This document shows positions 1 through 64,000 of a stretch of DNA of 64,000 nucleotides, one piece after another. The number at the start of each line of letters is the position of its first letter. Position 1 is the first letter of the stretch. A program made the position numbers and the translations under genes. The DNA is taken from NCBI GenBank assembly GCA_025456145.1, contig JALOLD010000048.1, forward strand, positions 6,731 to 70,730. Reading direction: 5' to 3'. This DNA is from Thermoanaerobaculales bacterium (lineage in GTDB: Bacteria > Acidobacteriota > Thermoanaerobaculia > Thermoanaerobaculales > Sulfomarinibacteraceae). Below the pieces are notes generated by a model. It saw only the letters and a list, made by a program, of their open reading frames with translations. It made no database searches and was not told the DNA's origin.

Positions 1-250
1 GCTCATCGAGGGGGGCTGCGGCACGCTGCTGATCGACCTCGACGGGACCAGGATCATCAACTCCATCGGCGTCTCGATCCTGCTCGAGATCATGGAGAAG
101 CTGCTCGAGGACAAGGGCCGGCTCGCCTTCTGCAACCTCACCCCGACGATCTCCAAGACCTTCGAGATCATGGGGCTCGTCCAGTACGCGACGGTGTATC
201 CGGACCGCGACACGGCCCGCGCCGCTCTCGCCGGCGATGCCGCTGTCTGA
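1..250 (+). CDS. STAS-domain anti-sigma factor antagonist (5' truncated by window edge)
   Basis: Frame 2 reads LLIDLDGTRIINSIGVSILLEIMEKL...LAFCNLTPTISKTFEIMGL...AAV, stop TGA 248-250. Typical STAS pattern; overlaps the start of a PP2C phosphatase gene. Not in the ORF track. Confidence 0.8.
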   Translation, partial: LIEGGCGTLLIDLDGTRIINSIGVSILLEIMEKLLEDKGRLAFCNLTPTISKTFEIMGLVQYATVYPDRDTARAALAGDAAV

Positions 251-1742
251 CCTTCTCCGGCTCGCCGACACGGCGCTCTCCAGCCAACCCAACCCGCAGC
301 TCCCCGAGGAACTGCTCAGGGCTCTGGTCGAGGAGACCGGCTCGAGGGCCGGAGTCCTGCGGTCCGGCGGCGGCGATGTCGCCCGCTGGCCGCGCACCGT
401 CTCCCGCCAGGTCGAGGAGGCGACCGAGGGCTGGTGCGAGCTGCCGTTCGGCGGCGACCTCGACGGCTGGTCGGTCCACCTGCTCCAGCTCGGGACCCTC
501 GACGAGTCGGTCCTCGCGGCGGCCCGCCTCGGCCTGAGGGCCTGGCGGCTGCGCGACGAGCTCAAGCGGACCCGCTTCGACGCCCGCTTCCACCTCTGGG
601 AGCTCGAGGCGATCCGCGCCATCGCCGGGTCGATCGGCGGCATTCTCGAGCCCGAGCGGGTCGCCGAGGAGCTCATCAACCACCTCGTCGCCCTGCTCGG
701 CGTGCGCAGCGCCCACCTCTACCTCGGCGACGACGCCGCGACGGCGACCAGCGTCGGCGCCTTCGGCCCGCCGGTCATCGATCGCGACCGGCTCGCCGAG
801 GCCTGGGAGCACGGCTTCATCACCGAGGAGGTCGCGGCCATCCCCCTGGAGACCGACGGCGGCACCCTCGGCGTGCTGGTCGCCGCGCACAAGGAGGCGC
901 GCGAGGGCACCGAGCCGTTCGCCGCCAACGACATCCGGCTTCTCGAGCTGTTCGCGGTCCAGGTCACGGTGGCCATGGAGTACGTCCGCCTGACCCTCGA
1001 GTCCCTCGAGCGCGAGCGGCTGCGCAACGAGCTCGAGACCGCCGCGGTCATCCAGTCGCACCTCTACCCCCAGCGCTTCCCCGACGTCGAGGGCTACCGG
1101 CTGGTCGCCCGGGCGACCCCGAGCCGCCACGTCGCGGGCGACACCTACGACGCGCTCGGCGACGGCGAGTCGCTGGTCGTCACGGTGACCGACGTCTCGG
1201 GCAAGGGGGTCGGCGCGGGGATGATCGCCTCGGGGGTCCACGCTGCGGTCCGACTGCTCGCCGGCAACGGCCTCGGACCGGCCGAGCTCGCCCGCCGGAT
1301 CAACCTCTACCTGGCCGGCGCGACCGCCGACAACCGCTTCGCCACCTTCGCGATGGCCCGCCTCGAGCCGGACGGACGGCTGGTCGGCGTCAACGCCGGC
1401 CACTGCCCGATGCTCATCCGGCGCGCCGACGGCCGGGTCGACGAGATCGCCTCGAGCGGCTTTCCCCTCGGCATGATGGGCTTTGCCGAGTACTCCGAGC
1501 ACGAGACCCGCCTCGAGCCCGGCGACCTGCTGGTGCTCTACACCGACGGCCTGACCGAGGCCGAGGACCCCGATGAGGAGGAGTTCGGCGTCGAGCGCGT
1601 CGCCGAGGTCGTGTCGAAGCTCGGCGATGTCACCGCCGAGAGCGCCTGCAGCGCGCTTCTCGAGGCCGTCGAGCGCCACACCCACGGCGCGCCGCTGATC
1701 GACGACGCGACCCTCGTCGTGGTCGAGCGTCTGGCGCGGTGA
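237..1742 (+). CDS. GAF + SpoIIE/RsbU-type PP2C serine phosphatase
   Basis: Motifs VAGDTYD, VTDVSGKGVGAG, NAGHCP, LYTDGLTEA and DDATLVVV; GAF-like middle region. Confidence 0.9.
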   Translation: MPLSDLLRLADTALSSQPNPQLPEELLRALVEETGSRAGVLRSGGGDVARWPRTVSRQVEEATEGWCELPFGGDLDGWSVHLLQLGTLDESVLAAARLGLRAWRLRDELKRTRFDARFHLWELEAIRAIAGSIGGILEPERVAEELINHLVALLGVRSAHLYLGDDAATATSVGAFGPPVIDRDRLAEAWEHGFITEEVAAIPLETDGGTLGVLVAAHKEAREGTEPFAANDIRLLELFAVQVTVAMEYVRLTLESLERERLRNELETAAVIQSHLYPQRFPDVEGYRLVARATPSRHVAGDTYDALGDGESLVVTVTDVSGKGVGAGMIASGVHAAVRLLAGNGLGPAELARRINLYLAGATADNRFATFAMARLEPDGRLVGVNAGHCPMLIRRADGRVDEIASSGFPLGMMGFAEYSEHETRLEPGDLLVLYTDGLTEAEDPDEEEFGVERVAEVVSKLGDVTAESACSALLEAVERHTHGAPLIDDATLVVVERLAR

Positions 1743-1779
1743 CGTCGGCCGCCGACCGCCGGGCGGGACCGGTCGGCGA

Positions 1780-3549
1780 TCAGTCGGCGTAGAGGCTGTC
1801 GACGAGCTCGCCGTAGTCGCGCTCGACGACCCGGCGCTTGACCTTGAGGGTCGGCGTCAGATGGCCGCCCTCGATCGACAGCATCAGGGGCAGCACGGCA
1901 TGCCTCTTGATCTGCTCGTACCGGGCGAGGTTCGAGTTGACCCCGTCGACCACCTGCTGGTACGCGGCGACGAGCTCGGGGTGCGAGACGAGCGTCTCGA
2001 CCGACCCGGCCTCGAGCCCGCGGGCCGCGGCCCAGCTCACGAGCGCCTCCTGGTTGGGCGAGAGCAGGGCGACGATGTAGGGCCGCCGGTCGCCGATCAG
2101 GACCGCGTTGTCGACCAGCGGCGAGCGCTTGAGCTCGTTCTCGATCGGCTGCGGCGCGACGTTCTTGCCGCCCGCCGTGACGATCAGGTCCTTCTTGCGG
2201 TCGGTGATCCGGATGAAGCCCCGGTCGTCGATCTCGGCGATGTCCCCGGTCAGGAAGAAGCCGTCGGCGTCGAAGACCTCGGCGGTCTTGTCGGGCAGGT
2301 TCCAGTAGCCGGTCATGACGTTCGGACCCTTGACGCAGAGCTCGCCGTCGGCGGCGACCTTGACCTCGACCCCGTCGATCGCCCGTCCGACCGTGCCGAG
2401 CCGCGTCATCCCGGGGTCGGCGCCGTTGACCGCGATCACCGGCGAGGTCTCGGTCAGGCCATAGCCCTCGAGGATCCGCACCCCGATCGAGTGGAAGAAC
2501 TCGTTGACAAAGGTCGGCAGCGGCGCCCCGCCCGAGATGCAGAACCGGACCCGCCCGCCGAGGCCCTGCCGGACCTTCGACAGCACGAGCCGGTCGGCCA
2601 ACCCGTAGCCGAGCCCGCCCGGGGCCTTCCCCTCGAGCACCCTCGGGTAGGCCGCCCGCCCCTTGCCGACCGCCCAGTTGAACAGGGCGCGACGGACCGG
2701 CGGCGCGTGGTCGACCTTGTCCCTGATCTTGTCGTAGACCTTCTCGTAAAAGCGCGGGACGCCGGCGAAGACGGTCGGCCGGATCGTCGCCACCAGGTCG
2801 CCGACGTGGTAGACCGAGCAGTAGGCCTTGCTCAGGGCGCGGTACATGTAGAGATAGCCGAGCATGCGCTCGAAGACGTGGCACAGGGGCAGGAACTCGA
2901 GGGCTAGGTCGTCGCCGGACACCGGCGCGCGGCGGGACGAGGCGACGACGTTGGACACCAGGTTGTCGTGGGTCAGGGTGACGCCCTTGGGGTTGCCGGT
3001 GGTCCCCGAGGTGTAGATCAGGGTCAGGACATCCTCGGCCCCGACCTTCTCGGCGCGCTGCCAGAACAGGTCCTCGGCGTCGCCGCCGTTCCCCGACGCG
3101 ACGACCTCGTCGAGCGACAGGACGCCCGGGGCGGTCGGGCCCTCGATCTGAATGAGGTGCGCGAGATCGGGGCAGCTCGCCCGGATCTCGAGCAGCTTGG
3201 CCATCTGCTCGGGGCTCTCGACGATCGCCGCCCGCGCCCCCGAGTCCTTCGCCTGGAAGGCGATCTGGGCCGGGTTGAGGGTGCCGTACACCGGGGTGTC
3301 GACCGCGCCGAGATCGGCCACCGCCAGGTCGGCCATGTGCCACTCGGGTCGGTTGTCCGAGAGCAGCATGACCCGGTCGCCGCGGCCGATCCCGAGCTTG
3401 GCGAGCCCGCTCGCGAGGCCGGCCGTCCCCCGGAAGAAGGCCGCGGTGCTGAGCACCCGCTGACCCTGGGGAGTGAAGTGGGTGTAGTGCTCGTCGCGGG
3501 CCGCCTCGAGCTCCTTGCGGTACAGGTGGAGAATGTTGCTCTCGTTCAC
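1780..3549 (-). CDS. fadD: Long-chain fatty acid-CoA ligase (AMP-dependent synthetase)
   Basis: IYTSGTTGNPKG AMP-binding motif, EGYGLTET, TGDIAEID...ITDRKKDLI, LTPTLKVKR. Confidence 0.9.
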   Translation of the reverse strand: MNESNILHLYRKELEAARDEHYTHFTPQGQRVLSTAAFFRGTAGLASGLAKLGIGRGDRVMLLSDNRPEWHMADLAVADLGAVDTPVYGTLNPAQIAFQAKDSGARAAIVESPEQMAKLLEIRASCPDLAHLIQIEGPTAPGVLSLDEVVASGNGGDAEDLFWQRAEKVGAEDVLTLIYTSGTTGNPKGVTLTHDNLVSNVVASSRRAPVSGDDLALEFLPLCHVFERMLGYLYMYRALSKAYCSVYHVGDLVATIRPTVFAGVPRFYEKVYDKIRDKVDHAPPVRRALFNWAVGKGRAAYPRVLEGKAPGGLGYGLADRLVLSKVRQGLGGRVRFCISGGAPLPTFVNEFFHSIGVRILEGYGLTETSPVIAVNGADPGMTRLGTVGRAIDGVEVKVAADGELCVKGPNVMTGYWNLPDKTAEVFDADGFFLTGDIAEIDDRGFIRITDRKKDLIVTAGGKNVAPQPIENELKRSPLVDNAVLIGDRRPYIVALLSPNQEALVSWAAARGLEAGSVETLVSHPELVAAYQQVVDGVNSNLARYEQIKRHAVLPLMLSIEGGHLTPTLKVKRRVVERDYGELVDSLYAD

Positions 3550-3580
3550 GGTGGACTCCCTCCGAACCGCAAGGGTCTGT

Positions 3581-4189
3581 TTATGCCATCACCCCCCGCA
3601 TGAGGATCTCGAGGATGGGATCGGCATACCGGCTCAAATCGCCCGGGTCGTCGGCGAGGATCCAGCTCATGACGAGCTCGTCGACCGCGCCGAAGACGAC
3701 GTTCGTCGCGAGGCCCGAGCTGATGTCCCGGCGAAACGCCCCGGTTCGCTGCCCCTCCTCGATGATCCCCCGCAGCAGGCTCAGGTACTCGCCGAGCTTA
3801 CCACGCGTGAACACGCTCATGAAGCGACGCGAGTGGCGGGTCTCGATCTGGAGGACGTGGGCGAGATCGCGGTCCCCGCCGAGGGTCTCGAGGTGGAGGC
3901 GGACCATGACCCGGAGCTTCTCGACCGGGTCGTCGAGGGCGGCGACCTCGTGCTCGAGCTGGTCGATGAACCGGCCGAGGACGTCGTCGAAGATGCTCAG
4001 CAGGAGGTGCTCCTTGCCCTCGAAGTAGAGGTAGAGCGTCCCGTCCGCGACCTCCGCGCTCTTCGCGACATCGGTCATCCGGGCCGCGAAGTACCCCTTG
4101 TTGGCGAAGACCTCGACCGCGGCGCGGAGGATCCGCTCCCGCTTCACCTCGCGCGAGCTCGGCCGGCTCGACGGCAGACTGTCCGACAT
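3581..4189 (-). CDS. fadR: TetR-family regulator, FadR(YsiA)-like fatty-acid degradation repressor
   Basis: HTH RILRAAVEVFANKGYFAARMTDVAKSAEVADGTLYLYFEGKEHLL. Start placed at ATG 4189 behind GGAGG; co-oriented upstream of fadD. Confidence 0.8.
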   Translation of the reverse strand: MSDSLPSSRPSSREVKRERILRAAVEVFANKGYFAARMTDVAKSAEVADGTLYLYFEGKEHLLLSIFDDVLGRFIDQLEHEVAALDDPVEKLRVMVRLHLETLGGDRDLAHVLQIETRHSRRFMSVFTRGKLGEYLSLLRGIIEEGQRTGAFRRDISSGLATNVVFGAVDELVMSWILADDPGDLSRYADPILEILMRGVMA

Positions 4190-4221
4190 GAGGCCTCCCC
4201 CACCCGATCGACCAGGCGAAT

Positions 4222-4239
4222 TGAATGAGCCTTCATTCA
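4222..4239. promoter_or_regulatory. FadR(YsiA)-type operator palindrome TGAATGA-N4-TCATTCA
   Basis: Perfect 7-4-7 inverted repeat about 30 nt upstream of the TetR start; same form as the Bacillus subtilis FadR box. TTGACA lies on the minus strand at 4263-4268. Confidence 0.8.
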
Positions 4240-4324
4240 TGTTTCCACCCCGATCGGCGGCCTGTCAAGCGGGCGCCGGCCGTGCGGGCGGTGTACTACC
4301 ATGCCGGTGTTCAGGGAGGACGCC

Positions 4325-5785
4325 ATGACGGACCAGCGCAACGGCAACGAGCAGGATGTCCGGTTCCGCGTCTACGAGTCGTACAAGGAGACCTTCGCCA
4401 GCGCCCCGATCCGGCTCATGAGCCGGACCGTCAGCACGATGCGCTCGATGGGCTACGACGACCTCGCGACCGCGATCGGCGACCTCGACTGGCGGACCGT
4501 CCCGGCCGACGACCCGGTCGACCCGTTCCTGCGCGACGACTGGGAGGCGCTGCTCGTCCAGGCCTTCGACAACATGGCGGGCTGGCTCCACCAGCTCGCC
4601 GCCCGACCCCTCGCCTACAACCTCGACTCCCTCGGCTACCCGGCGGTGACCGAGGCCTGGTCCGGGATGTGGCGCAAGCAGATGGGCCTCGAGTTCAGTA
4701 ACCGGCGCGGCCGTCCCCCCGAGGTGTTCGTGCTCCACGGCGGCAACCAGGCGGTCCAGGTCGCGCTGACCGGCGTCGCCGAGGCCCGCCGGGACCGCGC
4801 CGGCAGCGACCGCCCGGCGACCGTCCTGGTCCCGCTGCCGACCTTCTCCTGTCCGCTCGACCAGATCGCCCTGCTCGGTCTGCGGGCCTTCCTGCTGCCG
4901 CCCGCCGAGCCCGGGATGGACCCCGGCCCGGACGACATCGCGCGGGTGCCGGACGGCGTCGACATCGACGCGGTCTACGCCATGCCGATCAACAACCCGA
5001 CCGGCCGCACGCTGGCGCCTGCCCGGCTGCGCGCCTTCGTCGAGGCGGTGCTCGACCGCTGGCCGCACGCCGCGGTCATCCTCGACTCGGTCTACGTCCG
5101 GCTCCACCCGGCCTACCGCGAGCTCTTCGCCTGGTTCGACGACGACCCGCGCTTCGCCGAGTCGGTGATCATCGTCGACTCGCTGTCGAAGTCGCACGGC
5201 GTCACCGGGCTGCGCGCCGGCGCGCTGCTGACCAGGTCGACGGCGCTGCGCGGCGGCATCGTCCGCTATGCGCAGAACGTCATGGCCGGTCCGTCGAACA
5301 CCATGCAGGCGGTCACCCTCGCCCTGATCGGTCCCCACGCGACCGGAGAGGAGGAGTTCTCCGACTACCTGATCCGGCTCCAGCTGCGGATCGGCCGCCA
5401 CCTGCAGCGGCGCCGGCGGCTGCTCCTCGAGCAGTCCTTCGAGCGATGGGGAGAGCTTCTCCACGCCGAGCAGCCGGTGCTCCCCGACCCCGCGACCTTC
5501 GACTGGGAGGGCTCGATGTACGCCGTCCTCCAGCTCTCGGACCGCTGCCGGTCGGCGGCGGCGGCGCGCCCGGTCTCGCCGACCGTCGGCTTCTACCTCG
5601 AGACCGGGATCGGCGGCGTCCCGCTCGACGGCTTCTGCCGCAACGCGAACCTCGTCCGGCACGGGCTGCTCGTCAACCACGGCTCGGACGAGCTCGCGGC
5701 CTTCCAGGAGCACGCCGCGCGCTTCGTCCGCTTGAGCTTCGGTATGACCCCGCCGCCGCGGCGCCGCCGCGCGACGGACTCGTAG
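4325..5785 (+). CDS. PLP-dependent aminotransferase class I/II (divergent, with N-terminal extension)
   Basis: INNPTG, ILDSVY and DSLSKSHGVTGLRAG (PLP lysine), FVRLSFG. ATG 4325 follows GGGAGGA. Confidence 0.8.
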   Translation: MTDQRNGNEQDVRFRVYESYKETFASAPIRLMSRTVSTMRSMGYDDLATAIGDLDWRTVPADDPVDPFLRDDWEALLVQAFDNMAGWLHQLAARPLAYNLDSLGYPAVTEAWSGMWRKQMGLEFSNRRGRPPEVFVLHGGNQAVQVALTGVAEARRDRAGSDRPATVLVPLPTFSCPLDQIALLGLRAFLLPPAEPGMDPGPDDIARVPDGVDIDAVYAMPINNPTGRTLAPARLRAFVEAVLDRWPHAAVILDSVYVRLHPAYRELFAWFDDDPRFAESVIIVDSLSKSHGVTGLRAGALLTRSTALRGGIVRYAQNVMAGPSNTMQAVTLALIGPHATGEEEFSDYLIRLQLRIGRHLQRRRRLLLEQSFERWGELLHAEQPVLPDPATFDWEGSMYAVLQLSDRCRSAAAARPVSPTVGFYLETGIGGVPLDGFCRNANLVRHGLLVNHGSDELAAFQEHAARFVRLSFGMTPPPRRRRATDS

Positions 5786-5807
5786 CTCCCGCGAGGTCGT
5801 CAATCGG

Positions 5808-5840
5808 TCGTCGCAACCACGAAGACACCAAGACACGAAG
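5808..5840 (+). repeat. 33-bp CACGAAG-type repeat, left arm of an inverted pair with 10126-10158
   Basis: TCGTCGCAACCACGAAGACACCAAGACACGAAG; 29/33 identical to the reverse complement of 10126-10158. Confidence 0.75.
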
Positions 5841-6176
5841 GAACCGCGAGGCGCCTCCCAGATCGATCCATAGCGATCACAGCTCCTCTCCGCGGATTCG
5901 ACCCTCGCGAAATAACCCTCGTGAACACTCCGGGCTACTCCTCCTCTACGCTGAACAATCCGCTGACGCCGAGAGGGCCGGTCGTCGCGAGAGCGAAGGA
6001 GAAAAGAACGCGACACAGCTCGATTGCAGGCGTTTGCGCCGTGCCGGGCTCAAACGCCGGCAACCGAATCACCGTTAGGTGTTTGCGTGCCTGACGGTCT
6101 TGACGTCGTGGGCATCTACCCTACGCGGCAGTGAAGAAAACGAAGTGATGCCTTCGGTGCCAGCGTCACGAAGAAC

Positions 6177-6205
6177 TTGACCCCCCCCCCCCTCAGGCTT
6201 ACCTT
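6177..6205 (+). promoter_or_regulatory. Putative sigma70 promoter with a C12 tract in the spacer
   Basis: TTGACC (6177-6182), 17 nt, TACCTT (6200-6205). Run of 12 C at 6181-6192; about 50 nt upstream of the subtilase start. Confidence 0.45.
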
Positions 6206-6255
6206 GATGCATCGATACCTGGGACGATGCCCTGAGAACTCTGGAGATAACATCG

Positions 6256-9087
6256 ATGACCAGATCCGTGTTGCTCACAACGGTCCTGAGTATCTCGGCA
6301 GTTTTTTGCGGCGCAATTCGGGCAGATGCAGTCAAAGTCACCCTTGAGAAGGAACTCCGATTTTCTTACAGCGGGGCGTTTCTCGGGTTTGAAGAGCCAG
6401 ATCCTGCGCTGATCGATCGACTGGGCTTGTCCATCATCGCGGACTATCCCTCGTACCTAGCCGGCGAGGTTGGTGACGAGCGACTCGGTGCTTTCATCAC
6501 CACCGCAATGGAACACCAGCTGATGTACGCAATCCGGCGCGACTTCGATCTCATTCAGATCAACGGGTACACGTTTTCTTCGTTTGATGCTCCACCCCAG
6601 CTACCTCAGGGTCTTAGCCTCCCACATTACCCCGGCAACGTTGGGCTCTATCTCGTTCAGTTCGAGGCCCCTCTGACTCCTCAATGGCACGCCGCCCTGC
6701 ACCAGGCGACGGACGTAATTGCATACTTCCCCGAGAACACCTTTCTCGTCCGCTCAACGCCGAACAGCGCGCCCGATCTTGCAAACATCAGCGGCGTGCA
6801 ACACGTGAGCCTGTACCAACCTGCCTACAAGATATCTCGGTCGCTGCTGGACCGTAACAACACCCTCGACCTCACGACGAAGCTCGACGTCGGTCAAGAT
6901 CTAGATAGCCTCGCCAGCTTCGTCTCGACGCTCACAGGCAATCCAGCGACCGTTCACGGTGGATCTCGGCACGCGTTTTTACGGGCTCGCTTGACCCCTG
7001 ATGGCCTTGTGGCCCTCGCTCGGAGAGCCGAGGTCATCTGGATCGAGCCGACCCTGACCCCAGAATTCAGCGGAGAGCGCGATGCGACGATCGCGGCTGG
7101 CGAGCACGATGGCGATAGTCCGCATCGGTTCTTTCCCGGCGGTCACGACGGCTGGCTGAAGGACAAAGACCTCTGCACGCCGACGGGAAGCACTAACTGG
7201 CCGGCATGCATGCCTTACTGGACGAGAGTCGCCGTCATCGACTCCGGGCTGGACAGGACACTTTGCGCTCATTCCCAGTATGACGAAGAGACGGGCGTGT
7301 GCTCCCTATGGGAGGCTTTCGACATTAGCCCAGACCTCGATCACACCTCGAATCACACCGGCGCATGCCCACCGGACGGGCAGGGAATGGCAAAGTTCGA
7401 CGACTTCCTTCGATGTAGCGGGGAAGTCGTAGAAGACGCGTTCTTCTGTTCAGGCGACATCGGGCAGAACCACTGTGAAATACCGCCTTACCCACCGTTC
7501 ACAAATGGGTACTATGATTTCTCAGATCCCGCTGATCCCTTCCCTGCAGGACACGGAACCAGCGTCGCCTCGATCATCGCGGGCGACCCTCTGCCGGATT
7601 CCCCGGAGTCGGATCCCGACGGGTTCTTCCGCGGGACGGGCGTAGCTCCTTCTGCCCCGGTGGTGATCGGAAAATTCAAGGGACTCGCACAAGACCCAAA
7701 TGGCGGCGGCTCTTCGATGACTCACGTCCAGTTTGGCGAGTTGGTCTCGAGAATCCACGCCAACATCGGGGAAGTGAGGTTCTTCAACAACAGCTGGAAT
7801 GTCATCGAGCACGATAGCATCGGAACCCCCGTCGGATACGGCGGAGCCTCCGCCGTTGAGTACACACTGTTCTCCCAGACCGCCGACGAGATCGTTCGCG
7901 AGGCACAGCTCGACGGCGAGATCAACGAGGTCACTCTCATCTTCTCCGCCGGAAACTGGGAGGGTCTCCCCGACACCCAATGGTCAAAGTCGCCGGGCAA
8001 CGCCAAGAACGTCATCTCCGTGGGCGCAGCTCGCGGCTGGTCGGGGGAGCAGGGCCGACCGCACCCCGAATGCGCCGTAGTCCCCTTGGGTGACTCACAT
8101 CTAATCGGCGACATCGCGGGGGGGATCGAATCAGGAAACCCAGATCCGTTGATCTGGCACTCGAGGCGCGGTTATCTCAACGAAGTCGGCTCGGCGTCGG
8201 CTCACCCTAGGTACAAACCCGATCTTGTCGCCCCCGGAACGTACGTTGCGGCGGCGAGAACACAGGCGGCATCCTCCAGCGATGTGTATCGCTGCTTCTC
8301 AGGAACCAGCGCCGCCGCCCCGGTGGTCACCGGCGCCGCCGTACTGGCCGAGGCCTACTACTTCTACAAGATCAGCAACCAAACCGCCCTTCCCTCCCCG
8401 GCAATGGTCAAGGCCATGCTCGTCGCCCATGCGGACAGCCTGGTCGGCGGAACGGACCACTGGCCCGGAACGGCTCTTCCGGACTCGCCGTCCATGGCCC
8501 AGGGCTGGGGGCGGGTCAATCTCGATCGACTCATCCAGGCTCCACCGCCCGGCCAACAGCCAGTCGGCGAGGTCGCCATCGAACAGGACCACGACCCTAC
8601 TGTGGGCAACCTGTGGACACCCTCCGGGGAAGGTCGCCGCTTCATCTTCAGCGGTCAGTACTGGTCGAAACAGCTCGAGGTCAGCACCACGAGCAAGGAC
8701 ATCATCGTCGCGATGGTCTACACCGACGCCCCATCCGATCCGGCTGCGACCTCGCTCACGGTCAACGACCTCGACCTGAGCCTTTTCAAAATGGGAATCG
8801 GCCCGGGATCGGGTCACCGGTACTGGGGCAACCGGTTCCAGGCGGGATCCTGGTACTCGGAAAACACCGCAGGACAGGTCCTCCCCGAAGTGCCGTTCGA
8901 CGCGCACAACAACGTCGAGATCATCCGCATCCCGGCCGGATCCATCGCCGGCACATTCTGGGTGAAGGTCTCGGCGAGAGTCATCGACCGTCAGGCCGTT
9001 CCGGGCCTGGACTTCCAGAACCCTGTTCAGCACGATAACCAGGACTTTGCGCTCTATGTCTACAATGCCGATCCGGCGAGCGAGTGA
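6256..9087 (+). CDS. Secreted S8 (subtilase) serine peptidase
   Basis: Signal peptide; catalytic motifs VAVIDSG, GHGTSVASI, FSAGN and SGTSAAAPVVTG; QGWGRVNL; C-terminal NDLDL...NNVEIIRI beta domain. Codon usage is less GC-biased than the flanks. Confidence 0.9.
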   Translation: MTRSVLLTTVLSISAVFCGAIRADAVKVTLEKELRFSYSGAFLGFEEPDPALIDRLGLSIIADYPSYLAGEVGDERLGAFITTAMEHQLMYAIRRDFDLIQINGYTFSSFDAPPQLPQGLSLPHYPGNVGLYLVQFEAPLTPQWHAALHQATDVIAYFPENTFLVRSTPNSAPDLANISGVQHVSLYQPAYKISRSLLDRNNTLDLTTKLDVGQDLDSLASFVSTLTGNPATVHGGSRHAFLRARLTPDGLVALARRAEVIWIEPTLTPEFSGERDATIAAGEHDGDSPHRFFPGGHDGWLKDKDLCTPTGSTNWPACMPYWTRVAVIDSGLDRTLCAHSQYDEETGVCSLWEAFDISPDLDHTSNHTGACPPDGQGMAKFDDFLRCSGEVVEDAFFCSGDIGQNHCEIPPYPPFTNGYYDFSDPADPFPAGHGTSVASIIAGDPLPDSPESDPDGFFRGTGVAPSAPVVIGKFKGLAQDPNGGGSSMTHVQFGELVSRIHANIGEVRFFNNSWNVIEHDSIGTPVGYGGASAVEYTLFSQTADEIVREAQLDGEINEVTLIFSAGNWEGLPDTQWSKSPGNAKNVISVGAARGWSGEQGRPHPECAVVPLGDSHLIGDIAGGIESGNPDPLIWHSRRGYLNEVGSASAHPRYKPDLVAPGTYVAAARTQAASSSDVYRCFSGTSAAAPVVTGAAVLAEAYYFYKISNQTALPSPAMVKAMLVAHADSLVGGTDHWPGTALPDSPSMAQGWGRVNLDRLIQAPPPGQQPVGEVAIEQDHDPTVGNLWTPSGEGRRFIFSGQYWSKQLEVSTTSKDIIVAMVYTDAPSDPAATSLTVNDLDLSLFKMGIGPGSGHRYWGNRFQAGSWYSENTAGQVLPEVPFDAHNNVEIIRIPAGSIAGTFWVKVSARVIDRQAVPGLDFQNPVQHDNQDFALYVYNADPASE

Positions 9088-9099
9088 GCGGGGGCAGCC

Positions 9100-10050
9100 A
9101 TGAAGCACACGGTGTTGATCTCAACGATCGTGCTCCAAGCTTGCTTGGTATCGGCCCAGCAGCTCCTGGTCTTTCCGGCCGTCACCGACGAGGAGCCCGG
9201 CGTCAATGGCAGTGTGTGGGTCACCACCGCCACGGTGGTCAAGGTCGACCCGTTGGCCGAGATCACCATCCGGCGGAAGTGGGTCTGCCTCCGCGACGGT
9301 GGGTTCGTCGACGACCCGGCAACGGCGCCCTCGTGGACGCTTCCCGCCGAAGAGCCAAAACGACGATTGATGTTCGAACCGGGTGGAGAACTGCTCGAGG
9401 GTACCGGCGCCACCATCGGCGCCGCCGCCTTCGAGGTCGAAGGCGGTGAGGTGATCGCCCACTCCAACGCCATGGATGTCCGTTGGGGGGAGTACAGCCC
9501 GGGCCCCGTCACCACCGTCTTTGGCCAAGGGCAGCACATCGTGCCATTCCGGGAACCCCTCGAGGGCCCGTCGCACATCCCGTGGCTTGGCGGGTGCAAC
9601 GGCGCACGTTGCTCCGATACGACCCAAGGTCCTTGGCAGAACCTCCGCAACAACATCGGCGTCGTCAACCCGAACCCCGAACCCTTGACCGTCCTGTTCA
9701 GCATCCTCCCGTTCGGATTCAACGATCCCGACCCTGGAGCGCCCAATCTCGTAGAGTGGGGTTCGCCGCCTCTTCCAGAATTCTTTGTCAAGACCGTTCC
9801 CGCGTACGGTTGGCGCCAGTTCCATTGGGAGTCGGCCGAGATCTACAGTACTCCCTGGGGCTCGTTCTACCCCACCGCTGGCTTCATCATCAGCCTGACG
9901 CCTCAGCAGCAGCTCCCGTACTACGCCTACGCCTCGGTGATCTTCACCCCCGACCCGGACCTGGGCGTGCCCGAGTTCAACGACCCCATGTTCATTCCAG
10001 CCGAACCGGGCTACGTGATGCCCTGGTTCGAGGCATCGCCAGACCCATAG
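9100..10050 (+). CDS. Secreted hypothetical protein
   Basis: Signal peptide, N-terminal PGVNGSVWVT motif, LRNNIGVVNP; 12 nt downstream of the subtilase gene. Confidence 0.7.
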   Translation: MKHTVLISTIVLQACLVSAQQLLVFPAVTDEEPGVNGSVWVTTATVVKVDPLAEITIRRKWVCLRDGGFVDDPATAPSWTLPAEEPKRRLMFEPGGELLEGTGATIGAAAFEVEGGEVIAHSNAMDVRWGEYSPGPVTTVFGQGQHIVPFREPLEGPSHIPWLGGCNGARCSDTTQGPWQNLRNNIGVVNPNPEPLTVLFSILPFGFNDPDPGAPNLVEWGSPPLPEFFVKTVPAYGWRQFHWESAEIYSTPWGSFYPTAGFIISLTPQQQLPYYAYASVIFTPDPDLGVPEFNDPMFIPAEPGYVMPWFEASPDP

Positions 10051-10125
10051 ACCGATCGCGGTCGCCCTCTCGGTGCTCGAGCGCGACTCACCACGGCGCA
10101 GCCACGGCGTTTTCATATGCGATGT

Positions 10126-10158
10126 CTTCGTGTCTTCGCGCCTTCGTGGTTGCGGCGA
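10126..10158 (-). repeat. 33-bp CACGAAG-type repeat, right arm
   Basis: Reverse complement reads TCGCCGCAACCACGAAGGCGCGAAGACACGAAG. Confidence 0.75.
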
Positions 10159-10182
10159 TGCGATGGAGCATCGCCAGCCCGA

Positions 10183-11823
10183 TCACTCTTCGACGGGGAA
10201 GAGCGCGCTGACGGCGAAGGCGGCGGTCGTCGCGAGGGCGAAGGCCGGAACGAGCTCGTAGAGGTGGTGCAGGCCCCAGCGCGGGACGAGCAGCCAGGCG
10301 GCGAGGACGAGCCCGGTCGCGGCGAGGACCGCGGCGCTGTGGCCGACCTCGAAGGCGCCGGTCGCCCGCCCGAGGAGCAGGATCGCCGCGCCCGCGACGA
10401 TGACCATCCACCACAGCCCCTCGAAGGCCAGCGGACCCGCCGACATCGGCTCGGTCGCCGCCCGGATGCCGAGCTTCCAGACGACGGTCACGCCGGCCCC
10501 GGTGAGCATGCAGGCGAGGGCGCCATAGCGGTTGACCCGGCTCGTCCCCAGGGCGAGCAGGGTCAGGGGCGAGAAGGCCGCCCCGAGACCCGACCAGGCG
10601 AAGAGGACGAACCAGAAGACGACGCTCTCGCCGCGCAGCGCGATGAGCACCCCGAGCGCCCCGACCACCGCGACGGTGATCCGCCCGAGGATCAGGCTCC
10701 GGCGATCGTCCCGGGCCCGCCCCATGCTCTGCTCGACGACGTCGTAGGAGACCGCGGAGGCCGCGACGAGGAGCTGCGACGACACCGTCGAGAGGATCGC
10801 CGAGATCACCGCCGCGAGGAGCAGCCCGGAGATGATCGGGTGGGTCAGCTCGAGGGCCAGCGCCATCAGGGCGCGCTCGCCGTCGGCCAGCCCGGGCAGG
10901 ACGACCCGGCCGACCAGCCCGACCAGACCGGCGCCGTAGAACACCGCGACGCCCCACAGCATGGCGATCACCTGGAGCCGCTCGACGTCGCGGTCGCTGC
11001 GGGTCGCCATGTACCGGGTGACGACGTGGGGCATCCCGGGGTAGCCGAGCCCGATGCCGAGCTCGCCGACGATGAAGCCCCAGGCGGCCGGACCGAGCCG
11101 GCCGCCGGTCGCGGTGAGAAGGGCCGGGTCGATCGCCCCGAGCTCGGCGATGAGCGCGGCGAAGCCGCCGAACCGGGCGATCGCCCAGAGCGGCAGCGCG
11201 ATCAGCGCACCCGCGACCAGCAGGCCCTGGAAGAGATCGGTCCAGGCGACCGCCCGGAAGCCGCCGAGCACCGTCACCAGCGTGATGACCGCGGCGCCGA
11301 TGAGCACGCCCACCAGATAGCCGGGGCCTTCGGCGTCGAGACCGAGCGAGGTCGAGAACGCCTTGCCCGCCGCGGTCATCTGCGACGCGACGTAGATCAT
11401 CATGCAGAGCAGGATGATGCTCGTCGCGGTGAGCCGGAGGACGTTGCCCGGGTCGCCCCAGCGCCGGGTGATGACATCGGTCAGGGTCACCGACCGGTCG
11501 GCCGCCGAGAGCCGGCGCAGCCGCGGCGCGACGAAGTAGATGTTGACCAGGTAGCCGAGCAGGCAGCCCGGCGCGAACCACAGACCCGAGATGCCGTAGG
11601 CGTAGGTCATGCCCACCGCGCCGAGGGTGACCCAGCCCGACTCCGAGCTCGCGGTCGACGAGATCCCGGCCGCCCAGGGGCCGAGCGAGCGCCCCGCGAG
11701 GTGGAAGTCCTCGCCGCCGTGGGTCCGCCGCGCCGCCCGCCAGCCGATCGCCAGCAGGGCGCCGAGGTAGAGCACCATCACCGCGCCGACCATCGTCACC
11801 GTCGTCGTCTCGAGGCCGCTCAC
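10183..11823 (-). CDS. putP: Sodium/proline symporter (SSS family)
   Basis: LAGRSLGPWAAGISSTASSESGW, GGFRAVAWTDLFQG, LGYPGMPHVVTRYMA, SAILSTVSSQLLV. GTG 11823 overlaps the stop of the upstream small ORF. Confidence 0.85.
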   Translation of the reverse strand: MSGLETTTVTMVGAVMVLYLGALLAIGWRAARRTHGGEDFHLAGRSLGPWAAGISSTASSESGWVTLGAVGMTYAYGISGLWFAPGCLLGYLVNIYFVAPRLRRLSAADRSVTLTDVITRRWGDPGNVLRLTATSIILLCMMIYVASQMTAAGKAFSTSLGLDAEGPGYLVGVLIGAAVITLVTVLGGFRAVAWTDLFQGLLVAGALIALPLWAIARFGGFAALIAELGAIDPALLTATGGRLGPAAWGFIVGELGIGLGYPGMPHVVTRYMATRSDRDVERLQVIAMLWGVAVFYGAGLVGLVGRVVLPGLADGERALMALALELTHPIISGLLLAAVISAILSTVSSQLLVAASAVSYDVVEQSMGRARDDRRSLILGRITVAVVGALGVLIALRGESVVFWFVLFAWSGLGAAFSPLTLLALGTSRVNRYGALACMLTGAGVTVVWKLGIRAATEPMSAGPLAFEGLWWMVIVAGAAILLLGRATGAFEVGHSAAVLAATGLVLAAWLLVPRWGLHHLYELVPAFALATTAAFAVSALFPVEE

Positions 11824-11936
11824 AGGCGCCCCCGCCGCCGATCGCGCAGCGCGTCGCCGACCACGAAGACCGTGAGCACGAGGGGGAAGACCCAGAGGAG
11901 GAGGTGTGCGCCGAGCGACAGGCTGTGCTGCTCCAT
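11820..11936 (-). CDS. 38-aa single-TM small protein coupled to the symporter
   Basis: MEQHSLSLGAHLLLWVFPLVLTVFVVGDALRDRRRGRL; its TGA overlaps the symporter GTG (GTGA). Below the ORF-track size cutoff. Confidence 0.6.
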   Translation of the reverse strand: MEQHSLSLGAHLLLWVFPLVLTVFVVGDALRDRRRGRL

Positions 11937-11982
11937 GGCGGTAGCTTACTTGTTCCTTGACGGTCCCGGGTGCGATGACGGC

Positions 11983-12072
11983 GGCAGCGGCAGCGACAGC
12001 GGCAGCGGCAGCGACAGCGGCAGCGACAGCGGCAGCGACAGCGGCAGCGACAGCGGCAGCGTCAGCGTCAGC
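11983..12072. repeat. Hexamer tandem repeat G(G/A/T)CAGC x15
   Basis: Counted directly; lies in the divergent intergenic region between the putP unit and surE. Confidence 0.9.
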
Positions 12073-12135
12073 GGTAACCGTGGCGACAGCGAGGCCGAGT
12101 GCTACACTCCCGCGACCATGACGGGGGAGGTCGGG

Positions 12136-13002
12136 ATGAGGCGACTGGCGACGACGTTGGCGGTGCTGCTGCTCGGGGGCTTCGCGGCGACGACCGCCGC
12201 CCAGACCCCGACCCACGTCATGGTGGTCAACGACGACGGGATCGACTCGCCCGGTCTCGCGGCCCTCGCGGCGATCCTCGCCGCCGACCCGGCCTACCGG
12301 GTGACCGTGGTCGCGCCGGCCGAGCAGCAGAGCGGGGTCGGCCACGCCGTCGTGATCCGCCGCGAGATCGCGCTCGCGCGTCACGCCGACATCGGCGGCG
12401 CGACCGCCTGGTCGGTCGATGCGACTCCGGCCTCGGTGACCGTCGTCGGTCTCACCGTCGTGCTCGCCGACGACCCGCCCGACCTCGTCGTCTCGGGGAT
12501 CAACAAGGGCGAGAACCTCGGCCGCGCGGCCTGGTACTCGGGCACCCTCGGCGCCGCCCGCGAGGCGGCGTTGCGCGGCATCCCCGCCATCGCCATGTCG
12601 CTCGAGCTCGACTGGAGCGATCCCCGACCCGACTGGCAGGCCGCGGCGCGGCTCGCCAAGCCGGTCGTCGACGCCGTGACCCGCCGGCCGCTGCCGGAGG
12701 GCGTGCTGCTCAACGTCAACTTCCCGCGCGACACCACCGCCGCCCGCGGCTACCGGGTGACCCGGCTCGGGCTGGCCCCCGACGCGGTCAGCGGCTACGC
12801 GGTCGACCGGGAGGAGGGGGGCGTACGCTGGCTGACCAGCCGCTGGGCGCCGCCGGCCGGCGACGAGGCCGGGACCGACATCGCGGCGATCTCCGCCGGC
12901 TGGATCCCGCTCACCCCGCTCCAGCTCGACCAGACCGCCTTCACCGCGATCGCCGGGCTCCTCGAGCTCGAGCCCGAGCTGCCCGCGGCCGCCGGGGAGT
13001 GA
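12136..13002 (+). CDS. surE: 5'/3'-nucleotidase SurE with N-terminal signal peptide
   Basis: VVNDDGIDSPG, APAEQQSGVG, VVSGINKGENLG, YSGTLGAAREA, LNVNFP. ATG 12136 follows GGAGG. Confidence 0.9.
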   Translation: MRRLATTLAVLLLGGFAATTAAQTPTHVMVVNDDGIDSPGLAALAAILAADPAYRVTVVAPAEQQSGVGHAVVIRREIALARHADIGGATAWSVDATPASVTVVGLTVVLADDPPDLVVSGINKGENLGRAAWYSGTLGAAREAALRGIPAIAMSLELDWSDPRPDWQAAARLAKPVVDAVTRRPLPEGVLLNVNFPRDTTAARGYRVTRLGLAPDAVSGYAVDREEGGVRWLTSRWAPPAGDEAGTDIAAISAGWIPLTPLQLDQTAFTAIAGLLELEPELPAAAGE

Positions 13003-13128
13003 GCCGGCGACCGTCGCCGGGAGTGGACAGCCGGAGGCGGGCAGGCTAGAGTGATGCCCCCCGGCCACGGCGAGGCAATGGTGCGTCCGCCGCACCGGCC
13101 GACCGCCGCCGGGCGCCCAGGAGGATCG

Positions 13129-13821
13129 ATGGCACGCCGAATCACCCGCAAGCAGCTCAAGCAGGACGACGAGTTCGTGTCGACGGTCGACACCGTGATG
13201 CAGTGGCTGGCCGACAGCTGGCGGCCGATCGCCGGCGTCCTCGCCGCGATCGCGGTCGTCGCGGTCGGTTGGTGGGGGGTCAGAGGCCTGATGGACTCCC
13301 GGGCCGACGACGCCTCGCTCGCCCTCCAGCACGCGATCGAGCTCTACGAGGGCGGGAGCGACGCCGGGCAGCTCGAGCCGGCGGGCGACCCGGCCGCCGC
13401 CGAGGCCGAGCTGCTGAGCGTGGTCGAGCACTATGGAAGCTCCGACCAGGCCGACATGGCGCGGGTCTACCTCGCCCGCATCCACTTCGACCGCGGTGAG
13501 ACCGAGCAGGCCCGCGACCTGCTCATCGGGCTCGCCGACCGGCGCCGCGACGACGCCATCGGCCGGCTCGCCACCCTCGACCTCGTCCACCTCCGGATCG
13601 CCTCCGGCCAGGCCACCGAGGTCGCCGCCGACCTCGAGGCGATGGTCGTCGGCTCCAACCCCGGTCTGCCGCGCGACGTCGCCCTGTACGAGCTCGGGCA
13701 GCTCCATCTCGCCGAGCACAACCCGGACCAGGCGAGGGACTACTTCTCGAAGCTGGTCGAGGAGTTCCCCGAGTCGCCCTACAACCGCCTCGCCCGTCAG
13801 CGGCTGGGCGAGCTCGGCTGA
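13129..13821 (+). CDS. YfgM-like membrane-anchored TPR protein
   Basis: RKQLKQDDEF N-terminus, one TM segment, TPR helices ending in EEFPESPY. Confidence 0.75.
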   Translation: MARRITRKQLKQDDEFVSTVDTVMQWLADSWRPIAGVLAAIAVVAVGWWGVRGLMDSRADDASLALQHAIELYEGGSDAGQLEPAGDPAAAEAELLSVVEHYGSSDQADMARVYLARIHFDRGETEQARDLLIGLADRRRDDAIGRLATLDLVHLRIASGQATEVAADLEAMVVGSNPGLPRDVALYELGQLHLAEHNPDQARDYFSKLVEEFPESPYNRLARQRLGELG

Positions 13822-13861
13822 TCGCCGGGCGGCAACCGCCGGTGACCGACCGGGCCCCGTC

Positions 13862-15184
13862 ATGAGCTTCGTCGAGGCGATCGCCCGCAAGCGCGACGGC
13901 CTGCCCCTCGAGCGCGACGACATCCGGCGCTTCGTCGGTGGGGCCACCCGGGGCGACCTCCCGGTCGAGCAGCTCGCAGCGATGCTCATGGCGATCTGCT
14001 GCCGCGGGATGTCGGCCGAGGAGACCTCGTGGCTGACCGACGACATGCTCCGCTCGGGCGAGGCCTGGGACCTCGCCGCGAGCCACCCGACGGTGGTCGA
14101 CAAGCACTCGACCGGCGGGGTCGGCGACACCGTGTCGCTGGTCCTCGCCCCGCTGCTCGCCGCGGTCGGCGTTCCGGTGGCGATGATGGCCGGCCGGGGG
14201 CTCGGCCACACCCAGGGCACGATCGACAAGCTCGAGGCGATCCCCGGCTTCGACTGCGACCGCGACCGGGCCGGCCTCGACCGGCTGCTCGAGCTCGCGG
14301 GCGCGGCGATCATTGCCCAGACCGCCGACATCGCCCCGGCGGACCGCCGGCTCTATGCGCTGCGCGACGTCACCGCCTCGGTGCCCTCGCTGCCGCTCAT
14401 CGTCGGCTCGATCATGTCGAAGAAGCTCGCCCTCGGGGCGGCGACCCTGGTGCTCGACGTCAAGTGGGGCCGCGGCGCCTTCCGCACGACCGTCGCCGAG
14501 GCGCACGAGCTCGCCGCGGCGCTGCGCCGGGTCGCCCGGGATGCGGGCGTCGCCTGCGAGGCCCTGATCACCGACATGAACCAGCCCCTCGGCTCGGCCC
14601 TCGGCACCGCCTCCGAGGTCCGGGCGGCTGTCGCCGTCCTCCAGGGCGAGGGGGACGAGTCGCTGCGCGAGGTCAGCCTGCGGCTCGCCGAGCAGGCGAT
14701 GGTGCTCCGCGGCGCCGACCCCGCCGCCGCGCGGTCGAGCCTCGAGCGGGTCCTTGCCGCGGGCGACGCCATGGCGGCCTGGATCCGCATGGTCGAAGCG
14801 CACGGCGGCGACCCCGACCCCGACCGGCTCGCCCGTCCGTCACGGACCGTCGAGGTCGTCGCCGAGCGGGCGGGCTTTCTCACCGGCGTCGCCGCTACCG
14901 ACCTCGGCCGGGTGGCGGTCACGGCGGGGGCCGGCCGCAGCCGGCTCGATGAGCCCCTCGACTTCGCCGGCGGCGTCAGGGTGCACTGCCGGCTCGGCGA
15001 CCGGGTCGAGCGGGGCCAGCCCCTGGCCACCCTCGAGCTCGGCGAGCGGCCGGTCGACGAGACCGCGCTGTGCTCGAGGATCGGCGCGGCGTTCGAGCTC
15101 GGCGACGACCCTCCGGCGACCCTCCCGGCGCTCGTCCTCGGGACGGTCGACGAGGTCGATCCGGGCGCCCGTCCGCACCCCTGA
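13862..15184 (+). CDS. pdp: Pyrimidine-nucleoside/thymidine phosphorylase
   Basis: DKHSTGGVGD, GRGLGHTQGTIDKLE, LYALRDVT, SIMSKKLA, LDVKWGRGAF. Confidence 0.92.
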   Translation: MSFVEAIARKRDGLPLERDDIRRFVGGATRGDLPVEQLAAMLMAICCRGMSAEETSWLTDDMLRSGEAWDLAASHPTVVDKHSTGGVGDTVSLVLAPLLAAVGVPVAMMAGRGLGHTQGTIDKLEAIPGFDCDRDRAGLDRLLELAGAAIIAQTADIAPADRRLYALRDVTASVPSLPLIVGSIMSKKLALGAATLVLDVKWGRGAFRTTVAEAHELAAALRRVARDAGVACEALITDMNQPLGSALGTASEVRAAVAVLQGEGDESLREVSLRLAEQAMVLRGADPAAARSSLERVLAAGDAMAAWIRMVEAHGGDPDPDRLARPSRTVEVVAERAGFLTGVAATDLGRVAVTAGAGRSRLDEPLDFAGGVRVHCRLGDRVERGQPLATLELGERPVDETALCSRIGAAFELGDDPPATLPALVLGTVDEVDPGARPHP

Positions 15185-17908
<2,724 letters not shown>

Positions 17909-17923
17909 GGCGACCGCCCCGGC

Positions 17924-18268
17924 ATGCGTCGCCTGCCGCTCGTCCTCGCCTGCGTCGTCGCCGTCGTCGCCCTCGGTCTGCTGTCGAGCATCGTCACCCA
18001 GGGCTTCGAGGACATGGCGCGGGCCGAGGACGAGCGGCGCCGGCTCGAGGCCGAGAAGGCCCGGCTCGACATCGAGATAGAGCGCCTCGAGAGGACCCTC
18101 GCGGCGCTCGCCAGCGACCCCGCCGCGGTCGAGTCGATGGCCCGGCTCGAGCTGCGCTACATCCGGCCCGGCGAGCGGGTGGTCATCCTCGCGACCCCGA
18201 CCCCGGCGCCGCTGCCGATCCTCGGAACCGAGCCGACCCCGACGCCGATCCTCAGCCTGGCGAGGTGA
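17924..18268 (+). CDS. ftsB: Septum formation initiator FtsB/DivIC
   Basis: TM segment, coiled coil, VESMARLELRYIRPGE; conserved position after eno. Confidence 0.8.
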   Translation: MRRLPLVLACVVAVVALGLLSSIVTQGFEDMARAEDERRRLEAEKARLDIEIERLERTLAALASDPAAVESMARLELRYIRPGERVVILATPTPAPLPILGTEPTPTPILSLAR

Positions 18269-18280
18269 CCGGGGCAGTCT

Positions 18281-18475
18281 TCAGGGTCGTGGTGGTTTGG
18301 GTCCCTTTCCGGCCGCGCGGGCGCGACCGACCAGAGGCAACAGCTCGTCGAGCATCTCCTCGAGCCAAGCGAGGCGTTCCGCCGGCGTCATCGCCAACCC
18401 GGCTCGCAGCTGTCGCCGACGAGTCTCGTCACGGCTCCAACCGAAAACCTCGGAGGACTGCGGCGACTCATTCAT
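18281..18475 (-). CDS. Small hypothetical protein (64 aa), putative partner of the nucleotidyltransferase
   Basis: MTPAERLAWLEEM motif; overlaps the upstream NTase stop. Confidence 0.55.
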   Translation of the reverse strand: MNESPQSSEVFGWSRDETRRRQLRAGLAMTPAERLAWLEEMLDELLPLVGRARAAGKGPKPPRP

Positions 18476-18971
18476 CCCCGACCTCCCGGATGAGGTCCAT
18501 CAGAACGGCCACGTCAGCAAGGTCCCGCGCACGGCCGGCCGCTCTCTTGAGCTCGACCAGGTCGTGAAGGGACACGATCGGGGCCGAGGTCCCCTCGAGA
18601 TCGACCTCCACCCTTCGTCCCCACGCCTCGTCGAAGTCGAACGGCTCCTCGACGAAGAGATCGACCTCGAAGCCTGGAAGGTCGGGATGCCAGAGAGAGA
18701 AGACCTGGAGGTTCTTGGTCTCGACCCACAGCCGCCGGGTCTCGGGATCCGCAAAGGAGCGCAAGGGCACCGGCGGCCGCGGCTGAAACCCGGACGCCTC
18801 GAGGGCATCGAGGGCCCGACCGAGGTTGTCGGGGCTCAGCTCCACCACGAGGTCGAGATCACCGGTCGTCCGCAGGTGACCGTGGAGCACGACCGCGACG
18901 CCTCCAACCACCAGGTACCGCACGCCTGCGTCATTCAGGGCCCTGATGACCGGTTCGAATCGCTGAGCCAT
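18468..18971 (-). CDS. Nucleotidyltransferase-fold protein (putative toxin-antitoxin component)
   Basis: YLVVGGVAVVLHG...TGDLDL (GG...DxD), [23 protein letters not shown] lies 7 nt before ATG 18971, suggesting a leaderless start. Confidence 0.8.
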   Translation of the reverse strand: MAQRFEPVIRALNDAGVRYLVVGGVAVVLHGHLRTTGDLDLVVELSPDNLGRALDALEASGFQPRPPVPLRSFADPETRRLWVETKNLQVFSLWHPDLPGFEVDLFVEEPFDFDEAWGRRVEVDLEGTSAPIVSLHDLVELKRAAGRARDLADVAVLMDLIREVGDE

Positions 18972-19009
18972 CGGGGGCATTCTACCCTCTGTGAGCGCGT
19001 CGCCTCGCC

Positions 19010-19038
19010 TTGACACCAACCGACCCCGGCCCTATACT
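19010..19038 (+). promoter_or_regulatory. Sigma70 promoter of the tRNA gene
   Basis: TTGACA (19010-19015), 17 nt, TATACT (19033-19038). Confidence 0.85.
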
Positions 19039-19054
19039 CTCCCTCCCTGATTGA

Positions 19055-19131
<77 letters not shown>

Positions 19132-19143
19132 TGCACATCAGTC

Positions 19144-19168
19144 GGCCGCCCCCCAGGGCGGCCTTTGT
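19144..19168 (+). terminator. Intrinsic terminator after the tRNA
   Basis: GGCCGCCC-CCCA-GGGCGGCC hairpin followed by TTTGT. Confidence 0.6.
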
Positions 19169-19171
19169 GAT

Positions 19172-19247
19172 GCGCCATCCGGGCAGTCTTCGGCTCGGCC
19201 CAAATCCTGGCGCCATCCGGGCAGTCTTCGGCTCGGCCCAAATCCTG
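19172..19247. repeat. Perfect 38-bp tandem duplication
   Basis: GCGCCATCCGGGCAGTCTTCGGCTCGGCCCAAATCCTG at 19172-19209 and 19210-19247. Confidence 0.9.
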
Positions 19248-19452
19248 CCCCCGCAACCAAGAACCAGCAAGCCGCGCGGACGCGCGGCTTGTTTCATTCT
19301 TGGTTGTACGCCCGAACCGGCGTCGCCGCTTCGAAACGAGGGCAGGATTCGTGTCGCTTGACGCCTCTCGGCTCTCCCGTCCTTCGTCCGGCGCGACGGC
19401 AAATCCTGCCCCCGCAACGAGTGATCTCACGGAACCTCGGAAATGAGCCCAT

Positions 19453-19475
19453 TATGTCTGGAATTCGGAGACATA
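19453..19475. promoter_or_regulatory. Inverted repeat upstream of abiEi (putative autoregulatory operator)
   Basis: TATGTCT-N9-AGACATA in an AT-richer patch about 20 nt before ATG 19497. Confidence 0.5.
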
Positions 19476-19496
19476 GTGTGCTTAAATCGGCAGACG

Positions 19497-20135
19497 ATGC
19501 GGGATCTGAGACGGCGAGTAGGTCGCGAGGAGTTCGACTACCAAGCGCTGATGGCGGCGTTGTCCGAGTATGCCAATCCGCGCGACAAGGTCACCGCCCT
19601 GCTCCGCCGTGGTGACATCATCCGGGTCAAGAAGGGGCTCTACATCTTCGGCGACGAGCTCAGGCGCCGGCCCTACTCGCGGGAGCTGCTCGCCAACCTC
19701 ATCTACGGTCCGTCGTTCGTGTCTCTGGATTCGGCCCTGTCGTTTTACGGCCTCATTCCCGAGCGGGTCGAGGCCCTGACCTCGGTGACAACGAGGCGGC
19801 CGAAGAGCTTCGACACGCCAATCGGCTCGTTCATCTACCGGCAATCACCTCGGGGCGCCTTCCATATCGGTATGGACCGCGTCGAGGAGGGCGACGTCGC
19901 CTTTCTGATCGCGACCCCGGAGAGGGCGCTCGCCGACAAGGCGAGGGACGACCGTGGGTACGCATTGAGCAACCGCGAGGAGGCGGCGCAGTACCTGTTT
20001 GACAATCTGCGGATCGACGAGGGGGAATTCAGGCGGTTGGACCCCAGCCGCCTCGAGGAGCTGGCCAGGGCTCTTCGCTCACGCAGAGTTGCGATCTGCG
20101 CGATCCTGCTTCGCCGTCTGAGGAGCGCAGCATGA
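19497..20135 (+). CDS. Type IV toxin-antitoxin antitoxin, AbiEi-like
   Basis: IIRVKKGLY, PSFVSLDSALSFYGLIPE, IATPERALAD; ATGA overlap with the next gene. Alternative start at 19443. Confidence 0.85.
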   Translation: MRDLRRRVGREEFDYQALMAALSEYANPRDKVTALLRRGDIIRVKKGLYIFGDELRRRPYSRELLANLIYGPSFVSLDSALSFYGLIPERVEALTSVTTRRPKSFDTPIGSFIYRQSPRGAFHIGMDRVEEGDVAFLIATPERALADKARDDRGYALSNREEAAQYLFDNLRIDEGEFRRLDPSRLEELARALRSRRVAICAILLRRLRSAA

Positions 20136-20998
20136 ACCCCGCCATCGCCAGCATGTTGGATCGGTACGACCGACGCAGCGCCGATGACCACGTCAACGCT
20201 CTGCGCGAGATCCTCCAGGAGATCGCCCTGTGCGGGCTGTGGCGAGCGAAGTTCTTCGAGCACGCAGCGTTCTACGGCGGTACCGCGCTGCGCGTGCTGT
20301 ACGGGCTCGACCGCTTCAGCGAGGACATGGATTTCTCGCTTCTGGCCCCCGCGGAGGACTTCGACCTCGTCCCGTACTGCGGTGCGGTCGAGGAGGAGCT
20401 CCGCGCCTGGGGCTTTCCGACCACCGTGGAGGTCAAGCAGAAGACCGCGAGGTCCGCCATCGAGTCGGCCTTCCTCAAGGCCAACACCCAGCTGCTTCTG
20501 CTGACGATCGAGGCGGGTGAGGTTGCCTCGGCAATCCACGGCCGACGCGAGCTCAAGATCAAGCTCGAGGTCGACACCGACCCACCCCCCGGCTTCTCCA
20601 CCGAGACCAAGTACCTGCTGCAGCCGATCCCATTCTCCGTCAAGGCCTACGATCCTCCGTCGCTCTTCGCCGGCAAGATGCACGCCATTCTCTGCCGGAG
20701 ATGGGGAACGAGGGTCAAGGGCCGCGACTGGTACGACCTCGTCTGGTACGTTGGACGGGGAGCGCCTCTCGACCTTTCCCACCTCGAGGCGAGGATGCGG
20801 CAGAGCGGGCACTACGACGATCACGCGGCGCTCGACGAGAGCACGTTTCGCTCGCTGCTGGCGGCAAGGATCGACGACCTGGACGTCGCTGCCGCTCGAT
20901 CCGAGGTCGAGCGCTTCCTGGTCGATCCCGCGACCGCCCGAGTATGGTCGCCAGAGTTCTTCCGGGCAGTGGCCCAGAGACTCTCGATCCAGAGATAG
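20132..20998 (+). CDS. AbiEii/AbiGii-family nucleotidyltransferase toxin
   Basis: FYGGTALRVLYGLDRFSEDMDFS, IKLEVD, GKMHAILCR, KGRDWYDL. Confidence 0.92.
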   Translation: MNPAIASMLDRYDRRSADDHVNALREILQEIALCGLWRAKFFEHAAFYGGTALRVLYGLDRFSEDMDFSLLAPAEDFDLVPYCGAVEEELRAWGFPTTVEVKQKTARSAIESAFLKANTQLLLLTIEAGEVASAIHGRRELKIKLEVDTDPPPGFSTETKYLLQPIPFSVKAYDPPSLFAGKMHAILCRRWGTRVKGRDWYDLVWYVGRGAPLDLSHLEARMRQSGHYDDHAALDESTFRSLLAARIDDLDVAAARSEVERFLVDPATARVWSPEFFRAVAQRLSIQR

Positions 20999-21002
20999 CA
21001 GT

Positions 21003-22340
21003 ATGAGCGCCAGTACATTCTCGGAGAAGGAGCTCCACGAGGCCCTGGAAGCAGCCCTTCAGCCGGGCCGTTTCATCGCCTTCAACGCGAGCTTCGACTT
21101 CATTCAGGGGCTCGAGGAGGTCCACACCCGGCTCAAGGCGATGATCGGCGCGGGCGAGAGCGCGACCGCAGCCCTCCATCTCGAGACGTTCATCGCCGCC
21201 TGCTTCGAAAAGGCCGAGGAGATCGACGACTCGAGCGGAGGCCTCGGCCAGCTGGTCGAGGACCTCTTCTGCACGTGGGTTCGTGCCCGCCAGGCCGCGG
21301 AGGCAAAGGCCGGAGAGACCGTCGAGCTGCTGTTGCGGTGGATGGACCACGACGACTACGGCTTCTGCCACCGGCTTGAAGAGGAGGTTGTGAAGGTGCT
21401 CGACGGCGACGGTCTGGGGGAGCTCGCCGCCGAAGCACGGGTTCGGTTCGAGGCATCCGCGCCCGATGACCGTGGGCCGGCCGGCTACCCGCGGAGGCGA
21501 TGGACCGAGGTCCTGAAACGCACGCTCGCCGCCCAGACCGATGCCGAGGAGTACCTCGCACTGTGCGAGCTGACCCGCCTGGCATCGACCGACTGCGACG
21601 TCCTCGCAGCGATCCACGAGGGTCGGGGCAACCTCGACGAGGCTCTTTCCTGGGTCGAGCGAGGGCTCGGGCTGGCCGGCCGCGAAGGCTACTCCGGCGG
21701 AGCCGAGTACGAGCTCAAGAAGCGCCAACGCAACCTGCTGCTGCGTCTCGGTCGTAGCAAAGAGGCCATCGACCTGGCATGGCGAGACTTTGAGAAGGGC
21801 CCGCACCTCTTTGCATACGAAACGTTGATGGGGCTCGTGCGGTTCGCGGATCGCGACAGCTGGCACCAGAGGGCCATGGTCGTGGCGGATGGTTCCGGTC
21901 TCGAGTCGGTGATCGACCTCCTCGTGAAGACTCGGGAGCTGGACCGCCTGGTCGCAAGGATCTCGGCCGCGACTGCCACCGAGCTCGAGGCGATCAGCCA
22001 CTACTCCAGCGAGCCAGCGGCAGACCTCCTCGCCGCTTCCCACCCCGCGCCGGCGGCTCGGGTGTATCGCGCGCTCGGGCTTCGAGTCGTGAACGCCAAG
22101 AAGAGCAAGTACTACTACGCTGCCCTCGCCCACCTCGAGCGGGCTCGCGAGTGCTACCTCGCTTCGGGCCGAGAGGACCTGTGGCGCGAGCTGGTTGCTG
22201 ACGTCCGTCTTCGGCACGGGCGCAAGACCAGCTTCATGCCGGGCTTCGAGCGAGTGGCGGAGGGAGGTCCCGCAGTGGACCACGAGCCATCCATGCTCGA
22301 GCGCGCCAGGAGCCGGTGGCCGAAGCTCAGGGAACGGTGA
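21003..22340 (+). CDS. Alpha-helical hypothetical protein (DUF6880-like)
   Basis: C-terminal KSKYYYAALAHL...HGRKTSF pattern; 4 nt after the toxin gene. Confidence 0.6.
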   Translation: MSASTFSEKELHEALEAALQPGRFIAFNASFDFIQGLEEVHTRLKAMIGAGESATAALHLETFIAACFEKAEEIDDSSGGLGQLVEDLFCTWVRARQAAEAKAGETVELLLRWMDHDDYGFCHRLEEEVVKVLDGDGLGELAAEARVRFEASAPDDRGPAGYPRRRWTEVLKRTLAAQTDAEEYLALCELTRLASTDCDVLAAIHEGRGNLDEALSWVERGLGLAGREGYSGGAEYELKKRQRNLLLRLGRSKEAIDLAWRDFEKGPHLFAYETLMGLVRFADRDSWHQRAMVVADGSGLESVIDLLVKTRELDRLVARISAATATELEAISHYSSEPAADLLAASHPAPAARVYRALGLRVVNAKKSKYYYAALAHLERARECYLASGREDLWRELVADVRLRHGRKTSFMPGFERVAEGGPAVDHEPSMLERARSRWPKLRER

Positions 22341-22617
22341 CGGCCTTCCTCAGGGGGAGAGTTCTGCGACCCGCAGCGTGATCACCATCGCTGCGAGGTC
22401 TCGCATACCTGCGTAGCGGGCCCCCGCAACCAACACTCGAACGCGGCGCAGATGCGCCGCGTTTTCTTGTGTCGGTTGTTCGTCCGAAGCAGCTGCTGCC
22501 GCTTCGAACCGAGGGCAGGATTCGTGTCGCCCGGCGCCGACGAGATCCGGCCGAGCTGTGACGGCAGCGCGGGACCGGCGGCGAACGATCGCCGCTGGGG
22601 TCGAGCGGGGGCGCCGC

Positions 22618-24042
22618 TCAGGGCGCGGAGGCCGACCAGGCCCCGGCGTCGCCGCTCTCGAAGCCGTCGGCGAAGAGCGCGGCGGTGTCGAGGAGGGCGA
22701 CCGAGTTGACCCACATCGCCGGCTGCCGGCCGTTCCACTGGTTGGTGATCCAGTAGACGCCGCCGACCCATCCCCGCGCCGGGTCCGTCGGATCGATGTC
22801 CGCGGTGGTGCTCGAGGAGTACACCGTCGGCGACCCGAGCTGCACCTCGGTCTCGCGGAGCGTCGCGACGAAGCGGGTCTGACCGGGCGGATCGCCGGCC
22901 AGGCGCACCGCTGCCGCGAAGGCCGGCGGGCTGGTCGCCGAGGTGTGGTGGAAGGAGATCACGGCGTTGCCGGCGCCGTCCGGGACGATCTCCGGCAGGA
23001 AGGTGTGGATGTCCGCCCCGAGCTCGATCTCGCCCGTCTGGGCGAGAGCGGGCAGCTCGCCCGAGACCGGCCACCCGTTCATCCGGATCTCGTACCAGCG
23101 GGCCAGGTGCCGGCCGCTGGCCGGGTCGCGCACGTGGTGCGCCGTCCACAGCGACCCGGCACGGTAGACCGCGTGGCGCATCCGCGAGTCGGTGGCGCTG
23201 AGGGTGACGCCGCCGCCCGGATGGGGCATGCGGTCCGACTCGCTGAGGAAGTCGTACGGCGGGACCTCGAGCTCGAGCGTGTCGACGACCGGGGTCGACA
23301 GGGCGTCGCGCAGCGCGAAGAGTCGGATCTTGTCCTCGTCGCCGTAGGTGCCGAAGGGCGTGACCAGGTACTCGGCGGGAGCGCCGGCGTCGTAGGTCAC
23401 CGCCGGGACGGTGGCCAGGGGGTCCTCGAAAGGCTCGACCGCCACCACGTCGGGGGTGCCGCCGCCCGCCAGGGCCAGCTTGTCGATGGAGAAGACGAAG
23501 CCGTGGCTGAACGGGTCGGCGGGGTTCCCCGCGAAGTAGAAGTCGTTGTAGACGTAGATCGCGCTCTCGTCGACGCCGAGGGTGGTCCGGTCGCCGTAAA
23601 AGAGCGGGATGCTGCCGACCGCGTCGACCGGGATGGTGTGCCGGTACCACTCGCCGTTCGGGTCGGCGTCGTCGGAGACGGCGACCGTGATGAAGTCGTG
23701 GACGCCATAGCTGTAGTAGCCGGCGACGACGAAGCGGTCGGTGTGGGGGTCGAAGAGGACCCGCGGGTTGCGCGGCGTCCCGCCCCCCGGGAAGAAGCCG
23801 CCGGTCCCCGAGAAGGTGTTGTCATAGGTCATGGCCCCGTCCTTGGTGAAGAAGCGGATGCCGTCGTGCGAGACCGCCACGATGTTGCCCGGGCCGACAG
23901 CGAGGAAGGGGGCGGCCGGCGACACGCCGTTGAAGGACTCGTCGAAGGCCTGGAACCCGAGCTCCCCGGCCTGGGCCGTGACGGGGTGAAGGAGGCTCGC
24001 GCCGACGAGCGCGAGCCCGGAAAGCCAGGGTCGGATGCTCAT
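22618..24042 (-). CDS. Secreted beta-rich protein with C-terminal LFADGFESGDAGAWS tail
   Basis: GAGGAGG before ATG 24042; signal peptide; PRVLFDPHTDRF...AVSDDADPNGEW motif. Confidence 0.75.
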   Translation of the reverse strand: MSIRPWLSGLALVGASLLHPVTAQAGELGFQAFDESFNGVSPAAPFLAVGPGNIVAVSHDGIRFFTKDGAMTYDNTFSGTGGFFPGGGTPRNPRVLFDPHTDRFVVAGYYSYGVHDFITVAVSDDADPNGEWYRHTIPVDAVGSIPLFYGDRTTLGVDESAIYVYNDFYFAGNPADPFSHGFVFSIDKLALAGGGTPDVVAVEPFEDPLATVPAVTYDAGAPAEYLVTPFGTYGDEDKIRLFALRDALSTPVVDTLELEVPPYDFLSESDRMPHPGGGVTLSATDSRMRHAVYRAGSLWTAHHVRDPASGRHLARWYEIRMNGWPVSGELPALAQTGEIELGADIHTFLPEIVPDGAGNAVISFHHTSATSPPAFAAAVRLAGDPPGQTRFVATLRETEVQLGSPTVYSSSTTADIDPTDPARGWVGGVYWITNQWNGRQPAMWVNSVALLDTAALFADGFESGDAGAWSASAP

Positions 24043-24360
24043 GGTCGTTCCTCCTCGCGAGCCCGCGCGCCGGTCCGCTGCCGGCGATGACGTCCCGGGC
24101 CCGGTCAGGCCGTCCCGGGGATGGGCTCTGCTCGCTCCTGCTTGTCGCCTGCCCGCTTTTTGCATCCGAGCGCGGCGCGGTTACCGCACCGGCAGTCACA
24201 GCGTGACCGGCACCGTCGGCGCCTCGCGGCGGTCGATCGCGTCGGGGCCGGCGGGACCGCGGTCGAGTGCGCGAGATCAGCTTCACGCTGGGTTTCGACC
24301 GGGTGATGGCCACGCTCTCGTGGCGTGTCGAGGGGGCGACCCGACGACCGGCGCCGCCGC

Positions 24361-25425
24361 CTACCGCGACTCGCCCTTCAGCGACGCCATGTCGATCGAG
24401 AAACGGTACTTCACATCCGAGCGCAGCATGCGCTCGTAGGCCTCGTTGAGAAGCTGGATCGGGATCACCTCGACGTCGGCGATGATGCCGTGCTCGCCGC
24501 AGAAGTCGAGCATCTCCTGGGTCTCGGCGATGCCGCCGATGAGCGAGCCCGAGATCCGCTTGCGCCCGAACAGCAGGGCGAAGGCGGAGACCGCCATCGG
24601 ATTCTCGGGGGCGCCGACCAGGGTGATCTCGCCGTCGAGGCCGAGCAGCCGGAGATAGGCGTTGAGGTCGTGGTCGGCGGAGACGGTGTCGAGGATGAAG
24701 TCGAAGGTCCACGCCTGGGCCGCCATCTGCTCGGGGTCGGTGGAGACGATGACATCGTCGGCGCCGAGCCGTCGGGCGTCGTCGGCCTTGCCCGGCGAGG
24801 TCGTGAAGACGACGACGTGGGCACCGAAGGCCTTGGCGAACTTGACGCCCATGTGGCCGAGGCCGCCGAGGCCGACCACGCCGACCTTCTTGCCCTCGAG
24901 GTTTCCCCAACGCTTGATCGGCGAGTAGGTGGTGATCCCCGCGCACAGCAGCGGAGCGGCACCCGCGGGATCGAGGTTCGAGGGAATCCGCAGCACGAAG
25001 CGCTCGTCGACCACGATGCGTTCGGAGTAGCCGCCGTAGGTGACACCGCCCAGGTGGGCATCGGGCGAGTTGTAGGTGAAGGCGGCGTTCGGGCAGAACT
25101 GCTCGACGTTTTTCGCGCAGCTGCCGCAGCTGTGGTCGGAGTCAACGAGGCAGCCGACGCCAACCAGATCGCCCTCCTTGAAGCCGGTGACCGCGGCGCC
25201 GACCTTGGTGACCCGGCCGACGATCTCGTGCCCAGGAACGCAGGGGTAGGTGGTGGGCATGACGCTCGCCCACTCGTCGCGCACGGTGTGCAGGTCGGAG
25301 TGGCAGATGCCGCAGTAGAGGATGTCGATCGCGACGTCGCGCTCGGTGGGCTCGCGGCGCTGGATGGTGTCCGGCGCGAGGAGGGAGGTCGCACTGGATG
25401 CGGAGTACGCTTTGGTGGGCTTCAT
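24361..25425 (-). CDS. Zn-dependent NAD(P)H alcohol dehydrogenase (CAD/YahK-like)
   Basis: CGICHSD, PGHEIVG, structural-Zn cysteines, GLGGLGHMG, DVKYRFSID. Confidence 0.95.
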   Translation of the reverse strand: MKPTKAYSASSATSLLAPDTIQRREPTERDVAIDILYCGICHSDLHTVRDEWASVMPTTYPCVPGHEIVGRVTKVGAAVTGFKEGDLVGVGCLVDSDHSCGSCAKNVEQFCPNAAFTYNSPDAHLGGVTYGGYSERIVVDERFVLRIPSNLDPAGAAPLLCAGITTYSPIKRWGNLEGKKVGVVGLGGLGHMGVKFAKAFGAHVVVFTTSPGKADDARRLGADDVIVSTDPEQMAAQAWTFDFILDTVSADHDLNAYLRLLGLDGEITLVGAPENPMAVSAFALLFGRKRISGSLIGGIAETQEMLDFCGEHGIIADVEVIPIQLLNEAYERMLRSDVKYRFSIDMASLKGESR

Positions 25426-25688
25426 GATGGTCTCCTGATGGCTGCCGTCAGCAACCCGTCATTCGGTCTCGGCGATCGGTGGCGGTGGCTGTCGCTCGCA
25501 CGGGGCTGACGCCCTGGCGAAACCCGACCTCGACCGGCTCGCATTCCCGAGAGGTGGCGGCGACCGCCACCGAAGCACCGGTGGCGGCTTCTCCTCCCGA
25601 GGAACGACGAGGCCCCGGCGGACGACCGCCGGGGCCGATCGGTCGACGGGCCGTGTTCCGCTCAGCGGATGAGAAGGACCCGGCGCCG

Positions 25689-28600
25689 TCAGGGCAGCTC
25701 GCTGGTCCGCCACAACGTCCGGCTGGTCGGGTCGTAGGCCCAGACCGTTCCGCCCCGCGCCGCGAGGAGGCTCACCCCGGACGCTTCGGCCGCCATCAGG
25801 TCGTGCTCCGGACGGGCCGGCATCAGCCGGGTCCCCCGCTCGTCGTAGGCCACCCAGAGCGACGGGTCCTCCACCGGCGCGATCAGCCCGCGGCCGGTGA
25901 CCGCGAACCGGCCCCGAGCGGGTGGGCCGTGACCGGCCATCTCGAAGCTCCAGAGCAACCCGGGTGGACCGTCGGGGCCATAGCAGGCGAGGCGGCCGTC
26001 GGCGGAGGCGACCCACAGCCGCCCCTCCCGATCGATCTCGATATCGGCCGGGCTGCCCACGACGGCGCCGACCCGGCCCTCGCCGAGCACCCGGCCGTCG
26101 CGCCCGACGTGGACCAGCCGCTGCGAGTTGAAAAGGCTGATCCAGAGGGTGCCGTCGGCGGCGAACGCGACATCCGACAGGCTTGCCAGAGGCTCGGCGA
26201 AGGGCGTCCCGAGGCGCTCGCCCTCGGGTGTGAAGAGCCCCAGCTCCTCGTTCCAGGCGATGGCGATCGTCCCGTCGGGCGCGACCGCCAGGCTCGAGTC
26301 GGGAAAGGTCGGCCCCGACACCCCAGTCCGCCGCACCACCGCCCCGTCGGAGGACAGCTCGAGCACCTCCCAGCTGCCGTCGACCTGACGCAGCACCGCG
26401 AGCCCCCCGTCCCCGGTTGCCGCGATGTCCCGGACCTCGCTCAGGTCGCGGACCAGGACCCGGCGCTCGGCGTACCCGGGGTAGAGCCCGAGGGGAAGGG
26501 CACGGGCCTGCTCCGCCTCCAACGCGCGGGGTCCGACCAGATCGCGGCGGGCCAGCGGCCTCGCCTCGGTGCGGGCTTCGCCCCAGGTCAGCCGGAGCTC
26601 GCCCGGCGCCCGGGGCGACAGCTCGAGGTCGAGCCGGTGGACGCCCGCAAGCAGCGGGACGGCCGCACCGGGCGCCACCCTGATGCCGTCGAGCTCGAGC
26701 TCGGCGCCCCCCTCCGGCTCGATGGAGAACCGGTACCACCCCTGTCGCTCGACCAGCAGGCCGCCGCGCAGCGTCTCGGCAGCGGCAACGCTACCGGGGC
26801 CGATCACCAGCGACGGCAGGAGAGCGGCGAAGCGTGCGCGGGCCGCCCGGGGGTCGGGCCCGTCCGCGACCGGCGTGCCCACGGCGCGGAGCTCAGCTCG
26901 CTCCACCTCGAAGGCCTCGAGGGAGCGCCAGGGCGTCCCGAGCTCGAGACGGGTCCGGCGGGCGGTCGGGTAGAGCTCGGCGAGCAGCTCGATCCACCGC
27001 CCGCCGTCGGGCTCCTCACGCAGCACGAAGGCGACCCGTTGCGGGTCGAGGCGGGCGGCGAGCTCCCTGGCCTCGCGGTCGAGCCCGAGGAAGCCGTACA
27101 CCCCGGCATCGGCCCGGAACTCGGGGTGGAGAGCCGGCCCCGGCCAGCGGTAACGGGGCTCGTACTGGAGGGCTGCCGGACGGTCCGGGTCGAGCAGCTC
27201 GGGCAGCGCGAAGTACTCCACCGCATGGCCATGGTGGAACTCGAAGTCGTGGACCACCAGATCGCACCGGGTCGCGAGGTCGGCCACGAAGCGCCCGTGG
27301 GCGACGGATGGCGGCTCGCCCATCCCGGCGCGCAGGCCGCCGTTGAGACCCACGGCGACGGCCCCGGCGAGGGCCGTCGCGACCGCCAGGGCGAGCCACC
27401 CGCCGCCCACCGGCGCCGGCGCCCTCGACCGCAGCGCCGACCAGACCTCGGCGACCAGCCAGGCGATCGCGACATAGGCCGCCGGGACCGCCAGCAGCAC
27501 CCGCCGGACGCCCATCTCCTGGGCGAGCAGGCCGGGGATCAGCCCGACGCCGATCCAGACCAGGATCATCGCGGCCCGGCGCGAGCCGATCCGGGCCAGC
27601 AGCAGCCCGAGGGCCGGGACGAGCAGCGGCGCGACGGCGCCCACCGCCCAGGTGTCGCCGTAGGGCTCGAGCGTCCAACGGACCCAGAACGACTCCTGGA
27701 ACCGGGTGTCGGTCAGCCAGCCCGCCGCCAGGTCCGGGATGTTCCCGGCCGCGCCGACGACGATCGCCCGGAGGCGGGCCAGGACGCCGCTCCCGGCGGC
27801 GTCCCAGGCGGCCGCGCCGTAGCTGTGCACCGGCGAGATCCACCTCCAGTGGGAGGAGGCGAGACCGTGGACGAGGGTCACCGACGCGGCCCACAGGGCC
27901 GCTCCCGCCGCGACCGCGAGGACGCCGGCCCATGCCCGGGGGCGCCGCCGGTCGCCGAGGTGGGCAAGGAAGACCATGACAACCGGCAGGAGCCAGGCGG
28001 TGAAGACCGCCGCGTAGAGCAGCCGGCCGGCACCCATCAGCACCGCCACCAGGGCCCAGGCGGCCGGTCGGCGGCCCTCCAGGGCGTGGTCGAGGGCGAG
28101 CACCAGGCAGGCCGCGTAGATCGCGACAAAGGCGAAGTTGGTGTAGTCGGAGCGCCCGAACCACAGGTGGGTCGGCGACGCCGCCACCAGCACCACCGTG
28201 ATCATCGCCGCGGTCGGACCGACGAGCCTTCTCGCGGCCGCCCAGAGCAGGGGCAGCGAGACCGCCGCGGCGATCGCCGGGGTGAAGCGGATCGCCAGCA
28301 GCGAGGGACCGAGCACGGCGTGGAACGCCCGCACCACGAACAGGTCGAGCAGCCCGGTGGAGTTGCCGAGGAAGAAGCCGCCGACGACGTAGTTGCGCAG
28401 ACCGGCGCAACGGGTCGCCATGATCATGTTGCCGAGCATCTCGTCCATCAGCACGTCGAGGTGGCGGTTGATCGCGTACAGCCCGATCAGCGCCGAGCCG
28501 GCGCAGACGGCGGCCAGGGCGAGCTTCTCCCACCTCTCGACGGGCTCGAGCTCCGGCCCCTCGCGCGGGGCGGGGCGGCGCCCTCCGACGATCCCGCAGG

Positions 28601-29024
28601 CGAAGGCGATGGCGTACGCGATCGCGGCCGCCGCGGAGTGGCCCGCCAGGAGCAGGCCCTGCCCGACCAGCGCGGCCCCCGCGCCGAGCGCCAGCAGCGC
28701 CGCCCCGGTCCGGCTCCTCCGGAGGGCGAGGGCCATCGCGACGAGGACGATCGCGGCGCCGAGGCCCGCGGTCCCGGGCCGACTCTGGCACGCGGTCGTG
28801 ACCGCCAGACCCGCCGAGCACACCGTGTCCACGAGCGGCTCGGCGAAGCCCAACGCCCGCCGGCCAGCCTGATCGTCGCGCCACGCCGCCGCAGCCAGGA
28901 CCAGCCAGACCGGGAGCAGCACCGCGAGCACCTGAAACGCGGCGCGGGTCGGCCCCCCCCTCGGGCGATCGTCGTCCGGGCTCAAGCCGGAGCCCCCCTC
29001 CGGGTCACCGGCGGAGTCTACCAC
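25689..29024 (-). CDS. Large membrane protein: GT-C (ArnT/PMT-like) domain, PA14-like domain and C-terminal NHL/beta-propeller; start uncertain
   Basis: Many TM segments with MDE, LLAIRF and SPTHLWFGR motifs; GWYRFSIE...LELDG...LLAGVHRL; repeated DIA/DVAF beta units. Confidence 0.65.
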   Translation of the reverse strand: MVDSAGDPEGGSGLSPDDDRPRGGPTRAAFQVLAVLLPVWLVLAAAAWRDDQAGRRALGFAEPLVDTVCSAGLAVTTACQSRPGTAGLGAAIVLVAMALALRRSRTGAALLALGAGAALVGQGLLLAGHSAAAAIAYAIAFACGIVGGRRPAPREGPELEPVERWEKLALAAVCAGSALIGLYAINRHLDVLMDEMLGNMIMATRCAGLRNYVVGGFFLGNSTGLLDLFVVRAFHAVLGPSLLAIRFTPAIAAAVSLPLLWAAARRLVGPTAAMITVVLVAASPTHLWFGRSDYTNFAFVAIYAACLVLALDHALEGRRPAAWALVAVLMGAGRLLYAAVFTAWLLPVVMVFLAHLGDRRRPRAWAGVLAVAAGAALWAASVTLVHGLASSHWRWISPVHSYGAAAWDAAGSGVLARLRAIVVGAAGNIPDLAAGWLTDTRFQESFWVRWTLEPYGDTWAVGAVAPLLVPALGLLLARIGSRRAAMILVWIGVGLIPGLLAQEMGVRRVLLAVPAAYVAIAWLVAEVWSALRSRAPAPVGGGWLALAVATALAGAVAVGLNGGLRAGMGEPPSVAHGRFVADLATRCDLVVHDFEFHHGHAVEYFALPELLDPDRPAALQYEPRYRWPGPALHPEFRADAGVYGFLGLDREARELAARLDPQRVAFVLREEPDGGRWIELLAELYPTARRTRLELGTPWRSLEAFEVERAELRAVGTPVADGPDPRAARARFAALLPSLVIGPGSVAAAETLRGGLLVERQGWYRFSIEPEGGAELELDGIRVAPGAAVPLLAGVHRLDLELSPRAPGELRLTWGEARTEARPLARRDLVGPRALEAEQARALPLGLYPGYAERRVLVRDLSEVRDIAATGDGGLAVLRQVDGSWEVLELSSDGAVVRRTGVSGPTFPDSSLAVAPDGTIAIAWNEELGLFTPEGERLGTPFAEPLASLSDVAFAADGTLWISLFNSQRLVHVGRDGRVLGEGRVGAVVGSPADIEIDREGRLWVASADGRLACYGPDGPPGLLWSFEMAGHGPPARGRFAVTGRGLIAPVEDPSLWVAYDERGTRLMPARPEHDLMAAEASGVSLLAARGGTVWAYDPTSRTLWRTSELP

Positions 29025-29158
29025 CCGCTCGACGGCCGCCGCGGCTCGTGACGGGCCGCCGAACCGGAGCGAGGGCCGGGCGGGGATGGCCCGCCCCCGA
29101 CAGTAAACGGCCCCGGCGGACGACCGCCGGGGCCTCGTGTGGTCGTTCTCGGTCGCGC

Positions 29159-31925
<2,767 letters not shown>

Positions 31926-32019
31926 GTACCCCTCCGGGCAGATCTCCACCCCGCGGATTGACAGGGCTCGCGCCGGACGCCTAAGCTGACCCGACCGAAT
32001 CCGCCGTCCGAGGAGCGCG

Positions 32020-32658
32020 ATGCCCGAGCCGCCAGCCCACCGCCGGGAGAGGATCCTCGGGCACCTGGCGTGGCTCATCTACCGTCTCTACTCGTCGACC
32101 TTCCGCTACCGGCTGCACGGGGCCGACCCGAACGACCTCGCCGCGGTGCTCGGCGCCCTCGACCGGCGCGAGCCCGACCCGGACGGCACCTATCTGTGCG
32201 CCTTCTGGCACCAGGACGAGCTCGCGCTGCTGCCCTACTTCCGCGGCCGCAACCTGGTCGCCATGGTCTCGGACTCCCGGGACGGCACGATCATGGCCAC
32301 CGCCCTCGAGCTGTTCGGTTACCTGACGACCCGCGGCTCGTCGACCCGAGGCGGCGCCAAAGCCTTTGTCGCCTCGTTGCGGATGATCCGCCAGGGCTTC
32401 AACTTCGTCATCGCGGTCGACGGTCCGCGCGGCCCGATCTACCGGACCAAGGAGGGGGTCGTCCGGCTCGCCGAGAAGTCCGGCCGGCCGGTCGTCCCCT
32501 TCCGTGCCTGGCCCGAGCGGGCCTTCACCTTTCAGAGGGCGTGGAACCGGGCGCGGCTGCCCCTGCCCTTCACGCGGGTCCACATCGTCATCGGCCGGCC
32601 GGGCCGCTACACCTGCACCGAGCTCGACGACGCCCTCAACTCGCTGAGCGCCCCCTGA
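32020..32658 (+). CDS. DUF374 / lysophospholipid acyltransferase family protein
   Basis: AFWHQD, VSDSRDG, RGSSTRGG, AVDGPRGP, PLPFTR. Confidence 0.88.
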   Translation: MPEPPAHRRERILGHLAWLIYRLYSSTFRYRLHGADPNDLAAVLGALDRREPDPDGTYLCAFWHQDELALLPYFRGRNLVAMVSDSRDGTIMATALELFGYLTTRGSSTRGGAKAFVASLRMIRQGFNFVIAVDGPRGPIYRTKEGVVRLAEKSGRPVVPFRAWPERAFTFQRAWNRARLPLPFTRVHIVIGRPGRYTCTELDDALNSLSAP

Positions 32659-32785
32659 GCCGGGGGCTCGCCGCCCCGGACCCCGTCCCGGTCGTCACGG
32701 TCGTCGCGCTCCCTCGCGGAAGGACTTGTGCCGATCTTCACAATGTCCCGCCGAGGCTCTGGCACCGGCGCGGAGGACGCGCTAG

Positions 32786-35065
<2,280 letters not shown>

Positions 35066-35164
35066 GGGAAGGGCGCGAACCGCCGCGGGTCGCTCAGAGG
35101 ACACCACGGCCCCGACGCCGGGGCGCCGGGGCCGTGACACTCCGGTCGTCGGCGGGTCGCGACC

Positions 35165-35839
35165 TCAGAACATCCAGCCGATGCCGAGACCGATCACGTC
35201 GAAGCGGGGGGTGCTCTCGGCCTGGTCGAAGTCCTGCCACTGGCTGGTGTAGCTCACAGTGAGAAAGGTGCTGTAGTTGAACTGGTAGCGCAGGCCGAGC
35301 GTCGCCTGGTAGGTGAAGGCGTCGGTCGTCTTGGTCGGGTAGGTGGTGTAGCAGACATAGCCCCACCACGGGTCCCACCAGCAGCCGGTCGACGGCGCGC
35401 CGTTCGGGATGTTGGTGTCGATCCAGGTCCAGCCGAGTCCGGCGCCGATGTACGGGCTCAATGCGCCGTCGCCGAAGTAGTAGACGGCGTTGCCCCACAG
35501 CGAGAAGGCGTCGTACGAGCCGGAGACGCCGATGGTCGTTCCATCGTCCTGCACCACGTCGGCGTCATAGTCGACGCCGGCCCAGCCGACGCCGAAGGTC
35601 GTCGCGAAGTTGTCGGTGACGTTGTAGCCGCCGCTCAGGGCAAAGCCGAGGTCGTCGTCGGTCGACAGCGTCGAGCCGCCCTCGACGTCGACGTCGACGC
35701 CGAGCTGGTAGAAGGTCGCGAGCCCGAGCTCCCACCGTCCCTCGCGGTCCTGAGCCACCGCGGACGTCGCGCCGGCGATCCACGCCACCGCGGCCAGCAG
35801 ACACACCATCGAGCCTCTCAGGGTCTTCGAACCGTTCAT
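35165..35839 (-). CDS. Outer-membrane beta-barrel protein
   Basis: Signal peptide, SPYIGAGLG, C-terminal GIGWMF; loop CWWDPWWGYVC. Confidence 0.85.
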   Translation of the reverse strand: MNGSKTLRGSMVCLLAAVAWIAGATSAVAQDREGRWELGLATFYQLGVDVDVEGGSTLSTDDDLGFALSGGYNVTDNFATTFGVGWAGVDYDADVVQDDGTTIGVSGSYDAFSLWGNAVYYFGDGALSPYIGAGLGWTWIDTNIPNGAPSTGCWWDPWWGYVCYTTYPTKTTDAFTYQATLGLRYQFNYSTFLTVSYTSQWQDFDQAESTPRFDVIGLGIGWMF

Positions 35840-36145
35840 CTGATCCTCCTTGTGAGATGGCCCCCGCGGGCCCTCCGAGTCAGAACGCGAGCCGGGAGCG
35901 TCGAGATTCCGCCCGCCCGGACCCGCGGCTCGGCTCCTCGATGTCCGGGGGTGATCCTCCGCCCGACCTTACGCGAACCGCGCGGAGCCCGGAATCGGGA
36001 GATTTTCGGAGACCGGAGCCCGGGCGAGCCGTCGCCACCGGGGAATCGAGGCCGGGCATGGCTGGTTGCACCGGCAAGACTCGACAAAAAACGGTCCGCC
36101 AACCCCGGCTGCGGACACCGCCGCCGGAGATCCCGGAGGGTGACC

Positions 36146-36991
36146 ATGCCTCGTCTCCATTATCTGAAGGTCGCGGTGGTCGTCATCGGCTCGGCCCTCG
36201 CCGCCGGCGCGGCGACCGCCTCCGAGCCGGCCAGCGTCGAGGGCGTCCTGACGGTCAACGGCTCGACCGTTGAGCTGCCCTTCGTCTACGCCTACCCCGA
36301 GGAGTCCGGCTTCTACGACGACGCCGACCCGACCTGGACGCTGCTCTTCGTCGACCGGGAGATCGCCGAGCGCGAGCTCGACGAGACGCTCTGGGAGGTG
36401 GCCTATGTCCGGCTCGGGATCACCAAGACCGCCGAGTTCGGCGACCAGCCCGAGCTCCAGGTCTACTCGCAGGACATGCGGTTCTCGGCCGAGCAGCCGG
36501 GTAACGTCTCGGGGGGCACCTACCCGACCCTCGAGCTCAGCGCCATCGGACCCGACGGCATCGCGGGCCGGGTCTTCCACGCCGAGCCCGAGGAGATCTT
36601 CGACGACACCTTCCACTACGACTTCACCTTCAGCGCCCCGATGTCGGACCCCAACGCGCCGATCGGCGACCCCCTCCCGGCCGGCGGCGGCGAGCCGGGA
36701 GCGGCCTTCATCGCCTGGACCGAGGCGATCCACGCCGGCGACATCGACCGCATGAAGGCCCTGGTCCTGCCCGAGCAGGCGGCGATGCTCGACAGCCCCG
36801 ACATCGCCCAGGAGCTCGAGTTCATCAAGCTCATGACGCCGACCGACGTCGTGGTCGTCGGCGGCTCGAGCGACGGCGAGACCGCGCTGCTCGAGGTCAC
36901 CGGGAAGATGGACGGCGAGCCGGTCAAGGGCGAGGTCACCCTGGTCCGCCAGGCGGGGACCTGGGTCTCGACCAACGCCTCCTGGGAGTGA
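36146..36991 (+). CDS. Secreted acidic hypothetical protein
   Basis: GGAGG before ATG 36146; signal peptide; strong GC3 codon bias. Confidence 0.75.
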   Translation: MPRLHYLKVAVVVIGSALAAGAATASEPASVEGVLTVNGSTVELPFVYAYPEESGFYDDADPTWTLLFVDREIAERELDETLWEVAYVRLGITKTAEFGDQPELQVYSQDMRFSAEQPGNVSGGTYPTLELSAIGPDGIAGRVFHAEPEEIFDDTFHYDFTFSAPMSDPNAPIGDPLPAGGGEPGAAFIAWTEAIHAGDIDRMKALVLPEQAAMLDSPDIAQELEFIKLMTPTDVVVVGGSSDGETALLEVTGKMDGEPVKGEVTLVRQAGTWVSTNASWE

Positions 36992-37016
36992 CCGGGCGGC
37001 CGCCCGGCCGCCCGGC

Positions 37017-40000
37017 TCAGCTCGGCGGCCACACGGGGAGCCGGCCCGGGGTCCAGGGCGCGCCCTCGGCCTCGAGCGCCGCCTCGAGTGAGACCAGCCG
37101 CGCCTCGAGGCTGCGCAGCGCCGCGAGCTGCTCGCTAAAGGCCGCGGCCGCCCAGCGGTAGCCGTCGCGGCTCGTGCCGGTCGGTCCCTGGGTCGTGGCG
37201 AGCTGGCCCTCGACGACCCGGGTGATCCGCTCGACGATCGACGGGTCGACCGGCTCGTTGCGCCGCGCCTTCGACTTATCGCCGCTCAGCACGAGAAGGA
37301 TGTCGTTGAGCTCGCTCTCGATCGCCGCGAGCTCGGCGAGCCGGCCCGGCCCGGCGGCCGGGGCGTCGAGGACCGCCGCCCGCAGGTGGTCGATCCGGTC
37401 GCGCATCTCGCCCGCCGCCTCGACGGCGCCGAGGGCCGCCCGCTGGAGCTCGGCGGCCTCGCGGGAGAACTCGAGCGCCCCGGCGGGATCCTCGACCGGC
37501 AGGGTGCCGCCGCCGAGGTCGACCACCGCGAAGCTCTCGGGCCCGGCGAGCTCGGTGACCACGCCGTCGACCTCGCTCGCGAGGCTCACGGTGTAGGCGC
37601 CCGGCAGGGCGAGCGGACCGATCCGCGGCGAGTCCCACGGCGCCGCCGGCCCCGGGTCGAGGTCGACCGGCCTCGACGACGGGTAGCGGAGGTCCCAGGC
37701 GACCCGGTGCAGGCCCTCGTCGCGCGGTCCGGTCAGCCGCTGGACGACCGTGCCGGCGGCGTCGCGCACCGTCAGGACGAGCTGCGGCTCGCGCTCCTCG
37801 TCCTCGGCGCGCAGCTCGGCCTGGCTCGGGTAGGGCAGGGTCGCGCCCTTGCCCTCGGCCTCCTTCTCGGCCTCGAGGCGGCGCTCGCGCCGGGTCTTCA
37901 GACCGTCGGCGAGGTGGTAGGTGAAGACCGCGCCGAAGGGCGGGTTGGGGGCGGTGTAGTAGGCGTCGCCCTGGAAGGCCTTGTCCAGGGTGGGCAGGCC
38001 GAGCCGGCTGGTCTCGACGTAGCGCAGCGCGTCCTTGACCGGGAAGAGCAGCGCCGGGCGGCCGATCGCCTCCTCGCCGAGGTGGCGCAGCGGCGAGTAG
38101 TCGTCGAGGATGAAGAAGCCGCGCCCGAAGGTGGCGAGGGCGAGGTCGCTCTCGCGCCGCTGGATCTCGAGGTCGCGGACCGCGATGGTCGGCAGACCGC
38201 CGGTCAGCTCGACCCAGTGGGCCCCGCGGTCGACCGTGACAAAAAGGCCGAGCTCGGCGCCGAGGAAGAGCAGATCGGGGTCGACGTGGTCCTCGGCGAG
38301 GGTCCAGGCCATGCCGCGTCCGGGCAGATCGCCGCGGATCGACCGCCAGGTCCGGCCGCGGTCGGTGCTGGTGAGCACGTACGGCGCGAAGTCGCCCTGC
38401 TTGTGGTTGGTGAAGGTGGCGTAGACCGTGTCGGCGTCGTGCCGCGAGGCCTCGAGCTCGGCGACGTAGCTGTACCTCGGGACACCGGGGAAGTCGCCGA
38501 CCACCCGCCAGCTCGCCCCTCCGTCCGAGGTCACGTGGACCTGCCCGTCGTCGGTGCCGACATAGATCAGCCCCTCGACGAGGGGCGACTCGGTCAGGGC
38601 GACGGCGTTGCCGTAGATCGAGGTCGAGCCGCTCTTGTGGACCGCGTCGGGGCCCCACACCTTACCCATCACCGGCAGCGCGTTGCGGTCGATACCACGC
38701 GACAGGTCGCCGGAGACCGCAGTCCAGGAGTTGCCCCGGTCGTCCGAGCGGAAGAGCTTCTGCGCCGCGAAGTAGAGCCGGGTCGGCGAGTGCGGGCTGA
38801 TGATCACCGGGGCGTCCCAGTTCCAGCGCAGCGGTGCCTCGCCGGGCGCCGGCTGCGGCTGGATGTCGACCGCCTCGCCGGTGGCGCGGTCGTAGCGGAC
38901 CAGCCCGCCGTACTGCCACTGGCTGTAGACGATGGCCGGCTCGGTGGGGTCGACCACGGTCTCGAAGCCGTCGCCGAAGACGGTGACGAACCAGTCCTCG
39001 TTGGCGATCCCGGCGGGCTGGCGGGTCCGGGTCGGGCCGCCCAGGGTGGCGTTGTCCTGGGTGCCGCCGTAGATGAAGTAGAAGGGTGACGACTCATCGA
39101 CCGCGACCCGGTAGAACTGCATGATCGGCAGGTTGGGAAAGTAGACCCAGGTGGCGCCGCGGTCGAAGGTCTCGTAGACCCCGCCATCGCAACCGGCACG
39201 GAGGTGGCGCGGGTCGTCGGGGTCGATCCACAGCGCGTGGTTGTCGACGTGCTTGTGGGTCTCGCCGACGTCGACGAAGGTCTTCCCGCCGTCGGTCGTG
39301 ACCTGCATCCAGGTGTCCATCGAGTAGACCCGGTCGACGTCGGCTGGGTCGCAGAAGAGCTCGTTGTAGTAGTCGCCGCCGGGGGCGTGGTCGGAGCGCT
39401 TGGACCAGGTCTCGCCGCGGTCCGAGGAGCGGAAGAAGCCGCCCTCGTCGCGCGCCGCGTCGAGCACGCCGTAAACCACGTCGGTGTCGGCGGGCGAGAT
39501 GCACAGACCCATGCGGCCCCGGTCGACCTCGGGCAGACCGGCGGTGATCTCGCGCCAGGTCCTCCCGCCGTCGGTGGACTTGTAGAGGCCCGACTCGGGG
39601 CCGCCGTTGATCAGCGTCCAGGTGTGACGGCGGCGCTGGTAGGCGGTGGCGAGGATCGTGTCGGGGTCGTCGGGGTGGAGCCGGACCTCGGCGATGCCGG
39701 TGTCGTCGGAGACGTGGAGCACCCGCTCCCAGGTCGCGCCGCCGTCGGTCGTGCGATACAGGCCGCGGTCGCCGCCCGAGCGCCACAGCGGCCCCTGGGC
39801 CGCCACCCAGACCACCTCGGAGTCGCGCGGGTCGACAACGATGTTGCCGATGTGCTCGGACTCGCGAAGCCCCATGTTGGTCCAGGTCGTGCCGCCGTCG
39901 AGGCTCTTGTAGACCCCGTCGCCGAAGCTCACCGAGCGCTGCGAGTTGTTCTCGCCGGTGCCGACCCAGACGATGTTCGGGTCGTTCGGGTCGATGGTGA

Positions 40001-40307
40001 CGTAGCCGATCGAGTACGAGCCCTCCGAGTCGAAGACCGGCGCCCAGGTCGTGCCCGCGTTGGTGCTCCGCCACACCCCGCCCGAGGCCGCGGTGACGAA
40101 GATCCGCGAGGGGTCGGTGGGGTCGACCGCGATGTCCGAGATCCGGCCCGACGAGACCGCCGGCCCGAGGCCGCGCAGCTCGAGACCGGCGAGGATCTTC
40201 GCGTCGAGCCAGTAGGCGTCGCCGTCGTCCGGCTCGGTGCTCTTGGCGGCGGTGGCAAAAAGGGGTACGAGACACACGGCGACAGCGAGCGCGAGCGCAC
40301 GTCTCAT
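37017..40307 (-). CDS. Secreted BNR/Asp-box (VPS10/sortilin-like) repeat protein, glycosyl hydrolase-like
   Basis: Repeated S.D.G.TW Asp-boxes (STNAGTTW, SLDGGTTW, STDGGRTW, SDDRGNSW); ATFGRGFFILDD. Confidence 0.88.
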   Translation of the reverse strand: MRRALALAVAVCLVPLFATAAKSTEPDDGDAYWLDAKILAGLELRGLGPAVSSGRISDIAVDPTDPSRIFVTAASGGVWRSTNAGTTWAPVFDSEGSYSIGYVTIDPNDPNIVWVGTGENNSQRSVSFGDGVYKSLDGGTTWTNMGLRESEHIGNIVVDPRDSEVVWVAAQGPLWRSGGDRGLYRTTDGGATWERVLHVSDDTGIAEVRLHPDDPDTILATAYQRRRHTWTLINGGPESGLYKSTDGGRTWREITAGLPEVDRGRMGLCISPADTDVVYGVLDAARDEGGFFRSSDRGETWSKRSDHAPGGDYYNELFCDPADVDRVYSMDTWMQVTTDGGKTFVDVGETHKHVDNHALWIDPDDPRHLRAGCDGGVYETFDRGATWVYFPNLPIMQFYRVAVDESSPFYFIYGGTQDNATLGGPTRTRQPAGIANEDWFVTVFGDGFETVVDPTEPAIVYSQWQYGGLVRYDRATGEAVDIQPQPAPGEAPLRWNWDAPVIISPHSPTRLYFAAQKLFRSDDRGNSWTAVSGDLSRGIDRNALPVMGKVWGPDAVHKSGSTSIYGNAVALTESPLVEGLIYVGTDDGQVHVTSDGGASWRVVGDFPGVPRYSYVAELEASRHDADTVYATFTNHKQGDFAPYVLTSTDRGRTWRSIRGDLPGRGMAWTLAEDHVDPDLLFLGAELGLFVTVDRGAHWVELTGGLPTIAVRDLEIQRRESDLALATFGRGFFILDDYSPLRHLGEEAIGRPALLFPVKDALRYVETSRLGLPTLDKAFQGDAYYTAPNPPFGAVFTYHLADGLKTRRERRLEAEKEAEGKGATLPYPSQAELRAEDEEREPQLVLTVRDAAGTVVQRLTGPRDEGLHRVAWDLRYPSSRPVDLDPGPAAPWDSPRIGPLALPGAYTVSLASEVDGVVTELAGPESFAVVDLGGGTLPVEDPAGALEFSREAAELQRAALGAVEAAGEMRDRIDHLRAAVLDAPAAGPGRLAELAAIESELNDILLVLSGDKSKARRNEPVDPSIVERITRVVEGQLATTQGPTGTSRDGYRWAAAAFSEQLAALRSLEARLVSLEAALEAEGAPWTPGRLPVWPPS

Positions 40308-40374
40308 GATCGACCTCCACACCAGCGACATGGTACCTCGATCCGACGATCCCGCGGGCGGGGGCCGGTCCCGG

Positions 40375-42231
40375 TCAGTCGGTCGCGATGCCCGACCACG
40401 CGTAGACGTGGCCGGGGTCGTTGAGCTCGCCGATCTCGGCGGCCTCCCGCTCGATCGCCCGGAGGGCTCGCTCGAGGGGCGAGGGCGGGCCGCTCCCGGC
40501 GGCCGCGGCGGCCACCGCTTCGGCGGTCAGCCGGCGGAGGATCCGATCCTTGAGCTTCTCCTCGGGCTCGACATAGCTGACCGCGTAGTCCTCGCCGAGC
40601 TCGGCGAGCTCGGCGGCGGCGGCGATCGCGTCGCCGAGCGTGCCGAGGTGGTCGACGAGCCCGAGGGAGTGGGCGTCCTGACCGCTCCACACCCGGCCGC
40701 GGGCGATCCGGTCGACCTCCTCGGTGGTCATGCCGCGCGAGGCGGCGACCCGCTCGAGGAACTCGCGGTAGCCGTGGTCGATGGCGCTCTGGATGACGCC
40801 GCCGATCTCGGGGGGCAGCGCCCGGTCCGGGCGGACCCCGGCGAGCGGGGCGGTGGCGATCCCATCGACGTGGATCCCGAGGTGCTCGGCGAGCGGCCGC
40901 TGGTAGGTCGGGAAGATCGCGAGGATGCCGATCGAGCCGGTGACCGTGCCGGGGTGGGCCCAGATCTGGTCCGCCGAGGTGCTGATCCAGTAGCCGCCCG
41001 AGGCGGCGACGCTGCCCATCGAGGCGACGACCGGCTTGCCGGCGGCGCGCGTCGCCTCGCACTCGCGGCGGATGACCTCGGAGGCGAAGGCGCTGCCGCC
41101 CCCCGAGTCGACCCGCAGGACGATCGCCTTGATCGCGTCGTCGTCGCGCGCCTGGCGGATCAGCTTGGCCGTCGAGTCGCCGCCGATCGCGCCGGCCGGC
41201 TGGCTGCCGTCGAGGATCGAGCCGCGGGCGACGACCACCCCGACCTTGTCGCCCTTGGCGTCGCGCCCGAAGCGGTCGTCGTCGATCGTCTTGAGGTAGT
41301 CGGCGAAGGCGACCTGGTTGTAGGAGTGGCTGTCCTCGTCCTCGCCGACCATCGCGACGAGGCGCTCGCGGCTCTCGACCCGGGTCAGGGCCTGGTCGAC
41401 GAGACCGAAGTCGAGGGCTGCCTTCGCGGTGTCGCCGGCGGCCGCGGCCATGACGTCGGGGAAGCGCTGGGCGTACTCGTCGAGGCGCTCCGGGGTCATC
41501 CCACGCTCGGCGGCGACCTCCTCGAGGAAGATCCGCCAGAGGTCGCCGAGCCACTCGGCGTCGGCCTCGCGAGCCTCGGGCGACATGTCGTCGCGGAGGT
41601 ACGGCTCGACATAGCTCTTGTACTCGCCGACCCGAAAGACGTGGACGTCGAGGCCGAGCTTGTCGATGCCCTCCTTGTAGTACATCCGGTAGCGGCCGTA
41701 GCCCTCGAGAAGGACCATCCCCATCTCGTTGACCCAGACCTCGTCGGCGAAGGCCGCGAGGTAGTAGGCGTCCTGGGCGTAGGCGTCGGCGGTGGCGACG
41801 ACCTGCTTGCCGCTGGTCTTGAAGTCGCGGACCGCGTCGCGGACGTCCTGGAGCTTGGTCAGCCGGGCGCCGTCGAAGGCGCCGAGGTCGAGCACCAGGA
41901 CCTTGACCCGGTCGTCGTCCCGGGCCGCCCGGATGGCGTCGACGACGTCCTTGACCAGGGTCTCGGGGGCCGCGGTACCCCGCGCCTCGTCGATCATCCG
42001 CTCGACGGTCCGCGCCGCGAGCTGCTCGACGAGCTGGCCCTGGGGAGCGACGACCAGCGCCGTCGTGTCGGCGATCTCGGGCTCGTCGCCTCGGAAGGCG
42101 AGGACCAGCAGCGCGACGAGGATCGCGATGAAGAGCAGGTTGACGACGAACCGGCGGGTCGCGTCGATCCCCTGCCACATCGCGGCGAGCATTCCGGTCG
42201 GATGGTGGCTGTGCTCGTGGTCGTGTCCCAT
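40375..42231 (-). CDS. sppA: Signal peptide peptidase SppA (long form)
   Basis: FRVGEYKS, LRVDSGGGSAFASE, SMGSVAASGGYWIS, TGSIGI, GRVWSG. Confidence 0.95.
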   Translation of the reverse strand: MGHDHEHSHHPTGMLAAMWQGIDATRRFVVNLLFIAILVALLVLAFRGDEPEIADTTALVVAPQGQLVEQLAARTVERMIDEARGTAAPETLVKDVVDAIRAARDDDRVKVLVLDLGAFDGARLTKLQDVRDAVRDFKTSGKQVVATADAYAQDAYYLAAFADEVWVNEMGMVLLEGYGRYRMYYKEGIDKLGLDVHVFRVGEYKSYVEPYLRDDMSPEAREADAEWLGDLWRIFLEEVAAERGMTPERLDEYAQRFPDVMAAAAGDTAKAALDFGLVDQALTRVESRERLVAMVGEDEDSHSYNQVAFADYLKTIDDDRFGRDAKGDKVGVVVARGSILDGSQPAGAIGGDSTAKLIRQARDDDAIKAIVLRVDSGGGSAFASEVIRRECEATRAAGKPVVASMGSVAASGGYWISTSADQIWAHPGTVTGSIGILAIFPTYQRPLAEHLGIHVDGIATAPLAGVRPDRALPPEIGGVIQSAIDHGYREFLERVAASRGMTTEEVDRIARGRVWSGQDAHSLGLVDHLGTLGDAIAAAAELAELGEDYAVSYVEPEEKLKDRILRRLTAEAVAAAAAGSGPPSPLERALRAIEREAAEIGELNDPGHVYAWSGIATD

Positions 42232-42407
42232 GGGGAGCTCCTCATTTCGTCCGGTCGTCGGCGGGCCGGCCGGCGCCGGATGCGACAGGGTATCACCGAC
42301 CGCGCCGGTCCCCGGCGATCCCATCCGTTGTAACGAGCCGCACCTCCGGATGTTCACACGCCCCACCCGGCGCTTGATCTTTGCCGAGAATCAAATATCG
42401 TTCGGTC

Positions 42408-43298
42408 ATGCGCCGGCTCGCCATCGCGCTCGCTCTGATCTCGATCTCGACCGCGGCCTGCGGCGGCGGTTCCGTCGACCGGGTCGGGTCGCTGCGGGTC
42501 GCCGCCTCGATCCCGCCCCACGGCTGGCTGGTCGGCGAGGTCGGCGGCGGGGCGGTCGAGGTGGTGACGATCCTCGGCCCCGGCGACAGCCCGGCGACCT
42601 TCCAGCCCCCCGATGGCGCGGTCAGCCGGGTCATGTCGAGCCGCGTCCTGTTCACCGCCGGCGTTCCCTTCGAAGGGGGCGCCTGGCTCGAGGCGATCGC
42701 CGGCCGGCTCGAGGTCGTCCGGCTCGACGAGGGAATCGCCGACCGGGTGTTCGGCGCCGCCGACCACGCCTCCGACGGACCCGACGACGGCCACGGTCAC
42801 CGGCCCGGCACGGTCGACCCGCACGCCTGGCTGAGCCCGCGCCGGCTGATCGTCCAGGCGGCCAGGGTCGCCGCCACCCTCGCCCGGCTTGACCCCGGGA
42901 ACGCCAGGGAGTACGCGACCAACCTCGAGAGACTGACCGGGGAGCTGGCCGAGGTCGACCGGCGCTGCGCGTCGCTGCTCGCGCCGTTCCGGGGCCGCGA
43001 GCTCGTCGTCTTCCACCCCGCGTGGGGTTACTTCGCCGACGACTACGACCTCGTCCAGGTCGCCATCGAGATCGACGGCAAGGAGCCCTCCGACGCCGAT
43101 CTCACCGCGATCCAGGAGCGCGCCCGCCAGGCCGGCGTCGGGGTGGTCTACGTCCAGCCGCAGATCGCGGGACGCTCGGCGCGCGCCGTCGCCACCGCGA
43201 TCGGCGCCCGTCTCGAGACCCTCGACCCGCTCGCCCCGGATGTCGCGGCCAACCTGCAGCGAACTGCCGAGACGATCGCCGGTGGGCTCGATGGCTGA
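42408..43298 (+). CDS. znuA: Zn/Mn ABC transporter substrate-binding lipoprotein
   Basis: Lipobox-like TAAC, His-containing loop, DPHAWLSP, FHPAWGYFA, LDPL. Confidence 0.88.
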   Translation: MRRLAIALALISISTAACGGGSVDRVGSLRVAASIPPHGWLVGEVGGGAVEVVTILGPGDSPATFQPPDGAVSRVMSSRVLFTAGVPFEGGAWLEAIAGRLEVVRLDEGIADRVFGAADHASDGPDDGHGHRPGTVDPHAWLSPRRLIVQAARVAATLARLDPGNAREYATNLERLTGELAEVDRRCASLLAPFRGRELVVFHPAWGYFADDYDLVQVAIEIDGKEPSDADLTAIQERARQAGVGVVYVQPQIAGRSARAVATAIGARLETLDPLAPDVAANLQRTAETIAGGLDG

Positions 43299-44010
43299 GC
43301 CGGTCGCCATCCGGGTCGACGGCCTCGCCTTTCGCTACCCGGGGCGGGCCGAGGACGTCCTCCGAAACGTCAGCTTCACCGTCGGCACCACCGACTGGGT
43401 CGGTCTGCTCGGCCCCAACGGCGGCGGCAAGACGACGTTGCTGCGGCTCCTCCTCGGCCAGCTCGCGCCGACCGGCGGCCGTCTCGAGGTGCTCGGCGGC
43501 GCACCGGCCACCACCCGGCGGCGGGTCGGCTATGTGCCGCAGCACGCCGGGATCGACAGCGGCGTGCCGGCCTCGGTGCTCGATGTCGTTCTCCTGGGCC
43601 GGCTGTCGGCCGCGAGCTGGGGGCCCCGCTTCTCGGCCGGCGACCACGAGCTCGCCCGCTCGGCCCTCGACGAGACCCGCACCGCCGATCTCGCGGACCG
43701 CGCCTGGTCGACCCTGTCGGGCGGCCAGCGGCAGCGGGTGCTGATCGCCCGCGCCCTCGCCTCCCAGGCCGATCTGCTGCTCCTCGACGAGCCGACCACC
43801 GGGATCGACATCCACCGCGAGAAGGAGCTGCTGCGGCTGCTCGAGCGGCTCAACGAGCGGCTGCCGATCCTCATGGTGAGCCACGACATCGCCCTGGTCA
43901 GCCACCACATGGACCGCGCCCTGTGGGTCGACCGGCAGGTCAGCGAGCTCGAGGTGGGCGGCCTCGACTCGGACTCGCTCGAGCCCTTCTTCCACGGAGA
44001 GAGCCGGTGA
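43291..44010 (+). CDS. znuC: Metal ABC transporter ATP-binding protein
   Basis: GPNGGGKTT, LSGGQRQRV, LLLDEPT, VSHD. Confidence 0.9.
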   Translation: MAEPVAIRVDGLAFRYPGRAEDVLRNVSFTVGTTDWVGLLGPNGGGKTTLLRLLLGQLAPTGGRLEVLGGAPATTRRRVGYVPQHAGIDSGVPASVLDVVLLGRLSAASWGPRFSAGDHELARSALDETRTADLADRAWSTLSGGQRQRVLIARALASQADLLLLDEPTTGIDIHREKELLRLLERLNERLPILMVSHDIALVSHHMDRALWVDRQVSELEVGGLDSDSLEPFFHGESR

Positions 44011-44936
44011 CCCGGTTCTTCGCCGACGCGGTCGTCAACCCCTTCCTGTGGACGGGCCTCGCCGCCGGGCTGCTCGCCAGCGTCAGCTGCGGGGTCGTCG
44101 GACCCTATGTCGTCGCCCGCCGGCTGGTCTTCCTCGCCGGCGCCCTCGCCCACATCGCGATCGGCGGGGTCGGCGCCGCGATCTACCTGGCGGCGGCCCA
44201 CCCCACCCTCTTCGGATGGCTCGAGCCGATCCACGGCGGGCTCGCCGCCGCGGTCGTCGCGGCGCCGGTGCTCGCGGTTCTCCGCCACCGGCTGCGGGAG
44301 CGGCTCGACACCGTGGTCGGCGCGCTCTGGGCGGTCGGGATGTCGATCGGCATCCTGCTCATCAAGATCACCCCGGGTTACCACACCGAGCTGATGTCCT
44401 ACCTGTTCGGCAACATCAGCTTCGTCAGCCGGCGCGACCTGGTGTTCCTGGCGGTGCTGAGCGCCGTCGTGGTGGTCGTCGCGACCCTCTTTTACCGCCG
44501 GTTCCTCGCGCTCTGCCTCGACCCCGAGCAGGCCGAGCTGCGCGGCGTGCCGGTGCTCGCCACCGATGTCGTGCTCTTCCTGCTCATCGCGACCACGGTC
44601 ATTGTCCTCACCCAGATCGTCGGGCTGATCCTGGTCATCGCCCTGCTCAGCCTGCCGGCGGCGATCGGCGCCCGCCTGACGACCCGGCTCGGTCCCTCGA
44701 TGGCCGTGACCTTCGTGGTGTCGGCGCTGGCCACGACGGCGCCGCGGATCGTGGTCTACGGCACGCCGGTGAGCCCCGAGGCGGCGATCGTCCTGGCGAC
44801 CGCCGGGCTCTACCTGCTGGTCGCGCCCCGAGGCGGCGATCGTCCTGGCGACCGCCGGGCTCTACCTGCTGGTCGCTCTGTGGCGGCCCCCCAGGACCCG
44901 CTGAGCTCGAGAACGAATAAATTTCCGTTCGCTTGA
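44007..44936 (+). CDS. znuB: Metal ABC transporter permease; C-terminal tail altered by a 52-bp duplication
   Basis: LAHIAIGG, LMSYLFGNI, VGLILVIALL (ABC-3 family). Confidence 0.88.
   Translation: MTRFFADAVVNPFLWTGLAAGLLASVSCGVVGPYVVARRLVFLAGALAHIAIGGVGAAIYLAAAHPTLFGWLEPIHGGLAAAVVAAPVLAVLRHRLRERLDTVVGALWAVGMSIGILLIKITPGYHTELMSYLFGNISFVSRRDLVFLAVLSAVVVVVATLFYRRFLALCLDPEQAELRGVPVLATDVVLFLLIATTVIVLTQIVGLILVIALLSLPAAIGARLTTRLGPSMAVTFVVSALATTAPRIVVYGTPVSPEAAIVLATAGLYLLVAPRGGDRPGDRRALPAGRSVAAPQDPLSSRTNKFPFA
44773..44876. repeat. Perfect 52-bp tandem duplication
   Basis: 44773-44824 is identical to 44825-44876. Confidence 0.92.
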
Positions 44937-44982
44937 CCGAGCCGGGGCTTGACATTCCCACGAGGATGAATAATTATCCGAT
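44912..44982 (+). promoter_or_regulatory. arg operon promoter with two ARG-box-like sites
   Basis: AACGAATAAATTTCCGTT (44912-44929) and GATGAATAATTATCCGAT (44965-44982) resemble TGAAT-W4-ATTCA. TTGACA at 44949-44954; argR closes the operon. Confidence 0.75.
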
Positions 44983-45013
44983 TTCGCCCCGGATGGCGGG
45001 CGATGGAGGACCC

Positions 45014-46210
45014 ATGCGGATCGCGCTCGCCTACTCGGGTGGCCTCGACACCACCTACTGCGTCTCCTGGCTGACCCGGGAGCGCCGGGCCGAGGTCGTC
45101 GCCGTGACCGTCGACACCGGTGGGATGACCGCCGGCGACGCCGTGCGGACCGCCGAGCGGGCCCGCGCCGCCGGGGCGGTCGAGCACCGCACCGTCGACG
45201 CCCGGCAGCGGGTGTGGGACGGCTATATCTCGACGCTGATCCGCGGCAACGTGCTGCGCGGCGCGGTCTACCCGGTGTCGGTCGCCGCCGAGCGGACCCA
45301 GCAGGCGGTCGAGGTCGCGCGCGTGGCGCGCGAGATCGGCGCCGACGCGATCGCCCACGGCGCGACCGGCGCCGGCAACGACCAGGTCCGGTTCGACATC
45401 GCCTGGCGGGTGCTCGTCCCCGATCTGCCGATCATCGCCCCGGTGCGCGAGCACGGGGTCGAGCGTTCGGTCTCGACCGCCTACCTCGAGGAGCACGGGC
45501 TCGAGGTCGCGCCGGGGACCGCGCTGACCTCGGTCAACCGCGGTCTCTGGGGCACCACCCTGGGCGGCGGCTGGACCCACGACCCGTGGCAGGGGCCGCC
45601 GGCCGACGCCTGGCAGAGCGGCCCGGAGCCCGCGGTCCCGCCCGGCCGCGAGCTGGTGATCGGCTGGCGGGAGGGCCTGCCGGTCAGCCTCGACGGCGCG
45701 GCTCTGGCGGGGCCGGAGCTGGTCGAGGCCCTCGAGGCCGCGCTGGCGCCCTACCGGATCGGTCGCGGCATCCACCTCGGCGAGACGGTGCTCGGCATCA
45801 AGGGGCGGATCGGCTTCGTCGCCGGCGCCGCGCAGCTGCTCATCGCCGCCCACCGCGAGCTCGAGAAGCTGGTCCTGACCCGCTGGCAGAGCTTCTGGAA
45901 GGACCACCTCGGCCAGTTTTGGGGCGACCGGCTCCACGAGGGTCAGGCCTTCGACCCGGTGATGCGCGACATCGAGGCGATGATCACCAGCTCGCAGCGC
46001 CGGGTCGCCGGCGACACCCGGGTGGCCCTCGCCGAGGGCCGGTTCCTGGTGACCGGGGTGCGCAGCCCGATGAGCCTGATCGACCCGGCGGTCGCGACCT
46101 ACGGCGAGAGCCACCGGCTGTGGAGCGGCGAGGAGGCGCGCGCCTTCGCGGCGATCGCCGGCATTCCCTCCCGGCTCGCCGCCGCCGCCGGAGAGGCGCC
46201 GTCATGGTGA
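45014..46210 (+). CDS. argG: Argininosuccinate synthase
   Basis: LAYSGGLDT, AHGATGAGNDQVRF, GIKGRIGF. Confidence 0.93.
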   Translation: MRIALAYSGGLDTTYCVSWLTRERRAEVVAVTVDTGGMTAGDAVRTAERARAAGAVEHRTVDARQRVWDGYISTLIRGNVLRGAVYPVSVAAERTQQAVEVARVAREIGADAIAHGATGAGNDQVRFDIAWRVLVPDLPIIAPVREHGVERSVSTAYLEEHGLEVAPGTALTSVNRGLWGTTLGGGWTHDPWQGPPADAWQSGPEPAVPPGRELVIGWREGLPVSLDGAALAGPELVEALEAALAPYRIGRGIHLGETVLGIKGRIGFVAGAAQLLIAAHRELEKLVLTRWQSFWKDHLGQFWGDRLHEGQAFDPVMRDIEAMITSSQRRVAGDTRVALAEGRFLVTGVRSPMSLIDPAVATYGESHRLWSGEEARAFAAIAGIPSRLAAAAGEAPSW

Positions 46211-47250
46211 CCTCGAAGCTCCGGCTCGACCGGATCGCCTCGTCGACCCGCAACGCCCACCTCCCGGCCGAGGTGCTCATCGGGCCCGAGGTCATCGCCG
46301 AGGAGGGACGGATCCTCGCGGTCCGCATCACCAACGAGAAGGCGGTCTACAACCAGGTCGAGGACCCGACCGGCCGGCTCATCCGGCTGCGCGCCGGCGA
46401 CGTCCTCGCCGGGGTGCTCGGGGCGCGCCGCGCGCTGCGCGGCTACGAGGGCGAGGTGCCCGGGTCGCTCGCCCCGGGCGACACCGTCGAGGTGCTCAAC
46501 CTGGGCGGCGTGCTCGGCCGGTGCACCGCCGGCAACCCCGATCTGGGACCGCCGTTCACCGCCGAGGTGCTCGGCGCGGTGCTGACCTTCCCGCGCACCG
46601 GCGACCGGGTCGGCCGGCCGGCGACGATCCGCGAGGGTGCGGTCCCGGTCGCCGACGAGCTCGCCGAGGGGCCGCCGATCGTCGCGGTCGTCGGCACCTG
46701 CATGGACGCCGGCAAGACCGTCGCCGCGAGCGAGGTCGTCCGCGGGCTGTCGCGGGCCGGGCTGACGGTCGCCGGGGTCAAGCTGACCGGGGTGTCGCTG
46801 CGCCGCGACGCCCTGTCGATGCTCGACGCCGGGGCGGTCGAGGCCCTCACCTTTACCGACGCCGGGGTCGTCTCGACCGACGACGCCGCGGCCCTGCCGA
46901 CCGCCTACGGCCTGCTCAACGAGCTCGCCCGGCGCTGCCGGCCCGAGGTGATCGTCGCCGAGCTCGGCGACGGCATCCTCGGCGAGTACGGCGTCGCGAC
47001 GCTGCTCAGCGATCCGCAGCTCGTCGCCCGGCTCGCCGCGGTGGTGTGCTGCGCCCCCGATCAGGTCGGCGCCTGGGGCGCGGTCGAGATCCTCCGCACC
47101 CGGTTCGGGATCGCCCCGACCGCGATCTCGGGGCCGGCCACCGACAACGCGGTCGGCTGCCGCTTCATCCGCGACCGGCTCGGGCTGCCGGCGGCCAACG
47201 CCCGGGCCGGCGACGGCGCCCTCGCCGCGATCGTCCGGGAGGCGTTGTGA
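46204..47250 (+). CDS. DUF1611-like P-loop protein embedded in the arg operon (candidate N-acylglutamate synthase)
   Basis: Overlaps the argG stop and argC start; VVGTCMDAGKT, KLTG...RD, FTDAG..ST, VAELGDGILGEYG. Confidence 0.7.
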   Translation: MVTSKLRLDRIASSTRNAHLPAEVLIGPEVIAEEGRILAVRITNEKAVYNQVEDPTGRLIRLRAGDVLAGVLGARRALRGYEGEVPGSLAPGDTVEVLNLGGVLGRCTAGNPDLGPPFTAEVLGAVLTFPRTGDRVGRPATIREGAVPVADELAEGPPIVAVVGTCMDAGKTVAASEVVRGLSRAGLTVAGVKLTGVSLRRDALSMLDAGAVEALTFTDAGVVSTDDAAALPTAYGLLNELARRCRPEVIVAELGDGILGEYGVATLLSDPQLVARLAAVVCCAPDQVGAWGAVEILRTRFGIAPTAISGPATDNAVGCRFIRDRLGLPAANARAGDGALAAIVREAL

Positions 47251-48299
47251 GCGCACCGACCGACCGGCTCAGGGTCGCGGTGGCCGGGGCGACCGGCTAT
47301 GTCGGCGGCGAGCTGCTCCGGCTGCTCGCCGACCACCCGGCGGTCGGCGAGCTGCGCGGCGCCTCGACGAGCGCCGCCGGCCGGCGCTGGTCCGAGATCC
47401 ACCCGCACTTCCTCAACCGCCCCGACGACCCGGTCCTCGAGGCCTTCGACCCGGCCGCCCTGGGCGCCTGGGCGGACGTCGTCTTCCTCGCCCTGCCCCA
47501 CGGCGAGTCGCAGCGCGTCGTCGACGCGGTGGCGGAGGGCCGGCCCCAGCTGGTCGTCGACACCGCCGCCGACTTCCGGTTCGCCGATCTCGCGCGCGCC
47601 GAGGCGACCTACGGGCCGCACCGACGGCCCGAGCTCCTCGGAGCGTTCGCCAACGGGCTCGCCGATGTCGAGGGCGAGGCGCTCCGAGGCGCCGACCGGA
47701 TCGCCGTCCCCGGCTGCTTCGCCACCGCGGCCCTGCTCGCCTTGTGGCCCCTCGCGCCGGTGCTCGGGCCCGCCTCCCACCCGGTGTGCTGGGCGGCGAC
47801 CGGGTCGTCGGGCTCGGGCGCGACCGCCAAGCCGACGACCCACCACCCGACGCGGGCCCACAACTTCTTCGCCTACGGTCTCGCCGGTCACCGCCACGAG
47901 GCCGAGCTCGCCGAGCGGCTCGCCGCCTGGTGCGGCCCCGGGGCGCCGCGCTGCTCGCTGCTCACCCACTCCGCGCCGCTGGTCCGCGGGATCCACGCCA
48001 CCCTGCTGGTGCGCCCGGCCGAGCCGGTCGCCGACCCGATGGAGCTCCTCCGGCGGGCCTATCGCGACCGGCCCTTCGTCCACCCCCTCGACCGCCCGCC
48101 CGAGCTCGCGGCGGTGGCCGGGACCAACCACGCCCACCTCCACGCGGCGACCCGCGACGGCGGACGCGAGGTCGTCGTGCTCGCGGTCATCGACAACCTC
48201 GTCAAGGGCGCCGCCGGTCAGGCGGTCCAGGCGATGAACCTCGCCCTCGGGCTCGCCGAGACCGCCGGTCTCGGGCACGGAGGGATGACGCCGTGCTGA
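47247..48299 (+). CDS. argC: N-acyl-gamma-glutamyl-phosphate reductase
   Basis: GATGYVGGELLRLL, LALPHG, VPGCFATA, IDNLVKGAAGQAVQAMN. Confidence 0.93.
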   Translation: MSAPTDRLRVAVAGATGYVGGELLRLLADHPAVGELRGASTSAAGRRWSEIHPHFLNRPDDPVLEAFDPAALGAWADVVFLALPHGESQRVVDAVAEGRPQLVVDTAADFRFADLARAEATYGPHRRPELLGAFANGLADVEGEALRGADRIAVPGCFATAALLALWPLAPVLGPASHPVCWAATGSSGSGATAKPTTHHPTRAHNFFAYGLAGHRHEAELAERLAAWCGPGAPRCSLLTHSAPLVRGIHATLLVRPAEPVADPMELLRRAYRDRPFVHPLDRPPELAAVAGTNHAHLHAATRDGGREVVVLAVIDNLVKGAAGQAVQAMNLALGLAETAGLGHGGMTPC

Positions 48300-49456
48300 C
48301 CCAGGCCAACCCCGCCGAGCTGCCGGTCTACGCGCGGCTCGCCCTGCAGCCCGAGCGCGGCGCCGGCGCCACCGTGGTCGGCGCCGACGGCCGGCGCTTC
48401 CTCGACCTCTACGGCGGCCACGCGGTCGCGGTGAGCGGCCACTGTCACCCGCGGGTCGTCGCCGCGATCCGCGAGCAGGCCGAGCGGCTGCTCTTCTACT
48501 CCAACGCCGTGCCGCTGGCGAGCCGCGACCGGCTGCTGACCATCCTCGCCGAGATGGCGCCCAAGCCCCTCGACCAGGTCTTCCTGGTCAACTCGGGGGC
48601 CGAGGCCAACGACGTCGCGCTCCAGCTCGCCCGGCGGACCACCGGCCGGCGCCGGATCGTCGTTCTCGAGGGCGGCTTCCACGGCCGCACCCTGGCCACC
48701 CTCGCCGCCTCGGGCATCCAGCGCTACCGCGACCTCGCCGACTCGAGCGGCGGCCAGGCCCTGCTCGACCTCACGGTGGTCGCGCCCTGGGACCGGCCCG
48801 AGCGGCTGCCGGCGCTCATCGACGAGACCATCGCCGGGGTCATCGTCGAGCCGGTCCAGGGGCTCGCCGGGGCGCGCGACGTCGGCGCCGAGACGCTAAG
48901 GACGCTGCGCCGGGCCTGCGACGCGGCCGGCGCGGTCCTGATCTTCGACGAGGTCCAGTGCGGCTGCGGCCGGACCGGCGCCTTCACCGCCGCCCAGGCG
49001 ACCGGCGTCACCCCCGATGTCCTGACCCTGGCCAAGGGCATCGCCGCCGGTCTGCCGATGGGCGCGGTGCTGCTGGCGCCGCGGATCGCCCGGCAGGTCG
49101 CCCAGGGCGACCTCGGCACCACCTTCGGCGGCGGACCCTTGCCCTGCGCCGCCGCCGCCGCCAACCTCGAGGTGATCCGCGACGAGGACCTGCCGGGTCG
49201 CGCCCTCGTCCTCGAGCGACGGCTCCGGCGCGGCCTCGCCGACCTCCGGGCGGTGCGCTCGATCTCGGGGCGCGGGCTGCTCCTCGGCGTCGTCCTCGAC
49301 CGTCCCGCCCGCCCCGTCCAGCTCGCGCTCTTCGAGCGCTCGATCCTGGTCGGCTCGGCCAACGATCCCTCGGTCCTCCGCCTCCTGCCGCCCCTCGTCC
49401 TGACCGACGGCGAGGCCGACCACTTCATCGCCGCCCTCCACGAGGTGCTGTCATGA
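48293..49456 (+). CDS. argD: Acylornithine aminotransferase (class III PLP)
   Basis: NSGAEAN, FHGRT, LIFDEVQCGCGRTG, LAKGIAAG, TTFGGGP. Confidence 0.92.
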   Translation: MLTQANPAELPVYARLALQPERGAGATVVGADGRRFLDLYGGHAVAVSGHCHPRVVAAIREQAERLLFYSNAVPLASRDRLLTILAEMAPKPLDQVFLVNSGAEANDVALQLARRTTGRRRIVVLEGGFHGRTLATLAASGIQRYRDLADSSGGQALLDLTVVAPWDRPERLPALIDETIAGVIVEPVQGLAGARDVGAETLRTLRRACDAAGAVLIFDEVQCGCGRTGAFTAAQATGVTPDVLTLAKGIAAGLPMGAVLLAPRIARQVAQGDLGTTFGGGPLPCAAAAANLEVIRDEDLPGRALVLERRLRRGLADLRAVRSISGRGLLLGVVLDRPARPVQLALFERSILVGSANDPSVLRLLPPLVLTDGEADHFIAALHEVLS

Positions 49457-50478
49457 GCCCGCCCCGTCTGATCGGAACCGACGACTGGCCGGACGACGCG
49501 GTCCGCGCCCTCCTGACCCGCGCCGCCGAGCTCAAGGCCGGCGCCGCCGGCCGCTCGCTCGCCGGCAGGACGCTGATCATGGTCTTCCTCAACCCCTCGC
49601 TGCGGACCCGGACCTCCTTCGAGATCGCGATGGCCCGGCACGGCGGCCAGGCGGTGGTCCTCGAGCCGGGCCGGGGGGCGTGGGCGATGGAGACCCGGCA
49701 CGGCGTCGTCATGGACGGCGACGCGGTCGAGCACATCGTCGACGCCGCCCGGGTGCTCGGCCGCTACGGGCAGGCGGTGGCGGTCCGCGCCTTCCCCTCG
49801 GCCACGACCTGGACCGAGGCGCGACGGGACGACGTCGTCCACGCCTTCGCCCGCCACTCCGGAGTGCCGACGATCAACCTCGAGTCGGCGCGGCGCCACC
49901 CCTGCCAGGGCCTCGCCGACGCGCTGACCCTCCAGGAGAGCTTCGGCGAGCGGCCCAAGGGACGCCGCTTCGTCCTCGCCTGGGCCTGGCACCCGCGGCC
50001 GCTGCCCACCGCGGTGCCGGCTTCGGCGGCGATCGCCGCGGCCCGGCTCGGGATGGAGGTGGTCATCGCCCGGCCCCCCGGCTACGACCTCGACCCCGAC
50101 GATGTCGCGGCGATCGAGGCGGTGGCCGGACGCAACGGCGGCTCGCTGTCGATGACCGCCGACCTCGACCAGGCGGTGGCCGGCGCCGACGCGGTCTACG
50201 CCAAGAGCTGGGGCTGCCTCGCCGACTACGGACGGCCCGAGGTGGAGGCCGCCCGGCGGGCGCCGCTGCGCAGCTGGATCGTCGACGAGCGGCGGATGGC
50301 GTCGACCCGCGACGGCGCCGGGATCTTCCTCCACTGCCTGCCGGTGCGGCGCAACGTCGTCGTCACCGACGGCGTGCTCGACGGCGCGTGGTCGCGGGTC
50401 ACCGATCAGGCGGAGAACCGGCTGCACGTCCAGCGGGCGGTGCTCGAGACCATGCTCGAAGGCGAGGTGCGCGGATGA
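49453..50478 (+). CDS. argF: N-acylornithine carbamoyltransferase (ArgF', AOTCase/SOTCase type)
   Basis: NPSLRTRTSF, VMDGDAVEH, WAWHPRPLPTAV and HCLPVRRNV are the signatures of the acylated-ornithine transcarbamylases. Confidence 0.92.
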   Translation: MSPPRLIGTDDWPDDAVRALLTRAAELKAGAAGRSLAGRTLIMVFLNPSLRTRTSFEIAMARHGGQAVVLEPGRGAWAMETRHGVVMDGDAVEHIVDAARVLGRYGQAVAVRAFPSATTWTEARRDDVVHAFARHSGVPTINLESARRHPCQGLADALTLQESFGERPKGRRFVLAWAWHPRPLPTAVPASAAIAAARLGMEVVIARPPGYDLDPDDVAAIEAVAGRNGGSLSMTADLDQAVAGADAVYAKSWGCLADYGRPEVEAARRAPLRSWIVDERRMASTRDGAGIFLHCLPVRRNVVVTDGVLDGAWSRVTDQAENRLHVQRAVLETMLEGEVRG

Positions 50479-51392
50479 CCGAGCTCGTCAACGGACTCAA
50501 GGACGCGTTGGAGTACACCCGGCTCTACCGGGAGCAGGTCTTCGTCGTCAAGCTCGGCGGCGAGGTCCTGTCGTCGGCCGAGGCCCTCGACAACGTGGCG
50601 ATCCAGGTCGCCCTGCTCGAGTCGCTGTCGATCCGGGTCCTCGTGGTGCACGGCGGCGGCCCGCAGGCGAGCGAGCTGTCGCGCCGGATGGGCTTGACCC
50701 CCGAGGTCGTCGCCGGCCGCCGGGTGACCTCGCCCGAGGTCCTCGAGGTGGCCAAGATGGTCTATGGCGGCCGGCTCAACGTCGACGTGGTCGCCGCGCT
50801 GCGCGGCCACGGCGTGTCGGCGGTCGGGCTGACCGGCATCGACGCCGGGTTGGTCACGGTCCACCGGCGGCCGCCGGTCGAGGTCACCGACGACGCCGGC
50901 ACCACCCGGACCGTCGACTTCGGCGAGGTCGGCGACGTCGACTCGGTCGACACGACGCTGCTCGACGTGCTGCTCCCGCGGGGCCACGTCCCGGTGGTCG
51001 CCTCGCTCGCCGCGGACGGCGCCGGCCGGGTGATGAACGTCAACGCCGACACCCTGGCGGCGCGGCTCGCCGCGGCCCTCGGCGCCGAGAAGCTGATCTA
51101 CCTGACCGGCGCCCCGGGGCTGCTGCGCGACGCCGCCGACCCGACCTCGCTGGTCGCCTTCGCGGCGCCCGAGGACCTCCAGGCGCTGCTCGGCTCGGGC
51201 TCGGTCAAGGGCGGGATGCGGCCCAAGGTCGAGGCCTGCCTGACGGCGGTCAAGGGCGGCGTCCGGCGCACCCACATCATCGACGGACGGACCCCCGACG
51301 CGCTGCTCCTCGAGCTCTTCACCGGGGTCGGCAGCGGCACGATGATCGTCGGCGAGCGCGAGAAGCGGAGCTACGAGGCGGCCGGCCGGTGA
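50475..51392 (+). CDS. argB: Acylglutamate kinase
   Basis: VVKLGG, VHGGGPQ, GRRVT, NVNADTLA, GGMRPKV. No fused GNAT domain. Confidence 0.93.
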   Translation: MTELVNGLKDALEYTRLYREQVFVVKLGGEVLSSAEALDNVAIQVALLESLSIRVLVVHGGGPQASELSRRMGLTPEVVAGRRVTSPEVLEVAKMVYGGRLNVDVVAALRGHGVSAVGLTGIDAGLVTVHRRPPVEVTDDAGTTRTVDFGEVGDVDSVDTTLLDVLLPRGHVPVVASLAADGAGRVMNVNADTLAARLAAALGAEKLIYLTGAPGLLRDAADPTSLVAFAAPEDLQALLGSGSVKGGMRPKVEACLTAVKGGVRRTHIIDGRTPDALLLELFTGVGSGTMIVGEREKRSYEAAGR

Positions 51393-52459
51393 TCGACCCG
51401 GTCTCCCTCCTCGTCGACCTCGTCCGGACGCCGAGCCCGTCCGGCGACGAGGGCCGGGCGGCCGGGGTGCTCGCCGACTGGGCGCGGGCGCACCGGCTCG
51501 AGCCGGAGATCGACGACGCCGCGGTCCGGCTGGTCGTCGGCGGGACCCGACCGGGACCGACGCTGCTTCTCGCCTCGCACCTCGACACCGTGCCGCCGGG
51601 CGAGGGGTGGTCGGTCGCGCCCTATGACGGGGTGCTGCGCGACGGCCGGCTGACCGGTCGCGGAGCGGTCGACGCCAAGGCCTCGGTGGCCGCGATGGCG
51701 GCCGCCGCCGCGGCTCTCGCCGCGGCCGGCGGTCCCGCCGCCGGCCGGCTGGTCGTCCTCGCCACCTACTCCGAGGAGACCCGCGACACGACGATGCCGC
51801 GCGCCCTCGAACGGCTGGGCGGCGCCCCGGAGGCCGCGGTGGTCGGCGAGCCGACCTCGCTCGAGCCGTGCATCGCCCAGCGCGGCCAGCTGCTGGTCGA
51901 GCTTTCCTGGACCGGCGACCAGGTCCACGCCGGCTGGGCGGCCGGCCGGCGCCCGGCGCCGGTCAACGCGATCTCGGTCGCGGCCCGCGACCTGGTCGCC
52001 CTCGAGGGGCTGCGGTTCGAGCGTCAGCACCCGCTGCTCGGACCGGTGGCGGTCAACCCGACCGAGATCGCCGCCGGGGTCGCGCGCAACGTCACCCCGC
52101 CCATCTGCTCCGCCATGCTCGACATCCGCACCACCCCGGCCTACGAGCACGCCGAGATCGTGGCGATGCTCCGCGAGCGGCTCGCGGCCCGGGTCGAGGT
52201 CTACTCCGACCGGCTGGTGCCGGCCGAGACCCCGGCCGGCTCGCCTCTCCTCGCGGCGGTGACGAGGGTCCGTCCGGCGTCCGTCCCCTTCGCCTCGCCG
52301 ACCTGCTCGGACTGGGTCTTTCTGCGCCACCTCGACGCGGTCAAGCTCGGGCCCGGCGACTCGCGGCGGTCGCACACCGCCGATGAGGCGATCGAGCTCG
52401 AGGAGGTCCGCGCCGGCGCCCGGCTCTACGCCGACATCGCACGGGAGGTCCTGAGATGA
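51389..52459 (+). CDS. argE: M20 deacylase (ArgE-like; acts on N-acylcitrulline in an ArgF' pathway)
   Basis: SHLDTVP, GRGAVDAK, SEE, GEPT, GPGDSRRSHTADE. Confidence 0.88.
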   Translation: MIDPVSLLVDLVRTPSPSGDEGRAAGVLADWARAHRLEPEIDDAAVRLVVGGTRPGPTLLLASHLDTVPPGEGWSVAPYDGVLRDGRLTGRGAVDAKASVAAMAAAAAALAAAGGPAAGRLVVLATYSEETRDTTMPRALERLGGAPEAAVVGEPTSLEPCIAQRGQLLVELSWTGDQVHAGWAAGRRPAPVNAISVAARDLVALEGLRFERQHPLLGPVAVNPTEIAAGVARNVTPPICSAMLDIRTTPAYEHAEIVAMLRERLAARVEVYSDRLVPAETPAGSPLLAAVTRVRPASVPFASPTCSDWVFLRHLDAVKLGPGDSRRSHTADEAIELEEVRAGARLYADIAREVLR

Positions 52460-53823
52460 AGCGCAGCCTGTGGGGCGACGGCCGAGGGCTCGACGAGTCG
52501 ATCGCGGCCTACACCGCGGGCGACGACCGGCGGTGGGACCAGCGGCTGCTGCGCTGGGACGTCATCGGCACGATGGCCCACGCCGCCGGCCTCGCCCGGA
52601 TCGGGCTGCTGGAGGCGGCCGAGCACGCGGCCCTGGCCGGCGAGCTCGCGCGGACCCTCGCCGACGCCGACGCCGGGATCTTCGCGGTCACCGAGGACGA
52701 CGAGGACGCCCACTCGGCCCTCGAGCACCGGCTCATCGACCGGCTCGGCGAGCTCGGCGAGAAGGTCCACGCCGGCCGGTCGCGCAATGACCAGGTGATG
52801 GCGGCGCTCCGGCTCTACCTGCGCGCCGAGCTGATCGAGCTGCAGCGCGAGGTGATCGCCGCGGCGCGCGCCCTGCTCGGCTTCGGACGGGCCAACGCCT
52901 CGGTCGTCCTGCCCGGTTTCACCCACCTGCGGCGGGCCATGCCGTCGTCGATCGGCCTGTGGGCGGCGGGTTACGCCGAGGTGCTCCTCGACGATCTCGG
53001 GCCGCTCGGCGCCGCTCTCGAGCTCGCCGACCGCGGACCCCTGGGCAGTGCCGCCGGCTACGGCGCGCCGCTGCCCCTCGACCGCCGGGGCGTGTCCGAC
53101 GCCCTCGGCTTCGCCGCGCCCCAGCTCGCCAGCACCGCGGTCCAGCTGTCGCGCGGCAAGCTCGAGGCGGTGGTGCTCGGCGGGCTGTGGACGGTGGCCC
53201 GCGATCTCGCGGCCCTGTCCTGGGACGTCATCCTCTACACCTCCGACGAGCACGGCTATCTGGTGCTGCCCGGCGAGCTCGCGACCGGCTCGAGCATCAT
53301 GCCGCACAAGCACAACCCCGATGTCTTCGAGCTCACCCGCGGCCGCGCCGGGGTGGTCGCCGGGCTCGCGGTCCAGGCGATGGCGGTGGCCGGCTCGCTG
53401 CCCGGCGGCTACCACCGCGATCTGCAGCTCACCAAGGGACCGGTGATGGAGGGGATCGACACCGTCCGGGCGATGCTCCGGATGGTCGCCGACGCGGTGC
53501 CCCGGCTCGGCGTCGACGCCGGGCGCTGCGCCGCATCGCTGTCCGGCGACCTGCTCGCGACCGACGAGGTCTTCCGCCGGGTCCGCGCGGGGGCGCCGTT
53601 CCGCGCCGCCTACCGCGAGGTCGCCGCCGAGATCGCCGGCGGCGCGGTCCCGCCGGCCCTCGAGCCGGCCGAGGTCCTCGCCGTGCGGCGCCACCTCGGG
53701 GGGGCCGGGGCGCCCGCCCTCGACGAGCTCGAGGAGGTCGCCGGACGGGCCGAGCGGCGGCTCGACGAACGCCACCGAGCCGCGTCCTCGGCAATCGACC
53801 GTTTGATCGGGGCGAGCCGGTGA
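52456..53823 (+). CDS. argH: Argininosuccinate lyase
   Basis: HAGRSRNDQV, PGFTHL, TGSSIMPHKHNPDVFEL, GYHRDLQ. Confidence 0.95.
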   Translation: MKRSLWGDGRGLDESIAAYTAGDDRRWDQRLLRWDVIGTMAHAAGLARIGLLEAAEHAALAGELARTLADADAGIFAVTEDDEDAHSALEHRLIDRLGELGEKVHAGRSRNDQVMAALRLYLRAELIELQREVIAAARALLGFGRANASVVLPGFTHLRRAMPSSIGLWAAGYAEVLLDDLGPLGAALELADRGPLGSAAGYGAPLPLDRRGVSDALGFAAPQLASTAVQLSRGKLEAVVLGGLWTVARDLAALSWDVILYTSDEHGYLVLPGELATGSSIMPHKHNPDVFELTRGRAGVVAGLAVQAMAVAGSLPGGYHRDLQLTKGPVMEGIDTVRAMLRMVADAVPRLGVDAGRCAASLSGDLLATDEVFRRVRAGAPFRAAYREVAAEIAGGAVPPALEPAEVLAVRRHLGGAGAPALDELEEVAGRAERRLDERHRAASSAIDRLIGASR

Positions 53824-54293
53824 TGAGCGCCGTCGAGCGCCGCCGCCGCGCCATCCTCGAGCTCGTCGCCTCGCGCCGGCTCGAGACCCAGGAGCAGCTC
53901 GTCGCGGCCCTCGTCGAGCGCGGGCTCGGGGCGAGCCAGGCCTCGGTGTCGCGCGACATCGCGGCGCTCCGGCTGGTCAAGCTCGACGGCCGCTGGGCGG
54001 CCCCCGCCCTCGCCCCGCCGACCACCGACCCCAACGAGGAGCGGATCGCCGGCCGGCTGCTCGCCGTCGCCGCGGCGGGCGACCACCTGCTGGTGCTCTC
54101 GACGCCGCCCGGCGAGGCCCAGGGGGTGGCGCTCGCCCTCGACCGTCTCGCCCTCTCGGGCGTCGTCGGGACGGTCGCCGGCGACGACACGATCTTCGTC
54201 GCGGTGGTCGACGGCGCCGCCGCCGCCGCCCTCGCCGGGCGGCTCGGCGCCCTGATCCGCGGGTCGGCGACGCCTAGCCCGGAGCGCGCCTGA
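53823..54293 (+). CDS. argR: Arginine repressor
   Basis: TQEQLV, SQASVSRDI, GTVAGDDTIF. Confidence 0.93.
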   Translation: MSAVERRRRAILELVASRRLETQEQLVAALVERGLGASQASVSRDIAALRLVKLDGRWAAPALAPPTTDPNEERIAGRLLAVAAAGDHLLVLSTPPGEAQGVALALDRLALSGVVGTVAGDDTIFVAVVDGAAAAALAGRLGALIRGSATPSPERA

Positions 54294-54356
54294 CCCCTGG
54301 AATCAGGCTGAGGCTTCTTCGTTCCAGATCCGGCACCCGATGCGACGTCCCGGAAA

Positions 54357-54389
54357 CCGTCGCAAGCGCGAAGGCACGAAGACACGAAG
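54357..54389 (+). repeat. Third copy of the 33-bp CACGAAG-type repeat
   Basis: CCGTCGCAAGCGCGAAGGCACGAAGACACGAAG; 28/33 identical to 5808-5840. Confidence 0.7.
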
Positions 54390-54513
54390 GGGATGGTGGT
54401 GCGGGCGTCCCGCTCGCAGTCTTGCGATCGACTGGATCGAGATACCGATGGCTGGGGCGAGCGTGAGTCGGGGCCGGTCAGGCCCTGAGCGAACCGGACA
54501 GGTACGGTTCGGG

Positions 54514-55311
54514 CTAGGGGCTGGTCAAGGACCAGAAGCCGGTCGTCCCGTCCTCGAAACCGTCGGCGAAGACGAGGTCGGTGGCGAACGGCCACTCGAC
54601 CTGCCGGGCCTGGTAGACCTCGGCCGGGGCGGTCGCCGGGACGGGGTCCTGGGCCCAGGCGGTGAGCTGGATCTGGTCGTACAGGTTCCAGCTCGTAGCG
54701 TCGAAGGTGATCGGCTGGACGACGGTCTCACAGGCGCCGGCGGCGACCGCGATGTCGACCCCGGCGAGACCCTGCATCACCGTGTTGCGGTTGTAGGACT
54801 CGGTCAGGGGGTAGGTCGCGAGCGACTGGACGACGAACACCCGCATCGTCTTGCCCGTCCCGCCCGGCTCGACGCACACCTCGACCGAGACCTCGAAGGT
54901 CGGGCCGGCGAGCTGGGTCGCCATGATGTCGACCGTGACATCGGTGGGAATCGCCTGCCGGGCGATGAGCTTGCTCTCGAAGGTGCTGATCGGCCAGGCG
55001 TCGAACAGCCCGTCGTAGTAGTACGACGGGTAGCCGAGGAAGATCGGGTCGTAGAAGGCCTTGCGGGCGTCACCCCAGGGGGTGGCGTAGCTGTCGGTGT
55101 GGTGGATCGAGATCGACGCGAACGTGTCGGGGTAGGTCTCGACGAGGTACGTGACCGTGGGACCCGCGGTCGTGCAGGTGCCTCACCAGTCCGCCGTGAT
55201 GTACTCCCCGAGCACCGTACGCTCCGCCGAGAAGACCTCTCCGACCGTGAAGATCGCCGCGGCGAGCGCCGCGCCGACCACCAGGGAAGCTCCGAAGGGC
55301 CCTGTTCTCAT
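54514..55311 (-). CDS. Predicted selenoprotein A: secreted Omp28-like thioredoxin-fold protein, W-U-G-T-C, 265 aa
   Basis: GAGGAGG before ATG 55311; signal peptide; ...EYITADW-TGA(55185-55183, codon 43)-GTC-TTAGP... continues in frame into ORF 54514-54924; ends VFADGFEDGTTGFWSLTSP. Confidence 0.85.
55153..55171 (-). promoter_or_regulatory. Candidate bacterial SECIS hairpin A
   Basis: GACCGCGG-GTC-CCACGGTC, starting 11 nt after the TGA; 7 of 8 pairs (one C.A mismatch). Confidence 0.7.
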
Positions 55312-55331
55312 GATCGCCTCCTCCTCGGCGA

Positions 55332-55368
55332 AGATTGTATACAATCGCTCTCACATTGTATACAATCT
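55332..55368. promoter_or_regulatory. Twin palindromic operators ATTGTATACAAT in the divergent promoter region
   Basis: GATTGTATACAATC (55333-55346) and ATTGTATACAAT (55355-55366); centres 21 bp apart. Confidence 0.8.
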
Positions 55369-55420
55369 GCAAGCGTCAGCCCAACGACCCGGCGACGGGT
55401 CGGGGCGCCGGAGGTGGCCG

Positions 55421-55987
55421 GTGACGGAAGCTCGCTCGCGCAGGACCAACCTCGCGATCGCTCGCCCGATGTGGCTCGCGATCGTGCTCGTCGCGGTCGC
55501 CGCGACCGCCGCCGCCGGGCCGCCGCCCGACTTCCGGCTCCAGGACCTCGACGGAAACTGGGTCACCCTGTCCGACCACGTCGGCAAGGACGTGGTCTAT
55601 GTGACCTTCTGGGCGACCTGGTGCGTGCCCTGTCGGCGCGAGATGCCCTACCTCCAGCAGCTCCACGAGGACCTCGCCGACCGGGGCCTGACGATCATCG
55701 GGGTCAACACCGACCCGCCGGGGACGACGAGCAAGATCAAGCCCTACATCAAGCAGTACAAGATCGGCTACCTCACCGTCCTCGACCCGAACAACAACGT
55801 CCTCGACAAGTACAACCCGACCCGCGAGCTGCCCTACGCGGTGCTCGTCGACCGCACGGGCAACGTCCACGAGGTCTTCGCCGGCTACCGCAAGGGCGAC
55901 GAGGTGCGGCTGCGCGAGAAGGTCCTCGAGCTGCTCGACGCACCGACCGGCGGGGAGGGGGAGGCTCCGTCCGGTGACCCGAGCTAG
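55421..55987 (+). CDS. TlpA/ResA-family thiol-disulfide reductase
   Basis: GGAGG before GTG 55421 (alternative ATG 55469); signal or anchor segment; PDFRLQDLDG, FWATWCVPCRREMP, LPYAVLVDRTG. Confidence 0.92.
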   Translation: MTEARSRRTNLAIARPMWLAIVLVAVAATAAAGPPPDFRLQDLDGNWVTLSDHVGKDVVYVTFWATWCVPCRREMPYLQQLHEDLADRGLTIIGVNTDPPGTTSKIKPYIKQYKIGYLTVLDPNNNVLDKYNPTRELPYAVLVDRTGNVHEVFAGYRKGDEVRLREKVLELLDAPTGGEGEAPSGDPS

Positions 55988-57464
55988 CGCCCTCGCGGCG
56001 GTGCTCCTCGTCGCCCTCGCCCCGACCGCGGCGGCCGGGGACGACGAGAGCCCGCCGGCCAAGCGCTACCGGATCTTCGGCCAGCTGACCACCGAGCTCG
56101 AGCTCAACCAGGCCGAGGACGAGAACGATCCCGAGGACGGCGACTACACCAAGCTCAAGCAGATCGTCGCGGTCAACCTCGAGTGGTCCAAGCTCACCGT
56201 CGGCGTCCAGCTCGAGCTGCTCGACTACTCCGACCCCGAGCTCGTCGACCGGCTCGACCTCGACCGGTTGCACGACACCCTCGAGCTGCGCCGCTACTAT
56301 GTCGACTACCAGGGCGACCACCTCTCGGGGCGGCTCGGCACCTTCTTCTCGTCGCTCGGCCGCGGGCTCACGCTGTATGTCCAGAAGAACGACGTGCTCG
56401 GCTTCGACGAGCCGATCCACGGCGCGTTCGCGAAGCTCAACCTCGAGCACTTCGACATCTCGGCGGTCGGCGGCACGGTGACCGAGCCCCAGCTCCAGAA
56501 CCAGTTCAACCGCGAGTTCGAGGACGAGGTCTATGGCGGCCGGGTCATTGCCCGCCTGCCCCTCGACCTCTACCTCGGCGGCTCGGCGGTCCGCGCCGAG
56601 CTCGACCGCTTCTTCCCCGAGGGCACCGACGAGGTCGAGGTCTGGTCGGCCGAGGGCGGCGGGACCGGGCTCTTCGGCTTGCTCGACATCGCCGCCGAGT
56701 GGTCCGAGCTGACCAAGACCGAGGCGACCCGGGTGCGCGACGGGTACGGCCGGTACTTCTCGGCGGCCGCCTATGTCGGTCCGGTCTCGATCCTCGCCGA
56801 GTACAAGGACTACTACAACTTCGCCTACCGCTACAACCTGCCGCCCAATGCCGGCCGCGCCGACGAGTCCTACGATCACAACGACGTCAAGGGACCGCGG
56901 CTGCTGGTCTCGGCCGACATCCTGGCGACCGGCTCGATCGTCCACGGAAGCTACGCCGAGTTCGACAGCCACAGGACCTCGAGCTCGCCCGGCGGCACCG
57001 AGGGCGACCGTCAGACCGAGTGGTACGCCGGGCTCGAGCAGACGATCGGCCGGGTCTACTTCCAGGGCAGCTACTTCGACCGGGACTGGCTCGACCGCGG
57101 GATCACCGAGACCCACACGATCGGCGACTTCCACCTGACGGTGGGCGGCTCGGGCGAGATCATCCTGGGCTGGGACGAGCGGCTCGAGGAGGCGGACTAC
57201 TTCAGCCTCGGCACCACCCGCACCACCGCCGCCTACTCGCTCTCGCCGTGGGGCACGGTGTCGCTGCGCTACTCGTGGGAGGAGCGCAGCGGCTTCGACA
57301 AGGAGGACTTCTGGGGCGTCGAGGTCCAGGCCCTGCCGCGCAGCGACCTGATCATCACGCTGTTCGGCGGGGGCGATCCGGGCGGTCTGGTCTGCGCCGG
57401 CGGTCAGTGCCGGATCGAGCCCCGCTTCAAGGGCTACCGGGCCAACATCACGTGGCGGTTCTGA
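55974..57464 (+). CDS. DUF6029-like outer-membrane beta-barrel with a C-terminal Cys pair
   Basis: Signal peptide; RLGTFFSSLGRGLTL; AEYKDY; ends GGLVCAGGQCRIEPRFKGYRANITWRF (terminal Phe beta-signal); overlaps tlpA. Confidence 0.8.
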   Translation: MTRASALAAVLLVALAPTAAAGDDESPPAKRYRIFGQLTTELELNQAEDENDPEDGDYTKLKQIVAVNLEWSKLTVGVQLELLDYSDPELVDRLDLDRLHDTLELRRYYVDYQGDHLSGRLGTFFSSLGRGLTLYVQKNDVLGFDEPIHGAFAKLNLEHFDISAVGGTVTEPQLQNQFNREFEDEVYGGRVIARLPLDLYLGGSAVRAELDRFFPEGTDEVEVWSAEGGGTGLFGLLDIAAEWSELTKTEATRVRDGYGRYFSAAAYVGPVSILAEYKDYYNFAYRYNLPPNAGRADESYDHNDVKGPRLLVSADILATGSIVHGSYAEFDSHRTSSSPGGTEGDRQTEWYAGLEQTIGRVYFQGSYFDRDWLDRGITETHTIGDFHLTVGGSGEIILGWDERLEEADYFSLGTTRTTAAYSLSPWGTVSLRYSWEERSGFDKEDFWGVEVQALPRSDLIITLFGGGDPGGLVCAGGQCRIEPRFKGYRANITWRF

Positions 57465-57532
57465 TGGCGACCCCCGGTCATCGAACCCCCGCATCGCGAC
57501 GCACATCTCCCCGACCGGGGATGGGAGACGGT

Positions 57533-59119
57533 ATGTTCACCAGGATCCGGCTCGTACCCGCTATCGTCCTCACGGCGACGCTGCTCATCGTCACCGTCGC
57601 CGGCGCCGCCGACCGGGTGGTGCTCGGCGAGTACTTCACCAACCTCTATTGAACCTCCTGTGCGACCACGGGTCCCGTGGTCGAGCAGATCGCCGAGGAC
57701 TACCCGGACCGGTTCGCCGCGCTGTCGATGCACGTCAACGGCGACGGCTTCGACACGCCCTGGGGGCAGGACCGGCTCGACTCGTTCTACGGCATCCCCG
57801 GCGCGGTCCCGACCTTCATGGTCGACGCGCTGTGGAACTGCCAGTCCCCCGGCGACTACCGGTACTACGTCGAGCAGCAGCTCGCCAGCCCAACCGACAT
57901 GACCCTCGAGCTGTCGGGCAGCCCGGTCGGCGGAGCGACCTGGGACATCACCGCGCGGCTCTGTCACGAGGGCAGCGGCTCGCGCCCGATCCGGCTCTTC
58001 ACCGCGGCCGCCCTCGACGGCTATCCCAACCCGCCGCGCCACTCGACCAACGTCCTGCGGCAGAACGCCTTCGAGACCGATCTGGCGATCGCCGGCGGCG
58101 CCTGCGAGACCGTCACGACGCGGATCACCTTCGACCCCGAGAGCATGGCCGCCACCTCGGACATCGTGATCATCGCCTGGGCCCAGAAGCCGGCCGCCAC
58201 CGCGCCGACGACGGTCTACCAGGCGGCCGTCATGCGCTGGCCCTTCCCGGCCGGCAGCCAGCTCACCACCATCGAGATCGAGCCGGCCGACGCGACCGTC
58301 GCGGTCGGCGGCACGGTCGGCTTCACCGCCCAGGGCAAGGACCAGCACGGCGCCGAGTACCCGCTCGTCAATCCCGTCTGGAGCCTCGGGACGGGGAGCG
58401 GCGGTGGGACCTTCGACCCCGGTACCGGGACCACGACCACCTTCACCGCGACCGCGGTCGGAACCCGCCAGCTCCTGTGCAGCGAGGGCGGCGTCACCGG
58501 CGGCGCCATCGTCACCATCACCGCAGCGCCGCGCCTCGCGACCATCGAGATCGAACCTGCCGACGCCTCCGTCGCGGTCGGCGGGACGGTCGCCTTCACC
58601 GCCACCGGTCGCGACCAGTACGGCGACGAGTTTCCGCTCGGCGCCCCGGTGTGGACGATCGACGGCGACGGCGACGGGACCTTCGAGCCGGCCACCGGCG
58701 CCGCCACCACCTTCACCGCCTCGTACCCCGGGAGCGCGACCGTGCGCTGCACCGACGGCGCCGTCGTCGGCAGCACCGGGCTCGAGATCACCGGCGACGC
58801 GCCGCGGCTCGCCACGATCACGGTGAGCCCGGCGAGCGCGACCATCCGGGTCGGCGACAGCCTCGCGCTCAGCGCGACCGGCACCGACCAGTACGGCCGC
58901 GCCATCGCCCTCGCCGACCCGGTCTGGCGGGTCGAGGGCGTCGGCGCCGGCACCCTCGAGCCGGCCGGCGGCAGCGCCGCGACGACCTTCACCGCCACCG
59001 CGGTGGGCAGCGTCTCGGTGATCTGCAGCGACGACGGCGTCGAGGGGTCGGCGGCCGTCACCATCACCGCCGCCGGTCTGCCCGCGCCGCGCAAGGTCAC
59101 CAGGCGGGTCGCGCCGTGA
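57533..59119 (+). CDS. Predicted selenoprotein B: secreted Omp28-like thioredoxin fold (Y-U-T-S-C) plus three Ig-like (Big_2) repeats, 528 aa
   Basis: ATG 57533; signal peptide; DRVVLGEYFTNLY-TGA(57650-57652, codon 40)-TSC-ATTGPVV continues in frame into ORF 57677-59119. Confidence 0.85.
57664..57682 (+). promoter_or_regulatory. Candidate bacterial SECIS hairpin B
   Basis: GACCACGG-GTC-CCGTGGTC, perfect 8-bp stem starting 11 nt after the TGA. Confidence 0.78.
58262..59070 (+). repeat. Three ~90-aa Ig-like coding repeats
   Basis: L.TI...PA.A...VG......A.G.DQ.G...PVW...G.GT..P....TTFTA repeated three times. Confidence 0.85.
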
Positions 59120-59265
59120 CGCCATCCGCCGACGCCCGCCGGATCACCAGGGCGCGACCCGGTCTCGCGGCACCGTATCGAATCCTCGATCGGCCCTCGG
59201 CCGGGCCGACTGGAGGTGTGGCCCGAACCCACACGGCCGAACAGCTCAGGAGAGAGGGAGGACCA

Positions 59266-61023
59266 ATGCGCAAGGCAACACTTCTGATCGGCATCCTGCT
59301 CGCAGCCGGGATCACGATCGCCGCGGACGGCGTGCCGCTCGACGCCTATCCGAAGACGAGCATCGCCGAGGACGCCACGGCGACCTGGTGCGGCTTCTGC
59401 CCGAACGCCTACGCCGGGCTCGAGATCGTGCACCAGAACTTCGGCTACGACGCCTTTGTCAGCGTCCGCTACTACGAGACGAGCGGCAGCTACGGCACCA
59501 CCGAGACCGACGCCCGCAACGACGCCTACGGTGTCACGGGCTTTCCGACGGTGATCATCGACGGTACCAACCGCTTCGTCGGCGCCGGTACCGCGACCGC
59601 AGCCACCGGCCAGCCCTACCTCAGCACGGTCGAGGTGGCAAGCCTGGCGCCGGCCCCGATTCGGATCGACATCGACTCGTTCAACCCGGCGACCGGTGCA
59701 ATCTCGGCCACCGTCACCATGTACTCGGCGACCGCCTCGCTGAGCAACGAAACCGTGCTCTTCGTGCTCGTCGAGGACAACGTCGCGGCGAGCCACACCC
59801 ACGTCGCCCGCGACCTGATCTACGACACCATCACCCTGAGCGGCGCGGGCTCGACCGCAGTGTTCAACAAGAGCTTCGTGATCGACCCGGGCTGGAACCA
59901 GGGCAACCTCCACGCGGTCGCGCTCGTCCAGCACGAAAACCCCCCGGGTGTTCCCCGGGAGGTCCTCCAGGCAGCCTCGACCTGGCCCCAGCCGTCCTAC
60001 CGGGTCCGCGGCATGGTGCCCTTCAGCCCGATCAGCTTCGGCGCATCCTCGGGCACGCAGATGGGCGAGGAGTTCACGGTCATGAACACCGGGCTGACCG
60101 ACACCTTCACCATCGACGTCGTGGTCGACTCGGCGCCCGCCGGGTGGCAGACGACTCTGGTCGACGGTTCCGGAACGCCGCAGACCCCGCCCTACGCTTT
60201 TGGCCTCAACAACGAGGCAGCCACCACCTTCCGGGTCGACGTGACGCCGAGCTCGTCGGGCCAGATGGACTACCACGTCGAGATCGACTCGCCCAACCTG
60301 AGCTCGCCTCTGACCATCCCCTTCACCTACTTCACCGACGACCTCGACGTGATGCTGGTCGACGACGACGGCGGCGACCCCTTCGAGCTCTACTTCACCG
60401 CGGTGCTCGACGCCGCGGGCAAGAGCTACGGCGTCTGGAACCGCAGCCTGAGCCCGCTGTCGGCGGACGTCGCGACCAACACCAACGTGCTCATCTGGAA
60501 CGCCGGCTTCACCTCGCCGTCGCTCGACGCCGACGACAAGGCCTTCGTCGGCCAGTACCTCGACGCCGGCAAGGCGCTCTTCTTGAGCGGTCAGGACGTC
60601 GGCTGGGACCTCAACGAGAACAACCCCGACCCCGTGTGGTACCAGACCTACCTGCACGCCACCTATATCCGTGACGACACCAACATCATGTACCTCGACG
60701 GCGTCGCCGGCGACCCGGTGAGCGACGGGTTGACCCTGCACATCGCCGGCGGCTCGGGCGCCAACAACCAGGACTACCCGGACGAGATCGAGGCCGCCGA
60801 CGCCGACGCCACCGAGATCCTGCACTACCAGGGCGACGGCTGCGGCGCGATCCGGGCGCTCGACAGCGTGTCGAAGGCGCGGCTGGTCTACCTCGGCTTC
60901 GGCTTCGAGGGCATCGACGACGCCCAGGACCGCTCGGACCTGCTGCTCGACGCGCTGGGCTGGATCGGCCCCGAGCTCCTCATCGACGGCTTCGAGACCG
61001 GCGACCTGAGCGCCTGGCAGTAG
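59266..61023 (+). CDS. Secreted Omp28-like thioredoxin-fold protein, Cys form (W-C-G-F-C), 585 aa
   Basis: GGAGG before ATG 59266; signal peptide; EDATATWCGFCP, YGVTGFPTVIIDG, LVEDN...HVARD, LHAVALVQ...EVLQA; ends LIDGFETGDLSAWQ. Confidence 0.85.
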   Translation: MRKATLLIGILLAAGITIAADGVPLDAYPKTSIAEDATATWCGFCPNAYAGLEIVHQNFGYDAFVSVRYYETSGSYGTTETDARNDAYGVTGFPTVIIDGTNRFVGAGTATAATGQPYLSTVEVASLAPAPIRIDIDSFNPATGAISATVTMYSATASLSNETVLFVLVEDNVAASHTHVARDLIYDTITLSGAGSTAVFNKSFVIDPGWNQGNLHAVALVQHENPPGVPREVLQAASTWPQPSYRVRGMVPFSPISFGASSGTQMGEEFTVMNTGLTDTFTIDVVVDSAPAGWQTTLVDGSGTPQTPPYAFGLNNEAATTFRVDVTPSSSGQMDYHVEIDSPNLSSPLTIPFTYFTDDLDVMLVDDDGGDPFELYFTAVLDAAGKSYGVWNRSLSPLSADVATNTNVLIWNAGFTSPSLDADDKAFVGQYLDAGKALFLSGQDVGWDLNENNPDPVWYQTYLHATYIRDDTNIMYLDGVAGDPVSDGLTLHIAGGSGANNQDYPDEIEAADADATEILHYQGDGCGAIRALDSVSKARLVYLGFGFEGIDDAQDRSDLLLDALGWIGPELLIDGFETGDLSAWQ

Positions 61024-61052
61024 TGGCGCACCGACCGTTTCCGGCTCGCTTC

Positions 61053-61078
61053 ACCCCCGCCCCGGCGGGGGTCTCTTT
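61053..61078 (+). terminator. Putative intrinsic terminator
   Basis: ACCCCCGCC-CC-GGCGGGGGT followed by CTCTTT. Confidence 0.5.
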
Positions 61079-61212
61079 CGGTCCGGAGGTGGGAGGCCCG
61101 AAGGTCGGGAGGGGTCGGCAGCGCCGAGCTTCCCGGCGATCGCGGTCGTCGCAATAGCCGAGCGGGGGCGCCGTCCCCCGCCGCAACCAACACGAGCAAG
61201 GAGGAGGACCCC

Positions 61213-62025
61213 ATGAGCAACGCAGCGATGCAACGGGTGCTGGTCGCGCTCGCGGCGGTGTCGTTGGCCGCGAGCGGCGCCGTCGGCGCGGATCGGATGG
61301 TGGTCGTCGAGCACTTCACCGCCACCTGGTGAGGGTCCTGCGTGACCGCGGGTCCCGTGGTCAGCAACATGATCGACGCCTACCCGAACACTCTCGCCTT
61401 CATCGCGATCCACGACGGCGACAGCTACGAGGTCCCCTGGGGGACCATGCGCGATGGGGTGTACCAGGCGGCCTGGACCCCCTTCGACTGCCAGGACGGT
61501 CTGTATGACGCGTGGCCGATCACCAGCTACGAGTCGAAGTTCCTCGCCCGCCAGGCGATCCCCACCGACGTCACCATCGACCTCGAGGTCTTCGGCGCCG
61601 GCACCGACTGGAACGTCAGCGCGGTGGTCTGCATCGAGCCGGGCGGGACCGGCAAGACGATGAAGGTCTGGATGGCCCAGGTCCTCGACCACTACGGTCC
61701 GGCGAACTTCGACCGGAACATGGTCCGCTCCGGCACGAACGGGGTCGAGATCACCCTCGCCCCGTCCGAGTGCACGACCGTCACCGAGAGCCTCACCCTC
61801 GACTCGGTCAGCCAGGCGTCGCCGGACACCGTCAAGTTCTTCGCCTGGGCCCAGGACACGGTCTTCGTCTACAACCCGCAGGTCCAGTACATCAACGGAA
61901 CCTGGTACGGCGCCTGGTTCGGCGAGATCTACCAGGGCGCCAAGGCCCTCGCGCCCTTCGAGGGCGCCTTCCGGGACGGCTTCGAGGACGGTACCACCTC
62001 GGCCTGGGGCAGCGTCTCGCCCTGA
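61213..62025 (+). CDS. Predicted selenoprotein C: secreted Omp28-like thioredoxin-fold protein, W-U-G-S-C, 270 aa
   Basis: GGAGGAGG before ATG 61213; signal peptide; DRMVVVEHFTATW-TGA(61330-61332, codon 40)-GSC-VTAGPVV continues in frame into ORF 61342-62025; close paralogue of A; ends FRDGFEDGTTSAWGSVSP. Confidence 0.87.
61344..61362 (+). promoter_or_regulatory. Candidate bacterial SECIS hairpin C
   Basis: GACCGCGG-GTC-CCGTGGTC, 8-bp stem with one G.U pair, starting 11 nt after the TGA. Confidence 0.78.
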
Positions 62026-62047
62026 CCCTGCCGTCCTCATCACCCTC

Positions 62048-62080
62048 GGCCGCCCCCGCTCCGGCGGGGGCGGTCGTTTT
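62048..62080 (+). terminator. Intrinsic terminator after selenoprotein C
   Basis: GGCCGCCCCCGC-TCCG-GCGGGGGCGGTC followed by GTTTT. Confidence 0.65.
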
Positions 62081-62226
62081 CCGCCACGCCTCGCGACGCC
62101 GTAAGGTCCAACCACCGGCAACCCGGAGGCGTCATAATCGTACTGCCTGGCAACGCCCGGCCCCGTCCCGGGCCGGCCCGATCACGGCCGGCGCGGGGCG
62201 CCGCCCACGTCTCCGGAGGACCACTC

Positions 62227-64000
62227 ATGCGCCACGCTCTCGCGATCCCGATGCTCGCGATCATCGCCCTCGCGGCGACCGCCGCGGCGGCCGATGGCGG
62301 CACCCGCCTGCTCCGCTACCCCGACATCCACGGCGACACCGTGGTCTTCTGCTATGGGGGCGATCTGTGGACCGCCCCCGCCGCGGGTGGCGAGGCCACC
62401 CGTCTCACCGCCCACCCCGGGCAGGAGCTGTTCCCGCGGTTCTCGCCCGATGGGCGCTGGATCGCCTTCACCGGCCAGTACGACGGCGACGAGCAGGTCT
62501 ATGTCATGCCGTCGGGCGGCGGCGAGCCGCGGCGGCTGACCTGGTACCCGGCCGCCGGCCCGCTGCCGCCGCGCTGGGGGACCGACCACCAGGTCTTCGG
62601 TTGGACCCGCGACGGCCGCTCGGTGCTCTTCCGCTCGATGCGCGAGGCCAGCCCCGAGGTCGACGGCCGGCTCTACACCGTGCCCGTCGAGGGCGGTCTG
62701 CCCACCCCCCTGCCGATGCCCAACTCGGGGGCCGGCGACCTCTCGCCCGACGGCACGCGGATCGTCTACTCGCCGCTGTTCCGCGACTTCCGCCACTGGA
62801 AGCGCTACCAGGGCGGCTGGGCCCAGGACCTGTGGATCTTCGACCTCGCCACCGCCGAGGTGACGCCGGTCGCCCACGGCCCGCGCACCGAGCGCGACCC
62901 GATGTGGATCGGCGACCGGGTCTACTTCGTCTCCGACCGCGACGACCGGCTCAACCTCTTCGTCGCCGACCCGGCGGGCGGGGCGGTCGAGCAGCTCACC
63001 TTCCACGACCCGTGGGATGTCCGCTGGCCGGCCACCGACCACGAGGGCCGCATCGTCTACGAGCTCGACGGCGAGCTGCGGGTCTTCGACATCGGCTCGC
63101 GGACCGACCGCGCGATCACCGTCACGGTCCCCGACGACGGTTTGTGGAAGCGGCCCCGCCGGGTCGAGGCGGAAGGTCTCATCGAGGACTTCGGTCTGTC
63201 GCCCAAGGGCGAGCGGGCGCTCTTCACCGCCCGCGGCGAGGTCTTCACCGCACCCATCGAGAAGGGTCGCACCCGCAACCTGACCCGCTCCTCCGGCGCC
63301 CACGACCGGGACGCCGTCTGGTCGCCCGACGGGCGCACCGTCGCCTTCATCTCGGACGGCTCGGGCGAGGACGAGGTCTGGCTGGTCGACCAGGAGGGCG
63401 GCGAGCCGCCCCGCCAGCTGACCCGCGGCCACGCCGTCCGGTTGCGCGACCTCCTCTGGTCGCCCGACGGCGAGCGCCTCGCGGTGACCGACATCTTCGG
63501 CCGGCTCTTCGTGGTCGCGGCGAGCGACGGCGCCGAGACCGCGGTCGCCGACGACATCCTCGGCGGCATCTTCGACGCCGCCTGGTCGCCCGACGGCGGC
63601 CACCTCGCCTTCAGCCTGCGCAACGAGGCCGGGGTGCGGCGGATCCACATCTGGACCGTCGCGACGGGCGAGACCCGTCAGGTGACCTCCGACTTCTTCG
63701 CCGCCTACAGCCCGGCCTGGGACCCCGACGGGCGGTATCTCTTCTACATCTCGGAGCGGGCCTATGCGCCGCAGATCTCCGATCTCGAGTTCGACTACGC
63801 CGGCAACCGGCGGGACGGGATCTTCGCGGTCGCCCTGCGCCGGGACGTCGAGCCGCTCCTGCCCCCCGAGAGCGACGAGGTGAAGATCGACGGCGACGAC
63901 GGCACGGACGGCGCGGACGGCTCGACCAAGGGCGAGGACGCGAAGAAGAACAAGGGCGAGAAGAAGAACGGCAAGGGTGACGAGGGCGGTGCCGAGCCGG
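62227..64000 (+). CDS. Tricorn-like S41 protease (3' truncated by window edge)
   Basis: GGAGG before ATG 62227; signal peptide; [52 protein letters not shown]. Confidence 0.9.

Follow-up and report, generated by a model that had tools for sequence, protein, structure and literature searches.

A P-loop protein encoded in an acidobacterial arginine operon as a candidate N-succinyl-L-glutamate synthase

The window, i.e., the whole stretch of 64,000 nucleotides analysed here (Thermoanaerobaculales bacterium, contig JALOLD010000048.1, positions 6,731 to 70,730), carries at 44.9–54.3 kb a translationally coupled operon, argG-X-argC-argD-argF'-argB-argE-argH-argR, all on the forward (+) strand. Neighbouring genes overlap by 4 or 7 nt at all junctions, the overlaps reading in operon order ATGGTGA, GTGA, GTGCTGA, ATGA, ATGA, GTGA, ATGA and GTGA; X shares 7 nt with argG and 4 nt with argC. 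The flanking genes were named from Pfam domains above cut-off. The argininosuccinate synthase gene argG (45014..46210; PF00764, Arginosuc_synth, and PF20979) has an uncertain start, with in-frame candidates at TTG 44933, ATG 44966, ATG 44993 and ATG 45014. It is followed by X (P0001; 46204..47250), the candidate N-succinyl-L-glutamate synthase gene, and then by argC (47247..48299; Semialdhyde_dh), argD for N-acylornithine aminotransferase (48293..49456, with the start at GTG 48293 and not at 48296; PF00202, Aminotran_3), argF' for an acylornithine transcarbamylase with a succinylornithine-type (SOTCase) signature (49453..50478; OTCace_N/OTCace) and argB for an unfused N-acylglutamate kinase, in which AA_kinase is the sole Pfam domain (50475..51392). 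The last genes encode an ArgE-like M20 deacylase (51389..52459; PF01546 and PF07687), an unfused argininosuccinate lyase, ArgH (52456..53823; PF00206, Lyase_1 only), and the arginine repressor ArgR (53820..54293; PF01316 and PF02863). Curated NCBIfam cut-offs were passed by argC (TIGR01850, 298 bits vs. 233.6), argB (TIGR00761, 219 bits vs. 151) and argF' (NF003384, N-acetylornithine carbamoyltransferase, 431 bits vs. 288) only; the NCBIfam matches of the remaining operon genes are best matches below cut-off, among them TIGR01910 for the ArgE-like protein and TIGR00838 for ArgH (269 bits, slightly under 279.5). An inverted-repeat search for an operator upstream of argG found none. The gene order with overlapping starts and stops, the coverage of all steps downstream of N-acylglutamate, the unfused state of ArgB and ArgH and the absence of ArgA, ArgJ and any GNAT domain from the operon had all been put forward in a preliminary description of this DNA, and the Pfam and NCBIfam assignments agree with it on each of them.

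The gap in the pathway at the formation of N-acylglutamate is real. Throughout the genome to which the window belongs (4.56 Mb in 142 contigs, 91.75% complete), no matches were obtained with the models for ArgJ (PF01960), the short NAGS (NF005921) or the NAT domain (PF04768), and those of the ArgA model (TIGR01890) were confined to the kinase part of ArgB. Six generic GNATs are encoded elsewhere in the genome, none of which matches a NAGS model; any of them could conceivably be the synthase in a genome about 92% complete, and this is counted against the assignment of the step to X. A LysW/ArgX carrier-protein route was rejected for the window operon, which has no ATP-grasp or LysW gene and does have argF'. 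In a genome of the same order (G226), the LysW/ArgX route accounts for an 'ArgC' located beside LysX and homocitrate synthase.

The X reading frame encodes 348 aa, and its translation contains, as described previously, the motif VVGTCMDAGKT at residues 162–172 (46687..46719, +). In this Walker A motif, or P-loop, G170 and K171 are invariant and T172 is at least 90% conserved; the Cys of GTCM alternates with Ser among relatives. No Pfam or NCBIfam model matched X above cut-off, and no GNAT, ArgJ or NAT domain was detected in it. Residues 1–145 (46204..46638, +) form an all-beta domain with the invariant or near-invariant residues R41, K46, Y49, E53, R58, R75 and R135, while residues ~150–348 make up a P-loop domain of the BioD/DUF1611 type. 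For the N-terminal domain there was no clear match to a solved fold in the PDB and no Pfam match on residues 1–150. It is family-specific, and from its richness in invariant Arg and Lys we infer that it binds the dicarboxylate substrates. A phmmer search of PDB sequences with X gave no matches at E 10 or better. Foldseek against the PDB matched the P-loop half only, with SRP GTPases and BioD at the top, and a profile search of PDB sequences with the X family ranked BioD first (E 1.5e-4).

The distribution of X follows that of arginine genes. A search with a 12-sequence X alignment provided 80 related loci from Acidobacteriota, Gemmatimonadota, Myxococcota, Planctomycetota, Elusimicrobiota and Proteobacteria, and in all 80 X is a same-strand neighbour of argG and/or argC; the gene is present in no fewer than 592 species-level genomes of the collection. 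Geothrix limicola (L079) and Steroidobacter denitrificans are culturable carriers. In a survey of 301 genomes of the phylum, X was strong and full-length in 74, every one of which has ArgC (74/74), and was cut at a contig end in two more. ArgJ occurs in none of these 76 X-bearing genomes vs. 83 of 301 overall, and ArgA likewise in 0/76 vs. 4/301; neither was found in five genomes of other lineages. An anticorrelation of X with argA and argJ, which had been set beforehand as a check on the proposed role, is thus observed in the phylum set, although for ArgJ it partly reflects pathway type, since ArgE/ArgF' pathways dispense with ArgJ whatever X does. X is present in 61 of the 64 phylum genomes with argF' above cut-off. 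Among the three exceptions, the contig end falls inside argC in one (G184), argG lies at the contig edge in another (G181), and the third (G144) has in its operon a fusion of AA_kinase and NAT (PF04768) in place of X. These tallies include three unpublished genomes, two with strong X (G024 and G049) and one with a paralog (G152); without them there are 72 genomes with strong X, still no overlaps, and X in 60 of 63 argF' genomes.

The cluster varies in its extent. In two genomes (G088 and G033) it is reduced to X-argC-argD-argB, with unrelated genes at the flanks in G088, where the flanks were scanned, and in two other clusters (L036 and L075) X is present and argE was not detected. A 626-aa fusion of X with an ArgB-like kinase (P0206), found on four contigs, parallels the kinase plus acyltransferase build of ArgA. 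Fusions of X with ArgC and with ArgG were also seen, each on one contig; they are given little weight, because each unites genes that already overlap as neighbours and may stem from a frame error. X-like paralogs unlinked to arginine genes occur in 12 of the 301 genomes, so the fold as such is not tied to an arginine role.

The same data bear on the idea that X is a nucleotide-dependent accessory, working with ArgB as its regulator or partner or serving the M20 ArgE as a SIMIBI-type metallochaperone, and that an unrecognised GNAT is the synthase. The metallochaperone variant was rejected: X occurs in the clusters described above in which argE is missing or not detected, and it has no Cys/His metal motif, the variable GTCM Cys included. 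Steroidobacter, too, is without argE as far as reported by GapMind (bioRxiv 2024.10.14.618325). The sole intact argF' operon without X has a NAT domain instead, the pattern expected of functional replacement, and none of the six GNATs matches a NAGS model. All this makes an accessory role improbable. The preliminary description had proposed that X replaces ArgA and ArgJ by non-orthologous substitution; all comparative tests made here support that proposal, namely the strict association of X with arg operons, its occurrence in genomes other than those with ArgJ, ArgA or NAT, and the X-argC-argD-argB module.

The acyl group had previously been left general. The N-acylation step stands, and the group can be narrowed by the residues of ArgF'. 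Aligned to 3l06, 3l02 and 3m4n, ArgF' has V/P/V at Xanthomonas campestris positions 92/185/302 (codons 49726-49728 for Val, 50005-50007 for Pro and 50359-50361 for Val, +). According to a published rule, N-acetylornithine carbamoyltransferases (AOTCases) have E/N/K at these positions, and SOTCases A/S/P/V/Q, P and V/I/E (PMC4581275). The pattern is general among neighbours of X: argF' is part of 57 of the 80 loci, and in these position 92 is V/A/S in 56 and Ile in one, and never Glu (0/57), position 185 is P in 57/57 and position 302 is E/V/I in 56/57. With V/P/V at the specificity positions the intermediates are probably N-succinylated, and succinyl, rather than acetyl or a generic acyl, is the most likely group on the strength of three residues and the review rule. 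No NF003384-type argF' is present in 15 of the 76 genomes with X, so this may not hold family-wide.

Production of N-acetyl-L-glutamate by X, with acetylated intermediates as in Xanthomonas, would fit the match of ArgF' to the N-acetylornithine carbamoyltransferase equivalog, its overall closeness to the X. campestris AOTCase (328 bits, against 193 bits for the Bacteroides fragilis SOTCase) and the fact that DgcN, a remote relative of X, is an acetyltransferase. It is nevertheless very unlikely, given that all three specificity positions are of the SOTCase type and Glu is absent from position 92 in all 57 neighbouring ArgF'. The best PDB match of ArgF', 3l06, is moreover the entry of an E92V mutant, and this substitution turns the enzyme to succinylornithine (Shi et al., 2007, as told by GapMind, bioRxiv 2024.10.14.618325). 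With the B. fragilis N-succinylornithine pathway the window operon has in common the SOTCase residues and an ArgE-type deacylase acting after carbamoylation. It differs from that pathway in the first enzyme, here probably X and not a GNAT as presumably in the Bacteroides arg cluster, and in the closer overall similarity of its ArgF' to the Xanthomonas AOTCase. The B. fragilis pathway and its SOTCase were reportedly described by Shi and co-workers in 2006.

The assignment of the first step to X is not new, as the same role has already been predicted in print for a Steroidobacter protein (ACG33_RS14135-like family), and the N-succinylglutamate synthase role is listed as a prediction in Table 1 of that source (GapMind 2026, PLoS Genet; bioRxiv 2024.10.14.618325). 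X shares 48% identity with a protein from a Steroidobacteraceae MAG (P0335) over 327 aa (E 3e-93), and P0335 is itself 72% identical to the gammaproteobacterial homologue of L075. X is in the same family as the published protein by this sequence comparison, made via Steroidobacteraceae relatives rather than the exact S. denitrificans sequence. Both lie in arg operons with argB, argC, argD, argF', argE, argG, argH and argR, with no ArgA homologue in the genome, A/P/S/V at ArgF' position 92 (Val in the window) and weak structural similarity to DgcN (7XRJ). The window operon, from a high-GC Thermoanaerobaculales genome, has in addition a clear argE-like gene, whereas Steroidobacter has none in the GapMind account. 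The classical synthases, i.e., ArgA (AAK+GNAT), ArgJ, the short GNAT NAGS and the Xanthomonas-type AAK+NAT NAGS/K, have the same predicted reaction class and pathway position as X; however, they show no sequence or fold relationship to it, and the distributions are mutually exclusive in the genomes searched.

From the genes present, their linkage and distribution, the folds and the conserved residues, all computed here, we consider it likely that X catalyses the first step of arginine biosynthesis by N-succinylating L-glutamate; the reaction, succinyl as the acyl group and the donor are predicted on this basis. X would convert L-glutamate to N-succinyl-L-glutamate, from which ArgB, ArgC and ArgD would produce N-succinylornithine. 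The SOTCase-type ArgF' would carbamoylate the latter, the M20 ArgE-like hydrolase, a putative N-succinylcitrulline desuccinylase, would remove the succinyl group to give citrulline, and ArgG and ArgH would complete arginine. In X itself, the P-loop domain would hold ATP or the nucleotide part of an acyl donor.

The nature of the donor depends on how X is related to its nearest families. The likeness to DUF1611 pointed out in the preliminary description is real but weak: it amounts to remote homology of the P-loop domain and does not extend to family membership. PF07755 matches X with E 0.0063 over 36 P-loop residues only (16.4 bits vs. a cut-off of 25), and neither PF07755 nor the BioD model TIGR00347 gave a match at E 1e-20 or better in the genome of the window, X included. 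By hhalign the X family aligns with 13 bona fide DUF1611 proteins (91.1%, E 1e-6) over X residues 145–345 only, and with BioD at 94.0% (E 1.4e-7). The P-loop domain of X is, by these profile comparisons, remotely homologous to DUF1611 and about equally close, in hhalign slightly closer, to BioD. X is not a DUF1611 member, its all-beta N-terminal domain being unrelated to and not alignable with that of DUF1611 or DgcN. Two genomes (G024 and G089) have true DUF1611 genes alongside X. BioD has one domain of ~220 aa and closes the ureido ring, while X has an additional 145-aa domain and is located in arg operons.

DUF1611 structures include PDB entries 7XRJ (DgcN), 2G0T and 2OBN. DgcN is, by its EC entry (2.3.1.312) and PDB title, an acetyl-CoA-dependent D-glutamate N-acetyltransferase, and it is the only characterised relative known to act on glutamate. 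Its D-Glu acetylation is catabolic, in contrast to the biosynthetic L-Glu succinylation predicted for X. By analogy with DgcN, the donor could be succinyl-CoA, a choice that we make tentatively and at somewhat less than even confidence. The DgcN work is said to have been published by Yu and colleagues in ISME J in 2023.

X might alternatively be an ATP-dependent succinate-L-glutamate ligase, a variant within the same role that we regard as possible but doubtful. The P-loop would bind Mg-ATP, succinate would be activated to succinyl phosphate, and attack by the alpha-amino group of Glu would yield N-succinylglutamate, ADP and Pi, on the same principle as in BioD, CobB/CobQ and formyl-THF synthetase and with no need for acyl-CoA. 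The slightly closer relation to BioD and its first rank in the PDB profile search favour such a donor, as do the residues. K171/T172 of the Walker A motif, K193 (46780..46782, +; invariant in 66/66 sequences) and E253 of ELGDG (46960..46962, +; a Walker-B-like acid, at least 90% conserved) align with the BioD invariants, namely the P-loop, Lys37 and the Glu of EGAGG, the last of which corresponds to EGQG in DUF1611. D202 of the RRD motif (46807..46809, +; at least 90% conserved) has as its counterpart in the BioD profile an Asp of moderate conservation. Both K193 and D202 fall in gaps of the DUF1611 profile, and the DUF1611-invariant His (QHAP) is replaced by Ala284 in X. Lys37, Asp54 and Glu115 have catalytic roles in BioD, a point of general background rather than of this analysis. 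Against a ligase stands the acetyl-CoA dependence described for DgcN. The P-loop Thr and the Walker-B Glu are retained in DUF1611 as well, and the intact motifs of X are therefore no proof of ATP use. As X keeps the second Lys of BioD, absent from the DUF1611 profile, ATP-dependent ligation has to be reckoned with alongside succinyl-CoA transfer.

What is added here to the published prediction is the position of X outside DUF1611 and its retention of the second BioD Lys. In Acidobacteriota, Gemmatimonadota, Myxococcota, Planctomycetota and some Proteobacteria, annotation has long left the first arginine step unfilled. Should X prove to be the synthase, its carriers would be arginine prototrophs mis-scored as auxotrophs by automatic annotation, and X would represent a third unrelated solution to this step, after the GNAT ArgA and ArgJ. 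The choice between succinyl-CoA transfer and ATP-dependent ligation is directly testable via the conserved BioD-type residues, and the ligase, if true, would give arginine biosynthesis a first enzyme of a new class, mechanistically distinct from DgcN.

The arg operon occupies 44.9–54.3 kb on the plus strand and comprises nine genes, identified with Pfam as argG, X, argC, argD (start GTG at 48293, plus strand), argF' (acylornithine transcarbamylase), argB, an argE-like M20 deacylase gene, argH and argR. Curated NCBIfam cut-offs were passed by argB, argC and argF', the remaining arg genes being best matches just under cut-off. X, the candidate gene for the first step of the pathway (46204–47250, plus strand), encodes 348 aa with VVGTCMDAGKT at residues 162–172. 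Start and stop overlap by 4 or 7 nt at every junction, so that the nine genes are translationally coupled, and AA_kinase and Lyase_1 are the sole Pfam domains of ArgB and ArgH, respectively. Pfam, ORF translation and junction overlaps thus bear out the operon of the preliminary description, with X, its motif and unfused ArgB and ArgH.

GC content is high near the arg locus (0.73–0.77) and falls to 0.59–0.64 at 6–10 kb of the window. Immediately 5' of the operon are two transporter genes, encoding an ABC-type ATPase and an ABC-3 (metal-type) permease (43240–44936, plus strand). Close to where the permease gene ends, ahead of argG, two copies of a 24-nt direct repeat stand approximately 50 nt apart (44801–44880). 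Directly before the argG start region is an AT-rich patch (GAACGAATAAATTTCCGTTC) that has inverted arms of 5 bp and might be an ArgR operator. Directly 3' of argR there is a 545-aa ORF (54340–55977, plus strand), for which Pfam and NCBIfam matches at E ≤ 0.01 were not found. The sole RNA gene detected within the window is tRNA-Met (CAT) at 19055–19131 (plus strand).

The operon had been described as lacking argA and argJ, and this extends to the whole assembly (4.56 Mb, 142 contigs, 91.75% complete). Neither ArgJ nor ArgA was found in it, the ArgA model matching just the kinase part of ArgB, and there was no match to the PF04768 NAT domain or to NF005921 (tool label PRK07922.1), which we take to be the short mycobacterial-type NAGS model. 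One of six generic GNATs, all encoded on other contigs, may be the N-acylglutamate synthase; against this, none of them matched the NAGS models at E ≤ 0.001, and they resemble RimI, ArsN or aminoglycoside-type GNATs, every match being under cut-off.

Relatives of X are encoded at 592 of the 598 pattern matches in one-genome-per-species contigs. The best 80 of these 592 come from Thermoanaerobaculales, Gemmatimonadales, Myxococcota, Planctomycetota, Elusimicrobiota, Holophagae (including the cultured Geothrix limicola) and Gammaproteobacteria, the nearest (84% identity) being carried by a Thermoanaerobaculales MAG, which makes this group the probable source of the window. When the window's nine proteins were compared to these 80 loci by tblastn, X was a same-strand neighbor of argG and/or argC in all 80, and the gene order was mostly as in the window wherever the flanks extended far enough.

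Distribution was followed in 301 genomes drawn evenly from the phylum (Acidobacteriota). X-like matches occur in 88 of them: 74 full-length and strong (E < 1e-100), two cut at contig ends and 12 weaker (E 1e-59 to 1e-69). ArgJ was found in 83 genomes, ArgA above cut-off in four, argF' (NF003384) above cut-off in 64, and ArgC in 179, a count that includes LysY of the lysine pathway. ArgC accompanies X in all 74 strong-X genomes and ArgJ in 82/83, and X is present in 61 of the 64 argF' genomes. The anticorrelation of X with argA and argJ, raised as a check in the preliminary description, holds: the 76 X-bearing genomes, among which related ones are not independent, contain neither ArgJ (0/76) nor ArgA (0/76). 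These tallies take in the unpublished genomes G024, G049 and G152; with them left out there are 72 strong X, 0 overlaps, and X in 60/63 argF' genomes. In five X-bearing genomes from other lineages, reached via the loci, ArgJ and ArgA were likewise not found (0/5 each). The absence of ArgJ would be expected in ArgE/ArgF' pathways whatever the role of X.

All three argF' genomes lacking an X match can be accounted for. In G184 the contig begins within argC, so that the position of X falls beyond it. In G181 argC directly follows Mla transporter genes and argG is on another contig (784–1269, minus strand), near the edge, and therefore the next gene lies beyond the contig. In G144 X was searched for and not found; its argF'-bearing operon encodes a 438-aa AA_kinase+NAT (PF04768) protein (locus L089, 6068–7384, plus strand), which is a Xanthomonas-type bifunctional N-acetylglutamate synthase/kinase. 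G143 and G165, the two sampled genomes from the same family as the window, yielded neither X nor ArgC, and the whole pathway appears to be missing, rather than another first enzyme standing in place of X. The closest relative with an 'ArgC' match is G226, of the same order, where homocitrate synthase, LysX (RimK/LysX ATP-grasp), ArgC/LysY, ArgB/LysZ and ArgD/LysJ are encoded together (L087, contig C20, approximately 7200–13100, minus strand); this cluster is a LysW-type lysine pathway, not arginine synthesis.

Two genomes, G088 (L121, 10158–14233, minus strand) and G033 (L122), have a cluster of X-argC-argD-argB alone, with X (approximately 37% identical) in first place and argG, argF' and argE not nearby; in G088 its neighbors are RsmI, PdxJ and unrelated ORFs. 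The partners of X in this cluster are thus precisely the enzymes of the three steps from N-acylglutamate to N-acylornithine. On four contigs an X domain (40% identity) is fused to an ArgB-like kinase domain in a 626-aa protein, mirroring the kinase plus acyltransferase build of ArgA. Fusions of X with ArgC and with ArgG, each on a single contig, join overlapping neighbor genes and may be frame errors. The 12 weaker matches form a paralog family untied to arginine genes; nine of the carriers, which include the unpublished G152, are without ArgC and three have ArgJ. The paralog of G002 (L084, 6902–7915, plus strand) lies between genes for a P-type ATPase, a flavin reductase and a Ser/Thr kinase, and barely passes the Pfam DUF1611_C cut-off (26.2 vs. 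25). The proposal that X fills the missing first step is supported by linkage, distribution and the minimal module, short of proof, and we consider it quite probable that X is the first-step enzyme of arginine synthesis.

ArgF' of the window is closest to X. campestris N-acetylornithine transcarbamylase (AOTCase), the top PDB entries being Glu92 mutants of that enzyme. According to a review of transcarbamylases, three residues separate AOTCase (E/N/K) from the N-succinylornithine enzyme, SOTCase (A/S/P/V/Q, P, V/I/E) (PMC4581275). In aligned rows, Glu92, Asn185 and Lys302 of wild-type AOTCase are replaced by Val, Pro and Val in the window. The gene lies within the fetched flanks of 57 of the 80 loci, where the triplets are VPE (37), APV (10), SPV (3), VPV (2), APE (2), VPI, IPE and VPK (one each), with Glu at position 92 in 0/57. 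From these residues the intermediates are most likely N-succinylated, the acyl group probably being succinyl. NF003384-type argF' at E ≤ 1e-70 is absent from 15 of the 76 X-bearing genomes, whose lineages may therefore rely on an ordinary OTCase and possibly on a different acyl group.

Pfam and NCBIfam scans of X gave no family match beyond sub-threshold DUF1611_C (E 0.006, 16.4 bits vs. a cut-off of 25, 36 residues) and MobB (E 0.003). X has at least 4604 homologs in 90% clusters, with names absent or 'hypothetical' among the 120 listed, and the family comprises 1408 clusters at 50% identity. The AlphaFold model from a 66-sequence alignment has pLDDT 97.2 and pTM 0.93, and no clear fold match was found for the N-domain. 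Profile–profile comparisons with 13 bona fide DUF1611 and six BioD proteins of the same phylum matched the X family to both DUF1611 (91.1%, E 1e-6, X columns 145–345 only) and BioD (94.0%, E 1.4e-7, X columns 145–324), which sets X on a branch of its own between the two. The label 'DUF1611-like' is apt only at the superfamily level; membership of DUF1611 itself was rejected, as X does not reach the Pfam cut-off and has an unrelated N-domain, and as the genomes G024 and G089 carry true DUF1611 genes in addition to X.

K193 of X, invariant in 66/66 sequences, falls opposite Lys37 of BioD, itself invariant, and E253 opposite the Glu of BioD EGAGG, whereas DUF1611 has gaps opposite K193 and D202 and the invariant His of its QHAP faces Ala284 of X. 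Lys37 of BioD touches both the gamma-phosphate and the carbamate, and Mg2+ is bound by Asp54 and Glu115. BioD, CobB/CobQ and formyl-THF synthetase form acyl or carbamoyl phosphate, followed by amine attack. Given the BioD-type residues, ATP-dependent activation of free succinate deserves serious consideration beside transfer from succinyl-CoA. That X is a first-step enzyme using succinyl-CoA is a tentative reading, and one using ATP and succinate is somewhat less probable.

The synthase role of X is already in print as a prediction. In that report, ACG33_RS14135 (A0A127FCT3) of Steroidobacter denitrificans sits in an arg cluster, its homologs are 'virtually always' within arg operons, potential orthologs of it and of Pseudomonas ArgA are 'never found together', it is weakly similar to the D-glutamate N-acetyltransferase DgcN (7XRJ), A/P/S/V occupies position 92 in 90% of 70 neighboring ArgF', and Table 1 lists the role as experimentally unconfirmed (bioRxiv 2024.10.14.618325). 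X belongs to this family, since it shares 48% identity across 327 residues (E 3e-93) with a protein of Steroidobacteraceae, which was reached via the gammaproteobacterial homolog of locus L075 and stands in for the S. denitrificans sequence itself. Newly added here are an independent test of how X is distributed across one phylum, in which every exception is accounted for, the replacement of X by NAT in G144, the four-gene minimal module and the X–kinase fusion, as well as an N-domain without clear fold match and, as far as the alignments indicate, a BioD-type catalytic signature that may open an ATP-ligase reading of the family.

Follow-up and report, generated by a model that had tools for sequence, protein, structure and literature searches.

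The window, the whole 64,000-nucleotide stretch of Thermoanaerobaculales DNA that we analysed, contains three neighbouring genes that each hold a single in-frame TGA within a U-x-x-C motif (codons 43, 40, and 40). Gene 1 (54514..55311, minus strand) is a short form of 265 aa with a signal-peptide-like N-terminus, U43 in the motif EYITADWUGTC (TGA at 55183-55185), and, when TGA is translated as U, 222 more codons before the stop; its C-terminal tail is FADGFEDGTTGFWSLTSP. Gene 2 (57533..59119, plus strand) is a long form of 528 aa in which U40 (EYFTNLYUTSC, TGA at 57650-57652) is followed by 488 more codons, and an N-terminal thioredoxin-like and beta-rich module by repeated Ig-like domains (Big_2, 5.9e-9), without the DGFESG tail. 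Gene 3 (61213..62025, plus strand), again a short form (270 aa), has U40 in EHFTATWUGSC (TGA at 61330-61332), 230 more codons, and the tail FRDGFEDGTTSAWGSVSP. It is 46% identical to gene 1, which a homologue search recovered with one TGA. Translation with TGA as U matches the original prediction exactly: one in-frame TGA at codon 40-43 of each gene, the same contexts with a stop in place of U, and a frame that stays open beyond it.

Between genes 2 and 3 lies a cysteine paralogue (59266..61023, plus strand; 585 aa), the translation of which bears out the predicted EDATATWCGFC, with WCGFC at the U-x-x-C site. It is composed of an Omp28-like module, a 340-aa domain for which family profile searches returned no match, and a tail (DGFETGDLSAWQ). 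A 20-residue DGFE(S/D)G...W...P tail occurs in this paralogue and in genes 1 and 3, and a DGFESG...W...P C-terminal tail is common to about 51 proteins of the genome. The orthologue of the paralogue at locus L030 is a selenocysteine form (GUSYC).

Genes 1 and 2 flank a TlpA/ResA-like membrane-anchored redoxin with a WCVPC motif (55469..55987, plus strand; Pfam AhpC-TSA 1.2e-23, Redoxin 6.2e-21), the start of which we chose inside the listed ORF 55151-55987, and a 496-aa DUF6029 protein (55974..57464, plus strand; PF19494, 1.1e-15) with a signal-peptide-like N-terminus, the gene of which overlaps the redoxin gene end by 14 nt. The DUF6029 protein is probably an outer-membrane beta-barrel; HHpred similarity of Wzi-barrel homologues to DUF6029 is described in the cited part of PMC9603273. 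Adding to the original prediction, we observe a conserved cluster that joins TlpA-like, DUF6029 barrel, and Omp28-like genes; the linkage recurs in 7-10 loci, among them that of a Holophagae MAG with a Cys form. Redoxin orthologues lie in the same cluster at L007, L009, L010, L011/L036, L026, and L038, and DUF6029 adjoins gene-2-type genes at L015, L016, L017, L018, L026, L030, L032, L035, L036, and L038. A downstream PD40/TolB-like beta-propeller gene (62227..64000, plus strand, running past the window end) recurs only in the close relatives L008 and L032, and its membership of the system is uncertain. RNA-library contigs also match segments of the cluster; none of them spans a TGA, and they may reflect DNA carry-over.

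Reading frames and the TGA column

All three genes are cut at the TGA in the table-11 ORF listing. The splitting by ordinary gene callers that had been anticipated is evident in databases, where most of 75 homologues of gene 3 are 214-220 aa long, start at a Met after the TGA (about 80% query cover), and are named 'hypothetical protein', and where truncation immediately behind the motif affects 85 of the 150 nearest cluster representatives. ORFs that start soon after the TGA, and such truncated database calls, are what one would expect if the TGA were a true stop in pseudogenes, leaving a 40-residue leader peptide and perhaps a signal-less truncated protein from an internal start. Frameshifted copies in two relatives (L009 and L011/L036) point the same way; however, G001, which holds one of them, also has SelA split over frames, indicating assembly indels. 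The ribosome-binding sequences precede the N-terminal pieces and not the post-TGA ORFs, being strong Shine-Dalgarno sequences in genes 1 and 3 (GAGGAGG or AGGAGG, 5-8 nt before the ATG) and, ahead of gene 2, a weaker GGGAGA. The pre-TGA sequence (ER-VLGEYFT) is conserved and in frame, and truncation would remove the redox motif along with the signal peptide. The signal peptides predicted for all three genes fit a crude hydrophobicity script (mean Kyte-Doolittle >2.0 over 12 residues), by which 23 of the 24 N-termini examined have at least one basic residue and then a 12-residue hydrophobic stretch; the 24th is off a contig end.

Homologue comparison assigns TGA to a single x-U-x-x-C column across 32 distinct homologues from at least nine genera and a second phylum (31 distinct sequences placed by script and a fourth own-genome copy on contig C3), a pattern that for this reason is not due to chance, and Cys in 9 (11 C rows minus two chance regex matches in unrelated frames). 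TGA/Cys exchange therefore occurs at the exact column. Scattered stops, the pattern of pseudogenes, were not seen: among the 40 matches listed, 29 have exactly one TGA, one has two, and ten have none. Full-length database homologues carry WCDDC, WCGPC, NCPAC, or LCDQC at the site. In a FastTree built from 52 N-terminal modules, 29 of them Sec and 23 Cys, the two states must have changed at least eight times, six of these changes being forced by well-supported branches, and supported Sec/Cys sister pairs include L029/L038 and L037/L037; gene 2 falls with L016, L017, L030, and L032 in an all-Sec clade (100% support). Orthologues of gene 3 are 72-75% identical to it, with one TGA apiece. Its dN/dS stays below 1 before the TGA (0.22-0.25) as well as after it (0.24-0.39), which counts as evidence of selection. 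The corresponding values for gene 2 are weak (0.44-1.05 upstream, mostly signal peptide, and 0.37-0.72 downstream). We regard decay or genuine termination at these codons as extremely improbable.

Sequencing or assembly errors of a metagenome-assembled genome, a reading to which the draft state of 142 contigs lends itself, are effectively refuted as the source of the TGAs. Contigs of two other studies (X6 records 22, 23, and 29; X5 records 14 and 17) cover the three sites and keep TGA in place of TGC or TGT, all listed differences lying elsewhere, and the same TGAs recur in orthologues of many separate assemblies.

Selenocysteine machinery and SECIS-like hairpins

The genes for selenocysteine insertion that the original prediction proposed to look for are all present in this genome, which is 91.75% complete: SelA (396.6 bits in a profile search), a SelB-specific winged-helix domain within a 645-aa open frame, SelD (373.9 bits), and a tRNA-SeC(tca) on contig C34. 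SelA turned up in every one of 41 related genomes, among them all 15 with family matches. TGA is the main stop codon of the genome and has not been reassigned, since it terminates genes 2 and 3 themselves and 2162 of 2999 long open frames.

A SECIS-like hairpin follows each UGA. It lies at 55153..55171 (minus strand) in gene 1, as GACCGCGG-GUC-CCACGGUC with seven of eight pairs and one C-A mismatch; at 57664..57682 (plus strand) in gene 2, as GACCACGG-GUC-CCGUGGUC; and at 61344..61362 (plus strand) in gene 3, as GACCGCGG-GUC-CCGUGGUC with one G-U pair. The gene 2 hairpin starts 11 nt after the UGA, with G23 and U24 in the loop (numbered from the U of UGA), and has a fold z of -2.64, with 3 of 200 shuffles folding equally well; single-sequence folds of gene 1 (z -0.55, 60-nt fold) and gene 3 (z -1.13) are not significant. 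Across 25 aligned Sec sequences, pairing is retained in 96.5% of 200 cells and in four of the eight pairs both partners have changed in a compensatory way, as where the synonymous codon changes GCG to GCC and CCC to CCG turn G-C into C-G. None of 500 shuffles reached the observed pairing or covariation, and shifting the partners by 1-3 columns lowered pairing to 31-48%. The Cys paralogue has no such fold (z +0.33), and Rfam returned no family match for the hairpins, either at the gathering score or with E relaxed to 10. In this GC-rich genome the motif in degenerate form turns up 36 times, only three of them after a TGA, so that the hairpin carries weight only when combined with its fixed register and covariation; its conservation is in part protein-level because it coincides with a conserved peptide.

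We propose that the internal UGA is decoded as selenocysteine by SelB and tRNA-Sec, which would be recruited by this short in-frame element; it begins 11 nt past the UGA, with an 8-bp stem and G23-U24 in the loop, and is encoded by the conserved peptide T-(A/T)-G-P-V-V. Read-through with a near-cognate Trp or Cys, or some other recoding, would instead yield a W/C-x-x-C protein, and the Cys forms of the family indicate that such a product could be functional. The full Sec machinery, a covarying hairpin at the distance expected of a bacterial SECIS and missing from the Cys paralogue, the use of TGA as the main stop, and the presence of a hairpin after UGA in three further candidate selenoprotein genes of the genome make this very improbable. 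The machinery, the TGA/Cys column, the covarying hairpin, the independent contigs, and the unreassigned TGA strongly support selenocysteine as the meaning of these codons.

Relation to known families

Profile comparisons show homology with thioredoxins, HBP35, and NF045500. Genes 1 and 3 score 17.8 and 22.7 against Pfam Thioredoxin, below the gathering score of 23.5, and gene 2 gave no thioredoxin match in the Pfam search; the family profile itself matches many thioredoxins. Its best solved-structure match is HBP35 of P. gingivalis (PDB 5y1a, E 3.6e-5), in which FTAEWCGYC falls on the U column; HBP35 is also the nearest studied protein. The cited sections of PMC2907840 describe HBP35 as an exported, surface-attached protein in which a thioredoxin motif at the N-terminus precedes a second domain and a C-terminal sorting signal, and report that insulin reduction depends on C48 and C51. 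HBP35 differs in being a Bacteroidota protein with Cys where the window's proteins have Sec, in its marginal similarity outside the motif region, and in being sorted by a type IX secretion C-terminal domain, which family profile searches did not find in the window's proteins.

Omp28 (PF11551) is matched by the Cys paralogue over 154 residues (30.4 bits vs a cut-off of 34.9, which it reaches in the genome-wide search once neighbouring same-frame stretches are added), by none of the three Sec proteins, and by only 3 of 65 family representatives; 33 of the 65 match NF033782 (Omp28 family outer membrane lipoprotein). The translated signal peptides of the three Sec proteins show no lipobox cysteine; they are therefore not lipoproteins. 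Exported UxxC families of DsbA-like, DsbG-like, TlpA/redoxin-like, and Prx-like type, predicted in Table 2 of PMC2398784 and all sequence-only there, likewise have Sec for the nucleophilic CxxC Cys in an extracytoplasmic Trx fold. Unlike them, the window's proteins have a Trx module fused to surface-display tails and a beta domain of Omp28-like type, and form a multi-paralogue cluster.

The hint of novelty in the original prediction has to be amended: a predicted but never characterised UxxC family, NCBIfam NF045500 ('Omp28-related selenoprotein'), is already on record, and this is not a new kind of protein. A table of PMC13188914 maps NF045500 to 'Hypothetical protein GOS_C', which Zhang and Gladyshev (2008) reported from marine reads, in the cited sections of PMC2398784 without gene context or function, as a UxxC protein of Trx-like fold that alternates between Sec and Cys and has a SECIS-like hairpin downstream of the UGA. 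The window's proteins match the model at E 0.013 to 1e-10, and 59 of 65 full-length representatives of their family match it (best E 1.7e-32). Scores of only 14.9-41.5 bits (41.5 for the Cys paralogue) vs a cut-off of 200, which none of 201 genomes from the window's phylum passes, nevertheless set them apart as a separate, large subfamily, a distant NF045500 relative by model score, with its own tails and gene neighbourhood.

Proposed export and redox role

Because they start with a signal peptide, the proteins probably leave the cytoplasm by the Sec pathway and are then cleaved by signal peptidase I, so that the mature protein would begin about 12 residues before the thioredoxin-type motif. 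Sec would occupy the nucleophilic N-terminal Cys position (C48 of HBP35), followed by the beta-rich Omp28/HBP35-like domain and a putative surface-display part, namely the Ig-like repeats of gene 2 or the DGFE(S/D)G...W...P tail. Elsewhere in the family, dockerin, PEP-CTERM, or MYXO-CTERM signals form the C-terminal end, which fits surface display.

An unlikely but appreciable alternative is that these are real selenoproteins with a main role in surface ligand capture (haem or metal, as in HBP35), in which U-x-x-C would bind a metal or metalloid and the TlpA-like and DUF6029 proteins would serve uptake or assembly, not electron relay. HBP35 binds haemin with its C-terminal two thirds and is required for growth at low haemin, according to the cited sections of PMC2907840; one representative of the family carries a fusion to MtrC/MtrF-type multihaem cytochrome domains; and C140 and C187 in the beta-rich domain of gene 3 are nearly invariant in the family. 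Yet the match between the family profile and the part of HBP35 that binds haemin is weak (2.0 bits, second stretch), the thioredoxin-type motif is the most conserved feature of the family, and a dedicated TlpA-like reductase would better fit redox cycling.

On all of this evidence, we consider it very likely that each of the three is an intact bacterial selenoprotein gene with the proposed SECIS decoding, export, and redox role. Their products would most likely be selenol/thiol-disulfide oxidoreductases that work outside the cytoplasm or at the cell surface, and synteny suggests the co-transcribed TlpA-like redoxin as their likely periplasmic electron donor and the DUF6029 barrel as a likely outer-membrane partner.

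Three open reading frames with an internal UGA

We conclude that three genes of the window are, on well-supported sequence evidence, selenoprotein genes. As the original prediction held, each carries a single in-frame TGA within a U-x-x-C motif when TGA is translated as selenocysteine (Sec, U). Gene 1 (55311-54514, minus strand) has U43 in EYITADWUGTC, with its TGA at 55183-55185; gene 2 (57533-59119, plus strand) has U40 in EYFTNLYUTSC (57650-57652), and gene 3 (61213-62025, plus strand) has U40 in EHFTATWUGSC (61330-61332). Read in this way, all three run from an ATG preceded by a Shine-Dalgarno sequence to a normal stop, the UGA lying inside an otherwise open, conserved frame as in selenoprotein genes. 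The neighbouring paralogue (59266-61023, plus strand) has cysteine at the aligned site, EDATATWCGFC, and ordinary gene calling does split the Sec genes, translation table 11 breaking each of them at its TGA; both points agree with what had been claimed. TGA also ends genes 2 and 3 themselves and closes 2162 of the source genome's 2999 long open frames, so the codon is recoded locally and not reassigned.

Contigs from two other studies (sets X5 and X6, ~99% identical) span all three sites and keep TGA, with neither TGC nor TGT, at each. All differences are listed for X6 records 22, 23 and 29 and X5 records 14 and 17, and none falls at a TGA site; X5 record 21, which spans the gene 3 TGA and has 3 of its 11 differences unlisted, was excluded. 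The coding parts differ from these contigs at few bases, as against several substitutions and one-base indels in the intergenic region ahead of gene 3 (61026-61105). Compared with two orthologues, gene 3 has dN/dS of 0.22-0.25 upstream of the TGA and 0.24-0.39 downstream; values for gene 2 are less clear (0.44-1.05 upstream, 0.37-0.72 downstream). RNA-library contigs (sets X16 and X18) are 100% identical to parts of the cluster and none bridges a TGA; they may reflect DNA carry-over and are not counted as expression.

The machinery that the original prediction called for is encoded in the source genome, a 4.56-Mb draft of 142 contigs that is 91.75% complete: SelA (396.6 bits), SelD (373.9 bits), SelB, recognized by its specific winged-helix domain within a 645-aa open frame, and tRNA-SeC(tca) on contig C34. 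SelA is present in 41 of 41 related genomes, which fits the Sec reading without discriminating. No match to formate dehydrogenase alpha (FdhA, TIGR01553) exceeds the cut-off (best 44.6 bits vs 814), and the classic selenoprotein formate dehydrogenase may be missing from this Sec-using genome, at 91.75% completeness.

At motif level only, the genome encodes three further candidate selenoproteins elsewhere: a membrane-anchored peroxiredoxin-like protein with FYRGFWUPFC (contig C5, 19975-21072, plus strand), a redoxin-like protein with FWFPTUGGC (C124, up to 10577, plus strand) and one with KPTUGCA, similar to the DUF1573/OS_HP2 UxC family (C130, 119598-120893, plus strand). In each, the UGA is followed by a stable hairpin. 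A genome scan for further selenoprotein genes by third-position GC gave 217 candidates, 50 of them with a redox-like motif, most of which were merely neighbouring genes sharing one frame; the scan is insensitive, its thresholds having removed genes 2 and 3 themselves.

Sec/Cys exchange and the hairpin after the UGA

Homologues were collected with gene 3, C substituted for U, against 41 related genomes including the source genome. Matches occur in 15 of the 41, namely the source genome, 13 of 24 from the same family and 1 of 16 from the neighbouring family. Exactly one TGA is present in 29 of the 40 matches listed, two in 1 and none in 10, and the source genome holds a fourth TGA-containing copy on contig C3. 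In 31 distinct sequences from the retrieved loci, scripts locate the TGA in one shared x-U-x-x-C column, with no scatter of stops to other positions. The exchange between TGA and Cys expected at this column is also borne out, by 32 distinct TGA sequences and 9 members with Cys. The Cys forms include a locus from a Holophagae metagenome-assembled genome (MAG; L038); a Phycisphaerae MAG (L037) holds two copies, one with Cys and the other with TGA, and a same-genus genome (L030) has a Sec form, GUSYC, as orthologue of the Cys paralogue in the window. Cys homologues are likewise found in databases, CxxC occurring in 56 of the best 150 representatives.

Two loci, L009 (G009:C29) and L011/L036 (G001:C42), keep the TGA and shift frame shortly after it. 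SelA is split across several frames in genome G001, which holds L011, and in G007; since the G001 SelA is broken too, assembly indels are the likely cause of the L011 frameshift. This suggests that frameshifted family copies reflect indel-prone assemblies rather than gene decay.

A tree built on an alignment of 52 N-terminal modules, 29 with Sec and 23 with Cys (MAFFT, FastTree, SH-like support, midpoint root), requires at least 8 Sec/Cys changes, and branches whose SH-like support is at least 95% force 6 of these; no direction is claimed for the changes. Modules with at least 200 residues past the motif and no stop were taken in. L018, L034, a partial Cys copy at L017 and L030b fell short of this and are not in the tree, nor are two regex matches from unrelated frames (L005 and L026, minus strand). 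Its 16 database Cys proteins were hand-picked from the top of match lists. Genes 1-3 fall into three separate groups, all-Sec with 100% support for genes 2 and 3 and all-Sec with weak support (85%) for gene 1. The Holophagae locus is sister to one from the window's own family. This position, and the labels of the nearest named homologues (Acidobacteria bacterium and Holophagae bacterium), make Acidobacteriota the probable source of the window. A locus of genome G089 (L050) stands in both the motif-column list and the tree, and no conclusion depends on G089 or G192.

A hairpin, GACC(R)CGG-GUC-CCGYGGUC, starts 11 nt past the UGA in genes 1-3 and coincides with the conserved peptide T-(A/T)-G-P-V-V. 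In single-sequence folding gene 2 alone is conspicuous (z -2.64), with -1.13 for gene 3 and -0.55 for gene 1, which has one C-A mismatch; nothing comparable folds in the Cys paralogue (z +0.33). The stronger signal comes from an alignment of 25 of the 32 distinct Sec sequences, which leaves out subfamilies with another downstream peptide (L010:2447, L030:2169, L037, L042, L045, L046 and L047). Pairing holds in 96.5% of 200 cells of this alignment, and compensatory, two-sided changes affect 4 of 8 pairs: 15-33 (GC 19, CG 2, AU 1), 17-31 (CG 24, AU 1), 19-29 (AU 12, GU 10, GC 3) and 21-27 (GC 23, CG 2). None of 500 shuffles matches the observed pairing or covariation, and partners offset by 1-3 columns pair in only 31-48%. 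In several of these two-sided changes neither codon's amino acid is altered, which argues for selection on the RNA.

In the apical loop, G-U/G-C, G23 is invariant across the 25 sequences and position 24 is U or G; the loop of the Escherichia coli fdhF SECIS likewise has G23 and U24. The features by which a SECIS is recognized, a stem-loop right after the UGA and a conserved G or GU in its apical loop, are both present. Rfam reports no SECIS family at gathering score over the whole window, nor at E up to 10 over 54400-62100, where six weak matches to microRNA and snoRNA models were taken as chance. Across the genome a degenerate form of the hairpin motif turns up 36 times, only 3 of them after a TGA; it is thus the fixed register and covariation that carry the signal, rather than the hairpin on its own. 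Hairpins stand in the same register in the remaining Sec subfamilies (L042, L045, L046, L047, L037, L030b and L010b), where their single-sequence folds are not significant (z -0.95 to +1.44) and are used qualitatively only.

Relation to known Omp28-related and thioredoxin-like proteins

Proteins of this kind are already known: they are UxxC selenoproteins of thioredoxin fold, with a curated Omp28-related relative, NCBIfam NF045500 ("Omp28-related selenoprotein"). The table of a 2026 review gives this model as "Hypothetical protein GOS_C", motif UxxC (PMC13188914), and GOS_C is described in a 2008 report as a set of 74 TGA-containing sequences and 312 Cys homologues with a thioredoxin-like fold, UxxC, a SECIS-like element and a function given there as not known (PMC2398784). 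The hint of novelty in the original prediction must therefore be corrected, for a predicted Omp28-related UxxC family was on record, though one known from sequence only. In the literature searched, no paper has both "Omp28" and "selenoprotein", none joins selenoprotein, Acidobacteria, SECIS and thioredoxin-like, and "GOS_C" occurs with "selenoprotein" in just three relevant papers.

NF045500 is the best NCBIfam match of all four window proteins, at 14.9, 16.6, 25.1 and 41.5 bits against a cut-off of 200 that none of 201 genomes of the phylum reaches (G089 and G192 included in the tally). Genes 1-3 thus share UxxC with this family but do not reach its curated score. By that test the window proteins are not members, and they appear to form a distinct subfamily, the comparison with GOS_C being one of descriptions.

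Their likeness to thioredoxin is drawn from Pfam matches below threshold and from profile matches to thioredoxins in the PDB. Pfam Thioredoxin (PF00085, gathering 23.5 bits) scores 17.8 for gene 1 and 22.7 for gene 3 and does not match gene 2. The whole gene 2 protein matches Big_2, though its last 292 residues scanned alone match no family. For Pfam Omp28 (PF11551, gathering 34.9 bits) the Cys paralogue scores 30.4, exceeding the cut-off only when neighbouring in-frame stretches are added, and the three Sec proteins give no match; the C-terminal 345 residues of the paralogue (59986-61020) are without a Pfam match at E up to 0.01. The best solved-structure match of the family profile, ahead of many thioredoxins, is HBP35 of P. 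gingivalis (PDB 5y1a, E 3.6e-5), whose FTAEWCGYC aligns on the U column of the family. HBP35 is described as surface-attached, as a faster reductant of insulin than E. coli thioredoxin, an activity that depends on C48 and C51, and as binding haemin through residues 135-344 (PMC2907840). Neither Pfam nor NCBIfam has a match over the C-termini of the window proteins, and no type IX secretion (T9SS) C-terminal domain came to light there.

A profile built from Cys members only retrieves 8261 cluster representatives at E<=0.001, 1987 at <=1e-10 and 300 at <=1e-30. The best 150 comprise 56 with E..T...CxxC, 9 full-length proteins with variant motifs and 85 that begin right past the motif, typically with M(I/L)D.YPD. 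Such starts are what a gene caller yields on meeting an in-frame TGA, and contig ends could lie behind some of the 85. Similarly, 75 close database homologues are mostly cut at the N terminus and named "hypothetical protein". Among the 65 full-length representatives, 59 match NF045500 (best E 1.7e-32), 33 an Omp28 lipoprotein model, 16 Pfam Thioredoxin (E up to 0.001) and only 3 Pfam Omp28. GC-type dockerins are present in 8 of the 65 and Dockerin_1 in 10, several end in PEP-CTERM, MYXO-CTERM or IPTL-CTERM signals, and one Cys representative is fused to a multihaem cytochrome (MtrC/MtrF domains II/IV, doubled CXXCH, decahaem models).

Gene neighbourhood, C-terminal tail and possible roles

The cluster runs in the order gene 1 (minus strand), redoxin, DUF6029 protein, gene 2, Cys paralogue, gene 3 and a PD40 beta-propeller; the arginine-biosynthesis operon upstream (49680-53823, plus strand; amino-acid kinase fusion, M20 peptidase and an argH-like Lyase_1) is unrelated to it. 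The redoxin (55469-55987) is TlpA-like with WCVPC, and its gene is overlapped by 14 nt by that of the DUF6029 protein (55974-57464). A gene-2-type gene directly follows DUF6029 at L015, L016, L017, L018, L026, L030, L032, L035, L036 and the Holophagae L038, and a redoxin lies within the cluster at L007, L009, L010, L011/L036, L026 and L038. An HHpred similarity of DUF6029 to Wzi-type outer-membrane barrels is reported (PMC9603273). We infer that the redoxin may keep the U-x-x-C sites reduced and that the DUF6029 barrel may be an outer-membrane partner.

A six-frame search of the genome with GF[ED].G.{3,5}W gave 59 matches, 51 of them within 12 residues of a stop. Nearly throughout, these follow the consensus (L/I)F-x-DGFE(S/D/T)G-x4-W-S-x3-P, ending 5 residues before the stop, in open frames of ~40 to 1900 codons. 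In the window such tails stand at the gene ends at 54514, 61023 and 62025, and a fourth lies on the minus strand at reverse-complement position 43140 of the window's contig, C12; homologues from L007, L010, L013, L014, L022 and L038 also carry it. No Pfam or NCBIfam model spans the tail; the literature search found no paper with "DGFESG", and one on sorting signals likewise gave no result. The tail has the look of a proteome-wide tag for C-terminal sorting or anchoring that lacks a membrane helix.

The new findings, modest but real, are a large subfamily that is systematically miscalled, a conserved redoxin/barrel/Omp28-like cluster and a shared C-terminal tail. Genes 1-3 are a clean example of selenoproteins truncated by public annotation, and a curated model covering the subfamily would correct many truncated records. 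A more ambitious reading takes jointly a dedicated cell-envelope selenol relay, an undescribed sorting tag and a large unannotated subfamily; as a whole we consider it unlikely. Several Sec-thioredoxin/Omp28-like proteins displayed at the surface would be fed by a TlpA-like reductase in the periplasm and would act together with the Wzi-like DUF6029 outer-membrane barrel. Sorting would depend on the tag (L/I)F-x-DGFE(S/D)G-x4-W-S-x3-P-COOH, common to ~51 large proteins of the genome, which would fill the place of the PEP-CTERM, MYXO-CTERM, dockerin or T9SS signals in family members of other phyla.

If this were true, the subfamily would be among the larger unannotated selenoprotein families of sediment and wetland metagenomes, with miscalled Sec forms making up over half of the cluster representatives nearest to it.

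Little is understood of exported selenoproteins, and the conserved linkage with a TlpA-like reductase and an outer-membrane barrel offers a concrete, testable idea for how a selenol active site might be kept reduced outside the cytoplasm. The C-terminal tail could be a new sorting signal. With no formate dehydrogenase above cut-off, secreted redox proteins may be a main reason that this lineage retains its Sec machinery.

Follow-up and report, generated by a model that had tools for sequence, protein, structure and literature searches.

Known SECIS elements and related proteins

The SECIS elements of E. coli fdhF and fdnG are located inside the coding region, directly after the UGA codon. As described in PMC8659212, the E. 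coli element is 17 nt long, its upper stem-loop begins 11 nt from UGA, its loop carries G23 and U24, and a bulged U at position 17 is a SelB contact. The more general bSECIS model (Zhang and Gladyshev), in the form given in PMC13188914, allows a loop of 3-9 nt starting with G then G/U, a stem of 4-16 bp, 16-37 nt from UGA to the loop and a folding energy no higher than -7.5 kcal/mol. PMC4605307 gives a stem of 6-8 bp and a conserved G some 20 nt downstream of UGA.

On the protein side, two described systems come closest. The Omp28-related selenoprotein NF045500, or “hypothetical protein GOS_C” (PMC2398784), combines a thioredoxin-like fold with a UxxC motif, and its TGA is followed by a SECIS-like hairpin. 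In Porphyromonas gingivalis, HBP35 (PDB ID 5y1a) is composed of a thioredoxin-like domain followed by a β-sandwich domain. No literature linking Omp28 or Thermoanaerobaculales to a selenoprotein, or HBP35 to selenocysteine, was found; supplementary files could list such a family.

The hairpins and the genes that carry them

The window, i.e. the whole stretch of 64,000 nucleotides analysed here from a Thermoanaerobaculales bacterium, encodes three paralogues interrupted by an in-frame TGA and one Cys paralogue (Table 1). As the original prediction had it, each of the three TGA codons (3/3) is followed, after exactly 11 nt, by a 19-nt hairpin with an 8-bp stem and the loop GUC. Allowing two mismatches at most, the pattern TGA-N11-GACCNCGGGTCCCNNGGTC matches three times in the window, as compared to a mean of 0.02 in 100 dinucleotide-preserving shuffles, none of which (0/100) reaches three. 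Numbered from the U of UGA, the stem comprises nucleotides 15-22 and 26-33 and the loop is G23 U24 C25, the 19 nt from UGA to loop being made up of the 11-nt spacer and 8 nt of stem. The exact hairpin pattern occurs four times on both strands of the 4.56-Mb genome: the fourth copy, on contig C3, again lies 11 nt 3' of an in-frame TGA, in a paralogue reading W-U-S-G-C-L-T-T-G-P-V-V, which brings the family to 4 paralogues in the genome.

Table 1. Positions in the window of the paralogues, their TGA codons and hairpins, and the intervening genes
Feature	Position	Strand	Description
Paralogue A	54514..55311	-	265 aa; signal peptide, thioredoxin-like UxxC domain, β-sandwich domain; putative start ATG 55311
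Putative SECIS hairpin A	55153..55171	-	GACCGCGG-GUC-CCACGGUC (DNA GACCGCGG-GTC-CCACGGTC); 11 nt after TGA
Putative Sec codon A	55183..55185	-	TGA, first position of W-U-G-T-C
Context region	55400..57464	+	Between A and B
TlpA-like redoxin	about 55400-55987	+	Ordinary WCVPC motif; between A and B
DUF6029 protein	55974-57464	+	Between A and B
Paralogue B	57521..59119	+	N-terminal module as in paralogue A, then Ig-like repeats (weak Big_2 match); start and end putative, from frame plot and ORF list
Putative Sec codon B	57650..57652	+	TGA, Y-U-T-S-C
Putative SECIS hairpin B	57664..57682	+	GACCACGG-GUC-CCGUGGUC (DNA GACCACGG-GTC-CCGTGGTC); 11 nt after TGA
Cys paralogue	59200..61023	+	W-C-G-F-C, Cys codon ~59389; start approximate
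Paralogue C	61213..62025	+	270 aa; second TGA (62023-62025) is the real stop
Putative Sec codon C	61330..61332	+	TGA, W-U-G-S-C
Putative SECIS hairpin C	61344..61362	+	GACCGCGG-GUC-CCGUGGUC (DNA GACCGCGG-GTC-CCGTGGTC); 11 nt after TGA

Hairpin B forms 8/8 pairs and, with one flanking pair, folds at -16.2 kcal/mol (z -3.7, equalled by 0/200 shuffles). Hairpin C also forms 8/8 pairs, pair 5 being G.U, and reaches -14.5 kcal/mol with one flanking pair (z -3.2, equalled by 2/200). Copy A is energetically weaker: 7/8 pairs form, pair 6 is a C.A mismatch, and the energy of -10.1 kcal/mol (z -1.6) is attained by 13/200 shuffles. The variation of stem pair 5 named in the original prediction (G-C in A, A-U in B, G.U in C) is present in the sequence; the mismatch of A had been overlooked. 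After the WCGFC motif of the Cys paralogue, which displays a weak Pfam Omp28 match (E 4.7e-7), no such hairpin is found (-6.1 kcal/mol, z +1.0). This internal negative control agrees with the earlier reading.

In each paralogue the TGA occupies the first position of a UxxC motif within a thioredoxin fold, and coding potential is unbroken on either side of it. The AlphaFold model of the read-through protein (pLDDT 88) has HBP35 (5y1a) as its best PDB match (Foldseek E 3.1e-9, TM 0.76), a fold-level match with a sequence identity of 14%. The paralogues are exported proteins combining a thioredoxin fold and a β-sandwich, and resemble P. gingivalis HBP35 and Omp28. They form a remote branch outside family NF045500, whose HMM scores them at 14.9, 17.3 and 25.1 bits against a cut-off of 200 and covers only ~50 N-terminal residues.

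A reassigned genetic code is rejected: TGA terminates 1199/1548 long coding ORFs (77%). Since TGA is an ordinary stop in this genome, the in-frame TGAs are local recoding events, the genetic code being unchanged. The genome encodes a tRNA-Sec (75 bits, anticodon TCA), SelA (499 bits), SelD (374 bits, without internal stop) and SelB (314 bits), the latter being an ORF of 640 aa whose C-terminus carries a SelB-wing_3 winged helix of the SECIS-binding type.

Covariation and codon choice among homologues

Homologues are present in 14/61 related genomes, with one internal TGA in nearly all of them. In the protein alignment, the U column of UxxC contains nothing but C or U, and 18 Cys homologues have Cys there. 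Alignment A2 gathers 26 Sec homologues; L029, with a broken frame, was left out, together with the two Sec homologues (2/28 close ones) in which the hairpin starts 14 nt after UGA. A single-protein search yielded 5 further loci, all left out of the counts: L102-L104 look like the genes already included as L044, L036 and L049, as judged by peptide context only, and in L105 and L106 the frame is broken close to the TGA.

In alignment A2, 95.2% of the 208 stem cells are paired (32-48% in slid controls) and double-sided changes affect 4/8 stem pairs in 9 cells, counts that overstate independent support because the homologues are mutually related and many are paralogues. The covariation score is reached by 0/500 shuffles, and RNAalifold independently predicts the identical 8 pairs. 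In one case the compensation is synonymous on both sides: Ala GCG becomes GCC together with Pro CCC becoming CCG. The stem has no bulge in any of the 26 homologues examined (26/26), and the apical loop is GUC in 22/26 and GGC in 4/26.

Codon choice follows the stem as well. Perfect 8/8 stems occur in 20/26 sequences, as compared to a mean of 2.05 and a maximum of 10 in 5000 synonymous resamplings, a null in which codons are redrawn from the usage of this genome and applied to all relatives. The Gly codon is GGT in 22/26, GGG in 4/26 and GGC in 0/26, against a genome usage of 9%, 23% and 62%, respectively; the Val codon is GTG in 23/23, against 29%. In close Cys homologues, peptide and hairpin are both lost, AAAPFV and VAGDAF being found instead. 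Distant Sec homologues display another peptide (U-P-Y-C-P-S-A-x-R-G) and other hairpins, such as AUCCGCG-GUA-CGCGGAU, starting 10-14 nt after UGA.

Comparison with bacterial SECIS elements

The likeness to E. coli fdhF claimed at the outset is borne out by comparison with PMC8659212: as in fdhF and fdnG, the hairpin lies inside the coding region directly after UGA, its stem starts at 11 nt, positions 23 and 24 are G and U, and its size is comparably compact (19 nt here). In contrast to the E. coli element, the bulged U17 is absent: the helix is a continuous 8 bp, and position 17 is a paired C. The loop also differs, consisting of 3 nt (GUC) or, should the closing G-C pair open, of GGUCC, and both the gene family and the phylum are others.

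Against the bSECIS consensus, as set out in PMC13188914, no essential difference is apparent. The hairpin respects all of its structural constraints, being short and tight for the ranges that the model permits. It stands directly 3' of an in-frame UGA aligned with Cys in homologues; RNAfold and RNAalifold agree on a 3-nt loop and an 8-bp stem; the loop opens with G and continues with U or G; the loop lies 19 nt from UGA; the energies of copies A, B and C are all below the limit; and the Sec machinery, including SelB with its C-terminal winged helix, is encoded. Rfam (release 15) gives no match at the three sites, either at gathering thresholds or with E up to 10.

A strict form of the published model, requiring a contiguous stem, is passed by 35/37 Sec homologues (27/28 close, 8/9 distant), 1/18 Cys homologues and 254/2987 random TGA sites. 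Equal conservation of the hairpin in Cys homologues, which the original prediction had named as counter-evidence, is therefore not seen. The strict test rejects L076 and window copy A, the latter because of its C.A mismatch.

Taken with the Sec machinery, the UxxC motif in a thioredoxin fold, the covariation, the bias at synonymous sites and the absence of the hairpin from Cys homologues, this makes it very probable that each hairpin is a bacterial SECIS directing selenocysteine insertion into exported thioredoxin-like proteins. With the ribosome at the in-frame UGA, the 8-bp stem and the G-U-C loop would sit immediately outside the mRNA entry channel. SelB, through its C-terminal winged-helix domain, would bind the loop at G23 and U24 and would deliver Sec-tRNA(Sec), anticodon UCA, to the UGA, which would then be read as selenocysteine, the first residue of the UxxC redox motif. 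SelB binding and selenocysteine insertion are predicted here from sequence. Being embedded in coding sequence, the hairpin determines the residues T-[A/T]-G-P-V-V as well as the codons that specify them.

Alternative explanations

The residue inserted at the UGA is not distinguishable by sequence analysis, and the hairpin is devoid of the bulged U17 of the E. coli element. Both points would suit a hairpin that acts by stimulating an ordinary Trp or Cys tRNA to read through the UGA, with no SelB-dependent Sec insertion. This is very unlikely, however, given a loop with G and U at the SelB-contact positions 23 and 24, a genome encoding SelB with a SECIS-binding wing, a position held by the redox-active Cys in homologues, typical of a Sec/Cys exchange, and four other selenoprotein genes in the genome that follow the same logic. 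More improbable still is that the inverted repeat is a mere by-product of a needed conserved peptide, T-x-G-P-V-V, with no RNA function. The codons that make up the stem do encode conserved residues, among which G38 and P39 are nearly invariant (alignment A1), and the peptide alone, with random codons, yields on average 6.15 of the 8 pairs. Yet perfect stems are about ten times as frequent as expected from codon resampling, GGC, although the favoured Gly codon, is absent, and a compensatory change involves two synonymous third positions. Moreover, peptide and hairpin disappear together in close Cys homologues, whereas distant Sec homologues with another peptide keep a hairpin at the same distance.

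The least credible explanation takes the TGAs as true stops in split or decaying genes, the hairpin serving, for example, mRNA stability or translational coupling. It is in line with public gene calls, since most database homologues are 218-aa proteins starting after the TGA, and with a few relatives whose frames are broken near the site (L029, L105, L106). Against it, 37 homologues spread over many genomes retain the TGA in a single alignment column, opposite Cys, coding potential continues across it, and the active-site UxxC would be split in two. The read-through protein is predicted to fold confidently, the genome holds the full Sec machinery, and no T run follows the hairpin at any of the three copies.

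A family-specific signal

Having accepted the hairpins as very probable SECIS elements, the question is how far they extend. The original prediction saw in them the SECIS of the lineage, usable to find its other selenoproteins; the SECIS part stands, the lineage-wide part does not. A covariance model built from the 26 homologues and run on the whole genome (150/7825 first-look candidates scored) returned only the four paralogues, at 55.6-61.3 bits, the next match being at 21.5 bits; at the same scoring depth, four Pfam-confirmed selenoprotein genes went unmatched up to E = 10. These four genes, which encode peroxiredoxin or redoxin selenoproteins, carry different hairpins, which start 10, 11, 13 and 15-18 nt after UGA. 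Among 78 in-frame TGA candidates in the genome, 4 are the paralogues, 20 were searched against Pfam, and inspection by eye assigned the remaining 54 to adjacent genes or antisense shadows. A Sec-containing FdhA was not found in the genome, no FdhA match lying above the cut-off and none having an internal stop; with selD likewise uninterrupted, the genome offers no fdh or selD SECIS for the comparison suggested in the original prediction. The hairpin is therefore not the SECIS of the lineage and not a general probe for its selenoproteome, and its use as a genome-wide selenoprotein finder is rejected.

Significance

The understanding of selenocysteine recoding is unchanged by these results: the signal is of a textbook type, found in genes shortened by public annotation. 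A more far-reaching proposal is tentative and, in our view, rather doubtful: that the paralogues belong to a so far unrecognised branch of exported HBP35/Omp28-like selenoproteins that has expanded in the lineage of Thermoanaerobaculales-like Acidobacteriota, each genome holding three to four copies in a cluster with a TlpA-like redoxin and a DUF6029 protein, and that their naturally minimal SECIS alone suffices for SelB-dependent recoding. If this were true, the bulged U17 required in E. coli would be no general feature of SelB recognition, and the hairpin could be employed as a portable Sec tag of very small size. The E. coli geometry (11-nt spacer, G23/U24) does recur without the bulged U in a distant phylum.

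The locus also offers a clean natural case of an RNA signal that sets both the peptide (T-x-G-P-V-V) and the codons of its host protein. Its practical value lies in annotation. Public gene calls reduce the family to “hypothetical proteins” without an active site, and the UxxC motif together with the hairpin allows these genes to be restored across Acidobacteriota.

Hairpins at the three in-frame TGA codons

The observation of three hairpins in the window is confirmed: on re-reading of the sequence, their claimed positions and 11-nt distance from the TGA match exactly (Table). The inverted repeats of copies A, B and C share the consensus GACC(G/A)CGG-GTC-CC(A/G)(C/T)GGTC, and the pattern claimed at stem pair 5, G-C in A, A-U in B and G.U in C, is right. 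Pair 6 of copy A is a C.A mismatch, which the original prediction overlooked and because of which this hairpin is weaker (-10.1 kcal/mol, z -1.6) than those of copies B (-16.2 kcal/mol, z -3.7) and C (-14.5 kcal/mol, z -3.2). The combination of TGA, 11-nt spacer and repeat occurs three times in the window, versus 0.02 expected from dinucleotide-preserving shuffles. On both strands of the 4.56-Mb assembly, the hairpin pattern is found four times, always 11 nt past an in-frame TGA, the fourth being on contig C3. A look-alike, GACACGGGTCCTCGTGGTC, also lies 11 nt past a TGA on the minus strand of another contig (C59:182396) and is judged to be a chance occurrence at an ordinary stop, at an apparent junction with a response-regulator gene (R-V-L-V-V-D-D-D).

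The genome encodes a tRNA-Sec (75 bits, anticodon TCA), SelA, a SelD without internal stop, and a 640-residue SelB with a C-terminal match to the SelB-wing_3 winged helix, by which the protein binds SECIS. TGA terminates 1199 of the 1548 long coding ORFs; it is therefore the normal stop codon, and the in-frame cases are local recoding events.

Location of the hairpins, of the genes around them (frame plot and Pfam) and of other selenoprotein genes (C numbers, contigs of the same genome)
Feature	Position	Strand	Details
Copy A, TGA and hairpin	55185-55183; 55171-55153	minus	11-nt spacer; 19-nt inverted repeat
Copy B, TGA and hairpin	57650-57652; 57664-57682
Copy C, TGA and hairpin	61330-61332; 61344-61362
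Paralogue A	54514-55311	minus
TlpA-like redoxin	about 55400-55987		ordinary WCVPC motif
DUF6029 protein	55974-57464
Paralogue B	57521-59119
Cys paralogue	about 59200-61023		600 aa; weak Omp28 match
Paralogue C	61213-62025
PD40/DPP-IV-type peptidase	from 62227
AhpC/TSA protein	C5:20725	plus	F-W-U-P-F-C; stem 22-27 / 31-36; loop GGC
Peroxiredoxin	C14:16425	minus	F-T-F-V-U-A-T-E; stem 15-20 / 25-30; loop GGUC
Redoxin/TlpA-like protein	C124:10260	plus	P-T-U-G-G-C; stem 14-19 / 25-30; loop AGUUG
BCP-like protein	C125:2116	minus	D-T-G-G-U-T-L-E; stem 17-24 / 30-37; loop CGGGA

Selection on the RNA

Homologues gathered from 60 related genomes, to which the own genome was added, are present in 14 of the 61, and nearly all copies contain one internal TGA. 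Among named records, the close relatives come from MAGs of Acidobacteria and Thermoanaerobaculales, a single one being labelled Methylomirabilota. The hairpin lies 11 nt past the TGA in 26 Sec homologues, while two more harbor a related hairpin, GACCAUG-AGGUA/AGUUC-CGUGGUC, 14 nt past it, following a one-codon insertion. This sub-branch (L028:2446, plus strand, and L046:2470, minus strand, from genomes G013 and G035) displays the motif U-S-x-C-x-[T/S]-T-M-x-x-V-V, the same outer stem GACCAUG/CGUGGUC, and 5-nt loops reading AGGUA or AGUUC. To note, the frame is broken at most a few codons away from the TGA and hairpin in L029 (genome G001) and in L105 and L106 (named MAG records), which could reflect assembly indels or decaying copies.

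In the ungapped alignment of the 26 Sec homologues, RNAalifold yields the same eight pairs as originally proposed, and 95.2% of the 208 stem cells are paired, versus 32-48% in controls with the 3' arm shifted by 1-3 columns. Both-sided changes affect four of the eight pairs (nine cells), and none of 500 shuffles matches the covariation score, although this figure, like the codon counts below, overstates independent support since the homologues are kin. Pair 1 changes from G-C to C-G and also to A-U. Pair 7 goes from G-C to C-G through two synonymous third positions, Ala GCG becoming GCC together with Pro CCC becoming CCG. As a control for protein constraint, the peptide of each sequence was fixed and the codons were resampled from own-genome usage in 5000 trials: perfect stems average 2.05 of 26 (maximum 10), versus 20 of 26 observed. 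The Gly that forms the loop is encoded by GGT in 22 sequences, by GGG in four and by GGC in none, while GGC represents 62% of the genome's Gly codons and would put a C in place of U or G at loop position 2. The direction of the covariation and codon results points unambiguously to a hairpin selected as RNA.

Sec versus Cys homologues

A profile search of 400 genomes across the phylum and the own genome returned matches in 21 of the 401, comprising more distant homologues in both Sec form (TGA at the first position of UxxC) and Cys form. The published bSECIS model was turned into a strict test that requires at least 5 bp of uninterrupted stem, a 3-9 nt loop starting.?G[GU], a UGA-to-loop distance of 16-37 nt and an energy not above -7.5 kcal/mol. 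It is passed by 27 of 28 close Sec homologues, the exception being window copy A because of its stem mismatch, and by eight of nine distant ones, versus a single Cys homologue out of 18, with its hairpin placed elsewhere (1/17 without locus L085, from unpublished genome G109). At random TGA sites of the own genome, 254 of 2987 pass (8.5%). Thus the outcome that the original prediction had set as its refutation, a hairpin equally kept in Cys homologues, is not observed.

The peptide T-A/T-G-P-V-V is also lost in the two close Cys homologues, which have AAAPFV and VAGDAF instead. Distant Sec homologues display another peptide, U-P-Y-C-P-S-A-x-R-G, and hairpins starting 10-14 nt past the UGA (AUCCGCG-GUA-CGCGGAU; CUCCGC-GGC/GGA-GCGGGG; AUCCGC-GGUC-GCGGGU; GGCCG-CGUG-CGGCC); no hairpin was found in their Cys counterparts (C-Q-Y-C-P-G-A-A-R-G). 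Present with Sec and missing with Cys, the hairpin therefore follows the TGA rather than the protein.

Comparison with known SECIS elements and other selenoprotein genes

Numbering from the U of UGA as 1, the stem comprises positions 15-22 and 26-33, and the loop G23, U24 and C25. A review (PMC8659212) places the upper stem-loop of the E. coli element at nt 15-31, at a distance of 11 nt from UGA, with a bulged U17 and with G23 and U24 as loop bases, SelB contacting U17 and G23. The family hairpin shares the distance and both loop bases but is devoid of the bulged U17. It agrees with the 6-8 bp stems and conserved loop G about 20 nt past UGA given in a SelB structure paper (PMC4605307), and with the consensus bSECIS constraints of a 2026 review (PMC13188914).

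The hairpin had also been proposed as the lineage's SECIS, usable for finding its other selenoproteins. A genome screen identified 78 in-frame TGA codons flanked on either side by sequence with coding potential; among the 20 given to Pfam, four have a domain spanning the TGA (Table). Their SECIS-like hairpins each have their own sequence and position, sharing with the paralogue hairpin its overall architecture and a loop rich in G but not the element itself. The covariance model suggested in the original prediction, built from the 26 homologues, does not perform as a genome-wide finder: the four paralogues score 55.6-61.3 bits and the next match 21.5 bits, the four other sites being absent up to E = 10 (150 of 7825 first-look candidates scored). 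The hairpin is very probably a SECIS, an identity that is well supported, but it does not extend to the lineage's selenoproteins, as these four genes have differing hairpins that the model misses. No Sec-containing FdhA was found in the genome, which therefore offers no fdh or selD SECIS for comparison.

A candidate uncharacterised selenoprotein was also observed on contig C7 (39837, plus strand; loci L057 and L110), with a CU motif (G-G-D-C-U-G-A-T-E), no Pfam match and a hairpin, GGCGAA-GGUC-UUCGCC, 13-14 nt past the TGA. Its sole clear orthologue, in genome G011 (60% identity), keeps both TGA and hairpin.

The genes carrying the hairpin

At each site, the read-through product begins with a signal peptide and continues with V-L-G-E-Y-F-T-x-x-[W/Y]-U-x-x-C. 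The paralogues, three in the window and one on C3, exhibit 32-46% identity to copy C. Pfam returns a weak thioredoxin match and nothing else, while in NCBIfam the N-terminal part weakly matches two families, NF045500, 'Omp28-related selenoprotein' (14.9-25.1 bits versus a cut-off of 200), and the Omp28 lipoproteins. The AlphaFold model (27-sequence alignment, mean pLDDT 88) assembles a thioredoxin-like alpha/beta domain and a beta-sandwich, its top PDB match being Porphyromonas gingivalis HBP35 (5y1a, TM 0.76, E 3e-9). The clustering of the Sec paralogues with the TlpA-like redoxin, the DUF6029 protein and the Cys paralogue may represent one extracytoplasmic redox module.

NF045500 is entered as 'hypothetical protein GOS_C, UxxC' in the 2026 review (PMC13188914), and according to a 2008 paper (PMC2398784) GOS_C is a UxxC selenoprotein that has a thioredoxin-like fold and a SECIS-like element. 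A literature search, with supplementary tables outside its scope, found no paper pairing Omp28, HBP35 or Thermoanaerobaculia with selenoproteins. Most of the 75 database homologues are 214-220 residues long, named 'hypothetical protein', with about 81% query coverage; the short ones are gene calls starting past the TGA. Dozens of metagenomic entries (P0005-P0062) start in this way after the Sec codon; public gene calls systematically truncate the family. The element is very probably a canonical bacterial SECIS, and its host genes form a branch, divergent and mis-annotated, of the known class of thioredoxin-fold UxxC selenoproteins.

What the first reader, a model, noticed from the sequence alone, without database searches (positions are those of the whole stretch)
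55421..61023. TlpA + Cys-pair outer-membrane barrel + surface Sec/Cys thioredoxins: possible redox relay across the outer membrane
Seen: co-oriented tlpA (WCVPC), an overlapping barrel gene whose only cysteines are the CAGGQC pair just before the last strand, then exported UxxC and CxxC proteins, one with three Ig-like repeats. Recalled, not checked: TlpA, DUF6029 and Omp28-related genes also cluster in Bacteroidota, with unknown function. Inference: electrons pass from periplasmic TlpA through the barrel Cys pair to surface thioredoxin-fold proteins. Use of Sec would mark those proteins as real oxidoreductases rather than structural antigens.
Basis: inference. Interest (0 to 1): 0.78.

Follow-up and report, generated by a model that had tools for sequence, protein, structure and literature searches.

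The report
Thioredoxin-plugged outer-membrane barrel with surface selenoproteins
A conserved gene cluster encodes a large outer-membrane barrel that seems to hold a small thiol-reducing enzyme inside its pore, next to thioredoxin-like proteins (several using selenocysteine) whose relatives sit on the cell surface, so it may carry reducing power across the outer membrane.

Summary
tlpA (WCVPC) overlaps a DUF6029 barrel gene by 14 nt. The barrel's only cysteines are CAGGQC. Four HBP35/Omp28-like thioredoxin-fold genes surround them. Three carry an in-frame TGA (UxxC) followed by a conserved SECIS-like hairpin, and the genome has selA, selB, selD and tRNA-Sec.

New evidence:
- The Cys pair is a family-wide hallmark (129 of 129 full-length distant DUF6029 proteins).
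- A TlpA-like gene sits directly upstream of the barrel in 25 of 25 and 14 of 14 genome loci and in 62 of 63 distant metagenome loci.
- 9 of 16 long DUF6029 proteins tested are natural TlpA-barrel fusions.
- A complex prediction (0.91, best control 0.00) puts TlpA inside the roughly 24-strand barrel, with both the WCVPC region and the Cys hairpin among the interface residues.
- In distant loci the flanking Omp28-like proteins are lipoproteins or type IX secretion cargo. The closest solved fold is HBP35, a surface thioredoxin of Porphyromonas gingivalis.

The physical coupling is well supported by computation. Electron transfer is inferred, not shown. My searches found no published description of this module.

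The parts
54514..55311 (-). Omp28/HBP35-like thioredoxin-fold selenoprotein, paralogue C. Sec codon TGA at 55183-55185 (DWUGTC). SECIS-like hairpin about 55153-55171. The C-terminus carries the DGFEDG...W tag.
   Evidence: Translations; hairpin; GC3 of 0.86 upstream of the TGA; profile match of 317 bits with 1 TGA.
55334..55366 (.). Two exact copies of the palindrome ATTGTATACAAT (55334-55345 and 55355-55366), 21 bp apart, in the divergent promoter region. Probably a GntR-type operator.
   Evidence: 2 matches, 0 expected in 100 shuffles; conserved upstream of tlpA in 8 related loci; the only other exact copy in the genome lies directly upstream of a GntR/FCD regulator gene.
55421..55987 (+). 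TlpA/ResA-like periplasmic thiol:disulfide oxidoreductase. It has a signal peptide and WCVPC (Cys codons at 55622 and 55631). Predicted to be the plug of the barrel.
   Evidence: Pfam and NCBIfam; alignment of 23 orthologues; complex prediction; natural fusions.
55974..57464 (+). DUF6029 outer-membrane beta-barrel of about 24 strands, overlapping tlpA by 14 nt. The invariant Cys pair CAGGQC is at 57393-57410 (C474, C479), in a small beta-hairpin in the last extracellular loop.
   Evidence: Pfam; AF2 model with pLDDT 86.7; Foldseek matches to 24-strand usher pores; Cys conservation.
57533..59119 (+). Omp28/HBP35-like selenoprotein, paralogue A. Sec codon TGA at 57650-57652 (NLYUTSC). SECIS-like hairpin at 57664-57682. 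Three Ig-like (Big_2) repeats from about 58265 to 59080. Basic C-terminal tail GLPAPRKVTRRVAP.
59266..61023 (+). Omp28-related CxxC paralogue (TWCGFC, Cys codons at 59389 and 59398) with a C-terminal part of about 330 residues of unknown family and the C-terminal tag DGFETGDLSAWQ. Its orthologue in L015 has Sec at the first Cys.
   Evidence: (Pfam Omp28 30.4 bits, below the cut-off of 34.9; NCBIfam Omp28_seleno 41.5 bits, below 200).
61213..62025 (+). Omp28/HBP35-like selenoprotein, paralogue B. Sec codon TGA at 61330-61332 (TWUGSC). SECIS-like hairpin at 61344-61362. C-terminal DGFEDG...W tag.
   Evidence: AF2 pLDDT 85.9; best fold match HBP35, 5y1a.

Best explanation
The cluster encodes an outer-membrane 'plug-and-barrel' redox device.

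1. The TlpA-like thioredoxin-fold protein is exported to the periplasm and sits inside the lumen of the roughly 24-strand DUF6029 barrel. Its active-site face (WCVPC and the cis-Pro loop) meets conserved loops that fold into the pore.
2. One of these loops is the last extracellular loop. It carries the family's invariant cross-strand Cys pair (C474/C479).
3. Reducing equivalents supplied in the periplasm, most likely by DsbD, would pass by thiol-disulfide exchange from TlpA to this Cys pair. From there they would pass to HBP35/Omp28-like thioredoxin-fold proteins on the outer face. In this organism most of those proteins use selenocysteine as the attacking residue (UxxC).
4. Those proteins would then reduce an extracellular or surface substrate that is still unknown.

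Shown by computation: the genes, the Sec decoding signals, the conserved gene order, the natural TlpA-barrel fusions, and a confident predicted complex.

Inferred: electron flow and its direction, the role of the Cys pair as an intermediate, contact between the barrel and the Omp28-like proteins, and the surface location of those proteins in this organism.
For: Gene pairing:
- tlpA and the barrel gene overlap by 14 nt.
- A TlpA-like gene lies directly upstream of the barrel and in the same direction in 25 of 25 genome loci.
- The same holds in 14 of 14 further Acidobacteriota genomes with upstream sequence, although their barrels are only 25-29% identical.
- It also holds in 62 of 63 distant metagenome loci with at least 700 bp upstream.
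- This genome has only 8 TlpA-profile hits in all.

Fusions: 9 of 16 long DUF6029 representatives tested carry a signal peptide, then a TWCxPC redoxin domain, then the barrel, in one chain. One of them has two redoxin domains.

Complex prediction:
- Score 0.91, best of 3 controls 0.00.
- The pass mark was reached by 58 of 80 solved complexes and 2 of 110 mismatched pairs. These counts hold only roughly because I used my own alignments.
- The runs agree in at least 87% of contacts, and the partner's pLDDT is at least 85.
- Barrel contacts lie on lumen-facing residues of nearly all strands, on the periplasmic turns, and on loops 124-140, 289-297 and 472-480, which include C474 and C479. TlpA contacts include residues 65-73 (WCVPC) and 132-138.

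Barrel:
- The AF2 model has pLDDT 86.7 and about 24 strands. The best fold matches are plugged pores (FimD and PapC ushers, TonB-dependent receptors) and also MtrB.
- The Cys pair is invariant in all full-length close homologues and in 129 of 129 full-length distant representatives. It accounts for 2 of only 7 invariant columns in a 47-sequence family alignment.

Redox context: in three distant loci the operon reads Ig-domain redoxin, TlpA, DUF6029, full-length DsbD.

Outer partners:
- The Omp28-like model's best solved match is HBP35 (5y1a, E 6.7e-10, TMq 0.62). HBP35 is a surface protein secreted by T9SS, with thioredoxin activity in vitro and no known electron source (PMC2907840, passages read).
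- In distant loci, the downstream genes carry a T9SS sorting domain in 11 of 11 tested. The upstream Omp28-like genes are lipoproteins.

Sec is real:
- selA, selB, selD and tRNA-Sec are present.
- The TGA is kept in 28 genes, with Cys variants in some orthologues.
- An 8-bp hairpin starts 14 nt after the TGA. Four of its pairs show compensatory changes, and the stem is kept even where the encoded peptide differs.
Against: - Nothing here measures electron transfer.
- No coordinates were available. I know that the WCVPC region and the Cys hairpin are both in the interface, but not that they touch each other.
- A Cx4C cross-strand pair could simply staple the hairpin. Invariance fits a structural role as well as a catalytic one.
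- If TlpA's active site is buried against the barrel, it is unclear how DsbD would recharge it. A shuttle may be needed. Many loci have a second redoxin, but this window has only one in the operon.
- The Omp28-like proteins of this organism have ordinary signal peptides and no lipobox. Their surface location rests on relatives and on a C-terminal tag that has not been characterised.
- An Omp28-like neighbour was detected in only 3 of 15 sampled Acidobacteriota genomes, and downstream in only 22 of 69 metagenome loci.
- Only two DUF6029 subgroups plus Acidobacteriota were surveyed. A paper links some DUF6029 barrels to polysaccharide export loci (PMC9603273, passages).
- The predictor may partly be recalling the general plug-in-barrel theme of ushers and TonB-dependent receptors.
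Confidence: 0.45

Rival explanations
1. Redox-gated transport channel. TlpA is a removable plug, and the barrel's Cys hairpin is a latch. The redox state of the periplasm or of the surface opens or closes a large pore that imports or exports a substrate. One candidate is a ligand captured by the surface HBP35-like proteins, since HBP35 binds hemin. No electrons leave the cell through the barrel.
For: - The barrel's closest folds are plugged transporters and ushers.
- TlpA occupies the lumen in the prediction, and the fusions have the plug-then-barrel domain order of TonB-dependent receptors.
- In one subgroup of loci TlpA carries a C-terminal TonB_C domain.
- HBP35 binds hemin and is needed for growth at low hemin (PMC2907840, abstract and passages).
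Against: - No transporter partners (ExbBD, ABC importers) were seen consistently among the 63 neighbour proteins scanned.
- This does not explain why the flanking proteins keep a thioredoxin CxxC/UxxC site and pay for Sec.
- DsbD in the operon in three loci points to a supply of electrons.
Confidence: 0.2
2. Dedicated biogenesis or anchoring device. The barrel anchors or helps export the Omp28-like proteins. TlpA keeps their Sec/Cys and the barrel's cysteines in the right state during passage through the oxidising periplasm. The redox chemistry serves assembly, not a standing electron supply.
For: - Omp28-like genes flank the pair tightly: downstream in 20 of 20 close loci with sequence, and upstream in 54 of 56 distant loci.
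- The paralogue directly after the barrel has its own conserved basic C-terminal tail.
- From general knowledge: TlpA-family proteins serve in the maturation of specific periplasmic proteins.
Against: - In the distant loci the flanking proteins carry their own export signals (T9SS domain or lipobox), so they do not need the barrel as a translocon.
- A lumen filled by TlpA leaves no export path.
- Most sampled Acidobacteriota genomes with the TlpA-barrel pair had no Omp28-like neighbour that tblastn could detect (12 of 15).
Confidence: 0.15
3. Loose co-regulation only. TlpA reduces the Omp28-like proteins in the periplasm, the barrel is an ordinary porin with a structural disulfide, and the predicted complex is an artefact.
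For: - The Cys hairpin has low confidence in the barrel-only model (about 59).
- Cx4C is not a classical redox motif.
- Complex predictors can give false passes (2 of 110 in the tool's calibration).
Against: - Natural single-chain fusions exist in 9 separate 50%-identity clusters.
- The pair is adjacent in 25 of 25, 14 of 14 and 62 of 63 loci across very divergent barrels.
- The controls scored 0.00 against 0.91.
- A 24-strand barrel without a plug would be an open hole.
Confidence: 0.1
4. Polysaccharide export porin, as suggested for DUF6029 from its similarity to the Wzi barrel.
For: PMC9603273 (passages) reports that some Wzi-barrel-like proteins encoded near OPX genes resemble DUF6029 by HHpred. 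AlgE appears among the weaker fold matches (TMq 0.3-0.4).
Against: - None of the 63 neighbour proteins scanned, nor the six window proteins, hit a polysaccharide export family.
- The constant neighbour is a redoxin.
- The model has about 24 strands, not 18.
Confidence: 0.03

Closest known systems
HBP35 of Porphyromonas gingivalis (PDB 5y1a) and the Omp28 / 'Omp28-related selenoprotein' families (Pfam PF11551, NCBIfam NF045500, NF033782)
   Same: An N-terminal thioredoxin fold with the redox motif at the thioredoxin CxxC position, followed by a beta-sandwich domain. 5y1a is the best Foldseek match (E 6.7e-10, TMq 0.62). HBP35 is on the surface, is secreted by T9SS and reduces insulin in vitro. 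NCBI already has a model for Omp28-related selenoproteins.
   Different: Sequence matches are weak and below every curated cut-off. The window's proteins have no T9SS domain and no lipobox. Instead they carry a short DGFExG...W tail or Ig repeats. No link to a TlpA-barrel pair has been described for HBP35 in what I read.
TlpA / ResA / CcmG periplasmic thiol:disulfide oxidoreductases
   Same: AhpC-TSA/Redoxin fold, WCxPC motif and a signal peptide. The best NCBIfam matches are ResA and TlpA.
   Different: The scores are below the equivalog cut-offs (98.6 against 170, and 74.5 against 230). The gene is always paired with an outer-membrane barrel, or fused to one. It is predicted to sit inside that barrel rather than act free or anchored to the inner membrane.
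LptD-LptE and the plugged pores (FimD/PapC ushers, TonB-dependent receptors)
   Same: A large barrel (22-26 strands) whose lumen is filled by a separate protein or by an N-terminal plug domain. FimD and PapC are the best fold matches of the barrel (TMq about 0.55). LptDE is named from general knowledge, not from a call.
   Different: The plug here is a thioredoxin-fold redox enzyme. The barrel keeps an invariant Cys pair at the predicted interface. There is no sequence relationship.
MtrCAB porin-cytochrome conduit (PDB 6r2q)
   Same: The same logic: a periplasmic electron carrier inserted in a barrel sheath and meeting a surface redox protein. MtrB appears among the barrel's fold matches.
   Different: Electrons would move by thiol/selenol-disulfide exchange, not through haems. 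No cytochrome genes are in the cluster. The resemblance is an analogy, not homology.
DsbD (inner-membrane thiol relay)
   Same: A cascade of Cys pairs that carries reducing power across a membrane to thioredoxin-fold acceptors. A full-length DsbD gene follows the barrel in three distant loci, and this genome has one DsbD_TM gene elsewhere.
   Different: DsbD spans the inner membrane with helices. Here the proposed membrane-embedded Cys pair is on a loop inside an outer-membrane beta-barrel.

Membership tests
DUF6029 (Pfam PF19494) | Score above Pfam's gathering cut-off | tested here: met
   57.7 bits against a cut-off of 27. The matches cover the N-terminal third and the last 28 profile positions.
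DUF6029 (Pfam PF19494) | C-terminal motif GG.xC.[GSN]G.C[RK]..P.F.G before the last strand (a hallmark defined here, not by Pfam) | tested here: met
   The window has DPGGLVCAGGQCRIEPRFKG. A Cys pair is present in the last 50 residues of 129 of 129 full-length representatives. C474 and C479 are invariant in A2.
TlpA/ResA-type thiol:disulfide oxidoreductase | Thioredoxin-like Redoxin/AhpC-TSA domain with a CxxC active site and an export signal | tested here: met
   AhpC-TSA 85.4 bits and Redoxin 76.4 bits, both above cut-off. WCVPC is invariant in 23 orthologues. An N-terminal hydrophobic signal ends in AAA|G.
TlpA/ResA-type thiol:disulfide oxidoreductase | NCBIfam equivalog or subfamily score (TlpA NF047696, ResA NF002854) | tested here: not met
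   74.5 bits against 230, and 98.6 bits against 170. It is a member of the superfamily, not an orthologue of the characterised TlpA or ResA.
Omp28 (Pfam PF11551) / Omp28-related selenoprotein (NCBIfam NF045500) | Score above the curated cut-off | tested here: not met
   The CxxC paralogue scores 30.4 bits against 34.9 (Pfam) and 41.5 against 200 (NCBIfam). The Sec paralogues score 16.6-25.1 bits or give no hit.
HBP35-like surface thioredoxin fold | Thioredoxin domain plus beta-sandwich domain that superposes on 5y1a, with the redox motif at the thioredoxin CxxC position | tested here: met
   Foldseek rank 1 is 5y1a (E 6.7e-10, TMq 0.62, 253 columns). The profile aligns U/CxxC with thioredoxin's WCGPC.
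HBP35-like surface thioredoxin fold | Cell-surface location | not testable with these tools
   There is only indirect evidence: a T9SS domain in 11 of 11 tested downstream relatives, lipoboxes in the upstream relatives, and a C-terminal tag of unknown role shared by 48 ORFs in this genome.
Bacterial selenoprotein | In-frame TGA aligned with Cys in homologues | tested here: met
   TGA is at the first position of the redox motif in 28 genes. L028 and L029 have Cys there, and L015 has U where the window's fourth paralogue has Cys.
Bacterial selenoprotein | SECIS stem-loop shortly downstream of the UGA | tested here: met
   An 8-bp stem starts 14 nt after the TGA, with GGU in the loop. 4 of 8 pairs show compensatory changes across 28 sequences. 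No Rfam family matched at the gathering threshold.
Bacterial selenoprotein | Sec decoding machinery in the genome | tested here: met
   tRNA-Sec, selB 314 bits, selA 499.5 bits and selD 373.9 bits, all above cut-off.
Plug-and-barrel outer-membrane complex | Partner protein housed in the barrel lumen | tested here: inconclusive
   This rests on prediction: score 0.91 against a best control of 0.00, with contacts on lumen-facing residues of nearly all strands. It is supported by 9 of 16 natural fusions. There is no experimental structure.

The most novel reading that the evidence does not exclude
DUF6029 with its TlpA plug is the outer-membrane counterpart of DsbD: a widespread thiol/selenol electron conduit. 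The family occurs in Acidobacteriota, and the protein atlas lists DUF6029 clusters whose commonest phyla are Cloacimonadota, WOR-3, Myxococcota and Eisenbacteria. The conduit would power thioredoxin-fold enzymes on the cell surface. That would answer where surface thioredoxins such as P. gingivalis HBP35 get their electrons. It would also define an extracellular reductase activity, for example on disulfide-bonded proteins, oxidants or chalcogen compounds, that in this lineage is sharpened by selenocysteine.
Probability: 0.3. Interest if true: 0.95.

Novelty: categorically new. Interest (0 to 1): 0.86.

Why it matters
No route is known by which thiol reducing power crosses the bacterial outer membrane. 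Yet thioredoxin-fold proteins with intact active sites are found on cell surfaces, and HBP35's paper states that the physiological role of its thioredoxin domain is unknown. A thioredoxin-plugged barrel would have four consequences:

- It would give a function to a family that is so far uncharacterised (DUF6029).
- It would add a third kind of plug-and-barrel architecture, beside LptDE and MtrAB.
- It would make the question directly testable with cysteine-trapping mutants and a structure.
- It would place selenoproteins outside the periplasm, which bears on why these bacteria invest in selenium.

Even if the relay fails, the TlpA-barrel complex and the conserved module are new and well supported by comparative evidence.

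Tried and rejected
- Rfam at the gathering threshold found only a tRNA in the window and no SECIS family.
I then used one low-GC subgroup (A3). The cross-phylum survey therefore covers that subgroup plus Acidobacteriota only, and the 80 contigs are not independent of each other.
- P0093 (629 aa, redoxin domains plus barrel) looked like a fusion among close relatives. I dropped it because its contig (L036) reads the barrel in several frames, which suggests assembly frameshifts.
- I asked whether family-wide conserved barrel columns are enriched in the predicted interface. By hand, 7 of 23 lie in it, against about 4 expected. That is too weak to use.
- The first collecting call for the complex job returned a machine error. 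The same ticket answered later.
- The atlas search of the C-terminal 330 residues of the CxxC paralogue gave only leads below 0.9, to Ig-like or CARDB-like clusters.
- Polysaccharide export: none of the 6 window proteins or the 63 neighbour proteins scanned hit an export family.
- The barrel's contact with an Omp28-like domain could not be tested, because only one complex job was allowed.
- Literature searches found no description of the module: 'DUF6029' (2 papers, 1 listed), 'Omp28'+'selenoprotein' (0), 'Omp28'+'thioredoxin' (12, none on this), four terms on TlpA and type IX secretion (0), and four terms on thiol-disulfide exchange across the outer membrane (3, none on this judging by title and abstract).

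Full report
**What is in the window.** The region has about 70% G+C and lies in a 4.56-Mb draft genome. Its closest named relatives for these genes are Thermoanaerobaculales and Holophagae MAGs of the Acidobacteriota. Five co-oriented genes and one divergent gene make up the cluster.
- tlpA-like, 55421-55987: signal peptide, WCVPC, Pfam AhpC-TSA 85 bits and Redoxin 76 bits.
- DUF6029 barrel, 55974-57464: 57.7 bits against a cut-off of 27. It starts 14 nt before the tlpA stop, behind a GGAGG.
- Three-Ig-repeat gene, 57533-59119, with TGA at 57650 giving NLYUTSC.
- CxxC gene, 59266-61023, with TWCGFC.
- A fifth paralogue on contig C3.

**The selenocysteine reading holds.**
- The genome has tRNA-Sec, selB, selA and selD, all above their cut-offs.
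- Codon-position G+C stays gene-like upstream of each TGA (GC3 0.86-0.92).
- The signal peptide and the AAERVVLGEYFT motif upstream of the TGA are conserved in orthologues.
- In 28 related genes the TGA sits at the first position of the redox motif. Two orthologues have Cys there, and in them the downstream peptide changes from TTGPVV to GPAAEEL. One orthologue of the window's CxxC gene has TGA.
- An 8-bp stem begins 14 nt after the TGA with GGU in its loop. 4 of the 8 pairs show compensatory changes. A third paralogue group keeps the stem while encoding a different peptide (TTMRYVV).
- A profile of the family aligns U/CxxC with thioredoxin's WCGPC.
- NCBI already has a model called 'Omp28-related selenoprotein'. 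The window's proteins match it only weakly, at 16.6-41.5 bits against a cut-off of 200. The idea of Sec in Omp28-like proteins is therefore known. These copies are distant members.

**The barrel.**
- The AF2 model (43 sequences, pLDDT 86.7, pTM 0.78) is a barrel of about 24 strands. Every even-to-odd turn is short and the odd-to-even loops vary in length. This puts the segment between strand 23 and the last strand on the extracellular side (the topology argument is my inference).
- That segment forms a small hairpin (strands 471-475 and 478-482). In it C474 and C479 face each other across a two-residue GG turn. From general knowledge, cross-strand disulfides of this kind are often strained and redox-labile.
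- Foldseek's best matches are the 24-strand usher pores FimD and PapC (TMq about 0.55), TonB-dependent receptors and, lower down, MtrB. All of these have their lumen filled by a plug or a partner.

**The Cys pair is a hallmark of the family, not of this operon.**
- All full-length close homologues have C[AS]GGQC (97 hits; listing).
- Among the best 150 of 357 distant representatives, 129 of 129 with at least 400 residues have a Cx4C (one has Cx3C) in the last 50 residues.
- In a 47-sequence alignment with 22% mean identity, only 7 columns are invariant. Two of them are the cysteines.

**The constant partner is TlpA.**
- A TlpA-like gene lies directly upstream and co-oriented in 25 of 25 genome loci, including three whose barrels are 26% identical.
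- DUF6029 was found in 16 of 301 sampled Acidobacteriota genomes. Of the 15 other than this one, 14 had upstream sequence, and all 14 had a TlpA-like gene there, often two in tandem.
- For a very different low-GC subgroup, 80 metagenome loci were fetched. Of these, 62 of 63 with at least 700 bp upstream have a TlpA-profile hit within 1.3 kb upstream on the same strand. All 10 tested by Pfam were AhpC-TSA/Redoxin proteins.
- This genome has 8 TlpA-profile hits in all, so adjacency by chance is of the order of 0.2% per gene.
- The loci within each set are related to one another, so the counts overstate independence.

**Fusions.** I tested 16 of the 21 representatives of 600 residues or more. Nine are single chains made of signal peptide, TWCxPC redoxin domain and DUF6029 barrel with its Cys pair. 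One has two redoxin domains. Three of the nine contain only those four cysteines. The domain order matches the gene order and the plug-then-barrel layout of TonB-dependent receptors. In one subgroup TlpA also carries a TonB_C domain.

**Predicted complex.** The mature barrel (residues 22-496, alignment A1) was folded with mature TlpA (residues 33-188, alignment A4).
- The score was 0.91 (runs 0.93, 0.90, 0.91), and the best of 3 controls was 0.00.
- The pass mark was reached by 58 of 80 solved complexes and 2 of 110 mismatched pairs in the tool's calibration. That calibration holds only roughly here, because I used my own alignments.
- The runs agree in at least 87% of contacts, and the partner's pLDDT is at least 85. 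The tool's verdict is that the model supports binding but does not show it.
- The barrel residues in contact are alternate, lumen-facing positions in the periplasmic half of nearly every strand, most periplasmic turns, and three extracellular loops (124-140, 289-297 and 472-480, including both cysteines).
- The TlpA residues in contact include 65-73 (the WCVPC stretch) and 132-138 (the cis-Pro loop beside the active site in thioredoxin folds).
- My reading is that TlpA fills the periplasmic half of the pore and that the Cys hairpin dips in to meet its active-site face.
- I could not obtain coordinates, so a direct Cys-Cys contact is not established. I know of no solved thioredoxin-in-barrel complex, but the general plug-in-barrel theme is well represented among solved structures.

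**The outer partners.**
- The AF2 model of the 270-residue Sec paralogue (29 sequences, pLDDT 85.9) is a thioredoxin domain followed by a beta-sandwich. Its best solved match is HBP35 of P. gingivalis (5y1a, E 6.7e-10, TMq 0.62), followed by a DUF1223 protein and the C-terminal part of DipZ.
- I read the abstract and passages of PMC2907840. They report that HBP35 is carried to the cell surface through its C-terminal domain, that it reduces insulin in vitro through C48 and C51, and that the role of its thioredoxin domain is unknown.
- In the low-GC loci, the gene after the barrel carries a T9SS sorting domain in 11 of 11 tested, several with weak Omp28 hits and a CxxC. A gene of about 360 residues before tlpA is a lipoprotein (…FSCDRF.H…) with a CxxC near residue 155 and weak Omp28 matches. 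An Omp28-like profile hit lies upstream in 54 of 56 loci and downstream in 22 of 69.
- In close relatives of the window, an Omp28-like gene follows the barrel in 20 of 20 loci that have sequence there.
- Among the 15 sampled Acidobacteriota genomes, tblastn detected one in only 3.
- In three distant loci its place is taken by a large redoxin with Ig domains upstream, and a full-length DsbD follows the barrel.
- This genome has one DsbD_TM gene, on another contig.

**Mechanism proposed.** Cytoplasmic reducing power would enter the periplasm through DsbD (established for that family). It would reach TlpA, which docks in or lives in the barrel (predicted). It would pass to the barrel's cross-strand Cys pair (inferred) and from there to the U/CxxC site of the HBP35-like proteins outside (inferred). 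Sec at the attacking position would make the last step fast.

Weak points:
- How a buried TlpA is recharged is unclear.
- The barrel's contact with the outer proteins is untested.
- The location of those proteins in this organism is unknown.
- The substrate is unknown.

Rivals are a redox-gated transport pore, an assembly or anchoring device, loose co-regulation with a structural disulfide, and polysaccharide export as suggested in PMC9603273 (passages). No export genes were seen among the neighbours scanned.

**Novelty.** The individual families are known. The following do not appear in the papers my five searches returned: the pairing of a redoxin with DUF6029, its fusions, the plug model and the link to HBP35-like surface proteins. 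Subscription journals and family-database notes were not searchable.

Noticed in passing
window 54514-54570, 60985-61023, 61975-62025; genome-wide in G000: A short C-terminal tag, roughly LFxDGFE[SDT]Gxx(S)xW(S)xxxP followed by the stop, ends 48 long open frames in this genome. In all, 56 GFE.G...W matches were found in the six frames. The 48 include three of the four Omp28-like paralogues in the window, and orthologues keep the tag. It has no transmembrane or basic tail, and no NCBIfam or Pfam sorting domain matched. It looks like an undescribed C-terminal sorting or secretion signal.
   Followed up: partly
window 55334-55345 and 55355-55366; G000:C34:24608: The perfect palindrome ATTGTATACAAT occurs twice, 21 bp apart, between the divergent selenoprotein gene and tlpA (0 expected by chance). 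It is kept upstream of tlpA in 8 related loci. Its only other exact copy in the genome lies directly upstream of a GntR/FCD regulator gene, which is followed by a class-V aminotransferase (the cysteine desulfurase / selenocysteine lyase type of family). This points to a dedicated regulator.
   Followed up: partly
window 59075-59119; L015-L032 orthologues: The paralogue that directly follows the barrel lacks the DGFE tag. Instead it ends in a conserved proline- and arginine-rich tail (GLPAPRKVTRRVAP here; GLPKPRRVKARHTP and LPAPRRPGGRR... in relatives). Its role is unknown.
   Followed up: no
G000:C3:187-960 (-): A fifth Omp28-like paralogue with one in-frame TGA lies on a short separate contig (232 bits to the family profile).
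   Followed up: no
L094:4186-4989 and similar loci (L091, L093-L103, L109): In one low-GC subgroup the TlpA-like protein next to the barrel is 268-272 residues long. In L094, the one tested, it carries a C-terminal TonB_C domain (E 1.6e-13).
   Followed up: no
window 61213-62022 (residues 140 and 187 of the protein): Besides the redox motif, two further cysteines are invariant in all 29 aligned Omp28-like domains. They lie in VCxExGG and GxCxxV, and probably form a structural disulfide in the beta-sandwich.
   Followed up: no
L069:6123-7379 (-): In one Acidobacteriota genome the Omp28-like protein after the barrel ends in a dockerin type I domain (E 1.1e-6). This is another hint that the protein lies outside the cell.
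   Followed up: no
L036 (whole locus): This related locus reads tlpA, the barrel and the Omp28-like genes in several frames. That looks like assembly frameshifts, and it produced an apparent redoxin-barrel fusion protein in the database (P0093).
   Followed up: partly
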